A stretch of DNA of 64,000 bases from an uncultured candidate division Zixibacteria bacterium (GCA_963668625.2 CAXXKA010000004.1:128001-192000), one strand, 5' to 3'. Counted from the stretch's first letter, positions 1 through 64,000 are shown. Numbers and translations: made by a program. Notes: generated by a model from the letters alone, not told the origin.

Positions 1-321
1 CGATGAATTATCATCATTACTTCCTGAGCCATAAAGAAATTCCAGTCCGAAACCGATATCATATTTTTCAGTCTCGGCGTATAGTAACTCCGCAGAGAAA
101 CTAAACCCGTGCTCAACAGCCCATCGTGATGCCACACTACTTATCGAGGGATCCGGAGGCATTTCGTTATAAATAGAAATATTTCCACCGTCATTATTAA
201 AACCTGTCATCCTAAAATCAGTATAGCCGCCGCTTAAGCTCAGTGTGTATTTATCACCGGCGAAAGCGGTTGTGGCAATTATCACTATTATGAGAAGCGC
301 TGTTAGTAAAACCTGTTTCAT
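1..321 (-). CDS. Outer-membrane beta-barrel paralogue 5 (runs off window edge; not in ORF track)
   Basis: Manual translation from ATG at 321: MKQVLLTALLIIVIIATTAFAGDKYTLSLSGGY...HGFSFSAELLY...DIGFGLEFLY, open to base 1; signal peptide and same strand pattern as neighbours. Confidence 0.75.
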   Translation of the reverse strand, partial: MKQVLLTALLIIVIIATTAFAGDKYTLSLSGGYTDFRMTGFNNDGGNISIYNEMPPDPSISSVASRWAVEHGFSFSAELLYAETEKYDIGFGLEFLYGSGSNDDNSS

Positions 322-333
322 GATACCATCCTT

Positions 334-981
334 TTATAAGCTAAATGATATCCCTGTCTGGAAAAACCATCCGCTTAATCCGTATTGTTTATTATCATAG
401 TTTATGTATAACCTGTCATCCAATTTTCCTGATTTAACGAACCTGTACCCCCCCTCAACATTAAACCCGTATGTATTACTTTTGATAATTGTTTTTCCCA
501 GGCTGGGCACCACCCCCACAACATACGTATCGTTAGTAATTGCATACTTATTGTCATTGCAGATAAGCTTCGATACGCCATAGCCGATCCCAATGGACAG
601 CTTAGAATACATTTTGAATCTCAATACGTCGAAATTATTTCTCATTACAAAGTATGGCAGTACTATATCCACTGACCGACTATAATGATAATAATCAACA
701 TTCCGCCTTCGATTATCGTAATCATCCTGAAACGTGTGATAGCCATAGCTCAAACGATTTGAACCAGCAAATAAGTATTGTATTCCGCCACCAAGCGATA
801 AAACATCATTAACTTTGAATATAACTTCACCATATATATTAAAACCTGTATTAGTAGTATGCCCGGATTCATAGTTAAACCCTTCGCCGATAGTAAATGT
901 CACATTCTCGGATGACAAGACGAACCCCTGGGTTGCTATAATTAGTACAGCAAATGCCGCTATCGTTATTTTACTGTTCAT
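334..981 (-). CDS. Small outer-membrane beta-barrel protein (OmpA-TM/OmpW/Ail-like size)
   Basis: Signal peptide, alternating Gly/aromatic strands, C-terminal WFFQTGISFSL beta-signal. Confidence 0.75.
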   Translation of the reverse strand: MNSKITIAAFAVLIIATQGFVLSSENVTFTIGEGFNYESGHTTNTGFNIYGEVIFKVNDVLSLGGGIQYLFAGSNRLSYGYHTFQDDYDNRRRNVDYYHYSRSVDIVLPYFVMRNNFDVLRFKMYSKLSIGIGYGVSKLICNDNKYAITNDTYVVGVVPSLGKTIIKSNTYGFNVEGGYRFVKSGKLDDRLYINYDNKQYGLSGWFFQTGISFSL

Positions 982-993
982 ACCAAACTCCTT

Positions 994-1695
994 TTATAAG
1001 CTAAATGATATCCCCGTCTGGAAAAACCATCCGCTGAAATCTATTTCAGTATTATCATCATTTATGAAGAGATTATCATTCATCTCACTGGTCTTAATAA
1101 ACCTGTACCCAGTTTCGATATTTAGACCCCACTTTTTATTACTGATAATTGTCGTCCCGATGCCGGGGATAATACTTGCTACGAATATATCCCTTTCGGT
1201 TATGCTCCCATATCTACTGATATAAAATTTCGATATACCATAACCAAGCCCCACTGATAGCTTCGTATACCAACCGGCTTCGAACAATTTAAACTCGTTT
1301 TTAAAAACCAAATACGGTACTATAAAATCAATATCTCGATAGTATTCCTCGCTAGGCGGTTTACGATTATCGTAGTCATCCTGAAATGTCAAATAGCCAT
1401 CATTGCCTTGAGAGGAAGCAAACATGTACTGTATTCCCGCGCCCAGTGAAACATTGTTATTAATTTCGTATAGCCCCTCGCCATATATATTGTAGCCGTG
1501 ATTAATAGCATGCTCGTTTTCATAAACCCAGTAGTACAAATGGCCATAGTCTAATCTTATATATCTTCCGGTCTCGTTTTGAAAACTATTGAACCCGCCG
1601 CCAAACGTAAATGTTAAATTCTCGGATGATAAGGCGAACGCCTGAGCAGCCATCAATAAGACAACGAAAGCCGCTATCGTGAATTTTCTAGTCAT
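994..1695 (-). CDS. Small outer-membrane beta-barrel protein, paralogue
   Basis: Signal peptide, TFQDDYDNR loop, C-terminal WFFQTGISFSL. Confidence 0.75.
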   Translation of the reverse strand: MTRKFTIAAFVVLLMAAQAFALSSENLTFTFGGGFNSFQNETGRYIRLDYGHLYYWVYENEHAINHGYNIYGEGLYEINNNVSLGAGIQYMFASSQGNDGYLTFQDDYDNRKPPSEEYYRDIDFIVPYLVFKNEFKLFEAGWYTKLSVGLGYGISKFYISRYGSITERDIFVASIIPGIGTTIISNKKWGLNIETGYRFIKTSEMNDNLFINDDNTEIDFSGWFFQTGISFSL

Positions 1696-1707
1696 ACCAA
1701 GCTCCCT

Positions 1708-2409
1708 CTATAACCCGAATGATAAACCGGTTTGGAAAAAGACCCCGCTGAAATCCAGTCTTTCATTGTTTTCATTAAGCGTATCTGATTTATCCTTTAA
1801 TCTGGATGTTTTTATAATTCTATATCCTAACTCCAAGTTAATATATGTAGATGAGTAAAGATAAAAAGATGTTCCAATCGAGGGAATTGCTCCAACAGCG
1901 AAACCATTATACATACGCTTTTCAATATGATTGTAATCGAGAAGTTTAGTATAACCAAAGCCTATATCTAGCTTCGTGAAAAAATCCAATTTCACAAATT
2001 GGAAATGATAGCTGCCGGTGATGTAAGGCATAAAAATACGGCCTTTTACTGGTTCATCAGGATTAAACTGTCCGGAGGGTCGCCGGTTATCATAATCATC
2101 CCAATAAGTAGGTTCCGGATATATAATCTCATTCCCGTTATATAAGTAATATACTCCACCACCTAAATACAATTTGTCGGTCTCAGGATAAACAAACTCA
2201 ACATAAAAACTATAAACTTTAGAATGATTACTTTCAGTTTGATTATAATTATCAAGGTTGTAAGCTTCATGAACATAGTTAAAATCTCTATTTATCTCAG
2301 TCTGCCCAAGCCCGCCGCCTATATTTATACGAAACTTTGCCTCAGCCCCGGCGATGTTGATTGTTAAAAGCATGAAAAGTATTGCTAATAATAAAGTATT
2401 TCTACTCAT
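1708..2409 (-). CDS. Small outer-membrane beta-barrel protein, paralogue
   Basis: Signal peptide, WDDYDNR loop, ELGYR strand, C-terminal VFFQTGLSFGL. Confidence 0.75.
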   Translation of the reverse strand: MSRNTLLLAILFMLLTINIAGAEAKFRINIGGGLGQTEINRDFNYVHEAYNLDNYNQTESNHSKVYSFYVEFVYPETDKLYLGGGVYYLYNGNEIIYPEPTYWDDYDNRRPSGQFNPDEPVKGRIFMPYITGSYHFQFVKLDFFTKLDIGFGYTKLLDYNHIEKRMYNGFAVGAIPSIGTSFYLYSSTYINLELGYRIIKTSRLKDKSDTLNENNERLDFSGVFFQTGLSFGL

Positions 2410-2421
2410 ACCAAGCTCCCT

Positions 2422-3099
2422 TTATAACCCGAATGATATGCCGATTTGGAAAAAGACCCCGCTATACCTGAGTTCGCTTTTAGCCCACTGCTCGCCATAG
2501 AGATCGTATCTGCTTGTCACCTGATACTCATCCAAATTCGCTTCAATCACTCTATAGCCAAGTTCAACATTAAAAACTGGCAGATATCTTAAGTTAATAT
2601 TTTTACCGAGAGTAAAAACTAAACCTGCTCCATATCCGCTGGTTTTGAAATTCTCGATTAGATTATCATAATCGCTCAGCTTCGCATACCCATATCCCAC
2701 AGAAATCCGCGAGTATGATATAAATGATGAGAAATTGATTTTAGCCGTAACAAAAGGCATTACGAATCTTGACTCATCATAGAATTTGTTCGGTTCCCGT
2801 GTATAGTGGTTACCATCGCCGTAATCATCCAAAGGTACATCGTTATTAGCTTTAATATCATTAGCCCATAGATATTCTACACCCAGGCCAGCCTCATGAC
2901 CATTTGCAAACCGGTAAAGAACTTCAGCGCTATAGTTATAACCATGACAATGAATCGATGTAACATTACTTGATCCACCCAGCATACCACCCCCTCCCCA
3001 GCCAATATTAAATGAAATTTTATCCGATGATATACCGTACGCCTGGGCTGCCATAAATAAAACAGCCAACATTACTATAACACTTTTACAGTTTCGCAT
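2422..3099 (-). CDS. Small outer-membrane beta-barrel protein, paralogue
   Basis: Start moved to MRNCKS (ATG 3099, GGAGGGAG upstream); signal peptide; C-terminal VFFQIGISFGL. Confidence 0.75.
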   Translation of the reverse strand: MRNCKSVIVMLAVLFMAAQAYGISSDKISFNIGWGGGGMLGGSSNVTSIHCHGYNYSAEVLYRFANGHEAGLGVEYLWANDIKANNDVPLDDYGDGNHYTREPNKFYDESRFVMPFVTAKINFSSFISYSRISVGYGYAKLSDYDNLIENFKTSGYGAGLVFTLGKNINLRYLPVFNVELGYRVIEANLDEYQVTSRYDLYGEQWAKSELRYSGVFFQIGISFGL

Positions 3100-3134
3100 A
3101 ATACTCCCTCCGATAGTTAACTTATAATACAACA

Positions 3135-3863
3135 TCAAATGGATTTATTCAAGCGATAAATAGCTATCATTCCACCAAAAATATTCTCGTAGCTACCCTC
3201 AAGCTTGCCGGCTTTGAGCTTCTCCAGCACCTCGGGTTGCTCATAGAAAGTCTTCAATGATACCGGCAGATAATCGTAAGCGTAGCGGTTTCTGGTAAAA
3301 AGCGAGCTAAACCAGGGGGTAAATTTATAATAGTAGATATGAAACAGCCAGGCCAGCAGCCTGTTCGGTGGATGAGCCATGTCGATAATCGAGGCGTGGC
3401 CGCCCGGCCTCAGCACCCGCTCTATCTCCGAGCCGAAACCGTCAACCTGCCCCAGGTTGCGCAGAGAATAACCGTTGACCACGCCCTCGAAAACACCAGG
3501 CTTGAACGGCAGGTTCTCGGCATCACAGTTGATAAAGCAGACATTATCATTGCCGCGAAGTTTCGCTTTGGCCAGCTTATTCATCTCCTGCGCGAAATCC
3601 CCCAGCACGATGAAGCCCTCGAAACCGGGCATGTCGGCTATCTCTTTAGCCATATCGCCCGTGCCTGAGCAGATATCCAATATGAGCTTATCAGTCAGGT
3701 GAGGCTTAACCGTGCGCCTTCGCCAATGAGCATCCATACCAAGCGAGATTACCTTATTGAGAAGATCGTACCTGCCGCTGATATCATCGAACATGCGCCG
3801 TACGAAATTGCGTTTCTCGCTGATATCTTTGAACGGGCCGGTTGTTTTTGGGGTGTTTGTCAT
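3135..3863 (-). CDS. ubiE: Ubiquinone/menaquinone biosynthesis C-methyltransferase UbiE/MenG
   Basis: VRRMFDDISGRYDLLNKVISLG, LDICSGTGD SAM motif, DAENLPF, AYDYLPVS. Confidence 0.85.
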   Translation of the reverse strand: MTNTPKTTGPFKDISEKRNFVRRMFDDISGRYDLLNKVISLGMDAHWRRRTVKPHLTDKLILDICSGTGDMAKEIADMPGFEGFIVLGDFAQEMNKLAKAKLRGNDNVCFINCDAENLPFKPGVFEGVVNGYSLRNLGQVDGFGSEIERVLRPGGHASIIDMAHPPNRLLAWLFHIYYYKFTPWFSSLFTRNRYAYDYLPVSLKTFYEQPEVLEKLKAGKLEGSYENIFGGMIAIYRLNKSI

Positions 3864-4214
3864 AGAATTCCGCAATAATAACGGTTCAGCTCATATCGAA
3901 CGGATTGCCGCGTCGATCCGCTCCTGGCAATGATAGGTAATTTTTGCTTTTGCAATGATAGGCGCTTAATATAATAATGTTTATTTGAGTCGTCAGGAAT
4001 CCTTTCCTGACGATATTCTTCAGGTGCCCGGATTGGCAAGAAAAGAACAGTAAAGAATTCTGCTCGCTTGTAACCTCGTAAATGTCTGTTTTCTCGCTCC
4101 GGTCGGAATGCGAGCCTACACTTTTTTTATGATCTCGACAGATTGGTTCGTGCAATCCGTATCCTCGCAATAACTGGTGTTTCATATAATGATGTCGTAC
4201 GTCGGGATACATGC

Positions 4215-5243
4215 TTAGAATTTTCTGTTGATCATGAAATCAATCATCTGAAGGATAACGCCTCGCTTGTCAGGATCGATTTTGCCATCGAGTTTAGCGA
4301 AACTGGCTTTAGCCTTGGAGGCAAGCTCGACAGAGACAGCGATAGCGCGATCGATACAACCATAGCCCTTTATCATTTCCAGAATCGTATTCATGTCCGC
4401 GGCGTTTTTCTCATCACGGGGCATATCGAATGCCTGACGGAGGAACGCTTTCTCTTTTTCGGTAGCGTGCTCCATCAAATCGATAGTGATCAGGGTGCGT
4501 TTGGCCTCCCACAAATCACCGGCGATCTCCTTGCCGTAAACCTTCTCATTGCCGATCAAGTTCAGTACATCATCCTGTATCTGAAATGCAATACCCAGAT
4601 CTATGCCATAATCGTATATAATATCACGATTTTCCGGCTCGGCTCCGGCGATCATCGCGCCTGTCCACGAGGGCGTAGCGCAGGTATACCAGGAGGTTTT
4701 GCGCTGGCACATCTTGAAATAATCATCACCGGTTAAATCCCAGCGCTTGTTCTGCACCCATGAAAGCTCGATGTGCTGGCCGGCGGTGGTTTTATGGTAC
4801 ATTCTCAAGAACTGATCGATCACGTTCATGGCCATTTCAGCGCCCAGTATCTCGCGGTTAGCGTGCAGGAACTCCCACATCTTCCCCGCCAGGGCATCCC
4901 CGGCGTTCAACGCCAACGGTATACCGTAGGTTACGTGAAGAGCTGGTTTTCCTCGGCGAAGTTCCGAACCATCTTCAATATCATCATGGATAACTATCCA
5001 GTTCTGGAATATCTCCAGCGCCGCCGCCGTGTTTAGAGATTTCTCGATATCGCCGCCGAATGCCTCGCAAAACATCATTAATATTGATGGCCGGAGACCC
5101 TTTCCACCGCGACGAGGGTAATCGTTTATCATCTCGAATAGATTATCTATTTCAGGTATATCGTGGGATTGCGGCAGGATATCGAAAATGTGCTTATCAA
5201 CAAGCTCCTTATAGCCCTTCAGTATTTCAAAAAAGTCTGCCAT
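4215..5243 (-). CDS. Polyprenyl (geranylgeranyl-type) diphosphate synthase
   Basis: GGKGLRP, first Asp-rich HDDIED..RRG, GQ, KT, second FQIQDD motif. Confidence 0.9.
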   Translation of the reverse strand: MADFFEILKGYKELVDKHIFDILPQSHDIPEIDNLFEMINDYPRRGGKGLRPSILMMFCEAFGGDIEKSLNTAAALEIFQNWIVIHDDIEDGSELRRGKPALHVTYGIPLALNAGDALAGKMWEFLHANREILGAEMAMNVIDQFLRMYHKTTAGQHIELSWVQNKRWDLTGDDYFKMCQRKTSWYTCATPSWTGAMIAGAEPENRDIIYDYGIDLGIAFQIQDDVLNLIGNEKVYGKEIAGDLWEAKRTLITIDLMEHATEKEKAFLRQAFDMPRDEKNAADMNTILEMIKGYGCIDRAIAVSVELASKAKASFAKLDGKIDPDKRGVILQMIDFMINRKF

Positions 5244-5557
5244 TGGGATTATTTATAGGGAATAATACGCCAAAGGTCAAAGGATTTTTAAAAGAGAGTT
5301 TCGCCGTATATTGGCGCAAACGGCTTGGAGCGAAACCAGCAACATGCAGATGAGACACATTGCTGTATTCCAACGGTTTTGGCTATCGATAAAGCAGGTA
5401 AAAGAGTATATCTGCAGCCAGTAAAATTCTAGCGATTCGGACACGGGAACTGGTTGAGAAAACCTGTTACCCGTGTCGTTGGGTGGAAATCATTTTTTCC
5501 TGATTCTTGTGATTGGAGTACAACCTGATGCCTTAACTGGCATGCCTGTGATTGTAC

Positions 5558-7705
5558 TTATACCGCTTTCGTTGGTGTATCGATCGAGCTATCGGAACGC
5601 TTGGCCAGTACGGTCTGGATCATTTCCTTGATTTTATTCATCTCGAACGGCTTGGACATGATTGCCGAGAGACCACTTTCCTCGACCTTCTGGCTGTCAA
5701 TCTGGTTTCCCCAACCCGAGATCATCACCACCGGAACATTCGGCTTGAGCTCTTTACAGATACGGGTTACCTCCCAACCGCTGATACCCGGCATACCCAG
5801 ATCCGTCAATACGATATCGAACTCCTCGGCTTTGAACAGCTCTATACCCTCCTCGCCAGATTCGACCGCCTGTACGTTATGATCCATGAACTCGAGCATA
5901 TCCTTGATTACCTCGCGAATGTTGGTATCATCATCGATAACCAGTATGCGCGCCTTGATATCCTTGGTGATCTCCACCTGTTTGCCGGCTTTACGTTCGG
6001 CTCTATGGGCAATCGGGAAATACAGAGTGCAGGTAGTTCCCTCGCCAAGATTGGAGGTCACATCAATTTCGCCATTATGACGGTTAATAATGCCATAGAC
6101 TACCGCCAATCCCATACCGGTGTTTTTCATACCTTTGGTGGTAAAGAACGGGTAAAACACCCGGTTTAAAGTCGAATCAGCCATACCTACACCATCATCC
6201 TCGACCTTTATCACCGCCCGGTTATCGCTTTCGTAGGCGCTGATTTTGATCAAACCACCCTCGGTTAAAGCATCAACAGCGTTTAGTATTACATTCGACA
6301 CCGCCTCGACCAGTTCGGTTTTGGCGCCCAGCACCAGGCTTAGCTCGCCGATATTCTTCTCGAATTCGACATATATACCCAGACGCTGGCATTCATCTTT
6401 CCACCTCGGTTTGGTCAACTCGATAGAATCCTCGATTACCTTGGCGAGGTCGACATGCTCGAACCTGCCTTTATTGGATATACGGGTGAAATTCTGAAGT
6501 TTCCTGACTGTTTTCGCGCCTGACAGGGTAACTTCCTCTATTTGCTTGAGATGTTCCTCCCATTTGGGATCGCTGACCTCGCGCAACAGTAGCTGCGTTC
6601 TTCCCAGAATAGTACCCAGCACATTGTTGAAATCATGAGCCACACCGCCGGCCATTTCGCCTAAAGCGCGAAGTTTCTCTGTCATTACCAGTTGTTCCTG
6701 AGTGCTTGTCAGTTCTTTATAGGCTTTCTCGAGGCTTTCGTATAACTTTGCGTTTTCTATAGCATCAGCGGTTTGACGGGCGAAAATGGTTAACACATCC
6801 AGATCATCCTGCACGAACGTTTTACCATCCTCTGACCTCAACGTGATTGCCCCGATAACCTCTCCCGACCAGGTAAGAGGCGCGATGATAAGTGATTCGT
6901 GATCATCCGGAGTGCCGGGTATCTGGTAGGCACGGGGATCATCCTCACTGTTGTTGGATATCAATCCGACGCCGGTTTGCACTACGCGGCCGGTCAAGCC
7001 CTCGCCCGGCTTGAGCTCGACTTTCGATATCTGCTCCTCGTGCGAGTTATCAACAGTCATCAAAGGACGAATGCGACTATCCTTTTTATCGAGTATCATC
7101 ACTGAACCACCATCGGCCCCGATAATTTTCATGGAAAGATGCAACGCTTTCTCGAGCACCTCGGTATAGTTCAACGAGGAATAAATCGCGGTGGAAAGTT
7201 CCAGTAAAGCGGCCATTCTCGCAGCCAGTTCCTGCCCTTTCTGTTCTTTCAATGCAAGGTTTAGCGAAAGCTTTATCTGCTCAGCGATAAGTTTGGCTTT
7301 TTCGAGATAATTTTCGGAAAAATTATCCGGTTTCTCTTTCCAGCCCCAGAATAACATTCCACCGCACGCGCCTTTCAGCTCGAAAGGTATACGAATGAAA
7401 ATAGTACAATCGAATGTATGCATAAAAAACAGGCAGGGATTGGATTCGGATTCCCTCTCGAATTCGGCTATTTTCTCGCAGGTTACTTTAAATCCTTCAC
7501 GCTTGCTGGATAGCCAAACCATCGAGGCGTTTTTCTTGATAGTATCCAACCTGGTCTCATCGACAGGTGATTCGCTCCTGAAGTAAATTTCACTATCCAT
7601 TGCTTTCGGGTCAATCAGGGCAAGTGTAAAAACATCGGATTCGAAGCTCTGGCTTGATCTCGTAGAAACAGCCTCGAATAACGAAGCAATTGATTCTTTA
7701 TGCAA
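5558..7705 (-). CDS. GAF hybrid sensor histidine kinase/receiver
   Basis: GAF, HisKA AHDFNN, NAVDA/DDGVG/FFTTK/GMGL boxes, C-terminal REC; start taken at TTG overlapping upstream stop (ORF track extends to 7765). Confidence 0.9.
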   Translation of the reverse strand: MHKESIASLFEAVSTRSSQSFESDVFTLALIDPKAMDSEIYFRSESPVDETRLDTIKKNASMVWLSSKREGFKVTCEKIAEFERESESNPCLFFMHTFDCTIFIRIPFELKGACGGMLFWGWKEKPDNFSENYLEKAKLIAEQIKLSLNLALKEQKGQELAARMAALLELSTAIYSSLNYTEVLEKALHLSMKIIGADGGSVMILDKKDSRIRPLMTVDNSHEEQISKVELKPGEGLTGRVVQTGVGLISNNSEDDPRAYQIPGTPDDHESLIIAPLTWSGEVIGAITLRSEDGKTFVQDDLDVLTIFARQTADAIENAKLYESLEKAYKELTSTQEQLVMTEKLRALGEMAGGVAHDFNNVLGTILGRTQLLLREVSDPKWEEHLKQIEEVTLSGAKTVRKLQNFTRISNKGRFEHVDLAKVIEDSIELTKPRWKDECQRLGIYVEFEKNIGELSLVLGAKTELVEAVSNVILNAVDALTEGGLIKISAYESDNRAVIKVEDDGVGMADSTLNRVFYPFFTTKGMKNTGMGLAVVYGIINRHNGEIDVTSNLGEGTTCTLYFPIAHRAERKAGKQVEITKDIKARILVIDDDTNIREVIKDMLEFMDHNVQAVESGEEGIELFKAEEFDIVLTDLGMPGISGWEVTRICKELKPNVPVVMISGWGNQIDSQKVEESGLSAIMSKPFEMNKIKEMIQTVLAKRSDSSIDTPTKAV

Positions 7706-10700
7706 TACTGTTAGCACTGGATTTCCTCTTGTATTCGAATTTTTGTACAATCTTATATACATCATCGAGACTAAACGGCTTTTTAAGAATATCCGTTATA
7801 CCTCGTGATAACATCTCGCTGCTTTGTATTTCCCTGTTCCAGCCGGTCATCGGTATTAAATAACTATCCGGCGATGAGGCTTTTACTGAGTCTATTACTC
7901 CCCAGCCATCCTTATCGGGAAGGCCTAAATCGGTAAATATTATATCAAAATTATGTTCATTCAGAATCATCATAGCCGTTTCATAGTTTTCGGCAAGCAT
8001 GACATCGGCATTTAACTCTATGAAATATTCTTTTAGCACGTTTCTAAGATTAACGTCATCCTCAACTATAAGAATCGAAAAAGACTCTGAAACGACGGCC
8101 TCGTTAGCGATCGGCAACGTTATTTTAAACTCGGTGCCCCGACCGGATTCGCTTTCAACGGTGATAGATCCGCTATGCCCCTCGATAATCGAATAGACCA
8201 TCGCCAATCCCAATCCCGTACCTAGCCGCTGTTTCGTTGTGAAAAACGGATCGAAAATCTTCGATAAAATATCCTCCGGGATACCACTACCGTTATCAGC
8301 CAGGTCTATCCTTACATTATTTTTCTCAATATAAGCTTTTATTCTAATCTCACCCGTACCATCGATAGCATCAATAGCGTTGTTTATCAGGTTGGAAAAC
8401 ACCTCTACCATCATAGGTCTATCGCCATCGATAATCAGGTCATCCTCGAGATTCGTCTTGATTGATATATGATTATCTGAAATCGTATTATCCCATTTAG
8501 CCCTGGTGAGTTCTATGGTGTCATTTATTATCACCCTAAGGTCTATACGATCGAAATTCGGTACGTTCTTGGTTTTGGTAAATTCATTAATACGAGATAA
8601 TATTTTAACACCGTCATCCGCGGACTTTTCGATTATCCCCAGACCCCGTTTCAGTACATCCGGCGATATTCCGCCATCGGGTGCGCTGGCAATTGAAAGC
8701 ATCTGAACTCTCCCGATGATTGCGGCCATGATATTCTTGAAATCATGAGCGATACCGGCGGCGATTTCACCCAGCGCTTTGAATTTCTCGTTCTGTATGA
8801 TTTTCTCCTGAGCCATGGAGAGATCGTTGTAAGCCTTTTTAAGGTCGCTATAGAGAATAGCGTTTTTCATGGCAATCTTAAGATGCTGGGAGATATCGGC
8901 CAGCAAATACTGATCCTGTGTGCGGAAACCATCCTGACTGGGATTGCCGACAAGCAACAGGCAAATGCTGCCCTCATTTTCGATTACGGGCACGACAACG
9001 AGGTAATTAACTCTCTGAATCGAGAAGTACTCGCTAAGATTATTGGATAATTCCATCCGGTTGATATTGTAGTAAACCGGCTTATTATGAACCAATACCT
9101 CATCGAAATACTTGCTCAGGCCGTTTATCTGCTTTTCGCCCCAGCCCTCGGGATTAAAATTACTGAAATAATCGAGATTGGTTTTATATTTATCTTGTAC
9201 CTTAAACACCAAGGTTACCCAATGATAACCGGTTGATTGCGCCAGCGACTGAATTACCCTGGTAAACAACTCTTCCAGATCGAGCGTCGAGGTTATTGCC
9301 TGGTTTATCCGGTCTACCAGCGTCAGCCGTTCTGCTTTGTCGGTTTTATCCTGATACAGCGATATATTATCCAGAGTCAAAGCTAGAAAATCGGCAATCG
9401 TTTGGAGCGTCGACTTATCGATTGAAGTTACCGCCAATGAGCGCGTATCCTGTACCACCAGCACGCCATGAACATTTTTTATCCCCATCAACGGGATACA
9501 ATAATGCGTATTTATACGGTCTATACCGGTAACGGGATCACTTTCGCTGATACTATCGGAGGATTTATTCTCCTGGTCCCGATACGCCTGCATAATGAGG
9601 CTTTCTTTTACCTCCAGATGTGTCCCTGGTTCGTAACCATAACCGTACTGGCAACTTTGCTGGGCAAGATCGAGACCGTTCATCTTATCTGCAATAAATA
9701 CCGCAACCAGGTCGAAACGGAATCCTTCCCTGACACTTTTAACGGCCTCTCCTAAAAGATCGTTTCGATCCAGTATACCCGAGAGTTTCTTCACGATATG
9801 ATTGGTTATAGCCAGCTTATTGGAACGTTCTTTCTCCTGCTGCTTTAGTTTGAGCTTTTCGATTGCCGCGGCTACCTGGTCGACTATCGATACCAGCAAA
9901 TTAACATCCTTGGGCGAAAACGCGTAGGTAGAGGATGATTCTATATCCAGCACGCCGACAGCTTTATCGTTTAACATGATCGGTACCGCCAATTCCGAAC
10001 CCATTATGCCCGAGGTAGGTATGAATCTTTCATCTTTGGTTGTATCGTTGATATTTATAGGTTTTCTGTAGTACAGGGCGGTGCCTATAATCCCCTCGCC
10101 AACCCGGAACCGTCTGCCCAAAGATTCCTGCGAATATTCACCTGCAATCGCTGCCACGAACAGCTCGTTGGAGTTTTCATCCAGGAGAAGGAATGTGCAA
10201 TGAGGAAGGTTTAAATTCCTGGCGATTGTCAGGAGAACTCTTTCCAGAAACGGAATCAAATCCAGGTCGGTGTTCAGCGCCTGACCGACATCGGTAAGCA
10301 CCGCCATATGGGCGACCCTGTCCGAAAGCTGGGTATACATTCGGGCGTTCTCTATAGCGGCCGAGGCCTGAGCCACGATCGCGGCGGTAAGGTTGACCAC
10401 CTCGCTATCCATCGAGGCTCGTTCGGTGGAACGTTGTTCAACCATTACCAATAGTCCCTCGAATTTGCCGCCATGTTTCAAAGGCGAGATCATCACCCGG
10501 GTCGCGCCCTCGAATTTAAGCAGTTCCCTGTCTTTTTTAGGTATACTCGCTATCTCATCTTTTTCCAGGAGAACAGGATTTCCCATGTAGATTATGTCCT
10601 GAATCCAGGATATCTTTTCGATATTGAGTTGTTTCTCTTCATCACCGAATACTTTGTCGGCCCTTATCGAGAATACCTGGCGAACGCGCATGGAGTCATC

Positions 10701-11654
10701 ATTATCATCCGAAAGCATTATATAACTGAAACTGCAACCGTAGTAATTCCCCAGATGCTCGACCAGTATCGTGCAGACTTTATCGAGGTCGAGGGACATC
10801 GAGATAGCCAGCGAGGTTTTTACCAGCATCCGGGAACGCTTGTTTTCTTTTTCGGCGAGTACCTGGGATGAATGGTTTTCATAGAACCATGAAACCGCCA
10901 GGCCGACGAAATCGAGCTTGGAGAAATAATCCTCGCGATGTTCGGGGATATCGTTATGTAAAAATACGATAATACCGACCGGATTTCCCTGAGGTACCAG
11001 CGGCAACAGCCAGGCCGATTTATAACCGTCGAACAAACCGTGATACTTCCCGGGTATACGGGAAAGATCGGTTACGAACCTGGGAAAATCGGATTTCATG
11101 AGTTCATGCATATTGCCGGTCAGGTTTACGGTGTAACTCGTTTGCGGTTCGGGTTTCAATCCCGAATAGCCGAACAGCGACATGTTTTGTTGATCGCTTA
11201 TCAGGAAAACCGCGCCCGCGTTAAAGCCCAGATGTTCGCAGGAGAGATCGAGTAAATGACGGTAGCCCAGGGTCAGCGTATCGAGATTACCGATATTATC
11301 TTTGATATGTTGGAATATTTTTACGACGCCTGTTCCGATTCCCGAATCCGCGTACTCTCTTTTATCCAGTTTCTTTTTTATCGAAAGTAATTCTTCGATT
11401 TTGATATCGGAGGTGGAATCGTTAAACAGTTTCAATCCGGAAAGAAGTTTTCTTAAGGAATGTCTGTTTTTGATTATAGCGTAACCGACCGTGAGCAAAG
11501 CGATACTTATTAACAGGAATAAAGGTACCGCCAGGTTTGCCGAAAGTTGAGCTGACCGGCTATCGTGGACGGTATCGTAACCGAACCATACCGAAGCCAG
11601 CGCCAATAATATTAGTATAATGCCCCTATATGCTGAATCATTTTTCTGTTTCAT
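7698..11654 (-). CDS. Membrane-anchored multi-GAF hybrid histidine kinase
   Basis: Two N-terminal TM helices, about five GAF domains, AHDFKN, NAIDA/DNGSG/FFTTK/GTGLGL, C-terminal REC. Confidence 0.9.
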
Positions 11655-11660
11655 TCATCT

Positions 11661-13792
11661 CTATTTATCTACTAAATGGCTAACCGCTCTCCTGGCCTCG
11701 GCAAATTGGCCGGACAGTTTGTGTATTTTCCGGGCGTTTTTATCTATAACGTTCAGATACCTGTACACGTTCTCTTTGGACATCCCCTCGTTAGCCTTCA
11801 TGAACTCGCATGATGCCAGGATACCTGCCAACGGGCCGTTGAGTCGACTGTTGAAACCATCTACGATTTCGAACGAATCAGCCCGATTTTGCAAGCTGGA
11901 CAATTTCTCAGAGGCGATCCTGGTCGATGCGGCCAGTCTCTGCTGTCTGGTCATTTGTTCCTTCTGCATCAAAAGCATAGAGATTACATTGGTTAACAGA
12001 AGCGCGAACACTATCTCTTGAGAACCTATCTGATTTCTTTCAGCGATCCGGCTTTCACCGATCGTAACCACGCCCCTGGTTTTACCATCGATTATGATAG
12101 GATTTATGATACACTGTGACACTCCCTCGGGCATCAGCAGTTTGCTTTCCAATTCCGATATCTTGAGTTTCGAGTCGAGCTGTTTTATTACCTCCGGTTT
12201 ACCGGTGGTGATAACCTTACGGTGAGTGTATAGCTCGGAAAGCGGCAATCCGGCAATAGTCCTCTCATCCCAGGTCAACTGCCTGCGTTGATAGATAGCG
12301 ACAGTCCGGAAATTATCGCGGGCCTCGTTCAAAAGCATTATGCGGCAGAATGTAGCCGGCATCTTCTCCACTATTATCCTCGCCAGCTCACGGTAAATCA
12401 TATTGGAGGGCTTATCGGACATGGTGGTTTCGATCGAGTACTTGATCGCGCCGATTCTATCGAACGTATTTTCCGCCTGCTCGTTGTTCATATCCTCTAA
12501 TAACGCCGAGGATACCACCGAGCAAATAGCATCGCAGGCGATCTTGTCATTCTGGTTGAACGCATGCACCCGGGGAACATCCAGACGAAGTACACCCGCC
12601 ACCTCGCCGTTTAAAACGACCGGCGTATATAGCGAACGTAATTTCTGATCCATGGCCCAGGAATGACCGAAAAGATTTAACTCATCGGGCAACGCCAGGC
12701 TACGTTTCTTCAAACTAATCCAGTTTATGGGACGGTACTGTTTCCCTCCGAAAAACCCTTTTTCGATGATCAGTTTCGCGCCTCCGGTTAAATTAAATTC
12801 CAACGATTGCGGAGCGCCGCTCGATTTCAGGTAAAGATGGATATTCTTGAATTTGATGTATTGTCCCATGAGTTTAGCCAGACGAATTATTCTGGTATTG
12901 AGATTGTCATCGCCGCGGGATGATTTGAGTATTACGGCGATAAAATCTTTGAAAGCCTTATTGTGGGTGATTGATTTCTGAAGACCGTCCTTGTAGAACG
13001 CCAACCCGAGATTGGCGCAAACAGAATCAAGAGCGCTTAATTCTTCCTGCGAGAATACACGTGGGTGGTCCGTATATACCGCCATTACACCTACCCTGCT
13101 TGTGCCGAAATTAACCGGCAAAGCCAGGGCATCTACAACCGGGCCGTCCTCGGTTTCGACTATAACATCGCGATGAACACGTACGCTCTCATCGGCCTGG
13201 AATATCTCATCGGTATCGTAAACTTTATTATACAGGCTGTCATTAACGGTCTGGATAAGATCACGCGATTGTTTCGGTATTCCCACCGAGGTAAAAAGCG
13301 AAAGCTTGCCGTATTTATCGGGGATATGAAGCGAGGCGGCCTGATAGCCGTAGCTTTCGATCAGGTTCTCCGCTATTTTGTTGAAAGTAGCCGGCGAGGC
13401 ATCCCCATAACCGGACACCTTCGTTATCGCCTCGTACAATTGAAGCGACTTGTTTTTTTTCTGAAGCCGGGTTGTCACCGAAAAAAGGTATGGTAACCAT
13501 TCGACCATGCCCCAGATGATAAGCGCCCAACCGCCGATATAGCCAATCACCGACTCGGCGATAAAAACGGCAGCGATTTGATATAGCCGGCGCCGAAAAG
13601 CCCCATGCTGCCGGCCAACCCGATAGAAGCTCCGAATATTACCAGCGAACTGCCAAGTGTCATCAATCTCATAGCCCGGGTGCTATAAAGATGGTATCCG
13701 GACTTTAGTTTCGCAAAAGCTATTAAAACGGCCACAAATGCCATCAAAAGTATGAGTTTTTGATGTGCTAGTACCATAAAAACTTCACCCAC
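11661..13792 (-). pseudogene. Membrane-anchored multi-GAF protein with His-less DHp-like tail, split by an apparent frameshift (ORFs 13547-13792 and 11661-13550)
   Basis: Adding one T to the T5 run (A5 at 13563-13567) joins ...IKSLPF to FIAESVIGYIGGWALIIWG, giving a continuous TM region; may be a sequencing error. Confidence 0.6.
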
Positions 13793-13818
13793 TTTCTTTC
13801 AATAATTATCTGATATAT

Positions 13819-13845
13819 ATATCGGTTGATTGGCGGATATTTTGA
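13819..13845 (-). promoter_or_regulatory. Sigma28 (FliA/SigD)-like promoter
   Basis: TCAA-N15-ACCGATAT upstream of the GAF gene trio. Confidence 0.5.
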
Positions 13846-14153
13846 GTAATTTGACGTTGATTAGCGCATAAATAACCTATGAATAGCTATAAGTTGAAAT
13901 CCGATACAGTTATCTTGTATATAGGGCTTGTCTACGAGGGAGAATTATTTAAATAAGATAAAACATTTTGCTCAGTTTTATGGGCATATCCGCATTTATT
14001 TTATACTTCACCAGCAGGTTGATGGTATATGCATGTTGATAGGTAACCAGTCAAACGGGTAGTACGTAATTTATAAGAGGCTATGTTATTTGAAAATTGC
14101 AGTGGTAGTCCAGACTAGAGCAACCCTTACTCTAGAGAAAGTATTAAATCAGC

Positions 14154-15506
14154 CTATTCCCTGCTGCGATATTCATTTAATTTATTGCGCAGGGTTCGGG
14201 TGGTTATGCCCAGAGCATCAGCCGTTTGAGCTTTATTGAACTCGTTGGCTTCCAATGTCTTATATATAAGTTTCCGCTCCATTTCGGCGATTGTGGTAAT
14301 CTCAAGTTCCGAACTGCTATCAGCCGGTGATGATCCGACTGCTACCTCTACGGGGAAATCGGAAAGCCTCAACTCTTGCTCGGGAGACATCACGACTGCC
14401 CGCTGAATATAGTTTTCCAATTCACGAACATTGCCCGGCCAATTGTAACTCATGAAATGCTTGATCACTTTATCGGTCAGAGTTTTATATGGCACTCCCT
14501 CGCGTTCGCAATAATGGGCGATAAAATGCTCGCTTAACAGCGGGATATCATCGAGGCGTTTGCGAAGCGGCGGAATATCCACCGGGATTACCTGCAAACG
14601 GAAGAATAAATCATCCCTGAAACGACCCTCGTTGACCTCTTTTTTAAGATCACGGTTGGAGGTTGCGATAATTCGAACATCAATAGGAATAGTTTGCCCT
14701 GAACCGAGCCTCTCCAGTTCCCTCTCCTGTATTACGCGAAGTAGTTTTGCCTGGATCGCCGGCGGTATCTCGGATATCTCATCCAGAAGAAGCGTGCCGC
14801 CGTTGGCCTGCTCAAACCTGCCAACAGTGGATTTTACCGCACCGGTAAAGGCGCCTTTTTCGTGACCGAATAATTCAGACTCGATCAATCCCTCGGGCAA
14901 AGCGGCGCAATTCATCTTTATGAACGGTTTCCCGGCACGATTGGAATTGTAATGTATCGCCCGAGCTACCATCTCTTTGCCAGTTCCTGTCTCGCCGCTA
15001 ATCAACACGGTCGAGGGCGAATTGGCTACATTAGTTATGATATCGAAAATCTTGATCATTCCCGGCGAACGGCCTACCAGATTTTCGTATGAATATTGAT
15101 CTGCTATTTCTTTGCGCAGTTGACGGTTTTCGGCTTTGAGCTTTTTAACCTCGAGAGAGCGCTCCACGAGTATCTCCAACTCGTTGGCCGAAAAGGGTTT
15201 TGTCACATAATCAGAGGCTCCTATCTTCATCGCCTCAACCGCGTTATCGATAGTACCGAAAGCGGTCACCATAATAATCCGGCATTCGGGATTGGTGAAG
15301 ACAGCTGCCTTCAGGACATCGATACCGCTCAAGCCTTTCATTTTCAAATCGGTGACAACTAAATCGAACGATTCCTCACGGAGGATTTCAACGGCTGATT
15401 CTCCGCAATCGGCCTGTTCGATATCATAGCCCTTGCGAGTTAATACCTCAACTATAAATTCTCTGACTAAAGCGTCATCATCGACTACTAATATTCTTGC
15501 GCTCAT
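14154..15506 (-). CDS. Sigma54-dependent response regulator (NtrC/FleR-like: REC-AAA+-Fis HTH)
   Basis: REC, GETGTGKE Walker A, ESELFGHEKGAFTGA, WPGNVREL, C-terminal HTH. Confidence 0.95.
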   Translation of the reverse strand: MSARILVVDDDALVREFIVEVLTRKGYDIEQADCGESAVEILREESFDLVVTDLKMKGLSGIDVLKAAVFTNPECRIIMVTAFGTIDNAVEAMKIGASDYVTKPFSANELEILVERSLEVKKLKAENRQLRKEIADQYSYENLVGRSPGMIKIFDIITNVANSPSTVLISGETGTGKEMVARAIHYNSNRAGKPFIKMNCAALPEGLIESELFGHEKGAFTGAVKSTVGRFEQANGGTLLLDEISEIPPAIQAKLLRVIQERELERLGSGQTIPIDVRIIATSNRDLKKEVNEGRFRDDLFFRLQVIPVDIPPLRKRLDDIPLLSEHFIAHYCEREGVPYKTLTDKVIKHFMSYNWPGNVRELENYIQRAVVMSPEQELRLSDFPVEVAVGSSPADSSSELEITTIAEMERKLIYKTLEANEFNKAQTADALGITTRTLRNKLNEYRSRE

Positions 15507-15517
15507 AAATTCACCCC

Positions 15518-16723
15518 TCACAGAGGTAGCTTAATGATAAAAACTGCCCCGCCATCTTTGCTATTGTAAGCCTCTAATTGACCATTATGGTAGTCTACTG
15601 CTTTTTTAACCATCGACAATCCCAGTCCTACGCCATCACTGCGCGTGGTATAGAAAGGCTTGAACAAATTTTCGGGATCATCCTCGGGTAAACCTTTACC
15701 TGTATCGGAAAAAATCATATCCAGGTATTTTTCATCGGCATCCAGCACTAAGGATAACTTCAATGTACCACCATCAGGTTCCATCGCCTGGCAGGCGTTA
15801 TGGATGATATTACCTATAGCTTGACGCATCAAAAGCGGATCGAAACGGCAAATACATTCCTCGAATTCCGCCTCTACCGTTACCTCGCTTTTATCCATAT
15901 AGCCTTCTTGATAAAGCGAACGAATGGTATCATTGATGAATTTCAAGATATCCATTTCACGAAAATCGGGCTCCGTTTTACGGGTGTACTCGAGTAAGCT
16001 GGTAATGATTCGGTTAAGTTCCCTGGCGCCTCGCGAGATTTTATCGACTAATTTAATGCTGCGATGTTCCCCGCCCAAATCGCGCTTGAGCAAATCGGCG
16101 AAACCGATTATGCCGGCTAACGGGTTTCTCACCTGATGAGCCACCGTAGCGGCCATCTCGCCTACCGCCGCCAAAGCCGAAACGTGGCGGATAGTTTCGC
16201 GAAGCTGTTTCTCGGAGGATAAATCGTAGAGGATTTCAACTATCCCGCAATATTCGCCTTCCTTGTCGAGGATACGCGAGGCTGAATAGCCGACAGGCTG
16301 ATTGCCATACCATTTTTCACCTTTGACTTTTACCTCATTGCCAGCAAGTAAATCCGCGGTCGGTCGATGTTCATCGCCGGAGAAAATACCGCTATAGGTT
16401 TTGGCCAGAGCGTTATCACGGCTGATACCGGTTAGTCGTTCGGCGGCCTGATTGAATAAATTTATCTGCCCATCGCTATCGATGACGATCACGCCGGCAT
16501 CGAGGGCCTCCAGGCTATTGTTCAAATACGCCGAAAGTTGCCCATTAATAGCAACGGCATCGGAAAGCTGAGAATTCATATCCTCGAGTTGTTTACTCTG
16601 GCGTTCGAACTCGCCGGATAATTCCTGATAATCCTTTTGAAGTTTATCAGTCAACTCGGTAAGAGAAATATATGAGTCTGCTGCTTTTTTAAATTCGTTT
16701 ACGCGACCTTTTCCTGATTCCAT
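15518..16723 (-). CDS. PAS sensor histidine kinase (FleS/FlrB-like), cognate of the activator
   Basis: Coiled coil, PAS, AHQVRNPL, NACQA/DTGKG/FYTT/GLGL. Confidence 0.9.
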   Translation of the reverse strand: MESGKGRVNEFKKAADSYISLTELTDKLQKDYQELSGEFERQSKQLEDMNSQLSDAVAINGQLSAYLNNSLEALDAGVIVIDSDGQINLFNQAAERLTGISRDNALAKTYSGIFSGDEHRPTADLLAGNEVKVKGEKWYGNQPVGYSASRILDKEGEYCGIVEILYDLSSEKQLRETIRHVSALAAVGEMAATVAHQVRNPLAGIIGFADLLKRDLGGEHRSIKLVDKISRGARELNRIITSLLEYTRKTEPDFREMDILKFINDTIRSLYQEGYMDKSEVTVEAEFEECICRFDPLLMRQAIGNIIHNACQAMEPDGGTLKLSLVLDADEKYLDMIFSDTGKGLPEDDPENLFKPFYTTRSDGVGLGLSMVKKAVDYHNGQLEAYNSKDGGAVFIIKLPL

Positions 16724-16730
16724 GTCGCTT

Positions 16731-16758
16731 AATGTAATAAAATTTCAGGAAATTTCAA
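16731..16758 (-). promoter_or_regulatory. Sigma70-like promoter for the kinase/activator pair
   Basis: TTGAAA-N16-TACATT, 7 nt before ATG 16723. Confidence 0.4.
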
Positions 16759-16776
16759 TGCTTTTATTGTTAATAC

Positions 16777-17865
16777 TTAAAAACAACCGACAATTTCCTG
16801 TGCCATTTTATCGATATGAATCACTTTATCCGCTAAATCGGCCTCAACAACCGAGCGTGGCATTCCATATACTACGCAGGACTCCTCATTCTGGGCGAAC
16901 ACGCAGCCACCCTTTTCCTTAACCAGGCGTAAACCCTCCATACCATCATTGCCCATTCCGGTTAATATAACTCCCAGGGTACTACGGCCGTGAATTCCGG
17001 CAACGGATTTCATCATGACATTTACGGCGGGTTTATGAAGCGTATCGGTTGGCTCATCGGATAGGAGTATACGGCCTTTAGTGGCTGTTCCCTTCACGAT
17101 CAAATGTTTATCGCCGGGTGCAATATATACGACACCGGGATTCAACGGCTCATCCGCCTCCGCCTCTTTAACCTGAACACTGGAAAGAGAGTTCAATCTA
17201 TCTGCTAGCGATTTCGTGAATGTCGGCGGCATGTGCTGAACGACTGTCACCGGTACCGGCAGGTTTTTAGGTAGTTTCGGGATGATTGCCTGGAGCGCCG
17301 GAGGACCGCCTGTGGATGAACCTATCGCAATGATACTCCTACTACCTTTTCCCTTGCAAACCAGGGTCGTAGTCGGCCCGGTTGGGTATTTTATATTTGC
17401 CGGTTTTGATGCTGACAGCAACGCAGCTTTGGATTGCATACGAACCCTGCTCATCAACAAACGTTTATTCTTGGCGATATGCTTGATTTTCGCCAACAAC
17501 TCCTCTTTGATCTTTACGATATCAAGAGCTACGAAAGAAAGCTGCTTGGGAATAAAATCAACGGCTCCCAGGTTCAATGCGTCCAGGGTTGCCGAGGCGC
17601 CGTCCGTAGTAAGCGAACTTACCATCATAACCGGCGTGGGATTTTTAGCCATGATATGTTTGAGTGCGGTCAAGCCATCCATGCGTGGCATCTCAATATC
17701 CAGCGTAACGACATCAGGTTTGAGCTTTTCTACCAGCTCGACACCTTCCTCTCCATTACGCCCCATGCCGACCACCTTGATATCCGGGTCGGACTCGAGC
17801 ATCATGGAAATAGCTTTCCGCATAAAAGCGGAATCATCTACTACTAGTACTCTTACTTGAGCCAT
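16777..17865 (-). CDS. cheB: Chemotaxis methylesterase response regulator CheB
   Basis: REC plus GSSTGGP (Ser), VQHMP (His), GMGNDG (Asp), CVVYGMP. Confidence 0.95.
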   Translation of the reverse strand: MAQVRVLVVDDSAFMRKAISMMLESDPDIKVVGMGRNGEEGVELVEKLKPDVVTLDIEMPRMDGLTALKHIMAKNPTPVMMVSSLTTDGASATLDALNLGAVDFIPKQLSFVALDIVKIKEELLAKIKHIAKNKRLLMSRVRMQSKAALLSASKPANIKYPTGPTTTLVCKGKGSRSIIAIGSSTGGPPALQAIIPKLPKNLPVPVTVVQHMPPTFTKSLADRLNSLSSVQVKEAEADEPLNPGVVYIAPGDKHLIVKGTATKGRILLSDEPTDTLHKPAVNVMMKSVAGIHGRSTLGVILTGMGNDGMEGLRLVKEKGGCVFAQNEESCVVYGMPRSVVEADLADKVIHIDKMAQEIVGCF

Positions 17866-19724
17866 CACCAGGCCTTTGATACTAGATTAAACAAACTAGC
17901 CAGATCGACGATCAATCGAACACGTCCATCTCCCATGATAGTAGCGCCGGCGATACCGGGAGTATCTCCGAGATACTCGCCCATGCTCTTGATTACGACT
18001 TCCTCCTGCCCGATCAATGAATCGACTATTAGGCCGAGTTGCTTTTCGGCCAGTCCGACGACCACTACGCGAATCTGTCCATCGCGGGTCTCATGCTTGT
18101 TGAACAGGACATCCGTTAGCTCTACCAGGGGCAGGATACTATCGCGCAATTTTATCACGGGTTTCTGATTAACGTATTTGATCTGGTTCGGATTTATCAC
18201 CACTGTTTCTTTTACCGAAGTCAGCGGAATAGCGAAGATATCATCACCGCAACGAATAAGTAATCCCTGCACTATAGCCAGTGTCAACGGCAGCTTGATA
18301 GTAACCAGCGAGCCTTTGCCCTCTTCGGTTTCCAGTTCGAGCGTGCCTTTCAGCTTTTCGATATTCGTTTTGACAACATCCATTCCGACGCCGCGTCCGG
18401 AAACGTTGGTGGTTTTGACCGCGGTGGAAAATCCCGGCTGAAGAATGAAATCTATGATCTCTTTATCGGCCAAGGTCTCCAATCGTTCGGGGGTTGTCAG
18501 ACCTTTCTCGATTGCTTTCTTTTTGATAATCTCGAGATTCATTCCCTTGCCGTCATCACGAACCTGTATGATAATGTTATTGCCTTCCTGAAAAGCAGAC
18601 AGGTGTATATTACCGCGTTCGGTTTTCCCGGCTTTGATCCTTTCCTCGGGAGTCTCGACACCGTGATCTACCGAGTTACGGATCAGGTGAACCAGCGGAT
18701 CGTTGATCTCCTCGATCACCGATTTATCCAGTTCCGTCTCCTCGCCCGAGATATGAAGATCGATTTTCTTTTTCAACTCACGGGATAAATCACGGACGAC
18801 ACGGGGATACTTATTGAATACGTTACCGACCTGAAGCATACGCATTTTCATGATCGCCATATGCAGTTCGGTGGTAATAAAATTGATCTGCGAGGCAGCT
18901 TGAGTCAGATGTTCGAACTCGCGGTCGCTTTCGTAACGATGCTGCATTATTCCGGAGGACTGCATCAAGGCGTTTCTACCCAGCACCAGCTCTCCGACCA
19001 TATTCACCAGCGAATCCAGCCTGTCGACTCCAACCCTGATAGTCGAGTCGATTCGTTTCTGGAAATCCTTCTTGGTATTCTTACCGGCCGCCGGAGCTTC
19101 GGCTTTTGCAGCCTCCGCTTTCGGCGCCTGAGCAACCGCTACGGGCTCGGCTGCCTCAGCAGCATGCTCCGGTTCAGCGGCCGCTTCGGTTTCGACTTCG
19201 ACCTCGGCTTCAGGTTCCGCTTCGGCCTCCGCTACTACCGCCTGATCGGATTCTGTCGGAGCCGCTTGAGTTTGAGGTTGTTCGGGCGAGGCGCTTTCAC
19301 CTCCACCACCGGAGTTAACATCACCCTCTTTATATACCATCTCCAGTTTGGCAATGATATCATCCAGTTCGGTACTACCCTGTTTATTTTCGATAATATC
19401 CTGGAGAACGAGTTTCACGAAATCGACCGCCTCCAGTAACACATCCATGATATTCTCGGTTACCTTGATCTCGCCTTTACGCAAGCGATTGAGGACATCC
19501 TCCATGCGATGAGTGAGTCTTGTCAGCTCGGTAAAACCTAAAAAGCCAGAAGTCCCTTTCATCGTATGAGCGCCCCGGAATATTTCGTTCAGAAGGTCAA
19601 GGTTGTCCGGTTCATTTTCAAGTTTAACCAAATTCGAATCGAGCGCATCCACGATCTCATTTGTTTCAACCATGAACTCATCTATAATAGATTGCAACTC
19701 GTCGAGTTCAAAATTATCGCTCAT
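17865..19724 (-). CDS. cheA: Chemotaxis histidine kinase CheA (no P2 domain evident)
   Basis: HPt IFRGAHTMKG, Ala/Glu/Pro linker, dimerisation TIRV..RLDSL, HLIRNSVDHG, SGRGVGMDVV, P5. Confidence 0.97.
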   Translation of the reverse strand: MSDNFELDELQSIIDEFMVETNEIVDALDSNLVKLENEPDNLDLLNEIFRGAHTMKGTSGFLGFTELTRLTHRMEDVLNRLRKGEIKVTENIMDVLLEAVDFVKLVLQDIIENKQGSTELDDIIAKLEMVYKEGDVNSGGGGESASPEQPQTQAAPTESDQAVVAEAEAEPEAEVEVETEAAAEPEHAAEAAEPVAVAQAPKAEAAKAEAPAAGKNTKKDFQKRIDSTIRVGVDRLDSLVNMVGELVLGRNALMQSSGIMQHRYESDREFEHLTQAASQINFITTELHMAIMKMRMLQVGNVFNKYPRVVRDLSRELKKKIDLHISGEETELDKSVIEEINDPLVHLIRNSVDHGVETPEERIKAGKTERGNIHLSAFQEGNNIIIQVRDDGKGMNLEIIKKKAIEKGLTTPERLETLADKEIIDFILQPGFSTAVKTTNVSGRGVGMDVVKTNIEKLKGTLELETEEGKGSLVTIKLPLTLAIVQGLLIRCGDDIFAIPLTSVKETVVINPNQIKYVNQKPVIKLRDSILPLVELTDVLFNKHETRDGQIRVVVVGLAEKQLGLIVDSLIGQEEVVIKSMGEYLGDTPGIAGATIMGDGRVRLIVDLASLFNLVSKAW

Positions 19725-19770
19725 CGCACACTCCTATATCTGCAATAATCCTTGCCTGTAATATGCCCTG

Positions 19771-20370
19771 TTACTTAAGACCTGAAAATATCTGGTCTAT
19801 ATCCTCCTGCTGCGTCTTATTCTCACCTGAAACATTCAGGTTCGGATCAAACGCTTTTTGGCGCTTCTTGCTCGGTACGAGTTTATCCGGTTTGATACCC
19901 ACAGCCTTTAGCATGGTGTGAAGCTTACCCTCGACATCATCCAGAAGCGAAATAGCGTGATCGATCTGCTGCGTGGTAATATCCTGGAACTGCAAAGCAT
20001 CCATGATATTATAAGCATCATTGATATTCGCCTCCGAGTTTTTCCCGATACTTTCCAGCAGCTCTTTCAACTGCTCGTTGTTCTCGATCTTGCCTTCCGC
20101 GACAAGCTCTTTCGCCTTGTTGATCTCCGAGGATATATCGGCCTCACGATTACTAATCGATTCGATCATGTCCAGCACCTTGTTAGCGGCGTTCTCGGTC
20201 TGCTCGGTTACCTTCTCGAGCTGCGAGGTGGTAGTCGGCAACTGGTCGGATGATTCCTGCATCGGTTTCTTGATCGAACGGAAAGTCGACATCATGACGC
20301 CGATCGAATCGGTAAGCTCTTTGAGCTCGCTGCGGATCTGCTCCGTTACTTTTGACTTATTCTCTGCCAT
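19771..20370 (-). CDS. cheZ: CheY phosphatase CheZ
   Basis: Helical; TENAANKVLD, ALQFQDITTQQI (DxxxQ), C-terminal QEDIDQIF. Confidence 0.85.
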   Translation of the reverse strand: MAENKSKVTEQIRSELKELTDSIGVMMSTFRSIKKPMQESSDQLPTTTSQLEKVTEQTENAANKVLDMIESISNREADISSEINKAKELVAEGKIENNEQLKELLESIGKNSEANINDAYNIMDALQFQDITTQQIDHAISLLDDVEGKLHTMLKAVGIKPDKLVPSKKRQKAFDPNLNVSGENKTQQEDIDQIFSGLK

Positions 20371-20380
20371 GATACTCCCC

Positions 20381-20761
20381 CTATACGCTCTCTAATACCT
20401 TGTTGATCTTCTCAGCAAGGGTCTCAGGAGTAAATGGTTTGACAATGTAATTATTCACTCCGGCTTTCATAGCCTCGATAATATCCTCCTTGACCGACCT
20501 GGTAGTAACCATTAAAACAGGCATCGACTGCAGATCGGGATCGGATCTCATAGTGCTAACGAAAGTTAAGCCATCCATCTCCGGCATATTCCAGTCGGTG
20601 ATAACGAAATTGAAATTATCGGTTTTCAGCTTGGCCAGCGCGTCTTTGCCGTCCGATGCCTCGACGACATCCTCGAAACCGGCGCGCTTCAATGTGTTGA
20701 TGATGATCCTTCGCATCGTCGGAGAATCATCAACTGCCAGTATTTTTAAGTCAGCAGCCAA
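20381..20761 (-). CDS. cheY: Chemotaxis response regulator CheY
   Basis: VDDSPTMRRII, TDWNMPEMDG, YIVKPFT; TTG start after GGAGG. Confidence 0.9.
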   Translation of the reverse strand: MAADLKILAVDDSPTMRRIIINTLKRAGFEDVVEASDGKDALAKLKTDNFNFVITDWNMPEMDGLTFVSTMRSDPDLQSMPVLMVTTRSVKEDIIEAMKAGVNNYIVKPFTPETLAEKINKVLESV

Positions 20762-20776
20762 CTTACTACCCTCCAT

Positions 20777-21166
20777 TTATGTAGGTTGTTTTATTTGCAA
20801 AAATTTGGAAACCTCAGCCAACAAAACATTCGGCTTGAACGGTTTCACCAGGTAGGATGTCGCCCCTACCTCATCTCCCAGCTTCTTATCCTTCTCCTCC
20901 TCTTCCGAGGATAAAATTATAATCGGCAACTGCCGGTATTGCTGGTTTTCTCTGACGGTCTTGATGAACTCGTAGCCATCAACGTTCGGCATATTCAGAT
21001 CAGTGATAATCAAATCTACCCCGTCAGGCATCGCTGAAAGTTTCTCCAGCGCATCCATACCATCGGTAGCGGTCACGACTTTCAGGCCGGCAGACCTCAA
21101 AGCGAACGATACGAATTTTACCACCGTCGGGGAATCATCCACTGCCATTACTGTATAATCAGCCAT
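20777..21166 (-). CDS. Single-domain CheY-like response regulator
   Basis: VDDS, TDLNMP, VKPF. Confidence 0.9.
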   Translation of the reverse strand: MADYTVMAVDDSPTVVKFVSFALRSAGLKVVTATDGMDALEKLSAMPDGVDLIITDLNMPNVDGYEFIKTVRENQQYRQLPIIILSSEEEEKDKKLGDEVGATSYLVKPFKPNVLLAEVSKFLQIKQPT

Positions 21167-21181
21167 ACTGTCACCCCTATG

Positions 21182-22108
21182 TTAATCCTTTTTGTAAACA
21201 AGCCCGTTTTTAAGATAAACCAACTTGAAGGCCTTGCTGATTCCATGGAGAGATTCGGAATGTCCGATAAAATAATACCCTCCTTTGACAAGACTGTTGT
21301 AAAAGAATTTGGTTATCTTACGTTTCACATCATCTGAAAAGTATATCGTAACATTTCTGCAAAATATTATATCCACGTTCTTCACCAGCGACATTTTTAA
21401 TTGATCGGTCATATTAATTTGCGAGAATTTAACCATCCGTTTGATATCATCATTGATCCTATAAACCGAACCTGTTTTGGTAAAGTGCTTATCAATATAA
21501 GGTTTAGGCGTGGTTCTGAGTGCCAGTTCGTGATAAATGCCTTTTCTCGCGGCTTGAAGTACGTTTTCGGATATATCGTTGGCGATGATCTCGCAATTGA
21601 AACCTTTCAACTGGATTTCCTTCTCTCTGAGATACATCGCGATAGTATAAGGTTCTTCACCCGTCGAACAACCGGCGCTCCAAATTCTAAGAGTTTTATT
21701 ATGTGATTTATTCTTCTCGTCTATCACCAACGGCAACACCTCATCGGAAAACGCTTTCAACTGCGGCAGATTCCTGAAAAACGACGTCTCGTTAGTGGTC
21801 AGAAGATTCATCAGCATGTTGAACTCTTTCATGGTGGTATCGTATTTGACCATATAGAAATAGTCTTTGTAGCTTTTGATACCGAGTTCTTTCATACGAT
21901 TGGCGAGCCTGTTTTTCACCAGATACATCTTGGCCTCCGGGAAATACATACCCGACTTCTCATGTACGAAATCCCGAAATTGAATAAACTCTTCCATCTT
22001 CATCTCCACGCCTGCCTTGAAAGCCGAGGGTGGAGGGACGGACGGCGCTTTCTGCTGCACTGGCGCAGCCGCCGGTTTTGGTTTAGCTAGTGTATTTTGA
22101 AGAGCCAT
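21182..22108 (-). CDS. cheR: Chemotaxis methyltransferase CheR
   Basis: TTNETSFFR, IWSAGCSTGEEPYT, IFCRNV.IYF, GHSES. Confidence 0.95.
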   Translation of the reverse strand: MALQNTLAKPKPAAAPVQQKAPSVPPPSAFKAGVEMKMEEFIQFRDFVHEKSGMYFPEAKMYLVKNRLANRMKELGIKSYKDYFYMVKYDTTMKEFNMLMNLLTTNETSFFRNLPQLKAFSDEVLPLVIDEKNKSHNKTLRIWSAGCSTGEEPYTIAMYLREKEIQLKGFNCEIIANDISENVLQAARKGIYHELALRTTPKPYIDKHFTKTGSVYRINDDIKRMVKFSQINMTDQLKMSLVKNVDIIFCRNVTIYFSDDVKRKITKFFYNSLVKGGYYFIGHSESLHGISKAFKLVYLKNGLVYKKD

Positions 22109-22165
22109 TTTTCACCCGCATTTCATTAAGTTTTACTAAGTTGCCCCATCCTTTTATAGGATTCC

Positions 22166-22609
22166 CTATTCATTGCCCGAGACAGCATTTGCTTTTTTGG
22201 GAACGTAACCGCTTTCGGTCCTCGCCCGGTATTCGGAGATCGCCTTGCCTACGGCCTCGCTTAACTCGGCAATTTTAAAAGGCTTTATCAAATAATCGAA
22301 AACTCCGTTGCGAATCGATTCGATCGCGCTGTTCATCGAGGGGTAAGCTGTCATGATTATTACCGGTATCGAAGGCAGCCGCTGTTGAAGTATGCCGGTG
22401 AATTCTACTCCATCTATCTCCGGCATTTTCAAATCAACGAGCGCCACTTCGAACTCGATACTATCGAGCATCGCAACGGCCTTCTTGCCGTTTTCGGCAA
22501 GATGTACGTTGTAGCCTTCTGAGGTCAGGAAATCGAACAGAAGATCCCTGATCAACAACTCGTCATCCACAACCAGAACACCCGATTTATTTAATTTATC
22601 TTGATTCAA
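22166..22609 (-). CDS. Single-domain response regulator
   Basis: VVDDE, VDLKMP, MTAY, KPF; TTG start overlapping HEAT gene end (ORF track extends to 22693). Confidence 0.85.
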   Translation of the reverse strand: MNQDKLNKSGVLVVDDELLIRDLLFDFLTSEGYNVHLAENGKKAVAMLDSIEFEVALVDLKMPEIDGVEFTGILQQRLPSIPVIIMTAYPSMNSAIESIRNGVFDYLIKPFKIAELSEAVGKAISEYRARTESGYVPKKANAVSGNE

Positions 22610-24434
22610 GAGCTTCCTTTGCAGAATTGGCGATATCTTCGTTATCGCTTTCACTGAATTTGCGCAACTGATCGGTAGCCCGCTGATCATCATAAGTTCC
22701 GATCAAATTCACTATCGCGATTTGAACGAACGGCGGTTGCTCGTTGAATATCTCCAGTAGTTTATCCAGCGATGTTTTATCCTCTATTGAGGCCAGGGCG
22801 TTTATCGTATAGAATCTCACCCACATGTCGCCGTCGTCCAACAACACTTTTATATTTTCGGCGGCTTCCGCCCCCTTGATAGTGATATAGGCGTCGACAA
22901 CAGCTTTTCTTACTTCGGGATTTTCATCGGACAATAATAGTATCAGGCTTTCCTCGAGCTTCGAGTAGTTCATCTTGGCCAAACCCGTAATCGAATGATG
23001 CCTGACCTCGGCTTCCTCGTGATTCAGCGCCTCGACCATTATCTCGATCGATTCATCCTCGCCTATCCAGCCGAGTCCCCTGACCGCCAGTATTTTACTT
23101 TCGACATCCTCGCCGTGCGCCAGGTTATTTTTGAATATCTCTATAGCCTTCTGTCCGCCTATCAACACCAGCGAACCAAGCGTAGCCTCCCTGACATCGG
23201 GATACTCGTCATTCAGATGTTCGGCTATCTGCTCGACATACGCCTCATCGGCAACCAGCCCAAGCGAGTTAATCGCCTGCGCCCGGACATGACCGACCTC
23301 ATCTTTGGTCAAGTCCAGAAGAGTTTGGATGGATTCCTGGTTGGAGTACTTATTGAGCGTTTTGGCCACGGCCATACGAACATCGGGATTTTCCGATTTT
23401 GCCTGGTTTAAAATGACATCCAAAAGCTCCGGCGATTTCAAGAATGATGAGACCTCGATCAATACGATACGGCTCTCATCGCGGGCATTTTTTAAGCCCT
23501 CGACAAACCTGTTAATTCCGGAATTACCGCAAATCCTCAAAGCTCCCTGAGCAAGATTGATAATCTCCTCATTATCGGAATCGAGAGAATCTACCAGGGC
23601 GCCGACGACTTTATCGCCGCTCCAGAACGCCAGTTCGCTGAGTACCGCTTTTTTGACATCCATATCATCACTGGCAGCCGCTTCAACGAGGTAGTCTATG
23701 AACCTGCCGCCGGTGACATTGAATAAATCTTCGCGGTTTCCCGTACCGGCTATTTTCAGTACCGTTGTTAATACCACATTCCTGAGTTCGGGATTACCGA
23801 CCTTAAGAAGATTTATAAGTTTATTTATAGCTTTCGATGATCCTATTTTGCCTACCGCCTCTACAGCGGCATAGGCCAGCACGACATTGTCCGAGTCGAG
23901 TATTATCGAGAGCTCGGGTAATGCTTCATCCGAACCGATTTTGCCCAGCGACTCAACCGCCTGCAAACTCGAATCGGGATGACTCTTCATGCATTTGATG
24001 AGGGAATTCACCGCTCGGGCCTCTCCGATATGTCCGAGAGCCTCGGCGGCCGAACCAACGACGTTTTCGTTCTTGTCATCAAGCATATTTTCTAAAACTG
24101 AAATGAATTCCGTATCTTTTATCAGCGCCATTATATCAGCAACGAATTTCCGGACATCATGATCCGGTGACTTTGCCTCTTTGATGAGGGCCTTACTGGC
24201 AACACTGCCCATTTTAACCAGCACCTCGGCAACCAGATTTCGTAGGGATATATCAGGATCGGATAACAGCGCGCATAACTGCTCGGCAGCCTCCGGTGTA
24301 GGGTTGGATGACAACTCATAAGCGGCATCCTCCCGCACCATTCGATCGGAGTCTTTAAGCTTTAATACGTTTTCGTTTAAAGCAACATCCGATGCTGCAC
24401 CTGGCTTAAGTAAAGTCGTAGATGTGGGCGACAT
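22596..24434 (-). CDS. HEAT-repeat (PBS lyase-like) protein
   Basis: Repeats of about 31 aa, L.D.D..VR..A..ALG.IG, throughout. Confidence 0.9.
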   Translation of the reverse strand: MSPTSTTLLKPGAASDVALNENVLKLKDSDRMVREDAAYELSSNPTPEAAEQLCALLSDPDISLRNLVAEVLVKMGSVASKALIKEAKSPDHDVRKFVADIMALIKDTEFISVLENMLDDKNENVVGSAAEALGHIGEARAVNSLIKCMKSHPDSSLQAVESLGKIGSDEALPELSIILDSDNVVLAYAAVEAVGKIGSSKAINKLINLLKVGNPELRNVVLTTVLKIAGTGNREDLFNVTGGRFIDYLVEAAASDDMDVKKAVLSELAFWSGDKVVGALVDSLDSDNEEIINLAQGALRICGNSGINRFVEGLKNARDESRIVLIEVSSFLKSPELLDVILNQAKSENPDVRMAVAKTLNKYSNQESIQTLLDLTKDEVGHVRAQAINSLGLVADEAYVEQIAEHLNDEYPDVREATLGSLVLIGGQKAIEIFKNNLAHGEDVESKILAVRGLGWIGEDESIEIMVEALNHEEAEVRHHSITGLAKMNYSKLEESLILLLSDENPEVRKAVVDAYITIKGAEAAENIKVLLDDGDMWVRFYTINALASIEDKTSLDKLLEIFNEQPPFVQIAIVNLIGTYDDQRATDQLRKFSESDNEDIANSAKEALESR

Positions 24435-24451
24435 TTTTCCCCCCGTCTATA

Positions 24452-24784
24452 TTAAAAGCTGGAAATTGCTTGCTTCTCATCTGGAAATATTTCGAAAATG
24501 TTCGTTAACTGAGTGATATCGAAAATCTCTTTTACATAAGGCGCCAAATTCGTAAGACGCATATTGCCCTGAGAATTTCTCACCTCTTTAAGTATAGATA
24601 CCAGTGCGCCCAGGCCGGAGCTGTTTATGAAATCGACCTTATCCATGTTTAAAATCATGTTCTTGGCTTCCCCCGCCAATACTTCTTTGGATACCTCTTT
24701 GAGGGACGACGCGCTGGTCAGATCAAGTCTGCCATGAAGGCATAGAACCGCGACATTGCCCTCTAAACGTTTCTGAATATCCAT
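24452..24784 (-). CDS. STAS anti-sigma factor antagonist (RsbV/SpoIIAA-like)
   Basis: GRLD, VDFINSSGLGALV, VKEIFDITQL. Confidence 0.9.
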   Translation of the reverse strand: MDIQKRLEGNVAVLCLHGRLDLTSASSLKEVSKEVLAGEAKNMILNMDKVDFINSSGLGALVSILKEVRNSQGNMRLTNLAPYVKEIFDITQLTNIFEIFPDEKQAISSF

Positions 24785-24800
24785 ATCAACCTCCAAGTAT

Positions 24801-25235
24801 TTATTTATTCTCTATCTTTTGTTCAGCCCTGGTTGAAAATTCCATGTACACTTCGAATTTATTATTTTCATGTTTATTGAATTCCACCTTGTCGGATAGT
24901 TTTTTTATAATCCGTAAACCCCTTCCAGATTCTGCTGTCTCCGATGGAAAATCGTTCCATTTTATTGTTTTATCGGCAAAACCTGAACCGTCATTGATAA
25001 TTGATGCAACAAACTTATTGTTATTGAAACAGAAGTTAAATTCGACCAGGGCATTACCTGAATCTTTATCGCAATACAAAAAAGCGTTATTGAATGCTTC
25101 AGAAAGAGCGGTGCGAATTCTATAACTCGTCTTATCATCCTTGATCAGATTCCGGGTGACTGTCTCGAAAATCTCCTCAGCCAGGCTAACCGAGGAAATG
25201 GTGACCGGAAATATAACCCTTACCTTATTGGTCAT
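24801..25235 (-). CDS. Anti-sigma factor/Ser kinase (RsbW/SpoIIAB-like)
   Basis: ALSEAFNNA, NDGSGF, ESGRGL.II..L.D. Confidence 0.8.
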   Translation of the reverse strand: MTNKVRVIFPVTISSVSLAEEIFETVTRNLIKDDKTSYRIRTALSEAFNNAFLYCDKDSGNALVEFNFCFNNNKFVASIINDGSGFADKTIKWNDFPSETAESGRGLRIIKKLSDKVEFNKHENNKFEVYMEFSTRAEQKIENK

Positions 25236-26548
25236 TTTTTCACCTCGATTAATAATAGGGTGGTATCATCTACTCGCCCCTGGTCGAATGAGTATTCGAT
25301 CAAAAGGTCTTTCAGCTTTTTGGAAAACTCTGGCCAGTCATCATCCTTATTTTGTTTGAAAAACTCCAGCGAGCCGGCCAATCCCAGCATCTCGCCCTCG
25401 GAATTGACACATTCGAAAATACCGTCGGTGTAAACTATCAACCTGTCGCCTTTGGAAATCTTCACTATGGATTCGGTATATTCCAACTCGGGGAACTGGC
25501 CGACGAATGGACCACCTGTTTTAAGCGATTCGAAACCATCCTTTTTAAACAGGTAGCTCGGAGGATGACCGGCGTTGACTGTTTGAAGAGTATGTTCTTT
25601 CATATCTATCAAGCTGAAAAACATAGTTACGAACATCCCGCCTACATTCGTCATATCTCGGCTCAGATGTTCATTAACTTTGGATACCATATCAGCCAGC
25701 GACTCCATAGAGCCAGCCAGTACTCTTACATATGATCTCACCGAGGTCATAATCAAGGCCGCCGGAATACCCTTGTTCGAGACATCCCCGACGACTATTA
25801 GATATTTCTCATCCCCCATCCCGATTATATCGTAGAAATCACCGCCTACCTGACCGGCCATGTCATAATATGTATGTATTTTTAAACTTTCGTTTTCAAC
25901 AAGGTTGGAGGGCATCAGGGTACTTTGCACATGTTCTGCTATCTGCAACTCGTTTTCCAGCTTCTGGCTGGCTAACGCCTCATGGTGAAGAACCGCGTTT
26001 TTAACCGCCACAGCCGCGAAACTGCCGATCAAATCGAGAGAGAGATTATCGTCGGAGTCGAACTCCTCATCATCTTCCTTATTAGCGATTGCAATTACTC
26101 CTAAAACCTCATCCTGAGATTTCAGGGGCGCGACGATGATCGAGTTGATATTGATAGCAAGATTCTCGACAATTCCATTAATCTGGTAATCAAGATTGTT
26201 AAGCGCCACGACCTCGCCGGTTTCCTTGACTTCATCGATAATACTTTTACCCGACTCGGCCTTGATCTGATTGACGATTTGGATATTTAATCCCCAGCTT
26301 ACTGATTTTGGCTTACCCTCATAATCGAATATCAGGACCTCGCCAACTTCGCCTTTTACCAGACTAAGCGCCGTCTCGATAACCGTCGGAAGGATAATAT
26401 CAAGATTTAGATATGAGGTAAATGCCGAGCCTATGCGTGAGATATCGAGTACTTTGTTAATCTGGTCCTCGAGGCTATCCTCGAGTTGCACCAGTCGTTG
26501 CTCGAGTACCTCGCCAAGTTGAAAGATGTTTTCCATTGATTCAGACAT
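25232..26548 (-). CDS. GAF + PP2C (SpoIIE/RsbU-like) phosphatase
   Basis: GGDFYD, GDVSNKG, NAGHPP, YTDG, DDTT. Confidence 0.92.
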   Translation of the reverse strand: MSESMENIFQLGEVLEQRLVQLEDSLEDQINKVLDISRIGSAFTSYLNLDIILPTVIETALSLVKGEVGEVLIFDYEGKPKSVSWGLNIQIVNQIKAESGKSIIDEVKETGEVVALNNLDYQINGIVENLAININSIIVAPLKSQDEVLGVIAIANKEDDEEFDSDDNLSLDLIGSFAAVAVKNAVLHHEALASQKLENELQIAEHVQSTLMPSNLVENESLKIHTYYDMAGQVGGDFYDIIGMGDEKYLIVVGDVSNKGIPAALIMTSVRSYVRVLAGSMESLADMVSKVNEHLSRDMTNVGGMFVTMFFSLIDMKEHTLQTVNAGHPPSYLFKKDGFESLKTGGPFVGQFPELEYTESIVKISKGDRLIVYTDGIFECVNSEGEMLGLAGSLEFFKQNKDDDWPEFSKKLKDLLIEYSFDQGRVDDTTLLLIEVKK

Positions 26549-26567
26549 ATTTTCACTCCTGATAAAC

Positions 26568-26594
26568 TAATCGGCCTTTTCTCTGGGGAGGTTA
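26568..26594 (-). promoter_or_regulatory. Sigma28-like promoter
   Basis: TAAC-N15-GCCGATTA just upstream of the PP2C gene. Confidence 0.6.
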
Positions 26595-26640
26595 AAAGGA
26601 TGCTGATTTTATATGCTTATTATACGATTTTTGAAACAGG

Positions 26641-27471
26641 TCAGGCCTTCGACACTTTCTGTAAAGCAGAGGCTACCATCTCTTTTACCGAATTGAAAAA
26701 TACCGGTTTACGATAGACTTTCTCTATACCGAATAGCTTCTGGAGGTTCTCCATCTCTTTATCGAAATAGCCTGAGATTAATGCTACGAAAACATTGGGG
26801 TATTTATTATGAAGCCCGCGAACGAGGTCGAATCCGTTTTTACCGGGCATGATAACATCCGAGATGACCATGAGATATTTATCGGGATCGTACCTGGCCA
26901 ATGCCTCATCAACATCAGCGACAATATCCGGCACGAAACCGATTTGCTCGACATAATTGCCGACAAGCGTAGCTACCTCGGGTTGATCATCAACGATCAG
27001 TATCAGTTTGGGAATATGCCTGCCGTGCTCCTCCGGCTCTATTTGTGGCGGCGCGGCAGCGGGCTCCGCTTTCTTCACGGGTTTCGGGGCTGCTTTCTTT
27101 TCGGCAACAACGGCAGCCGCCGGCGGCACGTATTTATCGAAATCACGAATAACATTTACGACTTTGCCGTCTTTATAATCATTATCAACAAACACCATAA
27201 GATGTTTTTTGTAATGAGCCCCCAGATCGGATTCATTATCATCCATTTCGAGAGCCTGCTTCAACCGTTTAATACGGTGAAGGTTCTCCTCATCATGAGT
27301 TAGTACCGCCCAGATATGTTTCATACTCTGGGCAAGTTCGAACTCGATATGGCTGGATGTGATATCGTTATTATCTTTCTCGACATGACCTATCAATATT
27401 GCTTCATACCAATCAGCCTTTATTGCCTGGCTTTTTTCAACGTTGATTTTCTGAGTATTCGGCAGAGCCAT
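26641..27471 (-). CDS. Response regulator with unknown N-terminal domain and C-terminal REC
   Basis: Pro/Ala/Lys linker, then IVDD, SDVIMP, ISG, RKP. Confidence 0.8.
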   Translation of the reverse strand: MALPNTQKINVEKSQAIKADWYEAILIGHVEKDNNDITSSHIEFELAQSMKHIWAVLTHDEENLHRIKRLKQALEMDDNESDLGAHYKKHLMVFVDNDYKDGKVVNVIRDFDKYVPPAAAVVAEKKAAPKPVKKAEPAAAPPQIEPEEHGRHIPKLILIVDDQPEVATLVGNYVEQIGFVPDIVADVDEALARYDPDKYLMVISDVIMPGKNGFDLVRGLHNKYPNVFVALISGYFDKEMENLQKLFGIEKVYRKPVFFNSVKEMVASALQKVSKA

Positions 27472-27536
27472 TTCAGTAATACCCCGAATCGGTTAAATTG
27501 AGTACCCGCGCGTATAACATCGACCTTCGTATATGT

Positions 27537-27563
27537 TAATCGGCATCAATAAATAAAGGATTA
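27537..27563 (-). promoter_or_regulatory. Sigma28-like promoter
   Basis: TAAT-N15-GCCGATTA. Confidence 0.6.
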
Positions 27564-27665
27564 AATGTTTTTTTCGTTATTTATGGGATGATTCAAGTTG
27601 AAAATGGATTATTATAAGTGCTATTAGACAGGATAATTGGACGATAAGCTGGATTTAGCTGATAC

Positions 27666-28460
27666 CTATCGTGCCCCGATTGGCAATTGATTGTAATAGA
27701 AATTACCGCCCCGGTAAGCATCGTCGATATAATTACCGGCTATGCCGAGACTGATATGCTGGATATTATAGCCAACCCCGATCTGGAATCTACCATCAGT
27801 CAAATACTGCGCGGCCAGGCGGAGTTTACTGTCTATGGTGAACTCCATCCGCAACTTCGCCCGGACATCCTCCAATTGCTCGTTCTCCCGCATCCAGGCA
27901 TCCGCCGACACCCTCAGCTTGAGATTATTGGCTTTGATTCCTATGCCAACCACATACAAGCGCTTAACCTGGTAGCCATCGAATTTGGGCTGGTTGATAT
28001 CATCCACCACGGCCGCCAGATTGACAAAGGGCATGGGTGTATACAGCGTACCCAATTTCCAGATCTGCTTATCCTTGTACATTTCATTGCCATTGAAATA
28101 AGCGATCGATAAACCCCAGTAGAAATTTGGGAATAGAAGCTTACTGCCGGCGAACAGGAATTTACGCCGGAAAACACCATTGGTATGATTAAGCCATTGC
28201 ACCGAAAGCAGTGTGCCCCTGGTTGCCAGCATGAAACCATCATCGCCTTTGATAGTGGAGTCGGTGGTGGCGTGCATATAGCGGAGGGCCATCATGGGGC
28301 CGTTTGCCAGGTTAGCGGGATTGAAAAATCCGACCGAGATATCATCCCCGGTAGCGATAGACTGGCTGAACACATCCATATCGGAGTCGATATCGCCCTG
28401 GGCGAATATGGAGGGAGCGAGTAATAGGATCAGGCAAACCATGACAAACAGGTATTTCAT
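27666..28460 (-). CDS. Exported beta-rich protein, probable outer-membrane barrel (FadL/PorV-like N-terminal motif)
   Basis: Signal peptide MKYLFVMVCL..IFA, FFNPANL motif, amphipathic strands. Confidence 0.5.
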   Translation of the reverse strand: MKYLFVMVCLILLLAPSIFAQGDIDSDMDVFSQSIATGDDISVGFFNPANLANGPMMALRYMHATTDSTIKGDDGFMLATRGTLLSVQWLNHTNGVFRRKFLFAGSKLLFPNFYWGLSIAYFNGNEMYKDKQIWKLGTLYTPMPFVNLAAVVDDINQPKFDGYQVKRLYVVGIGIKANNLKLRVSADAWMRENEQLEDVRAKLRMEFTIDSKLRLAAQYLTDGRFQIGVGYNIQHISLGIAGNYIDDAYRGGNFYYNQLPIGAR

Positions 28461-28558
28461 AATGGCTTGTATGATATGCAACAACTATAGTTCCGGGCAA
28501 GCTATTTTTTTATTTTTGTGTATGGGGTGGAAACCAACGAATCTCTCTATCAAAAACC

Positions 28559-28647
28559 GTAGGGGCTGGTCTAAGACCAGACCGGGAGAGCATATAATAG
28601 CTGTACTGCTGAAATTAAACACGGAGCGATCTTAGATCGCCCCCTAA
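28559..28647. repeat. 89-bp GTAG REP-doublet (REPIN-like), copy 1
   Basis: GTAGGGGC-TGGTCTAAGACCA-GACC...GGAGC-GATCTTAGATC-GCCCCCTAA. Confidence 0.85.
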
Positions 28648-28940
28648 TTTTCAATTACACTGAGCAGGAAGAAATCCTTTCCTTCCTGCTTTATTCATGC
28701 AGTATGTTGCTGGAAGAGTAATAATAACATGAAAAAACCGATGCCCCATCTCACGGCGAAGCCTGAGGTGGGACAGTATGAATCTGGCAGTCTGCTAATA
28801 TTCCAGCAGTCTGCCCGGCGCGTATATCGATATACCCCTGCTCGCCCTCTCTCTGCTTTCCCCTCTCATTACGAAGCGCTGCTTCGTAATGCTGCTGTTA
28901 GCGGCAGAATAGCACATCTCCACCAGCGCCAACATTTTCC

Positions 28941-29029
28941 GTAGGGGCTGGTCTAAGACCAGACCGCGAGAGCCTACAACAGCTGTACTGCTGAAATTAA
29001 ACACGGAGCGATCTTAGATCGCCCCCTAC
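28941..29029. repeat. 89-bp GTAG REPIN-like element, copy 2
   Basis: Near-identical to copy 1, ends CTAC; overlaps the TPR gene stop codon. Confidence 0.88.
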
Positions 29030-31068
29030 TCGCTCTCTCGCTGCTTTCTCTCCGCCTCGATTTCGGCTTTGATCTGGGCCAGTTCGTGGTCGGGGTTGCC
29101 GCCTAGCATTTTGATACCGGAAAACGATTTTAAAGTTCTTTCATTATTAGCACCTAATATTCTATACCATATCTTGAATGCATCAATGAAATATGGTAAT
29201 CCCTTATTAGGTTTCTTTAACATGTTATAACAATAAGCTATATTTTCATTGCTTGTAGCTATAGATGGATGTTCCTCTATAAGCAGTTCTAATTTAATTC
29301 CAAGCGCTTTTTTAAAATAAACCATTGCATTTTCATAATCATCTTTCGAAAAATATATTCCGCCAATATTGTTATAACACGTTGCAACCGATAGATTCTT
29401 TTCTCCAAAAATATTTCTTAATATCGTAAGTGCTTTACTATAATTATATAGAGCTATATCAAAATCACACTGAGTTTTATAAACAATACCTAAATTATTG
29501 TAACTCATAGCTACTTCTGGATGATTTTCACCATAGATTTTTAACCTAATTACATACGCTTTTTTAAAATATTCAAGAGCACCATTGTAATCGCCTTGCA
29601 AAAATAATAAACCGCCGATATTGCCATAAGTTGACGCAACATCTGGATGTCTTTCTCCAAATATCTTAATATTAATAATTATTGCTTTATTAAAATTACC
29701 TAAAGCTTTGTCATAGTTTTCTTTGACCTTTTGAATTGAACCAATATTATTATAACTTGTAGCTACTAATGGATGATATTCTCCAAGCATTTTTTTAGAT
29801 ATGCTAAGCGCCTTAGAATAATAATTATGTGCTTCGTTATATTTTCCTTGCTTCTCTAATATGCCACCGATATTGTTATAACTAATTGCTACCAATGGAT
29901 GTTTTTCTGTAAAGATGGCTCTTAAAATACTAAGAGCTTTGTTAAAAAACTCAAACGCTTTTCTATAATCACCTCTTGTGCTAAAAACGCTGCCAATATT
30001 ATTGTAAGTTGATGCAATATAGTGATAATTCTCACAATTAATTTCAAGCAATATATTAAGAGCTTTTTTATAATAATTCAAAGCACTATCATAATCTGCT
30101 GTTGATTCTAGTATTAAACCTATATTATTATAATCTACTGCTGTTCTAGGGTGCTTATCTCCTTTAACTTTAATATCAATTTTCAATGCTCTATAGAAAT
30201 AATCCAATGCTCTATTATAATCGCTTTTAAGCCGCAATACTTCTCCAATATTATTTAAGAGCATAGAATATTCATCGTCTTGTATTTCCGTTTTATTTTC
30301 TTTTAGAATTAAAGCTTCTCTATAGTATCTCAGTGCATCATCATATAAACCCAATTCATCACTTACTAAGCCAACAAAGTTTAATATCTCAATATCATCC
30401 GGCTTATATTTAACTGCCTCTTTATAACATTCAAGCGCATCCTGATATTTCAACTGATAATAAGCTGAATCACCTTTGGCTTTGTAGGCTAATGCCATCT
30501 CCTTATTACGTTGTTCCTCAAGCTGCCGCCAGGCCGTATCCATCATTTTGATATATTCATCAGCCAGTTTCTCACCATCAACGTATTCGCCAATTGTAAT
30601 TAAAGCAATAGCCTCATCAAGCTCCGCAGATATCGGCAGTTTTTCGCCGGTATCTTTTAAAGCCTGCAAACGTTCTAATAAGCTCTGGGCTTTTTGTTTT
30701 GCTTCCTCGGAAGGTTTCGGCTTATCGAATTCTGAGGCTCCAGACATTTTTGGCGATAGTTCATTGATAATTTCCATCGTTGCCGCACGGATTGAAGCTT
30801 TAATTTCATCTTTAGATTCAATTACTACTTTTTTTGTGTCTTCAATTTCTCTAATAATTAGATTTGAATGAATCTCTATCACTTCTGTGATTTCAGTAAT
30901 AGTAGTAATCCGCGCATTTTTAACATCATACTTTGTAGCATTACCCCTGAGATGTGTATCAATCCCGGCATCCCTGTAAGCCTGCCTCACAGCGCGATCC
31001 ATCAGCAGCTTATAGCCATCCTTTGCGAGGCCGTAAACGCCGGTTACTATTCCGAATATGTCTGCCAA
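29026..31068 (-). CDS. Tetratricopeptide repeat protein (42-aa kinesin-light-chain-type TPRs)
   Basis: Tandem HP.VA.SYNNIG.....G.Y..AL....KAL repeats; visibly AT-rich. Confidence 0.9.
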   Translation of the reverse strand: MADIFGIVTGVYGLAKDGYKLLMDRAVRQAYRDAGIDTHLRGNATKYDVKNARITTITEITEVIEIHSNLIIREIEDTKKVVIESKDEIKASIRAATMEIINELSPKMSGASEFDKPKPSEEAKQKAQSLLERLQALKDTGEKLPISAELDEAIALITIGEYVDGEKLADEYIKMMDTAWRQLEEQRNKEMALAYKAKGDSAYYQLKYQDALECYKEAVKYKPDDIEILNFVGLVSDELGLYDDALRYYREALILKENKTEIQDDEYSMLLNNIGEVLRLKSDYNRALDYFYRALKIDIKVKGDKHPRTAVDYNNIGLILESTADYDSALNYYKKALNILLEINCENYHYIASTYNNIGSVFSTRGDYRKAFEFFNKALSILRAIFTEKHPLVAISYNNIGGILEKQGKYNEAHNYYSKALSISKKMLGEYHPLVATSYNNIGSIQKVKENYDKALGNFNKAIIINIKIFGERHPDVASTYGNIGGLLFLQGDYNGALEYFKKAYVIRLKIYGENHPEVAMSYNNLGIVYKTQCDFDIALYNYSKALTILRNIFGEKNLSVATCYNNIGGIYFSKDDYENAMVYFKKALGIKLELLIEEHPSIATSNENIAYCYNMLKKPNKGLPYFIDAFKIWYRILGANNERTLKSFSGIKMLGGNPDHELAQIKAEIEAERKQRESE

Positions 31069-31122
31069 TTCATTTCCCCCGTACGTATCAAAAGCAGTTT
31101 ATTGATTTACCCCTGTGGTTTT

Positions 31123-31151
31123 ATTATAACACATAGCACATTAACAGGCAA
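31123..31151 (-). promoter_or_regulatory. Sigma70 promoter of the TPR gene
   Basis: TTGCCT-N17-TATAAT with extended TG. Confidence 0.6.
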
Positions 31152-31171
31152 GACAATAGCATAATTCACCC

Positions 31172-31260
31172 GTAGGGGCTGGTCTAAGACCAGACCGGGA
31201 GAGCATATAACAGCTGTACTGCTGAAATTAAACACGGAGCGATCTTAGATCGCCCCCTAC
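31172..31260. repeat. 89-bp GTAG REPIN-like element, copy 3
   Basis: Near-identical to copies 1 and 2, same orientation, GTAG...CTAC ends. Confidence 0.88.
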
Positions 31261-31280
31261 GTAAGTTAAATAAATATTCC

Positions 31281-32531
31281 CTACGTCCGCTCACCAAGCG
31301 TATCCACCAGACGATGCAAATCCCCGCCGGTCGGATTCTGAAATACCCGCAAATCAAAGCGCGGAATTACCGCCAATATGTGATCGAAAATATCCGCCTG
31401 TATCGCCTCGTAGTTGGCCCATACCTGATCGTTGGAGAAGACATAAATCTGAATCGGCAAACCATGCTCGCCGGGCGCCAGGTGACGGACTAAAAATGTC
31501 ATATCCTGATGCACTTTGGGATGGCTTTTCAGATAGGCAACCACATAGGCCCGGAATGTGCCGAGGTTAGTCATGTTGCGGCCGTTTACCAGTTCGGAGG
31601 TGTCAACTTTATGCTCGGCGTTATATCTGTCTATCTCATCCTTACGGGTCACGAGATAGTCCTTGATCAGATGGATTTTCTTGAAACGTTCCAGCATCTC
31701 CGGGCTAACGAATTTGACCGTGTTCATATCGATATTGATCGCCCGCTTTATCCGCCGTCCCCCCGACTCACTCATGCCCCGCCAGTTTTTGAACGAGTCG
31801 GATATCAGCGTGTATGTCGGGATGGTTGCGATCGTCTTATCCCAGTTCTGCACTTTCACGGTGTGCAAACTGATATCGATAACATCACCATCCGCGCCGT
31901 ATTTCGGCATCTCGATCCAATCACCGATTCGCACCATATCGTTCGAGGATAGCTGCACGCTGGCCACCAGCCCGAGAATCGTATCCTTGAATACCAGGAT
32001 GATAACCGCGGTCAGCGCGCCCAGGCCGCCCAGTAGCAAGGCCGGTGAACGGTTTATCAGGGTGGAGATAACCAGTATGCCGATTATCACCGCTAAGAAT
32101 ATCTGTACCAGTTGAAGGTAACCCTTTATCGGCCGGTTTTTGGCGATATCGAAAGTAGCGTAAACATCCCCGATAGCGTTGATAAAGGCAAACATCGAGG
32201 ACATACCGACGATCATCATATAAGCCATGGAAAGCCTCACCAGCCATTCACTGACCTGCGGGAATGCCGGCGCGAAAAAGTAAATCACTAATGCCGGCGC
32301 CAGATGAGACAACCTTACGAACAGCTTCCTCTCGGCGAAAGCATCATCCCATCTGGAGGAGCTTCTTTTGATCATCATGGTAATAAACCGAACTATTATA
32401 CTGCGAACTATGTAGTTGACTACAATCGCCAGCAAAATGACAATCGCGAAAGCTACGAACCAGGATAACGGCCCGGCCAGGTTATCGGCCAACCCAATTG
32501 ATATTAACCAGGTATATATTTTAACGGTCAA
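31281..32531 (-). CDS. mscS: Small/mini-conductance mechanosensitive channel (YbdG/MscM-like)
   Basis: LVFKDTILGLVASVQ, RIGDWIEMP, VKVQNWDKT, NWRGMSESGGRRIKR. Confidence 0.92.
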   Translation of the reverse strand: MTVKIYTWLISIGLADNLAGPLSWFVAFAIVILLAIVVNYIVRSIIVRFITMMIKRSSSRWDDAFAERKLFVRLSHLAPALVIYFFAPAFPQVSEWLVRLSMAYMMIVGMSSMFAFINAIGDVYATFDIAKNRPIKGYLQLVQIFLAVIIGILVISTLINRSPALLLGGLGALTAVIILVFKDTILGLVASVQLSSNDMVRIGDWIEMPKYGADGDVIDISLHTVKVQNWDKTIATIPTYTLISDSFKNWRGMSESGGRRIKRAINIDMNTVKFVSPEMLERFKKIHLIKDYLVTRKDEIDRYNAEHKVDTSELVNGRNMTNLGTFRAYVVAYLKSHPKVHQDMTFLVRHLAPGEHGLPIQIYVFSNDQVWANYEAIQADIFDHILAVIPRFDLRVFQNPTGGDLHRLVDTLGERT

Positions 32532-32845
32532 AGCTTGCTCCTTATTCCGAGATCATTTACGAATAACTATTATTTTGTAATTATATAATATCGAGCAGGG
32601 ACAATCAAAAGTATATTAGTTTAAAATACGATTATTTACCCGATTGTATGTAGCCGGGCTACCAGCTCTAATGGGAAAGAATATTTTCAGATGCCGGCTT
32701 TTGATGGCAGGCACGCCAGCCGGAGCATGAGGAAATACCCCAACCACCGGCTTCTGAAACAGACTCCGGTGATCTTTCCCGGCATTCATAATATTGCCAT
32801 CAGTTGAAAATCACCAGTCGCGATAACATCCTTAATACTCCTGAT

Positions 32846-32879
32846 AAAAATAGGCTACCCCCGGGGAGCGAGAGTAGCC
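32846..32879 (-). terminator. Intrinsic terminator
   Basis: GGCTAC...GTAGCC stem followed by TATTTTT on minus strand. Confidence 0.55.
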
Positions 32880-33046
32880 ATGGGTTTCCCCCCCCTTTGT
32901 CTCATTGAGAGTCACAGAAACAAGGGGTCCGATTCCCTTGAAGAACAAAACCCTGTGAAGCACAGCTTCAAGTACAACATCGTTCGTCAGCCGGAAATAG
33001 TCAATACGAATAGTTTACCATATTAATGCGTATAGAGTAATACGCA

Positions 33047-36000
33047 CTACTTGCCGGGGTTCGAATTCTTGAAATAGTCAACTAAGCTCATGTCAGTGTT
33101 GGTGATACCTAATTTCTTACGGATTTTTTCGCGATGTTTATGTATCGTACCAACCGTGACATTGAGTTCGTTGGCTATATCTTTGGAGGATGCTCCCCCT
33201 TTAATTAACTCGCAAATTCGAGCCTCTTTGTTTGAAAGGCTGTGATATAAGGCGTTGCTCTGCCCTAAATCTATTCGTAATTCGTGAAGGTTTCCTTTTA
33301 GTACTTTGAGATAGAGCTCATTAACTGTCTCATCGGGCCTCTTTATTCTATTCAATGCCGGCAGAAGTATCCGATCGACTGTTTCCGAGACCTGCTTTTT
33401 ATATTTGAGCTTTTCGAGATTAATCGATTTTAGCACATGTTTCAAAGCTATATTCTTGTTTTTCAGCTCTATTTGCTCTTTTTTCAAGGCAGCCAGGCTA
33501 TTTATCGATTGAACTTTCTTGAGGATGATATCAACGACTTCCTCCAGATATATTATTATATCAAGCGTGGGTCTATGCCCGTAAAACGGCGTATCGACCG
33601 AGAACCAGCCAATAGTTTTGCCGTCATCTTCTATAATCGGTACGAACAGCTCATCATCCTTTTTCCACGATTCCTCGCCCTCGCCGTAATCGGAATCCTG
33701 CGGTACATAACGCGCCACTTTATCCATGCCCAGTTGCGCCTCGGATGGTATAAAAAACGAGTTACTGATTTTAAACCGCTTCTGAGTCATATGGCTGGCA
33801 GTTTGCTCATCGGGCGCCGGTGCATTTCTGGCCGCTTTTATCAAGTCAGGATCGACACCGAACTGGCCTAAATTTATTATCTCTCTTTTTACGTTATGGA
33901 GAGTCAGTACCGAGCGTTTGAAAAGCTCGGCCTCGAATATTGCCTGGCAACCGAGTTCGAGGCATCTATCGACAGTCTCCGCGTTTCTCAACCTGTTTAG
34001 AAGGTTGAAACGAGCGTTGTTTCTGATCTCGTTAACTCTCTGTGAGGTTATATCCTCGGTATGTATCAATACCAGTTCCGGCGGCGCATAAGTGTAGTAG
34101 ACTTTCAGATAACTTTCGAGGTCCAGTGTTCGGTATTTATAACGAGCCTCCTCGCTGAACGAACTCTTCTCATTAAAACATCTGTGCATATTCTCGATAG
34201 CAAACGGCATATCTTCAAAGAATGCCGATACTTTGATTCCCAGGACACTGGCGATTTTCCCCCGCGTTATGTCATAAGCGGCATCGTTGTAGTTTTCCAG
34301 GATAAAATCACCATCCTCAAACCGCCAGGAATATGTCGGTATCGGGGATGCCTTGAACTGGACTTTGAATCTCATCTCGCTTGCTTGAAGTTCTTGCTCC
34401 GCTTTTTTCTTCTCGGATATATCGTTATTCATCGTGACCATTAATTTCGGTTTACCATCGCTGAACACGAAATCGTTGGTGTACTCGACCCAGACAATCG
34501 TACCATCATTACGGATAAACTTCGATTCCCCCTTCTCACCTGATTTCCCTGTTTCGAACAGGGAATCGTATCTGCCGAACGGCCCGCCGCGATGTTCATC
34601 CGCCAATATCAAATCGCGGTAATTATTGCCGATCAGGTCGTCCTTATCGAAACCGTATATCCGGCAATAAGAGCGGTTGACATAGTGATACACGCCGTCC
34701 TTATCTGTCAGGCAAAGGCCTATCGGTGAGTTCTCCCATATCGCCCGATAGTACTCCTCGCGCTCCCTTAGTTGAAGTTCGGCCTTTTTTCTGTCGGTAA
34801 TATCGATGTAATTTTCGACTATACCCAGCAACTCACCCTCGGCATTGTAATATGGCATGGCTGTAACGATACTCTCGATTTTCGTGCCATCGGATAAAAC
34901 GGTAGTATCCTCGTATTCATATTTATCATGAATATTTGCCAGTCTGTACATCGGGCAATCCGACGTATTGCACAGAGGCCCCGAATACAACTTGTAGCAG
35001 AGTTCACCGTAAATACTGCTTTCTTTCTGACGATAGAGGTTCTCGTATGGCTCATTAATTTTGAGAATATGGAAATTTCTATCAATCACGATCATAGGAG
35101 TGGAGGCTTTGAATATCTGTTCCATCTCCACGTAAGCGGATTTGAGTTCCCTTTCGATCCGCTTCCGCTCCGTGATATCCCGGTAGATTCCCTGGGTCAC
35201 GACCCTGTTATTGATATTTAGATGGCTTACGATAACCTCGATATCTATTCTCCTGCCGGATTTATTGATGCCTATGAACTCGTATCTATCGGGCTGTTTG
35301 ATATTATTCTTGAAATTATTAATCCGCTGTTCTATGAACTCCCGGCTTTCAGGAGCGATAACCATACTGGTTTGGAAGTCAGGCGATAAAAGCTCCTCCC
35401 TCGTCCAACCGAACAGCTCGATGAATTTATCGTTAACGAATTCGTAACGTTCGCTACTCATCAGGTAAACGGCATCGTTAGATTGCTCCAGAAGTGTCTG
35501 GTATTTCTCCTCGCTCTCCACCAGCGCCGACTTAGCCTGTTTCAACTCGGTAACATCAAAACCAATTGCGATAGCGATTAAACTCTCGTTATCAGCGCCG
35601 AAAATTGCCGAATTCGACCAGAATATATCGCGGTACTCGCCCGATTTCGTCACGATGGGCTTTTCATATCGGCCCCGGGGATTTAATTTTACCCACTCGG
35701 CGAAAGTATACTCCTGCGGCCACCACATATCCCTGGGCACGAAAAGCTCATGCCAGCTTTTGCCGATGACCTCCTCTTTCTTGTAACCGGTAATTCGCTC
35801 GCACTCATCATTGAACATGAGAATCGTAGCTTTGCCATCCATACAGACTATAATGCAGTTAGCCGTATTCAACATCGACTCGATAAGCCCGCGCCCTACC
35901 GAAAGCTCCTCCTCAATTCGGCTTTTTTCGGTTATATCCAGGGCCACGCCACGTACCCCGACTATCGTGTCCTTATCTTTTATGGCATCCGCTTTAATCA

Positions 36001-36397
36001 TCAACTTCACCTTGTGATCCCTACTATTCCGGGCTGTGAATACCTGCCTCTCCGGAGAGCCGCCGTTGAGTATCAAATCGACATTCCGAATGATACTCTC
36101 TTTCTCCTCGGGTATGAATAGATCGTACGCTTTCAAGCCGAGACTGAAATCTTTCTCGGAAAAACCCGTAACTGATTCTATATTGGCATTTAAAAAAGTT
36201 ATATTATAATCGGGATCTATCTCGAAAACAACCTCAGGCAGGATGCTCATGATCTGCTGATAGTCAGCCTCGTTTCGGCTATGAGCCTCAAGTGAGTTTA
36301 AGAGCTCGGATTGGCTTCTCTCGAGTTCATTCACTCTCTTCCGGAGCTTTATTAGCTCCTCTATATCAGTTATTTTTCCTGATGTACTTTCAGCCAT
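33047..36397 (-). CDS. Multi-PAS (about 6) + GAF-like + LuxR-HTH one-component regulator
   Basis: Repeated PAS/PAC ending DITE; C-terminal LSNKEARICELIKGG.SSKDIA...TIHKHREKIRKKLG; start MAEST. Confidence 0.88.
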   Translation of the reverse strand: MAESTSGKITDIEELIKLRKRVNELERSQSELLNSLEAHSRNEADYQQIMSILPEVVFEIDPDYNITFLNANIESVTGFSEKDFSLGLKAYDLFIPEEKESIIRNVDLILNGGSPERQVFTARNSRDHKVKLMIKADAIKDKDTIVGVRGVALDITEKSRIEEELSVGRGLIESMLNTANCIIVCMDGKATILMFNDECERITGYKKEEVIGKSWHELFVPRDMWWPQEYTFAEWVKLNPRGRYEKPIVTKSGEYRDIFWSNSAIFGADNESLIAIAIGFDVTELKQAKSALVESEEKYQTLLEQSNDAVYLMSSERYEFVNDKFIELFGWTREELLSPDFQTSMVIAPESREFIEQRINNFKNNIKQPDRYEFIGINKSGRRIDIEVIVSHLNINNRVVTQGIYRDITERKRIERELKSAYVEMEQIFKASTPMIVIDRNFHILKINEPYENLYRQKESSIYGELCYKLYSGPLCNTSDCPMYRLANIHDKYEYEDTTVLSDGTKIESIVTAMPYYNAEGELLGIVENYIDITDRKKAELQLREREEYYRAIWENSPIGLCLTDKDGVYHYVNRSYCRIYGFDKDDLIGNNYRDLILADEHRGGPFGRYDSLFETGKSGEKGESKFIRNDGTIVWVEYTNDFVFSDGKPKLMVTMNNDISEKKKAEQELQASEMRFKVQFKASPIPTYSWRFEDGDFILENYNDAAYDITRGKIASVLGIKVSAFFEDMPFAIENMHRCFNEKSSFSEEARYKYRTLDLESYLKVYYTYAPPELVLIHTEDITSQRVNEIRNNARFNLLNRLRNAETVDRCLELGCQAIFEAELFKRSVLTLHNVKREIINLGQFGVDPDLIKAARNAPAPDEQTASHMTQKRFKISNSFFIPSEAQLGMDKVARYVPQDSDYGEGEESWKKDDELFVPIIEDDGKTIGWFSVDTPFYGHRPTLDIIIYLEEVVDIILKKVQSINSLAALKKEQIELKNKNIALKHVLKSINLEKLKYKKQVSETVDRILLPALNRIKRPDETVNELYLKVLKGNLHELRIDLGQSNALYHSLSNKEARICELIKGGASSKDIANELNVTVGTIHKHREKIRKKLGITNTDMSLVDYFKNSNPGK

Positions 36398-36541
36398 AAT
36401 ATTAACCGGACAACAAAAGAATTTTTTATAATATATGCAGAAATTCAGGTTATACAAGCAGAATATCACGATGATGGATATCTGAAAACATTATAAATAT
36501 AGCGTTTTATCCGAGAAAAGTTCTTTAATTCTCGCTATCCA

Positions 36542-39500
36542 TTATTCCGATATCTCGACTACTTTTTTTTCCGCTCTTTTGGAATGTTTTAAAGCATTGT
36601 CTACCGCCAGCGAAAGCTCATACAAATTAACCGGTTTTCGTATATAACCGTCAGCGCCCAGGCTCAATGCTAACTCTACCCGGTCGCTTTCGGCATAGCC
36701 GGAGATTATAATCGCTTTCTGATCGGGATTTACCTGCAAGGCCTGGCGATATGTCTCGGCGCCATCGATACCTTCAGGCATAATCATATCGAGGATCATT
36801 AGATCATAGCTTTTTTCTTTCATTATTAATACTGCCTGCTCGCCCGAAACGGAGACATCGACCTTATAATTAAGCTTCTCAAGTAGCGATTTACTGACAT
36901 CTCGCTGCATATCATCATCATCAACTACTAGTACACTCTGGCCATCTCCTAAAATCAGCTTTTTCCGGCTTGACTCTGAAACCGTTTCTCTGCTACAGGG
37001 GAAATACAGGTAGAAACTCGTGCCGCTTCCTATTTTACTCCGAACATCCAGGTACCCGTTATGGTCCTCGATAATCGTCATTACTATGCTTAGCCCCAGA
37101 CCGCTGCCGCGTTTCTTATCCGATTTTTTCGTCGAGAAAAACGGCTCGAATATTTTAGATCGGATGTTATCCGGAATTCCCTGACCGGTATCCGATACCG
37201 TCAGTTTCACGTATTCTCCTCGTGGGACACGATTGAATTTATCGCATATTTTATCGGCATAGTAGTTTTCCGTTCTGATCGTAATTCGTCCGTTATCATC
37301 CATAGCATCCCAGGCGTTTTTAATCAGGTTAGAAATTAATCTGAATACCTGGGATGGCCCGCCCATAACCGTAAACAACCCATCCTGAAGTTTGATTTCC
37401 GTCTGAAATTCTTTTTCCGGCTTTTCCATATCTTCCAGTACGTGATTGACCAATACATTAAGGTTTAACGGTTCGAGGTTATAATGTCCGCGGCGGCTCA
37501 GTGTCAGAAGCTGCTGGTTTATTTCGGCCATCCTGAATGCGGCATCCTGCATTCTATCGAGATATTTTATAACATCGTGATTCTCAGATATCATATCTTG
37601 AATGATCTGCGGATAAGCAGTCAACGGTCCGAGCAGATTGTTGAAATCATGAGCAATCTGGCCTGACAGCCTGCCGGCAATTTCCAGGCGTTCGGCCCGC
37701 GAGATAACATCTTTCATGATTTGCTCTTTGGTAACATCGCGAAACGCCAGCACGACACCGACAATCTCACCTTTTTTATTCATAATCGGCGAACCGCTAT
37801 CGGCAATCGCTCTCCGGGTACCGTCCCTCGATACTAGCAGCGTATGATTCGCCAGACCGACAATTCTGCCTTTTTTGATAACCCGTTTTGCGGGATTCGC
37901 AACGGTTTGCCCGGTTTTCTCGTTAATAATCACGAACACCTCATCCAGGTGCTTACCCACGGCTTCACTTTCCGACCAACCGGTTAAATTCTCGGCAACC
38001 TTGTTGATTAAGTTGATCCTGAATTTGGTGTCGGTAGTGATAACGGCGTCACCGATCGACCTGAGTGTAACCGCCAGACGCTCTTTTTCTTTTTCAAGCT
38101 CGATTTCGGATAGTCTTTCATTCGTTACATCCTGAAAAGCCGCCACCACGGTATTTGGGGATGTCTGGAACGCTTGAACCTCGAATACTCCTTTGATCTC
38201 GCCTTTCTCGTAGTTAATCTGGTCATTCTGCCAAACTCCACCATTTTTCGCTACTTCGATATACTTAGCAGGCACCTTGGTGCCCGCTAATCCAGGGAAC
38301 GCCTCATTGATAGGTTTCCCTAAAATCGGAGTGTGATCGAAATCGAGTATCGATTCCGCGGCCGGATTGGCACCGACAAAAATCAACTCGCCGTTATCAT
38401 GAAGCTTATAAATATGCATACCAAGCGGCGATGATTCGACGATATTTTTGAACTTGATCTCCGAGTTTTTTAATGCCTCCTCGGCTTCCATGCGGTAAGT
38501 GATGTCGGTTATCATTACGATAGCGAATTTCTTGCCCTGGCTGTCATGCGCACTCGAGGCCGTGAGTTTGCCCCAGATGACTCCACCGTCTTTTCTTATA
38601 TATCTTTTTTCGACCCAATAAGAATTTATCTCGCCGCTCATGACTTGCCTGAAACGGCGCATGCCTTTTTCAAGATCATCAGGATGAGTTATATCGGCAA
38701 TCATTTTGCTTTTAAGTTCCTCTCCCGTGTAGCCCAAAATCTCCTGAAAAGCGGAATTAGTGAGTTCCAATCTCGTGTCAGGGGCAACCTTGGCGACCGC
38801 CAACGGGGCATGATCGAATATCGCTTTTAACGTTTCGCGGCTTTCCCTGGAAGAGTATTCCGTCTCCTTGAATGTCGTTATATCGATAAAATTCACTACT
38901 ACCTGATTCAATTCCCCATTTTCACTGAACTCCGGGAAAGCGTTGACCAATAACCAAACACTTTTCTCGTTGTTATTTCGCCTAACCTCGAGTATTTGAT
39001 TTTTTACGACCTCCTGTTCGGAAATCACTTTATTCAAGGGATTTTCTTCTATCGGAATAATATTGCCATCCTCATCGTATAAATTCCAACTGGAATCGAA
39101 AATCATTTTAGATTGTATTTGTTCATCGCCTACGTTCAAAATTCGGGCGGCTCGCTTATTGTGCATGAGTATTGAGGTATCAGGAGCGAATATCATCACA
39201 CCACCAACGAAATTTTCAAGCAACTTTCGGTACTGACGTTCTCTTTCTTTAATTTTAACGTAAGCGATACTCTTCAGCTTTTCCAGATTGATTCGATTGA
39301 GCGCGAAACTTATATCGTCGGAAATCTCTTTTAAAAACGTCATCTCTTCATCCAGGTTAGTTATATTCCGGGAAAGTGAGACAATCAATATGCCATAGAG
39401 ATGCTCCTTATAAAATAGACGGGCACAAATCGATGGATGTTGCAGATACGAATCAGCCAAATTACATTTTTTGCATTCCATTATCGGATTATCGATAATT

Positions 39501-40174
39501 ATGGCTTTATCAGTATTTTTCACTTTAGACCAGCAATATGGATATTCACCATTCTCGAGTTCTGACTGAATTTTGTTAAATCTTGAACCGAGATTCGAGG
39601 AGGCGCTATGAATATATCTACCTTCATCATCGAATAATATGATCAGCGCGTGTTTATACCCTCTGTTGGCGGTCAATGTGGAACATACATGTTTTATCAA
39701 TTCATTCCTGTCGGCTATATCTATTATAAGTCGATTGATATTTCTAACAGCCAAATTCATTGATTGCAGATGTTTTAATTTTTCTTTATATTCTTTGCCC
39801 GCCATAGCGTTCAAAATATGCTTAGCCAATTGTGAGGAGGTGTATAGTTGCTTCCTCAAGTAATACCAGGCCCCATCTTTAACGGCCTCTATTGCATCCT
39901 GTTCGTCTTCGGCATCGGCTAAAATAAATATCGGGATTTCAGGATTTTGATTTTTTATCTCCGTAAAAGCATTATAGCCATGACTATCGGTTAGAGACAT
40001 ATTCAGCAGAACACAATCATATTCACGCGATACCAGTTCGGATACCGCTGACAGTAATCTGTCGACTATCTTTGTCTCCGATTCGAACGACTGGTTTTCA
40101 TCCAGAAGTTTTTTAATCCGCTCGGCTTCACTTTGATTGCTTTCAACCAGTAATATTTTTCTGCATTCAGACAT
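36542..40174 (-). CDS. REC-GAF-multi-PAS hybrid histidine kinase
   Basis: Atypical N-terminal REC, four PAS, AHDFNN, NAWDA/DTGQG/FFSTK/GSGLGL, C-terminal REC. Confidence 0.92.
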   Translation of the reverse strand: MSECRKILLVESNQSEAERIKKLLDENQSFESETKIVDRLLSAVSELVSREYDCVLLNMSLTDSHGYNAFTEIKNQNPEIPIFILADAEDEQDAIEAVKDGAWYYLRKQLYTSSQLAKHILNAMAGKEYKEKLKHLQSMNLAVRNINRLIIDIADRNELIKHVCSTLTANRGYKHALIILFDDEGRYIHSASSNLGSRFNKIQSELENGEYPYCWSKVKNTDKAIIIDNPIMECKKCNLADSYLQHPSICARLFYKEHLYGILIVSLSRNITNLDEEMTFLKEISDDISFALNRINLEKLKSIAYVKIKERERQYRKLLENFVGGVMIFAPDTSILMHNKRAARILNVGDEQIQSKMIFDSSWNLYDEDGNIIPIEENPLNKVISEQEVVKNQILEVRRNNNEKSVWLLVNAFPEFSENGELNQVVVNFIDITTFKETEYSSRESRETLKAIFDHAPLAVAKVAPDTRLELTNSAFQEILGYTGEELKSKMIADITHPDDLEKGMRRFRQVMSGEINSYWVEKRYIRKDGGVIWGKLTASSAHDSQGKKFAIVMITDITYRMEAEEALKNSEIKFKNIVESSPLGMHIYKLHDNGELIFVGANPAAESILDFDHTPILGKPINEAFPGLAGTKVPAKYIEVAKNGGVWQNDQINYEKGEIKGVFEVQAFQTSPNTVVAAFQDVTNERLSEIELEKEKERLAVTLRSIGDAVITTDTKFRINLINKVAENLTGWSESEAVGKHLDEVFVIINEKTGQTVANPAKRVIKKGRIVGLANHTLLVSRDGTRRAIADSGSPIMNKKGEIVGVVLAFRDVTKEQIMKDVISRAERLEIAGRLSGQIAHDFNNLLGPLTAYPQIIQDMISENHDVIKYLDRMQDAAFRMAEINQQLLTLSRRGHYNLEPLNLNVLVNHVLEDMEKPEKEFQTEIKLQDGLFTVMGGPSQVFRLISNLIKNAWDAMDDNGRITIRTENYYADKICDKFNRVPRGEYVKLTVSDTGQGIPDNIRSKIFEPFFSTKKSDKKRGSGLGLSIVMTIIEDHNGYLDVRSKIGSGTSFYLYFPCSRETVSESSRKKLILGDGQSVLVVDDDDMQRDVSKSLLEKLNYKVDVSVSGEQAVLIMKEKSYDLMILDMIMPEGIDGAETYRQALQVNPDQKAIIISGYAESDRVELALSLGADGYIRKPVNLYELSLAVDNALKHSKRAEKKVVEISE

Positions 40175-40357
40175 TCGTACCCTGATACTATAAAAGTATT
40201 TTCCTCAGAACTACTAAGCTCACATAAAGGTTAATATCCACAACTTGGAATTTCCCCCCATACTAAAACTACAATCCGGCAAATTCATTGACCAAAACGA
40301 CTGTAATTCTTATGCCATTTAAATAATGCTACTTGTTAATGGCTGCCTGTTTTAATT

Positions 40358-40384
40358 AAATCGGTATAAAATACCTCTTATTAA
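40358..40384 (-). promoter_or_regulatory. Weak sigma28-like promoter
   Basis: TTAA-N15-ACCGATTT upstream of the hybrid kinase. Confidence 0.35.
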
Positions 40385-40447
40385 TATGAATTACCAATCA
40401 GTCTAAAAAGTTAACATCGATTGTATTGGATGGATTAGAAATAATAA

Positions 40448-40472
40448 AACGGGCAACCGGGTGTTACCCGTT
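40448..40472 (-). terminator. Displaced tRNA terminator at the distal att site
   Basis: AACGGGTAAC-ACCCG-GTTGCCCGTT then TTATT on minus strand. Confidence 0.55.
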
Positions 40473-40536
40473 ATCTATCTGCCGAAGGCCGGAATCGAAC
40501 CGGCACGAAAGTTACCCTTTGAGGGATTTTAAGTCC
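40466..40536 (-). repeat. att site: 71-bp duplicate of the tRNA-Leu 3' half
   Basis: Matches 49525-49595 with 2 mismatches; identity ends just past the anticodon loop. Confidence 0.92.
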
Positions 40537-40740
40537 TGAGCAAGGCTTAAAGCTAATCCGTTGCTACACCGCATAATATGAAGTTCTCCATCAACTTATA
40601 CTTTTCCCCTCCTCCACAAGAAACCACCACAAAACACCATAAACTACCACGTTATAACCATCAAGTTTGGACTTCGGATTGACTTGAGTCGTGGAATTTT
40701 CCATGGATATACCGTTGTTGTTACCGTATTGTTGACACGA

Positions 40741-40768
40741 AAAAGGCGGCCCTTTTCAGAGCCGCCTT
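40741..40768 (-). terminator. Intrinsic terminator of the Cys-rich gene
   Basis: AAGGCGGC...GCCGCCTT followed by T-run on minus strand. Confidence 0.6.
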
Positions 40769-40842
40769 CCGTAGATCAAGGTCAAAGTGTTAGAACACTT
40801 TTAAGAAGTAGTAGCTGAGATTAATTACTCGAATCAGGGAGT

Positions 40843-42855
40843 TCATTCGCAATTCGGCCAACCATCGGGAGCCTCGGCCGGTAAATCGCCGCTGCCAGAC
40901 CAGGATGGCTCATAATCCGGGCAGTAATGTAATTCGTTCGCGCCTCGGAAATATTGTACCAGGTAGGTAACGTCAGCGCCGATTACAGAACAGTCACCGT
41001 TAGCATCAGCCGAGTTATAGAAACCACCGACCAGACACGGTGCGGCGATAGCCCGGAAATAATTAACAAGATAAGTGACATCCGCGCCGATTACATTCGG
41101 CGGCCAGGAGCCGGCAGCCATGTTGGCATCGCCGGGAAGGTACTCGTAGGTGGATGGTTGCTCGCAGATATCGGCAACACCATCTTCAGGATCGAAATCA
41201 TCACAGGTTGCGCCCGCATGGAATGAGGTACCCATCAACTCTCCGAAGCAGTTCACCTGATCAGTTTCCATGCACATTATGGTTCCTTCAAAGTCATAGC
41301 AGCAAGCGCCATACTCAGGGACGACGCAGACATCGGCAACACCATCTTCAGGATCGAAATCCTCACAGGTTGCGCCCGTATGGAATGAGGTGCCCATCAA
41401 CTCTCCGAAGCAGTAATCCTGATCGTCGGTGACTACACACATCATGGTTCCTTCAAAGTCATAGCAGCAAGCGCCTTCCTCAGGGGCGGCGCAGATATCG
41501 GCAACACCATCTGAAGGATCGAAATCATCACAGGTTGCGCCCAGATGGAATGAGGTGCCCATCAACTCTTCGAAGCAGTTCACCTGATCAGTTTCCATAC
41601 ACATTATGGTTCCTTCTAAGTTATAGCAGCAAGCGCCATACGCAGGGACGACACAGATATCGGCAACACCATCTTCAGGATCGAAATCTTCACAGGTTGC
41701 GCCCGCATGGAATGAGGCGCCCATCAACTCTCCGAAGCAGTAATCCTGATCGTCGGTGACTACACACATCATGGTTCCTTCAAAGTCATAGCAGCAAGCG
41801 CCTTCCTCAGGGGCGGCGCAGATATCGGCAACACCATCTGAAGGATCGACATCTTCACAGGTAGCGCCGGCGTGGAATGAGGTGCCCATCAACTCCCCGA
41901 AGCAGTACGCCTGATCGTCGGTGACTACACACATCTGCACGGATCCATCCATATAGCAGCAAGCGCCTTCCACAGTGACGGCGCAGATATCGGCAACACC
42001 ATCTGGAGGATCGACATCTTCACAGGTAGCGCCCGCATGGAATGTGCCCATCAAACCTGCGCATTCCTCCTCGGTAATTACTTCGCATAGCGTCCCTTCA
42101 AAGCAGCAGGCGCCTCGCTCAGGGCCGGCTGCGCAGATATCGGCAACACCATCTTCAGGATCAACATCCTCACAGGTTGCGCCCGCATGGAATGTGCCCA
42201 TCAAACCTGCGCATTCCACCTCAGTAGTTACTTCGCATAGCGTCCCTTCAAAGCAGCATGCGCCCCGCTCAGGGCCGACTCCGCAGATATCGGCAACACC
42301 ATCCGGAGGATCGACATCCTCACAGTTTGCGCCCATATGGAATGTGCCCATCAATTCTTCAACGCAATACGCCTCATCATCGGTAACTAAACACATCTGC
42401 ACGGATCCATCCATATAGCAGCAAGCGTTTTCCTCAGGGCCGGTTGCGCAGATATCGGCAACACCATCTTCAGGATCGATATCTTCACAGGTTGCGCCCA
42501 GATTGAATGAGGTGCCCATCAACTCTTCGAAGCAGTACGCCAGATCGTCGGTAACTAAACACATCTGCACGGGTCCATCCATATAGCAGCAAGCGCCTTC
42601 CACAGTGACGGCGCAGATATCGGCAACACCATCTTCAGGATCGACATCATCGCAGGTTGCGTCCGCATGGAATGTGCCCATCAAACCTTCCTCGCAGTAC
42701 CCCTGATCATCGGTAACTACGCACATCATGGTACCTTCAAAATCATAGCAGCAAGCGCCGGTCGTAAGTCCTGAATTGAGGGGCGGGTCCGCCATAACAT
42801 CAACCGCTAATATTAAACACAAGGTTAAAATCGATACAGAGAAAATCTTTTTCAT
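40843..42855 (-). CDS. Secreted protein with 10 Cys-rich acidic GACC repeats and C-terminal dockerin-like domain
   Basis: Signal peptide; repeats of about 50-55 aa GACC..C..C..TC.D.DP.DGVADIC; PGDAN..GADVTYLVNYFR / ADANGDC..GADVTYLVQYFR. Confidence 0.9.
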   Translation of the reverse strand: MKKIFSVSILTLCLILAVDVMADPPLNSGLTTGACCYDFEGTMMCVVTDDQGYCEEGLMGTFHADATCDDVDPEDGVADICAVTVEGACCYMDGPVQMCLVTDDLAYCFEELMGTSFNLGATCEDIDPEDGVADICATGPEENACCYMDGSVQMCLVTDDEAYCVEELMGTFHMGANCEDVDPPDGVADICGVGPERGACCFEGTLCEVTTEVECAGLMGTFHAGATCEDVDPEDGVADICAAGPERGACCFEGTLCEVITEEECAGLMGTFHAGATCEDVDPPDGVADICAVTVEGACCYMDGSVQMCVVTDDQAYCFGELMGTSFHAGATCEDVDPSDGVADICAAPEEGACCYDFEGTMMCVVTDDQDYCFGELMGASFHAGATCEDFDPEDGVADICVVPAYGACCYNLEGTIMCMETDQVNCFEELMGTSFHLGATCDDFDPSDGVADICAAPEEGACCYDFEGTMMCVVTDDQDYCFGELMGTSFHTGATCEDFDPEDGVADVCVVPEYGACCYDFEGTIMCMETDQVNCFGELMGTSFHAGATCDDFDPEDGVADICEQPSTYEYLPGDANMAAGSWPPNVIGADVTYLVNYFRAIAAPCLVGGFYNSADANGDCSVIGADVTYLVQYFRGANELHYCPDYEPSWSGSGDLPAEAPDGWPNCE

Positions 42856-42954
42856 GTTGATTCTCCTTAAATAATTAAGGACTTGACTCTTTTTAATCCA
42901 TTAGTTAGTTTTTTTTTGCGCCGGGATTTTTTATTCCCGATGCTATTTTTCGTG

Positions 42955-42980
42955 ACTGTCAGGTGAATTCACCTGACAGT
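42955..42980. promoter_or_regulatory. Perfect 26-bp palindrome, candidate operator
   Basis: ACTGTCAGGTGAATTCACCTGACAGT, 100 bp upstream of the Cys-rich gene start. Confidence 0.4.
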
Positions 42981-43074
42981 TTTATTTTCCTGATTTCTTT
43001 TGGTATTTGGTTAATTATTCAAAGAACTCATGTTTATTATTTTAATGTACTCACTTTTGCCGTCGTCTTCCCGA

Positions 43075-45786
43075 CTACTTTAAAAGAACCATTTGTTTGG
43101 AATATGAGCCGGACGAAGTTTTAAGAATATAGAAATAGATTCCTGATGATACCGGATCTCCCTCTTGACCCGTACCGTTCCAGATCATGCTATGCAAGCC
43201 GGCTGATAAAAGACCGGTGTGTAATGTATTTATTCTCCGGCCAAGGACATCGTAAATCGACAACGTAACTTCATCAGTTTTTTCCAACGAAAACTGAATC
43301 GAGGTGGAAGCATTAAATGGATTCGGATAATTTTGTATAAGGGAGGTAGTCGTAGGCAAAGAAACGGGATCGTTTTCTTTGATATCCACCTGCTCAACAA
43401 AAAAAGTAACGGGTATTTCCTCTGATGGTAACGACTGATTCATATCGGATGCCGAGAAAACCAAAGAACTGCTGTAAGTACCTTCACTCAGAGCTACCGG
43501 ATCAAGAATGGCATTAATGTTTACGGTTCCATTGGCTGGAATCGTGCCAACAGACATATCAACCCTTAACCACGGACGATATATCTTGACTGCCATCTCG
43601 TTATGAAGGTATCTCAAATCATTGAAACCAAGCTCCAGGCCATCGGTAGCGCCGCTATTCTGAATGCCGATAGTCATTGCGGTGGGTAGATCCCCCTCAT
43701 AGCCTTCGTCATGGAAATCATCAATGTTCCACCTGCCATTTAAATATTGCAGAGTAATGTTTCCATCAGCGGTTAATATCGCCTGGAAAGTGTTCTTGAA
43801 TATCGAATCAGGATACATAAAGCAAAAGCTCTGGTAGTTTATCCACGAAACAATTGTTGATTCGGGATTGGTGTAATAATAAATTTCACCGGATCCCAGC
43901 CCGAGTTCCTCTGCAAATACCCCCATATGCTCATCCCAGTATGGAGCAATCATATCGACTTGCAAACTACTATCTACCGGTCCACCCATATAAGCATCGG
44001 GTACCGGCAGCTCGTAATTATAACCAGCTACTATATCGCTGGTAAACGAAATGAAACCGTTTGTACAAACTCGAAAGGATGAGAACAAGCTGTCGTAGAA
44101 TGGAAATTCAAATTCCATCCCGAAAGGACCAAGGCTATAACTATCTTCCTGCATTGGTTCAGGATCGATCCTGGTACCGATCTCCGTTATATCAACCCAG
44201 TTAAATTCCGGGCCATTCTCGTCGTAAAGTGAGTTAAGCGCGACGTAACTGAAATAATTTGAATTATGAGTGGCAATCACGGGAGTATCAAACGAATCGT
44301 CAGGATTGCCATAGACCGTGCTTAATTTATTATCCATTAAGGTAACGAATAAGGGTTCCTTATTATCGGCATTTGTTGCCATGGGTTCATATTCGGTAGA
44401 TGTCGTTACCGAATAACTAACCGGAAGATCGCCGTCATTAGCCAAAACTACGGGAACAATAATCTCATCTCTCCCCGATTCGCCGGTTTCGCTGATAGAT
44501 GATGGATTATCGATAGCAAACTGACCGGGATTCATCGGGGTGGCAGAGATCTCCTCGCAGGTTTGTGATTCCACCGTTTCGCCGTCAACATCATATACGG
44601 CAACGGCGGTATAATAATAGGTAGTGCCGTTGTTAACATCCTCATCGTTGTAGCTGGTCTCGGTCAGGTAATCGGGGGTAATACGATGATCATCATCTAT
44701 TGGGACATTTGGGGAGGTACCGCGATAGATATGATATCCCGCGATATTTTCGGTTTCGAAAACACTATTACCTTCAGTGATCAATTCAGGCGCGCCATCA
44801 ATACCAATGGTTGCTCTTATACACCATTCACCAAGATCATAATGGTCGTATATGCGCCAAAATCCGTACCACATCCAATCACAGGTTACGTTTTCGGGAT
44901 AAGAGATTTCCTCATCCATCCCAACGCCTTCAAAGTTACCGCCGGACCCGCCGGCGTTTCTTTTGCCAACATAAAAGTCATTCGTATTACAAATTAACGG
45001 CGGATTAAATTCTACGGTCAGCCACTCCTCGCCAAGTATCGGGGTGACTATCGTATCGCCTATCACTTCACCCGGTTGGCCGGTGCCATCACCTTCATAT
45101 ATAAGAATTTCGATAGGGTCGTGATGGTCATCAGGAAACGGCCACATATTCGAAGTATTAGTTATAATTCCAACATGCGCCTTCCATATTGAAATCGGGG
45201 CTATACCGTTAAATTCCTTGGCTATAACAATAATATCGTTCAAATTACAGATCGCGGCCGACATACTGCCGTCATCGTAAGTTAAGGTCGTGCAAGGCAG
45301 AGTAACCGGAGTATCCCAGTATAGATGAACAACGCCATCCTGATTGCTGACAGATTTAAAATTCTTGGGCGTAGCGGCGCCGACCGTGGTGTAAACCGAA
45401 TTAGAATATTCGGATTCAAGCTGAGGATCACCGTTATCGACCGCGGTTACCCGGTAAATACAAACGGATTCATCACCAATCAGTTCGTCGGTGTAGCTTT
45501 GTTCAGCGACTGAATCTATCAGGTCGTAGGATGTTTCGCCATGAACGCGGCGATAGATGTTGAAATGATCGAAATCATCCTCGTTATCCATAAAATCCCA
45601 ACTCAGGCTCACCGTGTAAACATCCACGGTGGCGCGGAGATTCGTTGGCGCCTCCGGGGATTCGTTATCTAATGGCGATAGCACGACAGGATTATCGCCG
45701 CTCCGGTAATCATCCGCCCAGACAAAACCGGCAATCGCTATCACGATTATAAAAATCACGGATTTGAAAATTGATTTCTTTAACAT
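43075..45786 (-). CDS. Secreted FN3/nidogen-like protein with T9SS-A/FlgD-type C-terminal domain
   Basis: Signal peptide, FN3 motifs (APTNL, YRVTAVD), FPFY..VCTNGFISF module, QNYPNPFN...SSGIYFY...MVLLK. Confidence 0.85.
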   Translation of the reverse strand: MLKKSIFKSVIFIIVIAIAGFVWADDYRSGDNPVVLSPLDNESPEAPTNLRATVDVYTVSLSWDFMDNEDDFDHFNIYRRVHGETSYDLIDSVAEQSYTDELIGDESVCIYRVTAVDNGDPQLESEYSNSVYTTVGAATPKNFKSVSNQDGVVHLYWDTPVTLPCTTLTYDDGSMSAAICNLNDIIVIAKEFNGIAPISIWKAHVGIITNTSNMWPFPDDHHDPIEILIYEGDGTGQPGEVIGDTIVTPILGEEWLTVEFNPPLICNTNDFYVGKRNAGGSGGNFEGVGMDEEISYPENVTCDWMWYGFWRIYDHYDLGEWCIRATIGIDGAPELITEGNSVFETENIAGYHIYRGTSPNVPIDDDHRITPDYLTETSYNDEDVNNGTTYYYTAVAVYDVDGETVESQTCEEISATPMNPGQFAIDNPSSISETGESGRDEIIVPVVLANDGDLPVSYSVTTSTEYEPMATNADNKEPLFVTLMDNKLSTVYGNPDDSFDTPVIATHNSNYFSYVALNSLYDENGPEFNWVDITEIGTRIDPEPMQEDSYSLGPFGMEFEFPFYDSLFSSFRVCTNGFISFTSDIVAGYNYELPVPDAYMGGPVDSSLQVDMIAPYWDEHMGVFAEELGLGSGEIYYYTNPESTIVSWINYQSFCFMYPDSIFKNTFQAILTADGNITLQYLNGRWNIDDFHDEGYEGDLPTAMTIGIQNSGATDGLELGFNDLRYLHNEMAVKIYRPWLRVDMSVGTIPANGTVNINAILDPVALSEGTYSSSLVFSASDMNQSLPSEEIPVTFFVEQVDIKENDPVSLPTTTSLIQNYPNPFNASTSIQFSLEKTDEVTLSIYDVLGRRINTLHTGLLSAGLHSMIWNGTGQEGDPVSSGIYFYILKTSSGSYSKQMVLLK

Positions 45787-45924
45787 AAAATCTCCTAAAC
45801 GTTACTCATCTATTTGTACTACCATTACGATTACTGATAAAAAACTACCTCCTAAAAATATCTTTGCGAATTTATGTTTAGCCTTTCAGGTTCTTTTTTT
45901 CTCAGTAGATGATATATGTAAAAC

Positions 45925-46932
45925 TTATGCATTATCATCTCGCTTTTGTTTCTTTTCGTCCTCCGGATTTAAATAGTATTTCTGTCCTTTAATGATGTAA
46001 TAATCATGGGCTTTTTCCCAGAATGACTCAAAAAGGAATTTAAAACTTTTAGCCATAGCTTCATGTTTAGCGACAAGCATCGTTAATGATGTTTTCGTTT
46101 TGATAGGGTCTTCCAAGGCGAAGAAACAAACTTTTTCGTCAAAAACGAATAACTTGACGGGGAGTTCATCTATGACTTTATTTTTGTCAAATTCTGTACC
46201 GTCATAATCAACACTCAGCATTTTATCAAAATATTCCTTTGCCTCATCTTCGGGAGGCATTTGAATAATAGCTCTTTGTATGACTTTACGATCCGCAGCT
46301 TCAAACTGCACCCGAACCTGTTCTTCTTGTTGTTCACTCGTGGTAGGAGAAAACGGAGGCTTGGAGAATCCCAATACCTCTTTTTGAGTTTTGGACATTA
46401 ATTCGATGAATTTGCGGTGAATTTGATTGGGATTTTTCAATATTTCGATGTATTCGAGAGGATCATCTTTTGCTCGGGATTGCGCGTAATATGGTTTTAG
46501 CTCTTCAGTAACTTTTAAAATAGTCTCTGTTGCAGTCTTTCGCTTTTCAATCAGCTTAGCTTTTTCTATGCGAAGTTTTTCAAGCCTTCTTTTTTTCTCC
46601 CGTTCGTACTTCTCAATAATTTCAGCTTCTTTTCTATCAAACTCATCGTTAACCTCGCTTATTGCTTCGATAGTTTGCTTGTTATATTTTTCCTTGAACA
46701 ACTCCGGATCGGAGGCACTGTACTTTTTGGTATCACCGGGCCTCGATTGGCATAAACCTTTGGCCAATAGTTTTTCCAGAGCTTCATAAACGCTCGGCCG
46801 AGGTATACCGGCAAGTTTTGCCACCTCAGCGACGGTTAATGAATCTCTTTCCAGGAGAGACAAATAGCTTTTTGACTCATAAGGGCTTAAGCCGAACTTT
46901 TTAAGTTTCTTCAAAATTAGAGGTTTATTCAT
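45925..46932 (-). CDS. TrmB-family transcriptional regulator
   Basis: LKKFGLSPYESKSYLSLL, GIPRPSVYEALEKL..KGL; start MNKPL because the ORF-track ATG lies within the promoter. Confidence 0.85.
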   Translation of the reverse strand: MNKPLILKKLKKFGLSPYESKSYLSLLERDSLTVAEVAKLAGIPRPSVYEALEKLLAKGLCQSRPGDTKKYSASDPELFKEKYNKQTIEAISEVNDEFDRKEAEIIEKYEREKKRRLEKLRIEKAKLIEKRKTATETILKVTEELKPYYAQSRAKDDPLEYIEILKNPNQIHRKFIELMSKTQKEVLGFSKPPFSPTTSEQQEEQVRVQFEAADRKVIQRAIIQMPPEDEAKEYFDKMLSVDYDGTEFDKNKVIDELPVKLFVFDEKVCFFALEDPIKTKTSLTMLVAKHEAMAKSFKFLFESFWEKAHDYYIIKGQKYYLNPEDEKKQKRDDNA

Positions 46933-46984
46933 AATTATCTGTTGTAGCCTTTCATTATCACTTAGTATGTATTTCGCTACAACA

Positions 46985-47012
46985 ATTATAAGCATATATT
47001 ATTATTTGTCAA
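46985..47012 (-). promoter_or_regulatory. Consensus sigma70 promoter of the TrmB gene
   Basis: TTGACA-N16-TATAAT. Confidence 0.65.
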
Positions 47013-47745
47013 GTTAATTCATAACTATATGTACAATTACTAGTTACACGAAACGAAAAGCATAAATAAACTAAGCTTTAAAAGTATTAATGTCAATTTA
47101 TTATCAGATAACTAATTAAAGCGACCTTCATAGAGGCCGCCTTCGGTAGGTCACGATCTTAAGTTGTAACTACTGTAATATCCCGCTTCTAATGAGACAA
47201 TTTTGAATTTGAACTATGACTGTTGTAGATATTTAAAGCTCTTATCCTTGTAGCTATACCGTCAAGGAATAACTTGGTCACAGTACAATAAAAACCACTG
47301 AGATTTACGCCCATCTGGCGGATTCGCACAAGTCTGAGATGATTTTCAGGCTACCATATTAGAGCCAAAATGGCAAGGTTTGTTGACTCATTGTTGACTT
47401 GGGATTTGAATTACAGAGACAGCTCACGTATATGCCCTACCACAGAGATAGCAGTCTCACAGTCTATTCTTCCCGCTTGTAGCTTTAGGCAGGTTTTCTT
47501 AATGGAAGAACCGTTATTACCGTATTGTTGACTTAAAATTATTGTGTTTGGATTATAAAAACAATAAAATTTAAAGATATTCTAACAATAACTGACTTGA
47601 CTTTAAAGCTTAATACTGATTGTATAAAGTAAGGATTTCTAACATCAGAATGAGAGGTTCGTTTTGGTTAAATGACTTCGAGGCTAATTTCTATATAGAA
47701 AATGATTATTATAACTAATACTTATCGAAAAACATGGAGGTGTGA

Positions 47746-48975
47746 ATGAGTAACCCAAAAATAATTTTAGCATGGGTATCAGTGTATCTTAACTTTTTGC
47801 TAATAATCCCATGCTGTTACGCCCAATTAATTTCAATTGACGAGTACTTAAATTCGGCAATGGCTGATAAGCAGATAGAACTCACATATAGTGAAAATAT
47901 TGAGGGAGTGTACTATTCAACAGTGTTATCGGACAAATACATCGCTATTACAGAAGCCAGTTTATTGGCAAAAACCTTTGAAAAATACGAAACACATAGT
48001 TTTCAGATACCCGAGGATATCCATATCTTATCAAGTAGCAATAAACAACTAAACCTTAAAATAGATAGCAGTAATTTTAAAGTGACTGGATTTTTTACAT
48101 CAGATGGTGAAGACTATTTTATTCATTCAAAATTATTTAATAATAAACATAGAGCTAACATCTGTAATATGCGGGGAGAACATATACGTGCTTTGAATTG
48201 CCCGCCTGAAGTTAGATGCTCGCCCAGTGGAAAATACTTTTATTTAAAACGTGAGACTTCGGCTCTGCCAGTTTATGATGAAATTGGTAACAAAAAATTC
48301 TATATCGAGTGCTTGGGGGATTATGTTGCTGAACCTGTTAACGATTCAATGCTTCTGGTATTAGATGCTAAGTATCTTTCTTTGTGGAACATCAATACAG
48401 AACAAGAGATATGGAAAATCGAAGTTCCATTTAGTACTTTTAAGGTAATAGGGAGATCGGTTATAAAGCATTCAGTTAAAAATAACCTAATTGTATTTAA
48501 TGATTGGGACGAGTGTTTTGCTTTTGATTTTTTGGGGAAATTTCTTTGGAGACTCGAATTTGATGATAAAAAGGATGCAATGTTATTAATGATAGGAATA
48601 AATGAAAACTCTAAGGAGCTAGTAACTATAAAACGCGATTATAATGTTAGGAATTTAGTGGCTAGTTTTTTTGACTGTAATGGCTCTCTAAAAAATGAAT
48701 TAAACTTGCAGGTTAACAGTTCTGAAGGATCATACATCGCATGGAATACAAATTTACTTGTCTATGATAACTATTTAATTGCACCACTCTTATCTACAGA
48801 TTGGAGTAATCCTGAGTATGTAACGAGCATAATATCTTTAACTAAACAGGATCCCGAAGTTTTTAATGTTGAAGGTTTTTGGTATCCCCTCACAGACAAC
48901 AACGATAATATGGCCTTTGTTGGGGTAACTTCTGTTGGTAACTCAATAAGGGTTTATAGGGTGATGAACGATTAG
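47746..48975 (+). CDS. Exported hypothetical protein, possible beta-propeller
   Basis: GGAGG SD, signal peptide, SPSGKY and FDFLGKFLW blade-like motifs; AT-rich. Confidence 0.65.
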   Translation: MSNPKIILAWVSVYLNFLLIIPCCYAQLISIDEYLNSAMADKQIELTYSENIEGVYYSTVLSDKYIAITEASLLAKTFEKYETHSFQIPEDIHILSSSNKQLNLKIDSSNFKVTGFFTSDGEDYFIHSKLFNNKHRANICNMRGEHIRALNCPPEVRCSPSGKYFYLKRETSALPVYDEIGNKKFYIECLGDYVAEPVNDSMLLVLDAKYLSLWNINTEQEIWKIEVPFSTFKVIGRSVIKHSVKNNLIVFNDWDECFAFDFLGKFLWRLEFDDKKDAMLLMIGINENSKELVTIKRDYNVRNLVASFFDCNGSLKNELNLQVNSSEGSYIAWNTNLLVYDNYLIAPLLSTDWSNPEYVTSIISLTKQDPEVFNVEGFWYPLTDNNDNMAFVGVTSVGNSIRVYRVMND

Positions 48976-48985
48976 GGAGGTTTTC

Positions 48986-49496
48986 ATGCTAAAGCATTAT
49001 TTACTATCAATGTATCTGTTTAGTGGGGATGTCTACTGTTATATTTGCAGAACTTTGGCCGATAGGCGGAACACCTGCACCAGACTTTATAACTAGCGCT
49101 TGTGGCCATAGGTATGATACTCGATATGAAAACTGCTATGGCTTTCATGATGCATTGGATATTCAAGCCTCCTTTGTTCCAGTCTTTAATACGCAGATTG
49201 ACGATGGATATGGTTCTTATCCTGTGGATTTTAATCATGATCCAGAATATGTTCTGGGAAAAAATGTGACGCTTGCCCTTGGACCGGACTATATAGGGGA
49301 AATAAGATATTGTCACCTTGATAGATTTGAAATAGATCTTCCCGAATATGGGCCATATGAGGAGGTTTCACCTGGACAACACATTGCTTATAGCGGCACT
49401 ACACCACATGTAGGTGCTCATTTGCATTACAATTACAAAAATGGTGGATGGCTCTGGATTAACCCACTTCATAATTTGACTTGCCCAAATCCATGA
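48986..49496 (+). pseudogene. M23 metallopeptidase, frameshifted in signal peptide and probably truncated
   Basis: HDALD, AHLHY, INPL motifs; the SD-linked ATG 48986 is one base out of frame with the 49023 ORF. Confidence 0.65.
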
Positions 49497-49499
49497 ACA

Positions 49500-49531
49500 A
49501 ACGGGTTACAGTAGAATCACTGTAACCCGTT
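49500..49531 (-). terminator. Terminator downstream of tRNA-Leu
   Basis: 13-bp perfect stem AACGGGTTACAGT/ACTGTAACCCGTT. Confidence 0.65.
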
Positions 49532-49538
49532 ATCTATC

Positions 49539-49624
49539 TGCCGGAGGCCGGAATCGAACCGGCACGAAAGTTACCCTTCGAGGGATTTTAAGTCCCTTGC
49601 GTCTACCTATTCCGCCACTCCGGC
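49539..49624 (-). tRNA. tRNA-Leu (TAA), CCA not encoded
   Basis: GCCGGAG/CTCCGGC acceptor stem, AGGGA-CTTAAAA-TCCCT anticodon arm, long variable arm, GGTTCGATTCC. Confidence 0.97.
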
Positions 49625-49727
49625 GCGAATCTCACGAAAATTCTTTCGATCCTTAAAAACGACCTGTCATAATTAATCTAAAGCGGTCTTTAAGTCAAGA
49701 GACAAAATCGCATTAGCATAAAAAAAG

Positions 49728-49799
<72 letters not shown>

Positions 49800-49860
49800 A
49801 TCGAACTTGAAATATTGTAAATCGGTATCACATCCCGATTTTATTTCATACACTTCGTGA

Positions 49861-49888
49861 AATATAGAGCGACTATTAATATTGTCAA
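49861..49888 (-). promoter_or_regulatory. Sigma70 promoter of the tRNA genes
   Basis: TTGACA-N16-TATATT. Confidence 0.55.
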
Positions 49889-49929
49889 GCGAAATTCCAC
49901 TATAGCACCGTATGGGATTCGATAAGAGT

Positions 49930-49958
49930 TTGACATTCATGATGTTAGGTAGTAGAAT
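49930..49958 (+). promoter_or_regulatory. Sigma70 promoter of the DUF488 gene (likely leaderless)
   Basis: TTGACA-N17-TAGAAT, 6 nt before ATG 49965. Confidence 0.65.
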
Positions 49959-49964
49959 ATTTCT

Positions 49965-50420
49965 ATGTCGGAAAAACTCATTCAACTGTACAATATTGGA
50001 TACCAGGGTTTATTAATTGATGAATTCCTGACAATTCTAATAAAGAACAATATTGAAACAGTGATTGATATCAGGCGCAATCCGTATTCGCGCTATAAAG
50101 ATTTCTCCCGGAAGAGGCTTAGCAACAGTCTGAGCGCATCTAATATAGAATACCATCATTGCGAGGAGTTAGGTAGTCCCGATAAAATTCGCCTGCAATT
50201 AAAACAGGATGGAGATTACAGCTCGTTTTTCGAATATTATACCGAGCACCTTAACACCCAGAGTGACACATTAATAGATCTGCTTAATTTAGTATCACAC
50301 AAAACAGTATGCTTGCTATGCATGGAGCATGATATTAATATCTGCCATAGAAAGGCAGTTATCAGCAAACTTCAGCAGTTAGCGGCGCCAGAGCTCAAAA
50401 TCGATTCGCTGAATTTGTAA
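49965..50420 (+). CDS. DUF488 family protein
   Basis: IGY, VIDIRRNPYSR, ELG, CLLCME....CHR. Confidence 0.85.
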   Translation: MSEKLIQLYNIGYQGLLIDEFLTILIKNNIETVIDIRRNPYSRYKDFSRKRLSNSLSASNIEYHHCEELGSPDKIRLQLKQDGDYSSFFEYYTEHLNTQSDTLIDLLNLVSHKTVCLLCMEHDINICHRKAVISKLQQLAAPELKIDSLNL

Positions 50421-50673
50421 ACTTTTCGATTGAAATAGCTGTTTCTCTATAATATAGTTAATTTTCGAAAGAGCTATAAGCTTTACGGGGAGAGTGCTTT
50501 TTACTACTGATATCCGATTAAATATTACCATATGTGATGTCATTAACATCTTGACATCATTTGTGATGGTTGGCATATTGTTCTTGAGAGCTACAGAAAA
50601 TATCTTTTGCCTCTTGAGCTAAACTTGAATGTTAATAAATTTTACACTAAAACTTTTTTTGGAAAGGACTGCT

Positions 50674-53600
50674 ATGAGTTTTCAGGGAGTTACTCTAAAA
50701 CCCGGTATGTATTTGCCGGTACTTCTAATTATTGCATCGCTATTCCTTTCCGGTACCGCCTTAGCCGGAGAAATCAAGCCGCCGCTTGATGAGTTAATCG
50801 ATAAGGCAGAAACCGGTGAGATGATTAAAGTAATCGCCGTACTTAAGGATAAAATCGACAATCAGGAGCTTGACAACCGCCTGAAGGCCCGCAAAGCCAA
50901 CCTTCAGCAAAGACACTTCGAGGTAATCAGCAGCCTTCAGGAAAAAGCAACTATAACTCAGAGTCCGGCGCTCGATTTGTTATCCGAGCTTGAAAACAGA
51001 GGTCAAGTTAAAGATATCAAGAATTTCTGGATCACCAACGCCATCGCTTTCAGAGGCACTAAAGAGGCGATCGAGAGAGTGGCCAATCACGAGGATATTG
51101 CCCTGGTTTCTTTCGATATGCCTGTCGAGCTGATCGAACCGGTAAAAAGCAGCAACCATTCCGAACCGCTTACCGCCTCCCATTCTCAGGGCCTGGATGT
51201 AATGAATGCTCCGGCAGTCTGGGCTATGGGCTACACCGGCGCGGGGCGACTCGTCTCCAATATCGATACCGGCGTTGACGGCAGCCACCCGGCGTTGTCC
51301 CCAAGCTGGCGAGGTAATAATGGCCATCCAGCCTCAGAATGCTGGTACGATCCGGTAAACGGTACCACCACCCCCACCGATGACGGCTCGCACGGCACAC
51401 ACACTATGGGCACTATTTGCGGCAGAAGCAATACCACTTACGATACGGTCGGTGTTGCCATTGATGCCCAGTGGATATCGGTTTCCGTTATTGATGTCTC
51501 CGGTTCGACGACCTCGGATGTAATAGACTGTTTCGAATTTATCGCCGATCCGGACGGCAATCCGGCTACGATGGATGATGTCCCGGACGTTGCCAGTAAC
51601 TCCTGGGGATGGTCACCTCTGTTCCACGGTGTTCCGGCCTGCGATACGACTTTCTGGGATGTAATGGATGCTACCGAGAACGCCGGCGTGGTAGTGGTTT
51701 TCGCCGCCGGTAACGAGGGCGATTACGGCTCGAGTAGTCTTCGCACTCCCTCCGATAGAGCCACCACCGCTTATAACGCTTTTTCGGTAGGCGCAATTGA
51801 CGGCCATACCGCCGGCTATCCTATCGCATATTTCTCCTCGCTCGGCCCGAGCACCTGTGCCTCCGGCGATCTGAATATCAAGCCCGAAGTTGTCGCTCCC
51901 GGAGTTGATATTTACAGCTCTATTCCCGGCGGCGGTTATTCCGGCGACTGGAGCGGCACCTCGATGGCCTGTCCGCATATCGCGGGCGCAGTGGCTATTA
52001 TCAGGCAAGTCAATCCCGGCCTGACAGTCGATCAGGTTAAGGAAATAATTATACAATCCTGTGTTGATTTGGGCAGCCCCGGCCAGGATAATACTTTCGG
52101 CAACGGCTACCTCGATCTGCTCACCGCCGTTCAGCTTGCCGGAACCGGTTTCGGCTGGATAGAGGGATATGTTCGGGATGATGTCTATAACAATCCGCTG
52201 CCGGCAACGGTCAGTCTCGAAGGCACCAGTATCTCGACTGTCTGTAACGCTCAGGGATATTTCATGCTCGGCGCCGCCCCGGATACCACTTATACCGTAG
52301 TGGCATCCTACAGCGGTTACGGTCAGGATGACGCCCAGGTTTATGTCATTCTCGATGACACGGTTTCGCAAAATTTCTTCCTGAGCCCGCCGTTAATCGA
52401 TTATTCTCCGGTTAGTTTCAATGTCTCGGTTCCGCCGGGAGAAACGACCGATCGTGATCTGACTATCACCAATACCGGATCAGGTACTCTGAATTATAGC
52501 TTGGCCACGGAGATTTACGATTTCGTTAATCGCGAAACCGGTGAATCGGTACCAGTGGCATTATCCGCTCCGCAACCCGAGCCACTTGGCTATCGAATGT
52601 CAGATAGCGATAAACCCGGCGCAGGTATGGAGCCATATTATCCGCCGGTTGTTACCGGTCAGGGCGGCCCGGATACCTACGGCTACACCTGGATAGATTC
52701 CGATGAGGCCGGCGGCCCGCCTGCTACCTGGATTGATATATCAGGCTCGGGAAATACTGTCGATCTCGATGATGATGATACTGTTAACGTTTCAATCGGA
52801 TTCTCATTCCCTTTCTATGAAAACACTTACACCAGCTTGTATATCTGTTCCAACGGCTTTGTCATTTTCGGTACTCCGGATGTTGAGTTCGATAATGAGG
52901 CTATTCCCAATACCGGGACGCCGAATAATATGATCGCCGCCTTATGGGATGACCTGGCGCCGCATCGCGGTATCGGCTCGGTCATGCATTACTACGACAG
53001 CGCCAATAACAGGTTCATCGTCTCCTGGATAGGCATCCCGTTCTACTACTCGACCGGCGCGGTGAACGCGCAGATCGTGATTTATCCCAATGGTATTATA
53101 GAATGCAACTACCAGACTCTCGACGGCGGAACACATGGACTGGATGAAGCAACCATCGGGCTGGAGAACTCCAGCGGCACGGATGGCCTTCAGGTTTGCT
53201 TCAATCAATCGTACATTCACAGCAACATGAGCATACTGTTCAGTTCCGGCTACTGGCTCTCAGTCGACCCGGCGAGCGGTTCGGTTAACTCCGGTTATTC
53301 CGACATTGTCGATGTTATATTCGATGCAACCGAGTTGGAGGAGGGCACCTATGACGGTAATATCAACCTGTACAACAACTCCGCCAACAACGATGATATA
53401 GATATACCGGTTACTCTTCATGTGAGCGATACGCCTACCCCGCTTATCGAGCTTAGCGTCTCGGCTATTTACGATACGGTCTATGCCGGTTACTCGACCA
53501 ATTACGAACTTGTGATAACCAACAGCGGCGATACCACCCTGACATATTCGATATCGGATAATCGTGCCTGGATAGATGAGTCGCCGTCCGGTGGTGATAT

Positions 53601-54924
53601 TCCTGCTGGTGATAACGACCCTATCACGATCTCATTCGACGCCGGCTCGCTCAGCCCCGGCAATCTCACCGGTACGGTAACCGTAAACTCCAACGATCCT
53701 GAAAACGCTACGATCAATGTACCGGTTTATCTCTTCGTCGATCTTCTGGTGACAACCGATGTCGGCGTTACCGATATATTCGAACCGGCCGATTCGCTGG
53801 TTACCGAATCGGAGTTCCCGATTAAAGTCGAGGTAACGAATTTCGGCAGCGATCCGCAAACTTTCGATGTGGTATTCGAGGCATATTACCTTGATGCCCC
53901 CGCCCCGCTCTACACTACTAGCATGACAATTTCGAATATGCCGGACAGCAGTACCGGCGAATACACTTTCCCCAACGGATTTACTCCGGATATCGACACC
54001 ACCTATACCTTCATCGCTTACACCGACCTGGCAGGCGATCAGGTACCGGGCAACGATAGCTTCGAGAAATCGGCCAGGGCGTATAATTTCGTGAGTATAT
54101 GGTACGGCAATCTCGATTTGAGTCCGGTCGAGGCGCCTGTAGGTGAAATGGGTATGGTTGATGTTTACATCCGTACACCGGCAAATGCCTACGTAGCCGA
54201 TATGCATCTCTGTCTCGGTTCGGATGATTCCTACATCGTAAGTTCGGTCAGCGATTCCAACGGCGCGGTGTATTATCCCCTGACAGAATGGTCATCGGCG
54301 TTTTTCATTGGCCCTTACGGCTCGCCGCCGAATGACGAGGGTTGGAGCAGTGAATCTCTTATCGGCTTCTCGCGTCTCTCGCGTACCCTGGATGACAATC
54401 CCTGGCTGTATTCCGAGACGCCGTTAAAAATCGCTTCCTTCGCCAAGGTTTATATAAATGATGACGGCTATGTCGGCGAGGCATTCCCGGCGCTTGGCCC
54501 CGGCATCAATCCGGTTCAAGGCCCCACTAACGTTGGTGATACGCTCGGCGGATTAGGTTATTCCGCAATCGAAATGTTCAGTGAGATAGTGTTTACCGAG
54601 CCGGCCTCGGGGTGCGATTACATGCCCGGTGATGTTAACGGCGATAAAACGATTATCGGTAGTGATGTTACCTACGCGGTCAACTATTTCAGGTCGATAG
54701 GCGATCCCCCGCCTGATAGCTGCTGGAACGAAAGCACTGACGATTGGCTGTATTCGGCGGCCGATTGTAACGGCGACTGTCTGTTCATCGGCGCGGATGT
54801 TACCTACCTGGTGAACTATTTCCGTGGTTTCAATCAGATGCTATACTGCCCTGACACTCCGCCATTGGACCCGGGCCTGGTAGCAGGCAGCCAGCCGGGA
54901 AAATATCCCGCGAACCGGAAATAG
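50674..54924 (+). CDS. Secreted S8 subtilisin-like protease (bacillopeptidase F-like) with Ig-like/nidogen-like modules and dockerin-like tail
   Basis: Triad IDTGVD, HGTHTMG, GTSMACPH; FAAGN; PGDVNGD..GSDVTYAVNYFR; start MSFQ after AAAGGA. Confidence 0.93.
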   Translation: MSFQGVTLKPGMYLPVLLIIASLFLSGTALAGEIKPPLDELIDKAETGEMIKVIAVLKDKIDNQELDNRLKARKANLQQRHFEVISSLQEKATITQSPALDLLSELENRGQVKDIKNFWITNAIAFRGTKEAIERVANHEDIALVSFDMPVELIEPVKSSNHSEPLTASHSQGLDVMNAPAVWAMGYTGAGRLVSNIDTGVDGSHPALSPSWRGNNGHPASECWYDPVNGTTTPTDDGSHGTHTMGTICGRSNTTYDTVGVAIDAQWISVSVIDVSGSTTSDVIDCFEFIADPDGNPATMDDVPDVASNSWGWSPLFHGVPACDTTFWDVMDATENAGVVVVFAAGNEGDYGSSSLRTPSDRATTAYNAFSVGAIDGHTAGYPIAYFSSLGPSTCASGDLNIKPEVVAPGVDIYSSIPGGGYSGDWSGTSMACPHIAGAVAIIRQVNPGLTVDQVKEIIIQSCVDLGSPGQDNTFGNGYLDLLTAVQLAGTGFGWIEGYVRDDVYNNPLPATVSLEGTSISTVCNAQGYFMLGAAPDTTYTVVASYSGYGQDDAQVYVILDDTVSQNFFLSPPLIDYSPVSFNVSVPPGETTDRDLTITNTGSGTLNYSLATEIYDFVNRETGESVPVALSAPQPEPLGYRMSDSDKPGAGMEPYYPPVVTGQGGPDTYGYTWIDSDEAGGPPATWIDISGSGNTVDLDDDDTVNVSIGFSFPFYENTYTSLYICSNGFVIFGTPDVEFDNEAIPNTGTPNNMIAALWDDLAPHRGIGSVMHYYDSANNRFIVSWIGIPFYYSTGAVNAQIVIYPNGIIECNYQTLDGGTHGLDEATIGLENSSGTDGLQVCFNQSYIHSNMSILFSSGYWLSVDPASGSVNSGYSDIVDVIFDATELEEGTYDGNINLYNNSANNDDIDIPVTLHVSDTPTPLIELSVSAIYDTVYAGYSTNYELVITNSGDTTLTYSISDNRAWIDESPSGGDIPAGDNDPITISFDAGSLSPGNLTGTVTVNSNDPENATINVPVYLFVDLLVTTDVGVTDIFEPADSLVTESEFPIKVEVTNFGSDPQTFDVVFEAYYLDAPAPLYTTSMTISNMPDSSTGEYTFPNGFTPDIDTTYTFIAYTDLAGDQVPGNDSFEKSARAYNFVSIWYGNLDLSPVEAPVGEMGMVDVYIRTPANAYVADMHLCLGSDDSYIVSSVSDSNGAVYYPLTEWSSAFFIGPYGSPPNDEGWSSESLIGFSRLSRTLDDNPWLYSETPLKIASFAKVYINDDGYVGEAFPALGPGINPVQGPTNVGDTLGGLGYSAIEMFSEIVFTEPASGCDYMPGDVNGDKTIIGSDVTYAVNYFRSIGDPPPDSCWNESTDDWLYSAADCNGDCLFIGADVTYLVNYFRGFNQMLYCPDTPPLDPGLVAGSQPGKYPANRK

Positions 54925-54948
54925 TATCGAATAGATAATTAGTCTCAG

Positions 54949-54974
54949 GGGCGTTCGTTTGAACGCCCTTTTTT
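54949..54974 (+). terminator. Intrinsic terminator
   Basis: GGGCGTTC-GTTT-GAACGCCC-TTTTTT. Confidence 0.8.
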
Positions 54975-55283
54975 ATTGATATTAAAAACCACGGGTTACA
55001 ACGATGTGTCCGTTTAAAGAGAAGCGTTTATATTTAATTTCTTGTTTCCGAACTCCGGTTTGGAAACAGATGTATTCGAGAAACTTGGTTTCTATTTTGA
55101 TTTGCCTATCGATTGAATGTCAAAACGAGGTTTTTGGAATACGGTAGGCCGTGTGTGATCCGACACGAATGAACAGGCCGGTCACGATTCAACACGACCG
55201 GCCCTAATGAAATTAGCTATCCGTTATTAATATCGATTGTTCAATCGAAGGATAGTTATGTAATAATCCTCGATTCGAGTTTA

Positions 55284-55670
55284 TTAGCTGGTGCCTCTCA
55301 GTTTTGCCTCTGTCTTCGATATTAACCGATCGACCTTGCGGTTAACGCAGGCACGCGCCACTCGCTCGGCGGTATCTTCTCCCACACCGGTTACCTCAAT
55401 TATTTTATCGATCGCTTTATCGAGCCAGACCGACCAATGAGCATCGGGATAACGACCGGCGAAATAGTCAGTGACATCATCGGCAATAACCAGCAGGTGA
55501 TGCGCCGTGCTGCGCGCCAGCTCGGTTTTCAAAAGCGGCAGCAGGTATTTTTTAGCAATGAATCCGAGGGCGATTATAAGAAGCGAAATAACCGCCTCGA
55601 GACCTTTATCGCCGATAAATCCGAATATGCTGCCGAACAAACCGGCTTTGATTACGATTAACTCCTGCAT
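55284..55670 (-). CDS. Small membrane protein, holin-like (LL-H type architecture)
   Basis: One TM helix followed by a helical domain; last gene of the operon. Confidence 0.45.
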   Translation of the reverse strand: MQELIVIKAGLFGSIFGFIGDKGLEAVISLLIIALGFIAKKYLLPLLKTELARSTAHHLLVIADDVTDYFAGRYPDAHWSVWLDKAIDKIIEVTGVGEDTAERVARACVNRKVDRLISKTEAKLRGTS

Positions 55671-55707
55671 TTATCCTCCTGTGATATTTATCATTATGAA
55701 ATTGAAT

Positions 55708-57096
55708 TTATTGAAGCTCCCAGCCGGGGTATTGAGGCACGCTTCTATTTATCCGATAGATCACACCCTCATCATTTTTGACAGTGAACAGGTATTTCAA
55801 ATCGGGATCGGATAGAAGCGGGCTGGAAATGATATCCATACACCAGTAACCCGAGCTATCGGTGTGGGCAGATTTGGTAAACGGGGTGATAACGGCATTA
55901 CCGAAACGAACGGGATGATACTCCCTGGGAATCTCGGCGGTGATCGTGATACCCGACAAGCTATCGCCCGAGATATCATACACCCAACCATAAACGCGGC
56001 ACAGTCCCGGCAGCGGCGGCTCGCCCGGATCGAATCGTCCCATGTACAGGCTGTCGGTTCCGCCGCCCTCCTCGACAACCAGCGTATCGAGTATCTGGTT
56101 GTGACCGTTGGCGGTCAGCTCGATCCAGTAGCTATCGGGATCTAGCGCTAAATATATCACGCCATCATTGTCGGCAACGATGCCGGAGGCTTTCAATGTC
56201 GTTTGATCCAGCGATCTCACACTCAATCGCGCACCCTGCAAACGCGATAAATCGGTTGCCGAAAATACGATCAATGTCTCCGGTTCGGTTCCGCCACCGG
56301 GAATGGCTACCGATACTAAATCATCCCTGATATTATTACCCGGGCCGGCCATACCGGAATAGTAACCGAGTTTATCGTGAATCGAGGTGTAGCCATCCAG
56401 AGTATGACCATGTTTGCCGACATAAATGCGCACGGTATCGAGCTGGTCTTTTATATTGCCGGTACCGGCGCAGCCATCATAGCCAAGCCCCAGCTTCATG
56501 TTCAGAGTCGGGATCGGCATTGAGCGGAAGGGGCTGCCCACCCAGGCGTATATCGAATCCGCCCTCATGGCGACCTCGAGCAATGAATCGGGGATAGAGC
56601 CGGCGGCTATGGCATAATGAGCGAACGATCCGGCCCCGGTATCGACAACAGCCGAATCAGCCATCAACGCGGACAGTATGGCATTGTAAATATCGAGTGA
56701 ATCGAGTTGTTGATCCAATGGGTTCTGCCCTACATAGTAGTTATGATTGGCCATCGAGTAATAATTGCCGTTGCCCGAACCGCAGGCATGTACGATATAC
56801 TGCCCGATATTTTCGCCGGCGCGATATCTTTTCATGTATAAACCGCCACTGTACCCAAACATGCCGGGTGAACTAATTGTATCGGCGGTGATCGTATCGC
56901 CGCCGGGAGAGTACCGATATATGAATAGAGTATCCGGCTGCTCGAATTTCAACGCCAGCGAATCCCACATACTGATATACACCCACACCGAATCATCAGC
57001 AGAGTCGTCGCCGTTATCGTAGTATCCTAAAAAATCCGCCATCGTAAATGCGGCGCCCAATAAGCAAATCAACAATATCGCAAACAGTTTTCTCAT
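55708..57096 (-). CDS. Secreted hypothetical protein with C-terminal carboxypeptidase-regulatory-like beta-sandwiches
   Basis: Signal peptide MRKLFAILLICLLGAAFTMA; VYGWVYD..G..L.G..I and TDSSGYW motifs. Confidence 0.6.
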   Translation of the reverse strand: MRKLFAILLICLLGAAFTMADFLGYYDNGDDSADDSVWVYISMWDSLALKFEQPDTLFIYRYSPGGDTITADTISSPGMFGYSGGLYMKRYRAGENIGQYIVHACGSGNGNYYSMANHNYYVGQNPLDQQLDSLDIYNAILSALMADSAVVDTGAGSFAHYAIAAGSIPDSLLEVAMRADSIYAWVGSPFRSMPIPTLNMKLGLGYDGCAGTGNIKDQLDTVRIYVGKHGHTLDGYTSIHDKLGYYSGMAGPGNNIRDDLVSVAIPGGGTEPETLIVFSATDLSRLQGARLSVRSLDQTTLKASGIVADNDGVIYLALDPDSYWIELTANGHNQILDTLVVEEGGGTDSLYMGRFDPGEPPLPGLCRVYGWVYDISGDSLSGITITAEIPREYHPVRFGNAVITPFTKSAHTDSSGYWCMDIISSPLLSDPDLKYLFTVKNDEGVIYRINRSVPQYPGWELQ

Positions 57097-58343
57097 TAAA
57101 AACCTTTCCTAATCTTTCGGGATCTTATGTAGCTATCAACCTGACCCGAGCCTTCCTCGTATTGAACATACACGCTGTAACGATAGCCATTGGCGGAATA
57201 ACCGGACAGGCTATCGTTTGTCCCCCAATCAGTATAGTCATAGCGTTGCTCGAATCCCCACTGACCGGTATAGTCGGCGCACACACGAAGACAGTAATTG
57301 CAATCCTCGCGCCCCTGCCATGAAACAATGTAGTCATCATCCCCGGTGAGCATGCCCGATATCGTACCGCTTATCCATTGACCATCCTCCGGCCCGGTAC
57401 CGAAATTGGTTATAGCGATCTTGTCCCCCGTAGCGATCTTATCACATCCGCCAGGCGTGGAATCGTAGCTGTAGACTATTACAGTGGCGGTACAGGCCGC
57501 GACTGGAGTCGTGCGGTAGGCGCAGATATGAGCCGAAAGTAGTTCACCGGCCGCCTCGTACGGGTCATCATAGTTAACGCGATGGCTGAAATTGACCGTT
57601 TCCAAATGCGCGCCGATTACGCCTTTATCGGTGTAACCGAATGCCGGATCGACTACGATCGGATAGACGGCGTTTTCGATGAAAGTTTCAGGGATTATCA
57701 AGGTCAGCAAGCTCAAAGTCGTGTCGATATCAATCTCGCATCTGACCGTATCATCGCTGCTATCCCAGGCGCTCGGGCAATAAATATGGAATGCTTTCCC
57801 CCGGACGCCGTCACCTGACATATGATAAACGGCATATGAGCCGGGAATATCATCATTAAACTGCCAATCGAGGCGATGGGCCTCGAACGTATCCGGCTGC
57901 TGGTAGTAGAAAATCAGATACTCCGTGTCTATCGTATATATCAATCGGTTCGATTCGGGTTGGCCGTTTAATACTATCTCCCATTCCAGCATCTCTGATG
58001 ATTTCATGTAGATATCATGCCTGTCGGCGTTTTCGTATAGGCAGGCTCTCGAATCGGCCAGATTCAGCGAGTCGGTATCGGGTAAGATTACTTTCAGATA
58101 GCCGGAGTCGAGACGGTCGGATATCGTGAATCCGTAAAAATTATCGGTGCTATCGGCTTTGCCAATCATTACCCTGCGTATATCCTGCTCATCGCTGAAT
58201 CTAATCATACTTGAACCGGCTGCCGTATCAATTACAATCTCATAAGATGAATACGAATCATCACACTCCCCACCGCTGCAAGAATAAAGCATGAGCTCGG
58301 CCAGCAGCAAAACAAGAGCAGGTATATTCGGTCTTTTAATCAT
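57096..58343 (-). CDS. Putative lipoprotein/exported beta-rich protein
   Basis: Start MIKRP; hydrophobic stretch ending LYSC; AVYPIVVDP motif. Confidence 0.55.
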   Translation of the reverse strand: MIKRPNIPALVLLLAELMLYSCSGGECDDSYSSYEIVIDTAAGSSMIRFSDEQDIRRVMIGKADSTDNFYGFTISDRLDSGYLKVILPDTDSLNLADSRACLYENADRHDIYMKSSEMLEWEIVLNGQPESNRLIYTIDTEYLIFYYQQPDTFEAHRLDWQFNDDIPGSYAVYHMSGDGVRGKAFHIYCPSAWDSSDDTVRCEIDIDTTLSLLTLIIPETFIENAVYPIVVDPAFGYTDKGVIGAHLETVNFSHRVNYDDPYEAAGELLSAHICAYRTTPVAACTATVIVYSYDSTPGGCDKIATGDKIAITNFGTGPEDGQWISGTISGMLTGDDDYIVSWQGREDCNYCLRVCADYTGQWGFEQRYDYTDWGTNDSLSGYSANGYRYSVYVQYEEGSGQVDSYIRSRKIRKGF

Positions 58344-58359
58344 TTTGAAATCCTCACCT

Positions 58360-59172
58360 TCAGGCCTTTCCCGGAGACTTAAAAGTACCGAACGAGCCGA
58401 TGAATTTTTCCAGAAGATTATAAGCATCCCGCTTGTATTGATCTGATAAAGCCGACCAAGTGGCGCTGATATTGTTGTTCGATCCCGAGGACACCGCCCA
58501 CATTGCCTTTATCCTGCAAATAACCGAAATCGATAAGTAAGTCTCGGCGACGACCAGTGATCTGTCGGTGGAAGACGAGTATACCGAATCGATGAAATTC
58601 AACACTTGCTCGTTAGCCTCGCTGATAGCGTTGGCGATTGTCTCATCGGTGATAAAAACATGCTCGGTGGTGTAGTCGACATACAGCCATTGGCCGATCT
58701 CGATATCGCCCGGGGCCAGGCGTTTGATAGCCCCCGTTTGATAGTCGATCGAGTAATCGACACCTCGGGTGTATACCCGGAAAGGCATATACCAGATCGA
58801 TATGTTTTCCCAATGGGGTATATCGCCGTCAGGGATGAGCGATATCACGCCGGTATTGTATTCGATCGTATAATCGATATTTTCCCTGTAAATATGTCCC
58901 AGCGAGCTATCGGAGGCGACCACTACCGAATCACGGATGAGGTTGTTCTTTACGAGAGCCACCTGGTTTTGCTCCTCGAAAATGATATCCTGATAATCGG
59001 GTTTGATCTGCTCTTTGGCTTTCACTTTCTCGGAGTTTTCGGTAACCGGCGGATAGCGAACCAACCCGGCGGAGTTATCATCGATTTTGACAGGCTCGGA
59101 ATCGATCTCGCTTATGGAGATATGATTTTCGAGTATATGTTTTCTCACGGTATCAATAGTCGTAAAACTCAT
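58360..59172 (-). CDS. Virion-type protein, probable head-tail connector-like with inserted beta domains
   Basis: N-terminal FTTIDTVRK and C-terminal ITDETIANAISEANEQV helices; two Y.E..DY.I.Y..G.I repeats. Confidence 0.45.
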   Translation of the reverse strand: MSFTTIDTVRKHILENHISISEIDSEPVKIDDNSAGLVRYPPVTENSEKVKAKEQIKPDYQDIIFEEQNQVALVKNNLIRDSVVVASDSSLGHIYRENIDYTIEYNTGVISLIPDGDIPHWENISIWYMPFRVYTRGVDYSIDYQTGAIKRLAPGDIEIGQWLYVDYTTEHVFITDETIANAISEANEQVLNFIDSVYSSSTDRSLVVAETYLSISVICRIKAMWAVSSGSNNNISATWSALSDQYKRDAYNLLEKFIGSFGTFKSPGKA

Positions 59173-59552
59173 GGCAGATCAACCTCCATAATTAACAGAT
59201 CAACCAGGCCGTCCTGGCTCGTGTCATGGTCGGGAATTTCGCGGGCAACCGAGAACCCGTTCGATGAGGGTTGCCCTACCAAATAGCAATGAGAGGAGTT
59301 ACGAGGTATCAGCATCACAACCGGATTGTTGATTTCTCCGGGCAACCGGTTCCCCCTCGAGTCAACCAGTTCATCGTAGCTGATAACCTGGCTTTTACCG
59401 CCGATAGACTCATCGGAGTACATGACTCGTTTCGTGCCGGCATGTTCGGTCATCAGCATACGGACGGATACGGCCTCGCTGTTGCCCCAGACGAGCAGGT
59501 TTCGCACCAGCCATTTTCGATTGCTTTTCAAATAGTCGAGTGTCAGGTTCAT
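59169..59552 (-). CDS. Hypothetical protein in head operon
   Basis: ATGA overlaps at both ends. Confidence 0.65.
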   Translation of the reverse strand: MNLTLDYLKSNRKWLVRNLLVWGNSEAVSVRMLMTEHAGTKRVMYSDESIGGKSQVISYDELVDSRGNRLPGEINNPVVMLIPRNSSHCYLVGQPSSNGFSVAREIPDHDTSQDGLVDLLIMEVDLP

Positions 59553-60976
59553 ACGCTCCCCCTTGCCAGGCTGAGATCATCGCATTTCGGCACGGCCGTA
59601 ATCTGCGTTCCGATCGGTGGTACGGTAAGTTCGACTGCCACCCGGGCACGAACCCAGTATTTAAACACTCCGTTGACCGTGCAGCCCTGCCAGTTGTCCG
59701 GAATGTTGGCGGTATCGTTCCAGAGATAGATTACCGTCTCGGCCTCATCCAAATCCGAATCGCCGGAGTAAGGCGAAAACGAGGCCCAGTGGCTGCCATT
59801 ATGATATTCCCATACTATAGAGCCGCCGGTCGCCGTAATCGCGAGTATGACAGACAGGCAGTAGAATTTGCTTTCGCTGCCGAAATATGCGATATCACCA
59901 GCAGCGCTAAGCAAAGCATTAGAGGCGGGATGATATATATCGGCTATGGTTTCGGAGGCTGCGTTTTCCGTAACATCCTCGTATAGCGAACTCGAGCTTT
60001 CGAACAGTTGGACACTATCCATCACCCCGATTTGCTTTACCAGGTCGAAAGAGTCGAATCCGGTAGCGTTCTTGATCGCGTATTTCGGCAAGTGACGGTT
60101 GTTACCGATGGCCGCCGCGAAAAAGATATACGGTTTCACCGATTGATATTGAACCTGCGGTGAAATCGCCCGACCTGAATACACCTCGTATAAACCGCCC
60201 AGCGAAACACCATCGAATTCGCGGAAGTAAACGCAGTTTTCCTCCGATGGCGCGAATGCTATACCAAGCTTCATATCGCCCGATAAAGCACCGTCGAAAT
60301 CCGAATCGATATACTCACCCGAGTATACCAGCAGCGAGGGTTCCCAGGCCGAGACATGTTTGCGAACGTACAGGCTAGATCTGTTTTCGGTGTATAGCGC
60401 CAACACGTAATTCGAGACACAACAGATCGAGACATATGGCATCTCGTCCGAACCGCTAGAAAGCTGTGCGCCCGTATCGGTCGGGCCGCCTCCCCAGGTT
60501 ATACCGCTATCCAGTGATGATTTCGCCTTGATTTCGTACTCCTCCTTGACCGAGTCATAGTAGGCGTACGCGCACCACAGGTCGCCCTCGATATTGCGAG
60601 CGATAACCGGGTAATAGGCCGCGCCTTCCTCGAGTACGGTACTGGGCGCGCCGCTTGTCCACATACCGCTTACGAAAGGCAGTCTGAAAAATATCAGATT
60701 GAGCGTGGTCTGTTGGACATAGATCACGTAAATATTTCCCTGGCTATCGATGCATGCCGAGGGTGGATAATCGGCGGAGTCTGTCACATGATTGTACGGA
60801 CTCGACCAGATCGTATAGGGCGGATCGGCCCAGGTGGTGGCGATAGTATTCGGTGATTCGTTATAAAGGCAAAACATCCTGCCGGCATAAGGCCCGGTAT
60901 CTATTTTCAGAAGTTTACGTTGCGGCGGTACACCCGAGGCGATGGCGGCGCTCGAGAAATCCAATAATTTATGCAT
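59549..60976 (-). CDS. Beta-propeller (BNR/Asp-box) plus beta-sandwich protein
   Basis: SLDSGITW Asp-box, DSQGNIYVIY blades, WEYHNGSHW...TVNG..KYWVR. Confidence 0.55.
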   Translation of the reverse strand: MHKLLDFSSAAIASGVPPQRKLLKIDTGPYAGRMFCLYNESPNTIATTWADPPYTIWSSPYNHVTDSADYPPSACIDSQGNIYVIYVQQTTLNLIFFRLPFVSGMWTSGAPSTVLEEGAAYYPVIARNIEGDLWCAYAYYDSVKEEYEIKAKSSLDSGITWGGGPTDTGAQLSSGSDEMPYVSICCVSNYVLALYTENRSSLYVRKHVSAWEPSLLVYSGEYIDSDFDGALSGDMKLGIAFAPSEENCVYFREFDGVSLGGLYEVYSGRAISPQVQYQSVKPYIFFAAAIGNNRHLPKYAIKNATGFDSFDLVKQIGVMDSVQLFESSSSLYEDVTENAASETIADIYHPASNALLSAAGDIAYFGSESKFYCLSVILAITATGGSIVWEYHNGSHWASFSPYSGDSDLDEAETVIYLWNDTANIPDNWQGCTVNGVFKYWVRARVAVELTVPPIGTQITAVPKCDDLSLARGSV

Positions 60977-60986
60977 AAAACGAAAA

Positions 60987-61010
60987 GGGAGCGATTAACC
61001 AACCGCTCCC
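60987..61010 (-). terminator. Hairpin/attenuating terminator after the capsid gene
   Basis: GGGAGCGGTT-GGTT-AATCGCTCCC-TTTTCGTTTT. Confidence 0.65.
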
Positions 61011-61025
61011 CTGCCTCCTTAAATT

Positions 61026-62132
61026 TTAGCTGTGGTTGATATCCAGTACTATCGCGGCATCCTCGATTATTTTAGCGTATGCTACAGACTCGGAGATTAC
61101 CGCCTCCTCGAGACGTTGCTCTATCACTTTGTCGTACTCGACTGTCAACGGTTGCGAGTAGACCTCCTCCAGCGCGAAACGATTATCCAGCCCTACGATA
61201 TAGTCGTTGGCGACCTCATCGCATCTGACCAGCGTGGCGCCCAGAGGTGAGGTGATCTCCCCCGAACTCTGGAACTTGAATCCGATCATGGGATCCTTGA
61301 ACTCGCTGATATTGAGAATGTCCCTGATCACGTTCTTGTGGCAAACCATTACGCGCGGCTGATACGGGAAAAATTCGTTGAAAAATTTAACCATGTCCTC
61401 GTAATCGAGAGTCCCGGAAACATCGGTGGTTACGATACCGGCGGAGTTATCGTTGCCATCCCCGTTGATAAGCGTATCGACCGCCATGGCCACTCTATCG
61501 GATGCCAGGCGATAACCGATGTACCACAGCAGCACCTTGAACTGGGCCATGGTCCGGTGGCGAAGCGCTTTGTATGTCACCTTGAGAGTCAAACCGTAAT
61601 CGGGGATAGTAACGGTGTTGGCCTGGTCGGTCACGAGTATCGAGGGTACCTCGGCAGCCTCGCTTATCGGTCGAAGCGACAGGCTATCATCGGTGGCGCT
61701 GGTATCGATATGGAAAGGCGTGTATCGCGAGGTGGCTACACCTGAGGTCGAGGCAATCAGTTTGCCCAGCTCGGGGCGCATGTTCTGCCCTCGTCGTATT
61801 TCCCGCATCATGAACTCCGGCATTAAAGCAGCCGCCGAACGGTAAAACATCTCCACGGTAACAGGCGAACTGCCACCGGTACGCAAACCGTGATAAGCCA
61901 ACTGGCGCTCGAAAGCATCAAGAGGCGAACCGGCGGGCGAGGGATCATACTCGGGCAGTTCGAGAAGTTCAGAAAGCGAAAGGCCGAATTTCTGCGACTC
62001 GAGATACAGATTTTTATCGATTTTGATTTTCGAGGTGTTGGAGAAATCGACCGGGCCGGCAGGTAAATCATCCCGCGAGGCTAAATCCGACATCCTGTTC
62101 ATTACTGAATTATTCATAGTATTCATATTCAC
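61026..62132 (-). CDS. Major capsid protein (HK97-fold, inferred)
   Basis: About 365 aa; ISEAAEVP E-loop-like, YGLTLKVTYKAL strand, LINGDGN, terminal strands; follows decoration gene. Confidence 0.75.
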   Translation of the reverse strand: MNMNTMNNSVMNRMSDLASRDDLPAGPVDFSNTSKIKIDKNLYLESQKFGLSLSELLELPEYDPSPAGSPLDAFERQLAYHGLRTGGSSPVTVEMFYRSAAALMPEFMMREIRRGQNMRPELGKLIASTSGVATSRYTPFHIDTSATDDSLSLRPISEAAEVPSILVTDQANTVTIPDYGLTLKVTYKALRHRTMAQFKVLLWYIGYRLASDRVAMAVDTLINGDGNDNSAGIVTTDVSGTLDYEDMVKFFNEFFPYQPRVMVCHKNVIRDILNISEFKDPMIGFKFQSSGEITSPLGATLVRCDEVANDYIVGLDNRFALEEVYSQPLTVEYDKVIEQRLEEAVISESVAYAKIIEDAAIVLDINHS

Positions 62133-62138
62133 TCCGGG

Positions 62139-62555
62139 TTATAAAATTATGGTAACCTCGCTCGTACCGTTAACATCAATGACCGTGCCGCGGCCGATAT
62201 TACCACCGGCGGGATCGTAACCGGTCAACGCCGGTACCTGGCGAACCGAACCGTCGCCGTCAACTACCACGGCCTCGCCGGGCGAGGGCACCGTAGCGGC
62301 AGCCGATAAACTCATCACGCCGGCTACCTGCACCGTAGCTACACGATTGTTGTCCAGATCAGTCAGTGAAAGATCAATCAGCTTGCCGATAAGCTTGTCG
62401 CCGTCGGAGCCGAGGTTGACCTCGTAATTGCCGGCCAATGCAACGGCCTTACCGATATCGCCATCGTTCAAATCGTTCTCATCCGCCGTGCGATGTACCT
62501 TGAAACTCAAATACACCGCGCCGGTGGTTTCCAGATTATGTTCTCTTATTGCCAT
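62139..62555 (-). CDS. Capsid decoration/cement-like protein
   Basis: 138 aa Gly/Val-rich beta protein, GKAVAL...VATVQVAG...PGEAVVVDGDGSV, directly before capsid. Confidence 0.6.
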   Translation of the reverse strand: MAIREHNLETTGAVYLSFKVHRTADENDLNDGDIGKAVALAGNYEVNLGSDGDKLIGKLIDLSLTDLDNNRVATVQVAGVMSLSAAATVPSPGEAVVVDGDGSVRQVPALTGYDPAGGNIGRGTVIDVNGTSEVTIIL

Positions 62556-62567
62556 TTGTTCTCCTTG

Positions 62568-62981
62568 TTAACAACGATAGTCCTCGGGCTTTGCCGGAGG
62601 CTCCATCCTGTCATTCAGTTTAATCGTGTGCTTCGAGTAGCCGCCGAATATGGCGTTGATCGATTCGGTGATCTCCTGCTTCAAAGCGGTGAGCTTCTCG
62701 TATTCCAGATCATCCGAGTTAAGGTATTTTTCGGCCTGGCTGATTATGCCGCTTCCGCCTGAGCTTTTGAGTACTCTGAGTCGCGCCAGAAGGCTGTTTT
62801 TGGTATCCTCGATTAACCTCTCCCCCAACTCGAATCGGGGAGCGATTGCCTCCAGCAAGTTTTTTGTCATGGATAAAGCAGCTTTAATTTTATCGAGATT
62901 AACAAAGCCGCTTTCCGGCGCCGATTGCAGGGCGACCGAGGCGCTTTCCAACTCTGCCAGACATTGATCAATTTTCAACAT
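62568..62981 (-). CDS. Helical protein, possible scaffold
   Basis: Amphipathic helices; AAGGAG SD; between protease and decoration genes. Confidence 0.5.
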   Translation of the reverse strand: MLKIDQCLAELESASVALQSAPESGFVNLDKIKAALSMTKNLLEAIAPRFELGERLIEDTKNSLLARLRVLKSSGGSGIISQAEKYLNSDDLEYEKLTALKQEITESINAIFGGYSKHTIKLNDRMEPPAKPEDYRC

Positions 62982-63252
62982 TATTCTCCTTATGATTTAA
63001 TTGAACCTCAATCCTCATCAACCGCGTAATAACATCCTCGCGCAGCCTGAAAAAGTCCTCCTTGGTGGCAAAACTTCCGGCCAGTCGGGTCTCGAGATTC
63101 GATATTCGTTTGTCAAGTGTGGCAACGAATCCCTCCTCGGCTTTCCCGGCCATGTCGATTTTCAAGCCGGCAATCGTCGTGTAATAGGTGGAAAAAGCCG
63201 CCAGCAGGGCTATTGACAGAGTCACCACTAAATGACGGTATCTCTCCCACAT
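62968..63252 (-). CDS. Small single-TM coiled-coil protein
   Basis: LVVTLSIALLAAFSTYYTTIAGL TM; FATKEDF..LREDVITRLMRIE. Confidence 0.6.
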   Translation of the reverse strand: MWERYRHLVVTLSIALLAAFSTYYTTIAGLKIDMAGKAEEGFVATLDKRISNLETRLAGSFATKEDFFRLREDVITRLMRIEVQLNHKENNVEN

Positions 63253-63255
63253 GCT

Positions 63256-63990
63256 CTAAAAATCCTCTTGTTTGATAAGGTTGAAATGATAGCCGTTGAT
63301 AATCGCTTTAAAAGTATTCCTGGATTTGACGGGATTTTCTAAAGCCAAATCGACTGCCGGAGTAAGCGTGTAAATACCGGATGATTCCATATTACCGGGT
63401 TTATCATGAAGTTTATCGGTTATGGAGGTACCGGGAATGGAGCCGCGATAGACCAGTGAGGTCTCCAGTACTCTCTCCACTCCCCGGTAGAGGAAAAATA
63501 TATCCTCGCCTACCTGATGACCGCAAAGGCGAATGTCCTTGCCACAGGCCGAGCATTCGGGATAGGTATAGGTGAAACTTACTGAGCACTCTTTGTAAAT
63601 CCCGGAATCGATATTAAGCTTGAGACGGGTTGCGCCCTCGGCCTCTCTAAGCCAGTAGAAATAACATTTGATCCAGAGATTATCACCCTTTTCGACTGTC
63701 TCGGCATAGAAATTACGGGCCACCGGCAAGCCCGATTTATCATGACCGATTAACACCGGCGAATCGACAAACAGTCTGGCTATAGCCGGCAGATCAGCGC
63801 GAGCGAATCGCCCACCATACGAGTTGACAGAATCGCTGATTATATACATCGCTCTAACGTGGATATCCCCGGCTGTAACCGGTACGGGGGGTTTGATATC
63901 GGCGTTAATCATATCTATGTATTTCTGCATATTTTTATCAACCAGAGTGGCTGTTAGCTGGGCAGACTGAATTGCGTTTATTATTCCCAT
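63256..63990 (-). CDS. Prohead (capsid maturation) protease, HK97-type, with CxxC..C.H insertion
   Basis: LIGHD (His), ECSVSF (Ser), ETSLV (Glu), CSACGKDIRLCGH. Confidence 0.7.
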   Translation of the reverse strand: MGIINAIQSAQLTATLVDKNMQKYIDMINADIKPPVPVTAGDIHVRAMYIISDSVNSYGGRFARADLPAIARLFVDSPVLIGHDKSGLPVARNFYAETVEKGDNLWIKCYFYWLREAEGATRLKLNIDSGIYKECSVSFTYTYPECSACGKDIRLCGHQVGEDIFFLYRGVERVLETSLVYRGSIPGTSITDKLHDKPGNMESSGIYTLTPAVDLALENPVKSRNTFKAIINGYHFNLIKQEDF

Positions 63991-64000
63991 AAACTCTCCG

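Follow-up and report, generated by a model that had tools for sequence, protein, structure and literature searches.

Gene transfer agents and other phage-derived systems

Structural modules of tailed phages have repeatedly been domesticated to package host DNA. Gene transfer agents (GTAs) of the RcGTA type (Rhodobacter capsulatus, Caulobacter; Alphaproteobacteria) are encoded by a chromosomal structural cluster of about 15 kb, which lacks integrase and replication genes, is somewhat GC-richer than its surroundings and can have parts at separate loci. BaGTA, VSH-1, Dd1 and VTA are independently evolved GTAs, all of which, to our knowledge, keep recognizable tails. Among the hallmarks of GTAs are particles that contain approximately random host DNA, too little for the whole cluster, and the delivery of this DNA to recipients. 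Capsid-forming PICI satellites code for terminase, portal, protease, capsid and head-tail connector and have no tail. Their heads are completed with the tails of co-infecting phages. These satellites are mobile and patchily distributed, and they carry genes for integrase, replication and regulation. RcGTA-type GTAs are described as vertically inherited, subject to purifying selection and evolving together with their hosts (PMC10883770).

The locus described here is located in a window of 64,000 nucleotides (the whole stretch of DNA that was analysed) from an uncultured candidate division Zixibacteria bacterium (GCA_963668625.2, CAXXKA010000004.1:128001-192000). The phylum Zixibacteria is uncultured. 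A literature search returned no paper on this system and no report of a GTA from Zixibacteria.

Like the RcGTA cluster, the Zixibacteria gene set is phage-derived and chromosomal, has a size of about 15 kb, is devoid of integrase and replication genes, is vertically inherited under purifying selection, can be separated into distinct loci and is GC-richer than its surroundings. Its origin, however, is probably independent. The nearest capsid relatives are from metagenomic long-tailed phages (at most 36% identity), with RcGTA itself compared by the fold of one protein (g13). Unlike in RcGTA, no genes for tail tube, tape measure, distal tail or tail fibre were found in the set, and the portal gene is ahead of the terminase gene. 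Further differences from RcGTA are a membrane-anchored protein where the scaffold would be expected, secreted beta-sandwich proteins and a propeller specific to the phylum. The set spans a whole phylum and has a capsid protein that evolves as slowly as RpoB. The lack of a recognizable tail distinguishes it from BaGTA, VSH-1, Dd1 and VTA. A repertoire limited to head, packaging and connector functions, without a tail, is shared with the capsid-forming PICIs, but the Zixibacteria locus lacks their integrase, replication and regulation genes and is vertically inherited. As in encapsulin nanocompartments, a shell of phage-capsid-type protein is host-encoded. Portal, terminase, adaptor and decoration protein, however, are all present here, and none of the four occurs in encapsulins.

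Gene content of the locus

Eleven ORFs are encoded on the minus strand at positions 55284-63990. In the order from 63990 to 55284, their products have 244, 94, 137, 138, 368, 475, 127, 270, 443, 462 and 128 aa. Neighboring ORFs overlap by up to 68 nt or are up to 49 nt apart, with overlaps of 1-4 nt at three junctions. This bears out an earlier, sequence-only reading of this DNA, which had described eleven intact and tightly coupled genes followed directly by host genes. The genes 3' of the operon are ordinary ones (S8 subtilase, DUF488, M23 peptidase and TrmB regulator), and the cluster as a whole, on a contig of 298 kb, has host genes on both sides. Including the part beyond the window end, the gene set has a length of 14.5 kb. 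Genes beyond the window end are given in coordinates of locus L001 (G000:C4:183001-203000), to which 55000 is added to obtain the window scale. The cluster is somewhat GC-richer than the flanking DNA, and its GC content follows that of each host, from 0.41 to 0.69.

The set contains a Caudoviricetes HK97-type head and packaging module with major capsid protein, portal and large terminase. The major capsid protein (g10, 368 aa; 61026..62132, minus strand) matches phrog_3922 (E 8e-61) and scores 26 bits against Pfam Phage_capsid_4 (cut-off 27). The portal (g01, 424 aa; L001 13463-14737, minus strand) matches phrog_3753 (E 1.5e-32), and the large terminase (g03, 440 aa; L001 11619-12941, minus strand) matches phrog_2 (E 5e-27) and Terminase_6N. 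Walker A (TGNRWGKS), Walker B (DE) and the acidic residues D281, D334, D340 and D410 of the terminase are invariant or nearly so among 12 sequences. These intact motifs suggest that the capacity for DNA packaging has been kept. A basic protein (g02, 140 aa; L001 13041-13463, minus strand) is a possible small terminase. It has no family match in PHROG and Pfam searches and was detected in two of the 20 loci sampled for synteny (see below), only within the taxonomic order to which the window belongs. A PEP-CTERM gene (g05; L001 9295-10131, plus strand; PF07589, E 8e-8) adjoins the cluster.

The first gene of the operon codes for a probable prohead protease (g06, 244 aa; 63256..63990, minus strand). 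It matches phrog_16951 (E 1e-14), a family without functional annotation that is located between portal and capsid genes in phage contigs, and a phage homologue in this family matches Peptidase_S78_2 at E 5e-4, which is below the cut-off. All of 18 sequences share His83, Ser136 and a C-x2-C...C-x-H motif; a sequence search retrieved no PDB relative. The protein encoded by g09 (138 aa; 62139..62555, minus strand) is probably a head decoration or cement protein, matching phrog_4588 (virion structural protein, E 5e-9) and phrog_122 (head decoration, E 0.005). The 94-aa protein g07 (62968..63252, minus strand) had been proposed as a scaffold candidate, and its position in the head order agrees with this. 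It carries, however, a conserved transmembrane helix, which had been missed: a hydrophobic N-terminal helix followed by a charged helical (coiled-coil) part is common to all 23 orthologues printed. The neighboring g08 (137 aa; 62568..62981, minus strand) is a variable helical protein and possibly a scaffold. It is confined to the window's own family (7 loci), has 44% identity within the genus and is without a family match in PHROG and Pfam searches.

Directly after the capsid gene, a GC-rich hairpin with a stem of 12 pairs and a T tail (60985..61012, minus strand) looks like a terminator or attenuator. A strong hairpin of different sequence is found at the matching place in 17 of 27 related loci.

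Adaptor g13 and the search for a tail

According to its structure model (pLDDT 85.7), g13 (270 aa; 58360..59172, minus strand) is a head-to-tail adaptor, a gp6/gp15-like helical bundle with a beta domain inserted at residues 19-172. The model is most similar to 5ydn, the neck subunit of Mu (Z 9.8; rmsd 2.9 for 92 residues). HK97 gp6 (3jvo, Z 8.5) and the podophage adaptors GP4 (Z 8.8), A4 (Z 8.5) and Carin-1 (Z 7.4) are matched as well. The RcGTA virion chain 6tba_2A is also similar in fold, with a Z of 7.8 that is tied with many phage adaptors. The small protein g12 (127 aa; 59169..59552, minus strand) is a candidate neck or head-completion protein, based on synteny and weak predicted binding to g13. 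None of 14 members of its family has a PHROG match. The predicted g12-g13 complex scored 0.33, versus 0.02 for the best of three controls; at least 88% of the contacts agree between runs, and the partner pLDDT is at least 70. Of 80 solved complexes, 58 attain the mark for complex prediction, as do 2 of 110 mismatched pairs, but the passing cases with scores of at most 0.60 comprise just 7 of those solved complexes, together with both mismatches.

None of the eleven proteins matches a tail tube, sheath, tape-measure, baseplate or endolysin family in PHROG or Pfam. Three Pfam models, for sheath (PF04984), tape measure (PF10145) and baseplate J (PF04865), have no match in the whole 95.9%-complete genome, with positive controls. 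No delivery apparatus was recognized beyond g13. The locus had been called tail-less. This holds in the sense that no tail tube, sheath, tape measure or baseplate was found, but the locus does code for a head-to-tail adaptor. A short tail of divergent type (nozzle, fibres) may be hidden among g11, g12, g14 and g15 or be encoded at another locus.

Propeller, exported and membrane proteins

There is weak evidence that g11 (475 aa; 59549..60976, minus strand) is a BNR/sialidase-like beta-propeller with a conserved C-terminal domain: its profile retrieves exclusively sialidases and BNR proteins from PDB (best E 1e-3). In the searches run, g11 is restricted to Zixibacteria, all 45 homologues being either unlabelled or labelled as Zixibacteria. 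Neither g11 nor g13 has a match in GenBank phages. The propeller gene had been placed after the connector but is actually found between the capsid and connector genes.

Two proteins, g14 and g15, had been described as having signal peptides, and their orthologues likewise have them at the N-terminus. The exported protein g14 (443 aa; 57096..58427, minus strand) has a lipobox-like signal and is variable across the phylum. Signal peptides are present in all four orthologues printed, and there is no Pfam, PHROG or PDB match. The secreted protein g15 (462 aa; 55708..57096, minus strand) has a signal peptide in the majority of 16 printed orthologues; several of these have a start called too far upstream, with the hydrophobic segment further inside. 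A variable N-terminal half is followed by two conserved transthyretin/CnaB-like beta-sandwich domains. In the model, residues 269-356 resemble transthyretin-like and pilin domains (Z up to 12.9), and residues 365-462 resemble a phage neck-fibre chain (Z 10.2). The role of these signal-peptide proteins is a guess, because such proteins cannot join a capsid assembled in the cytoplasm. The last gene, g16 (128 aa; 55284..55670, minus strand), codes for a small membrane protein with an N-terminal hydrophobic segment and a conserved soluble domain; its orthologues share the hydrophobic N-terminus and an ADDVTDYF...W motif. It had been labelled as holin-like, which is a guess. Four genes of the conserved cluster (g07, g14, g15 and g16) thus code for membrane or secreted proteins. 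We infer, as did the sequence-only reading, a role linked to the cell envelope, for which the conservation of signal peptides and of transmembrane segments now provides support.

Distribution and inheritance

The capsid gene was found in 255 of 285 Zixibacteria genomes, nearly always with one match, and in 118 of the 130 genera of the phylum. The distribution is thus phylum-wide and not patchy. Among the genomes with at least 90% completeness and at most 5% contamination, 189 of 198 have the gene. It is missing from the other nine and from both genomes of family f6, and the system is therefore dispensable. Of 30 genomes having the capsid gene, all have a single-copy portal gene and 29 have the terminase gene; the terminase was not found with this query in G064, which is 99% complete.

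Synteny was analyzed by tblastn for 20 loci from ten families, across which gene order is kept. The capsid gene, g09 and g11 are present in all 20 loci, g12 and g13 in 19, g06 in 18, g07 and g15 in 16, g16 in nine (E<=1e-3) and g14 in four. An upstream TPR gene is syntenic in seven of the 20 loci, so that the same host gene is beside the locus there. In G021, G237, G204 and G277, the portal-terminase pair is located 90-410 kb from the capsid gene, with both halves intact. The cluster is thus not self-transmissible as a unit in these four genomes.

In the capsid tree, each of nine GTDB families forms one clade, which corresponds to eight changes, the minimum possible, a value reached by none of 200 shuffles. 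The deep topology agrees with that of the RpoB tree, save one weakly placed row. Pairwise identities correlate with those of RpoB (Pearson 0.91 for capsid, 0.89 for portal and 0.94 for terminase). Reading frames are open across the phylum. For the closest pair, G013/G021, dN/dS is 0.03-0.13 for all eight genes compared (0.13 for g07, 0.03 for g09, 0.09 for g11, 0.12 for g12), which indicates purifying selection. The capsid gene has 0.048, versus 0.062 for RpoB. Within the window's genus, synonymous sites are saturated, and dN is 0.123 for the capsid versus 0.125 for RpoB.

No integrase, repressor or replication families were detected in a span that extends about 11 kb beyond the cluster on the downstream side and about 16 kb on the upstream side. 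No tRNA was seen at the locus, and direct repeats occur at chance level only, hence no att sites were seen. A check of the upstream region had been suggested by the sequence-only reading, and it revealed portal and terminase without a mobile module. A temperate prophage was considered and rejected: integrase, att sites and repressor were not found in this region, and the distribution is not patchy. The proposal of a host-retained capsid locus is supported by the upstream genes, the distribution, the conserved synteny, the congruence of capsid and RpoB trees, and selection.

Proposed function and alternatives

We consider it probable that the locus codes for a domesticated, GTA-like DNA-packaging particle system, vertically inherited as a host function. 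This option had already been raised for the operon, and it stands. Phage-derived structural genes reside in the host chromosome without an integration, replication or lysogeny module, and they are vertically inherited under purifying selection within the host clade, as is characteristic of GTAs. A tailed-phage-derived gene set would have been acquired by the ancestor of Zixibacteria and vertically inherited since then, rather than as a mobile prophage. DNA would be packaged by portal and large terminase; the HK97-type capsid that receives it would be made with the help of g06 (probable protease) and g09 (probable decoration protein). Closure of the portal would fall to the adaptor g13, perhaps with g12 as a partner, and there would be no tail tube. 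As a distal module or one that binds to surfaces, the propeller g11 is a candidate. The membrane proteins (g07, g16) and the secreted ones (g14, g15) may help particles to leave the producer or to make contact with the envelope of the recipient. Use as a gene transfer agent is the most likely: some of the cells would release particles that are filled with host DNA. We infer that genes are transferred by these particles.

A use other than gene exchange is a clearly less likely alternative. DNA-filled heads, released in a regulated manner, might serve as biofilm matrix or nutrient store, or the resident portal, terminase and capsid might act as an anti-phage device, competing with or sabotaging an infecting phage. 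The evidence for domestication (distribution, synteny, capsid and RpoB trees, dN/dS) applies equally to such uses, and they would fit the lack of a recognized delivery apparatus as well as the four conserved envelope proteins and the adjoining PEP-CTERM gene. However, the presence of a portal-closing adaptor and of a decoration protein points to stable, finished heads. For an anti-phage device in particular, the capsid is as conserved as RpoB, which is unexpected in an arms-race gene, and none of 16 proteins matches a PADLOC defence model.

It is rather improbable that the DNA-filled heads and adaptors are completed by tails of co-infecting phages, as a tail-stealing capsid system fixed in the chromosome. 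The gene content (terminase, portal, protease, capsid and adaptor, without tail genes) is what such a system would have, and the nearest phage capsid relatives are from metagenomic long-tailed phages with sheath and tape-measure genes. Yet there is no integrase, replication or regulatory module, inheritance is strictly vertical rather than patchy, and the split loci cannot be mobilized as a unit. In addition, an adaptor kept over phylum-scale time would need to fit ever-changing helper tails.

We give little credence to an intact, podovirus-like short-tailed prophage or to a very old virus that resides in its host and speciates along with it. The similarity of the g13 model to the podophage adaptors GP4, A4 and Carin-1 would be in line with it, and the g11 propeller could be nozzle-like or spike-like. 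However, genes for replication, integration, lysogeny and lysin were not found around the locus, the portal-terminase pair is up to 410 kb away in some genomes, and the locus has a single fixed position, with the same host gene alongside in seven of the 20 loci. IMG/VR holds one close copy, a fragment at 59% identity with identical gene order, while all other capsid relatives there have at most 36% identity.

An encapsulin-like nanocompartment or a functionless, decaying prophage remnant is the least credible option: a capsid-fold shell gene without tail genes and a 244-aa protein readable as cargo would be compatible with it, but the co-conserved portal (30/30) and terminase (29/30) with intact catalytic motifs argue against the nanocompartment that had also been proposed, and all genes are under purifying selection, with frames open phylum-wide.

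Returning to the GTA-like system, it is tempting to speculate, although this is a long shot, that it is the oldest and most tightly conserved bacterial 'viriform', phylum-wide and without any tail. Heads would be formed on the transmembrane scaffold-like protein g07 at the inner membrane, filled by the terminase and capped by the adaptor, and cell contact would be made via the exported, adhesin-like g14 and g15 and the propeller g11. If true, the tail-less route of Zixibacteria would be a mechanism of DNA exchange unlike that of every tailed GTA.

Gene Cluster and Genomic Context

Eleven open reading frames (g06 to g16) are arranged head to tail on the minus strand of the window, from position 63990 down to 55284. 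They code for proteins of 244, 94, 137, 138, 368, 475, 127, 270, 443, 462 and 128 aa, and their junctions range from a 68-nt overlap to a 49-nt gap. According to PHROGs, g10 is a major head protein (phrog_3922, E 8e-61), g09 is a virion structural or decoration protein (phrog_4588, E 5e-9), and g06 belongs to a PHROG that lacks an assigned function (phrog_16951). Pfam returned nothing above its cut-offs for the eleven proteins, and neither resource matched a tail, baseplate or lysin family among them. The cluster is followed by ordinary cellular genes, coding for an S8 subtilase (1431 aa), a DUF488 protein, an M23 peptidase and a TrmB regulator. What the sequence-only reading observed, a tightly coupled operon of eleven genes adjoining host genes, is confirmed.

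That reading had suggested inspecting the upstream region, and the analysis was extended by another 31 kb past the end of the window (G000:C4:128001-192000). Three genes are found there on the same strand as g06 to g16. They code for a portal (phrog_3753, E 1.5e-32), a basic protein of 140 aa (g02) and a large terminase (phrog_2, E 5e-27; Terminase_6N). The complete gene set, from portal to g16, spans 14,454 bases. Past the portal follow genes for a TPR protein, a BamB-like propeller, a RecG-like helicase, a metal-binding protein, a STAND/TPR protein, an MFS transporter and a sigma factor. Genes for an integrase, a repressor or replication were not seen. At the 20-kb locus, the only direct repeats are imperfect and at chance level, and neither a tRNA nor an Rfam match was detected. 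A promoter scan performed no better than shuffles. The head operon has a GC content of 50.5%, compared to a genome value of 45.2%, and ranks in the top 0.4% of equal-size windows. Across loci, the GC content of the cluster tracks that of the host (0.41-0.69) and is slightly above that of the flanks in 18 of 20 cases.

A PEP-CTERM (exosortase-sorted) gene is located between g06 and the terminase/g02/portal group, on the plus strand (positions 9295-10131 of L001, the fetched locus). It occurs inside or beside the cluster in the genus of the window (68% identity in G001), and full-length homologs (25-27% identity) are found beside the cluster in two distant families (L023:3843-4700 and L024:16588-17394). 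It may represent a surface or matrix link. Additional features were noted further downstream. The subtilase (window 50629-54924, plus strand) is exported and has Ig-like, BACON and CarboxypepD_reg domains. A stretch of low GC content (window 46000-50000; 0.36-0.37 compared to 0.45) holds the TrmB-like regulator, a 409-aa protein with a faint propeller match, a small M23 peptidase-like protein and DUF488; this stretch may constitute an island that has no relation to the capsid cluster. A large exported protein of 903 aa with a type IX secretion sorting domain is encoded at window 43075-45786 (minus strand).

Distribution, Synteny and Split Loci

The capsid protein (g10) has one match in 37 of 41 relatives, and its sequence identity declines with taxonomic distance, from 83% in the genus through 74-81% in the family and 66-71% in the order to 53-64% in more distant genomes. 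A patchy strain distribution had been named as an argument against a host-retained locus; the gene is instead present in 255 of the 285 genomes of the phylum and in 118 of 130 genera. Among the genomes with a completeness of at least 90% and a contamination of no more than 5%, 189 of 198 carry it and nine lack it; family f6 lacks it altogether (0/2). Among the best 80 of 243 GenBank relatives, contigs are titled as Zixibacteria (Candidatus Zixiibacteriota), except for some MAGs that are labeled otherwise.

Gene order was analyzed in 20 kb around the capsid gene for 20 genomes from ten families (tblastn with the proteins from G000, the genome of the window; E<=1e-3). Conservation of synteny, which had been proposed as a check, is evident: the capsid gene, g09 and g11 are found in all 20 loci, g12 and g13 in 19, g06 in 18, and g07 and g15 in 16. 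Less frequent are g16 (nine loci), the upstream TPR gene (seven), g14 (four), the PEP-CTERM gene (three), g02 (two) and g08 (one). The order of g12 and g13 is reversed outside the taxonomic order of the window. Within the 20 kb fetched, the portal is found in 13 loci and the terminase in 12. When 30 genomes, selected for carrying the capsid gene, were searched in full, the portal was found in all 30 and the terminase in 29, with no match in G064 (99% complete). Portal and terminase genes form an adjacent pair that is distant from the capsid gene in G021 (ca. 90 kb), G277 (ca. 101 kb), G237 (ca. 108 kb) and G204 (ca. 410 kb), and that is 14-18 kb away in G022, G133 and G235. A mobile element could not survive being split into distant loci, while a host gene set can. 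In two loci from family f8 (L020 and L029), inserts of 2.7-4.5 kb separate the capsid gene, g11 and g13, and the flanking cluster genes are intact.

Co-Divergence with the Host and Selection

Pairwise identities of the capsid correlate with those of RpoB (Pearson 0.91; 24 genomes), with mean values of 62% (capsid) and 69% (RpoB). The correlation with RpoB is 0.89 for the portal and 0.94 for the terminase (10 genomes). In the maximum-likelihood capsid tree, nine family labels require eight changes, which is the minimum possible and is not reached in any of 200 shuffles. Capsid and RpoB trees have all three deep groups in common (f9+f16+f13, f8+f14+f19 and f1+f2). They are congruent, as anticipated for a host-retained locus by the sequence-only reading, except for one displaced genome (G277), the placement of which is poorly supported.

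Purifying selection, also proposed there as a check, is apparent. Within the genus and family of the window, saturation of synonymous sites precluded the calculation of dN/dS (pS at least 0.75 in all comparisons but one, which is g15 with 0.67); within the genus, dN is 0.123 for the capsid and 0.125 for RpoB. Among the available genomes, G013 and G021 form the closest pair (dS 0.76-1.3), and their dN/dS is 0.107 for g06, 0.130 for g07, 0.030 for g09, 0.048 for the capsid, 0.089 for g11, 0.115 for g12, 0.094 for g13 and 0.073 for g15, compared to 0.062 for RpoB. The unannotated genes are therefore constrained as strongly as the capsid genes. A decaying prophage remnant was rejected on account of this selection and of the open frames across the phylum.

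Packaging and Head Proteins

An alignment of 12 terminase sequences shows no or almost no variation in Walker A (TGNRWGKS), in Walker B (D154-E155), in an S-T-P motif and at four acidic residues (D281, D334, D340 and D410). We interpret these as the ATPase and nuclease motifs. A reading as an encapsulin was rejected on account of the co-conserved portal and terminase with intact catalytic motifs.

The g06 protein is probably the prohead protease: all of 18 sequences share His83, Ser136 and a Cys/His cluster, and a phage member of its PHROG matches the XkdF-type serine protease family, below cut-off. PDB profile searches gave nothing for g06, g14 and the capsid. In most families, g06 has 480-780 aa, with the protease-like domain fused to an ATP-dependent DNA-ligase-like domain, which is absent in the order of the window. 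Long forms include L033:10708-13041 (from G244), L120:1759-4158 (from IMG/VR) and L021:7858-9765. Both G244 and one phage contig have an intact nucleotidyl-transferase motif (EPKYDGIR). The lysine of this motif is replaced in nine other long Zixibacterial forms (PAYE, PHYD, PYYD and similar), and two shorter forms do not align at this position. A ligase on a capsid-internal protein may be an ancestral enzyme that was injected or packaged.

Orthologs of g07, which is in the scaffold position, have a transmembrane helix and, after it, a coiled coil. A GC-rich hairpin is located directly 3' of the capsid stop codon (window 60985-61012, minus strand). Of 27 related loci, 17 keep its structure, though not its sequence; loci from family f2, with a gap of 12-22 nt, lack it. 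The hairpin probably raises capsid output, as a partial terminator or mRNA stabilizer.

Neck, Propeller and Exported Proteins

The model of g13 (mean pLDDT 85.7) has an N-terminal helix and three C-terminal helices that enclose a beta domain (residues 19-172). A wide structural search returned neck adaptors at the top, that of Mu (5ydn; Z 9.8, rmsd 2.9, 92 residues) being followed by podophage GP4 (Z 8.8), HK97 gp6 (8.5) and T4 gp13 (8.4), with further matches to phiCD508, JBD30 and cyanophage A4 (8.5). The model also aligns to a virion chain of RcGTA (6tba_2A, Z 7.8). An Atlas feature search points in the adaptor direction as well, as a lead only. Foldseek gave only scattered low-TM matches, and the PDB profile search by sequence gave nothing meaningful. 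For g12, no relatives were detected: 14 members lack a PHROG match, Atlas scores are below 0.8, and PDB sequence matches are at chance level. The predicted g12-g13 complex hints that the two proteins might bind each other. Its score is 0.33 (best of three controls: 0.02), where the mark is reached by 58 of 80 solved complexes and two of 110 mismatched pairs but, at 0.60 or less, by only seven of the solved complexes and both passing mismatches; contacts agree between runs to at least 88%, with a partner pLDDT of at least 70.

The g11 profile matches only sialidases and BNR propellers (best E 1e-3). Among 5.8 billion proteins, g11 has 45 homologs, and every labeled one is from Zixibacteria. The g15 protein has a variable N-terminal half, and its model is confident only for residues 265-462, which fold into two beta sandwiches of the transthyretin/CnaB-like type that also occurs in pilins, adhesins and a phage neck fiber. 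Most of the g14 and g15 orthologs listed begin with a signal peptide; several have an over-extended start call, with the hydrophobic segment located further in. Orthologs of g16 combine a hydrophobic N-terminus with a soluble domain that is conserved.

Sheath, tape-measure and baseplate-J families gave no match in the 95.9%-complete genome, and the same models matched in control genomes. A divergent short tail would be compatible with these searches.

Viral Relatives and Origin

One IMG/VR contig (L115, 11 kb) has a capsid with 59% identity and the same gene order as the Zixibacterial locus. Listed as viral, it is a fragment of a Zixibacterial host locus, and virus catalogs therefore already contain this domesticated element. 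All other capsid relatives in IMG/VR have at most 36% identity. Phage contigs share relatives of the portal, g06, g09 and the capsid; none has relatives of g11, g12, g14, g15 or g16, and one (L125) also has a relative of g13. Where phage contigs are long enough, they contain neck, sheath or major tail, and tape-measure genes. Since these relatives are tailed, the ancestor was probably a long-tailed phage, the tail module of which was replaced or lost. GenBank phages yielded five unannotated metagenomic records for the capsid (32-33% identity) and no match for g11 and g13.

The contig L125 (8,420 bases) codes for a capsid, a 121-aa protein, a g13-like adaptor (29% identity, E 3e-32), a terminase, a portal and a g06-like protease, and lacks tail genes. 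This contig may represent a related element, consisting of a head only, that belongs to a different lineage.

Function and Significance

Distribution, synteny, the fixed neighborhood, split loci, co-phylogeny and selection demonstrate that the system is domesticated. We infer that it functions as a gene transfer agent, which is the best-fitting known kind. A packaging motor, a capsid and a portal-closing adaptor are conserved, and DNA-filled heads would therefore be made; as replication and integration genes are absent, the packaged DNA would not be a propagating genome. A handful of lineages are known to have gene transfer agents, and to our knowledge all of these agents retain tails. The Zixibacterial system differs in that no tail was found, a membrane-anchored protein occupies the scaffold position, and exported proteins are co-conserved with the capsid genes.

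Besides the encapsulin and the dead remnant, three less likely rivals were weighed. DNA-filled heads might serve a use other than gene transfer; PADLOC defense models matched none of 16 proteins. Tail piracy, an unlikely alternative, would fit a cluster that has a neck adaptor and no recognizable tail. A short-tailed virus co-speciating with its host is also unlikely, and the split loci argue against it.

A full-text literature search found no paper that ties Zixibacteria to gene transfer agents, and a broad search on gene transfer agents returned nothing on Zixibacteria. Literature on Zixibacteria with capsid, terminase or phage-like elements seems to hold incidental mentions only.

If a DNA-packaging capsid system of viral origin is indeed fixed throughout this uncultured phylum, it would be a new and independent domestication, and an unusually ancient one. 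The capsid system combines housekeeping-level conservation with the lack of a recognizable tail and a link to envelope proteins. Virome studies should be cautious, as these loci are host genes and at least one fragment is already cataloged as viral. For abundant sediment bacteria, the system would provide a concrete route of gene exchange, or another capsid-based function.
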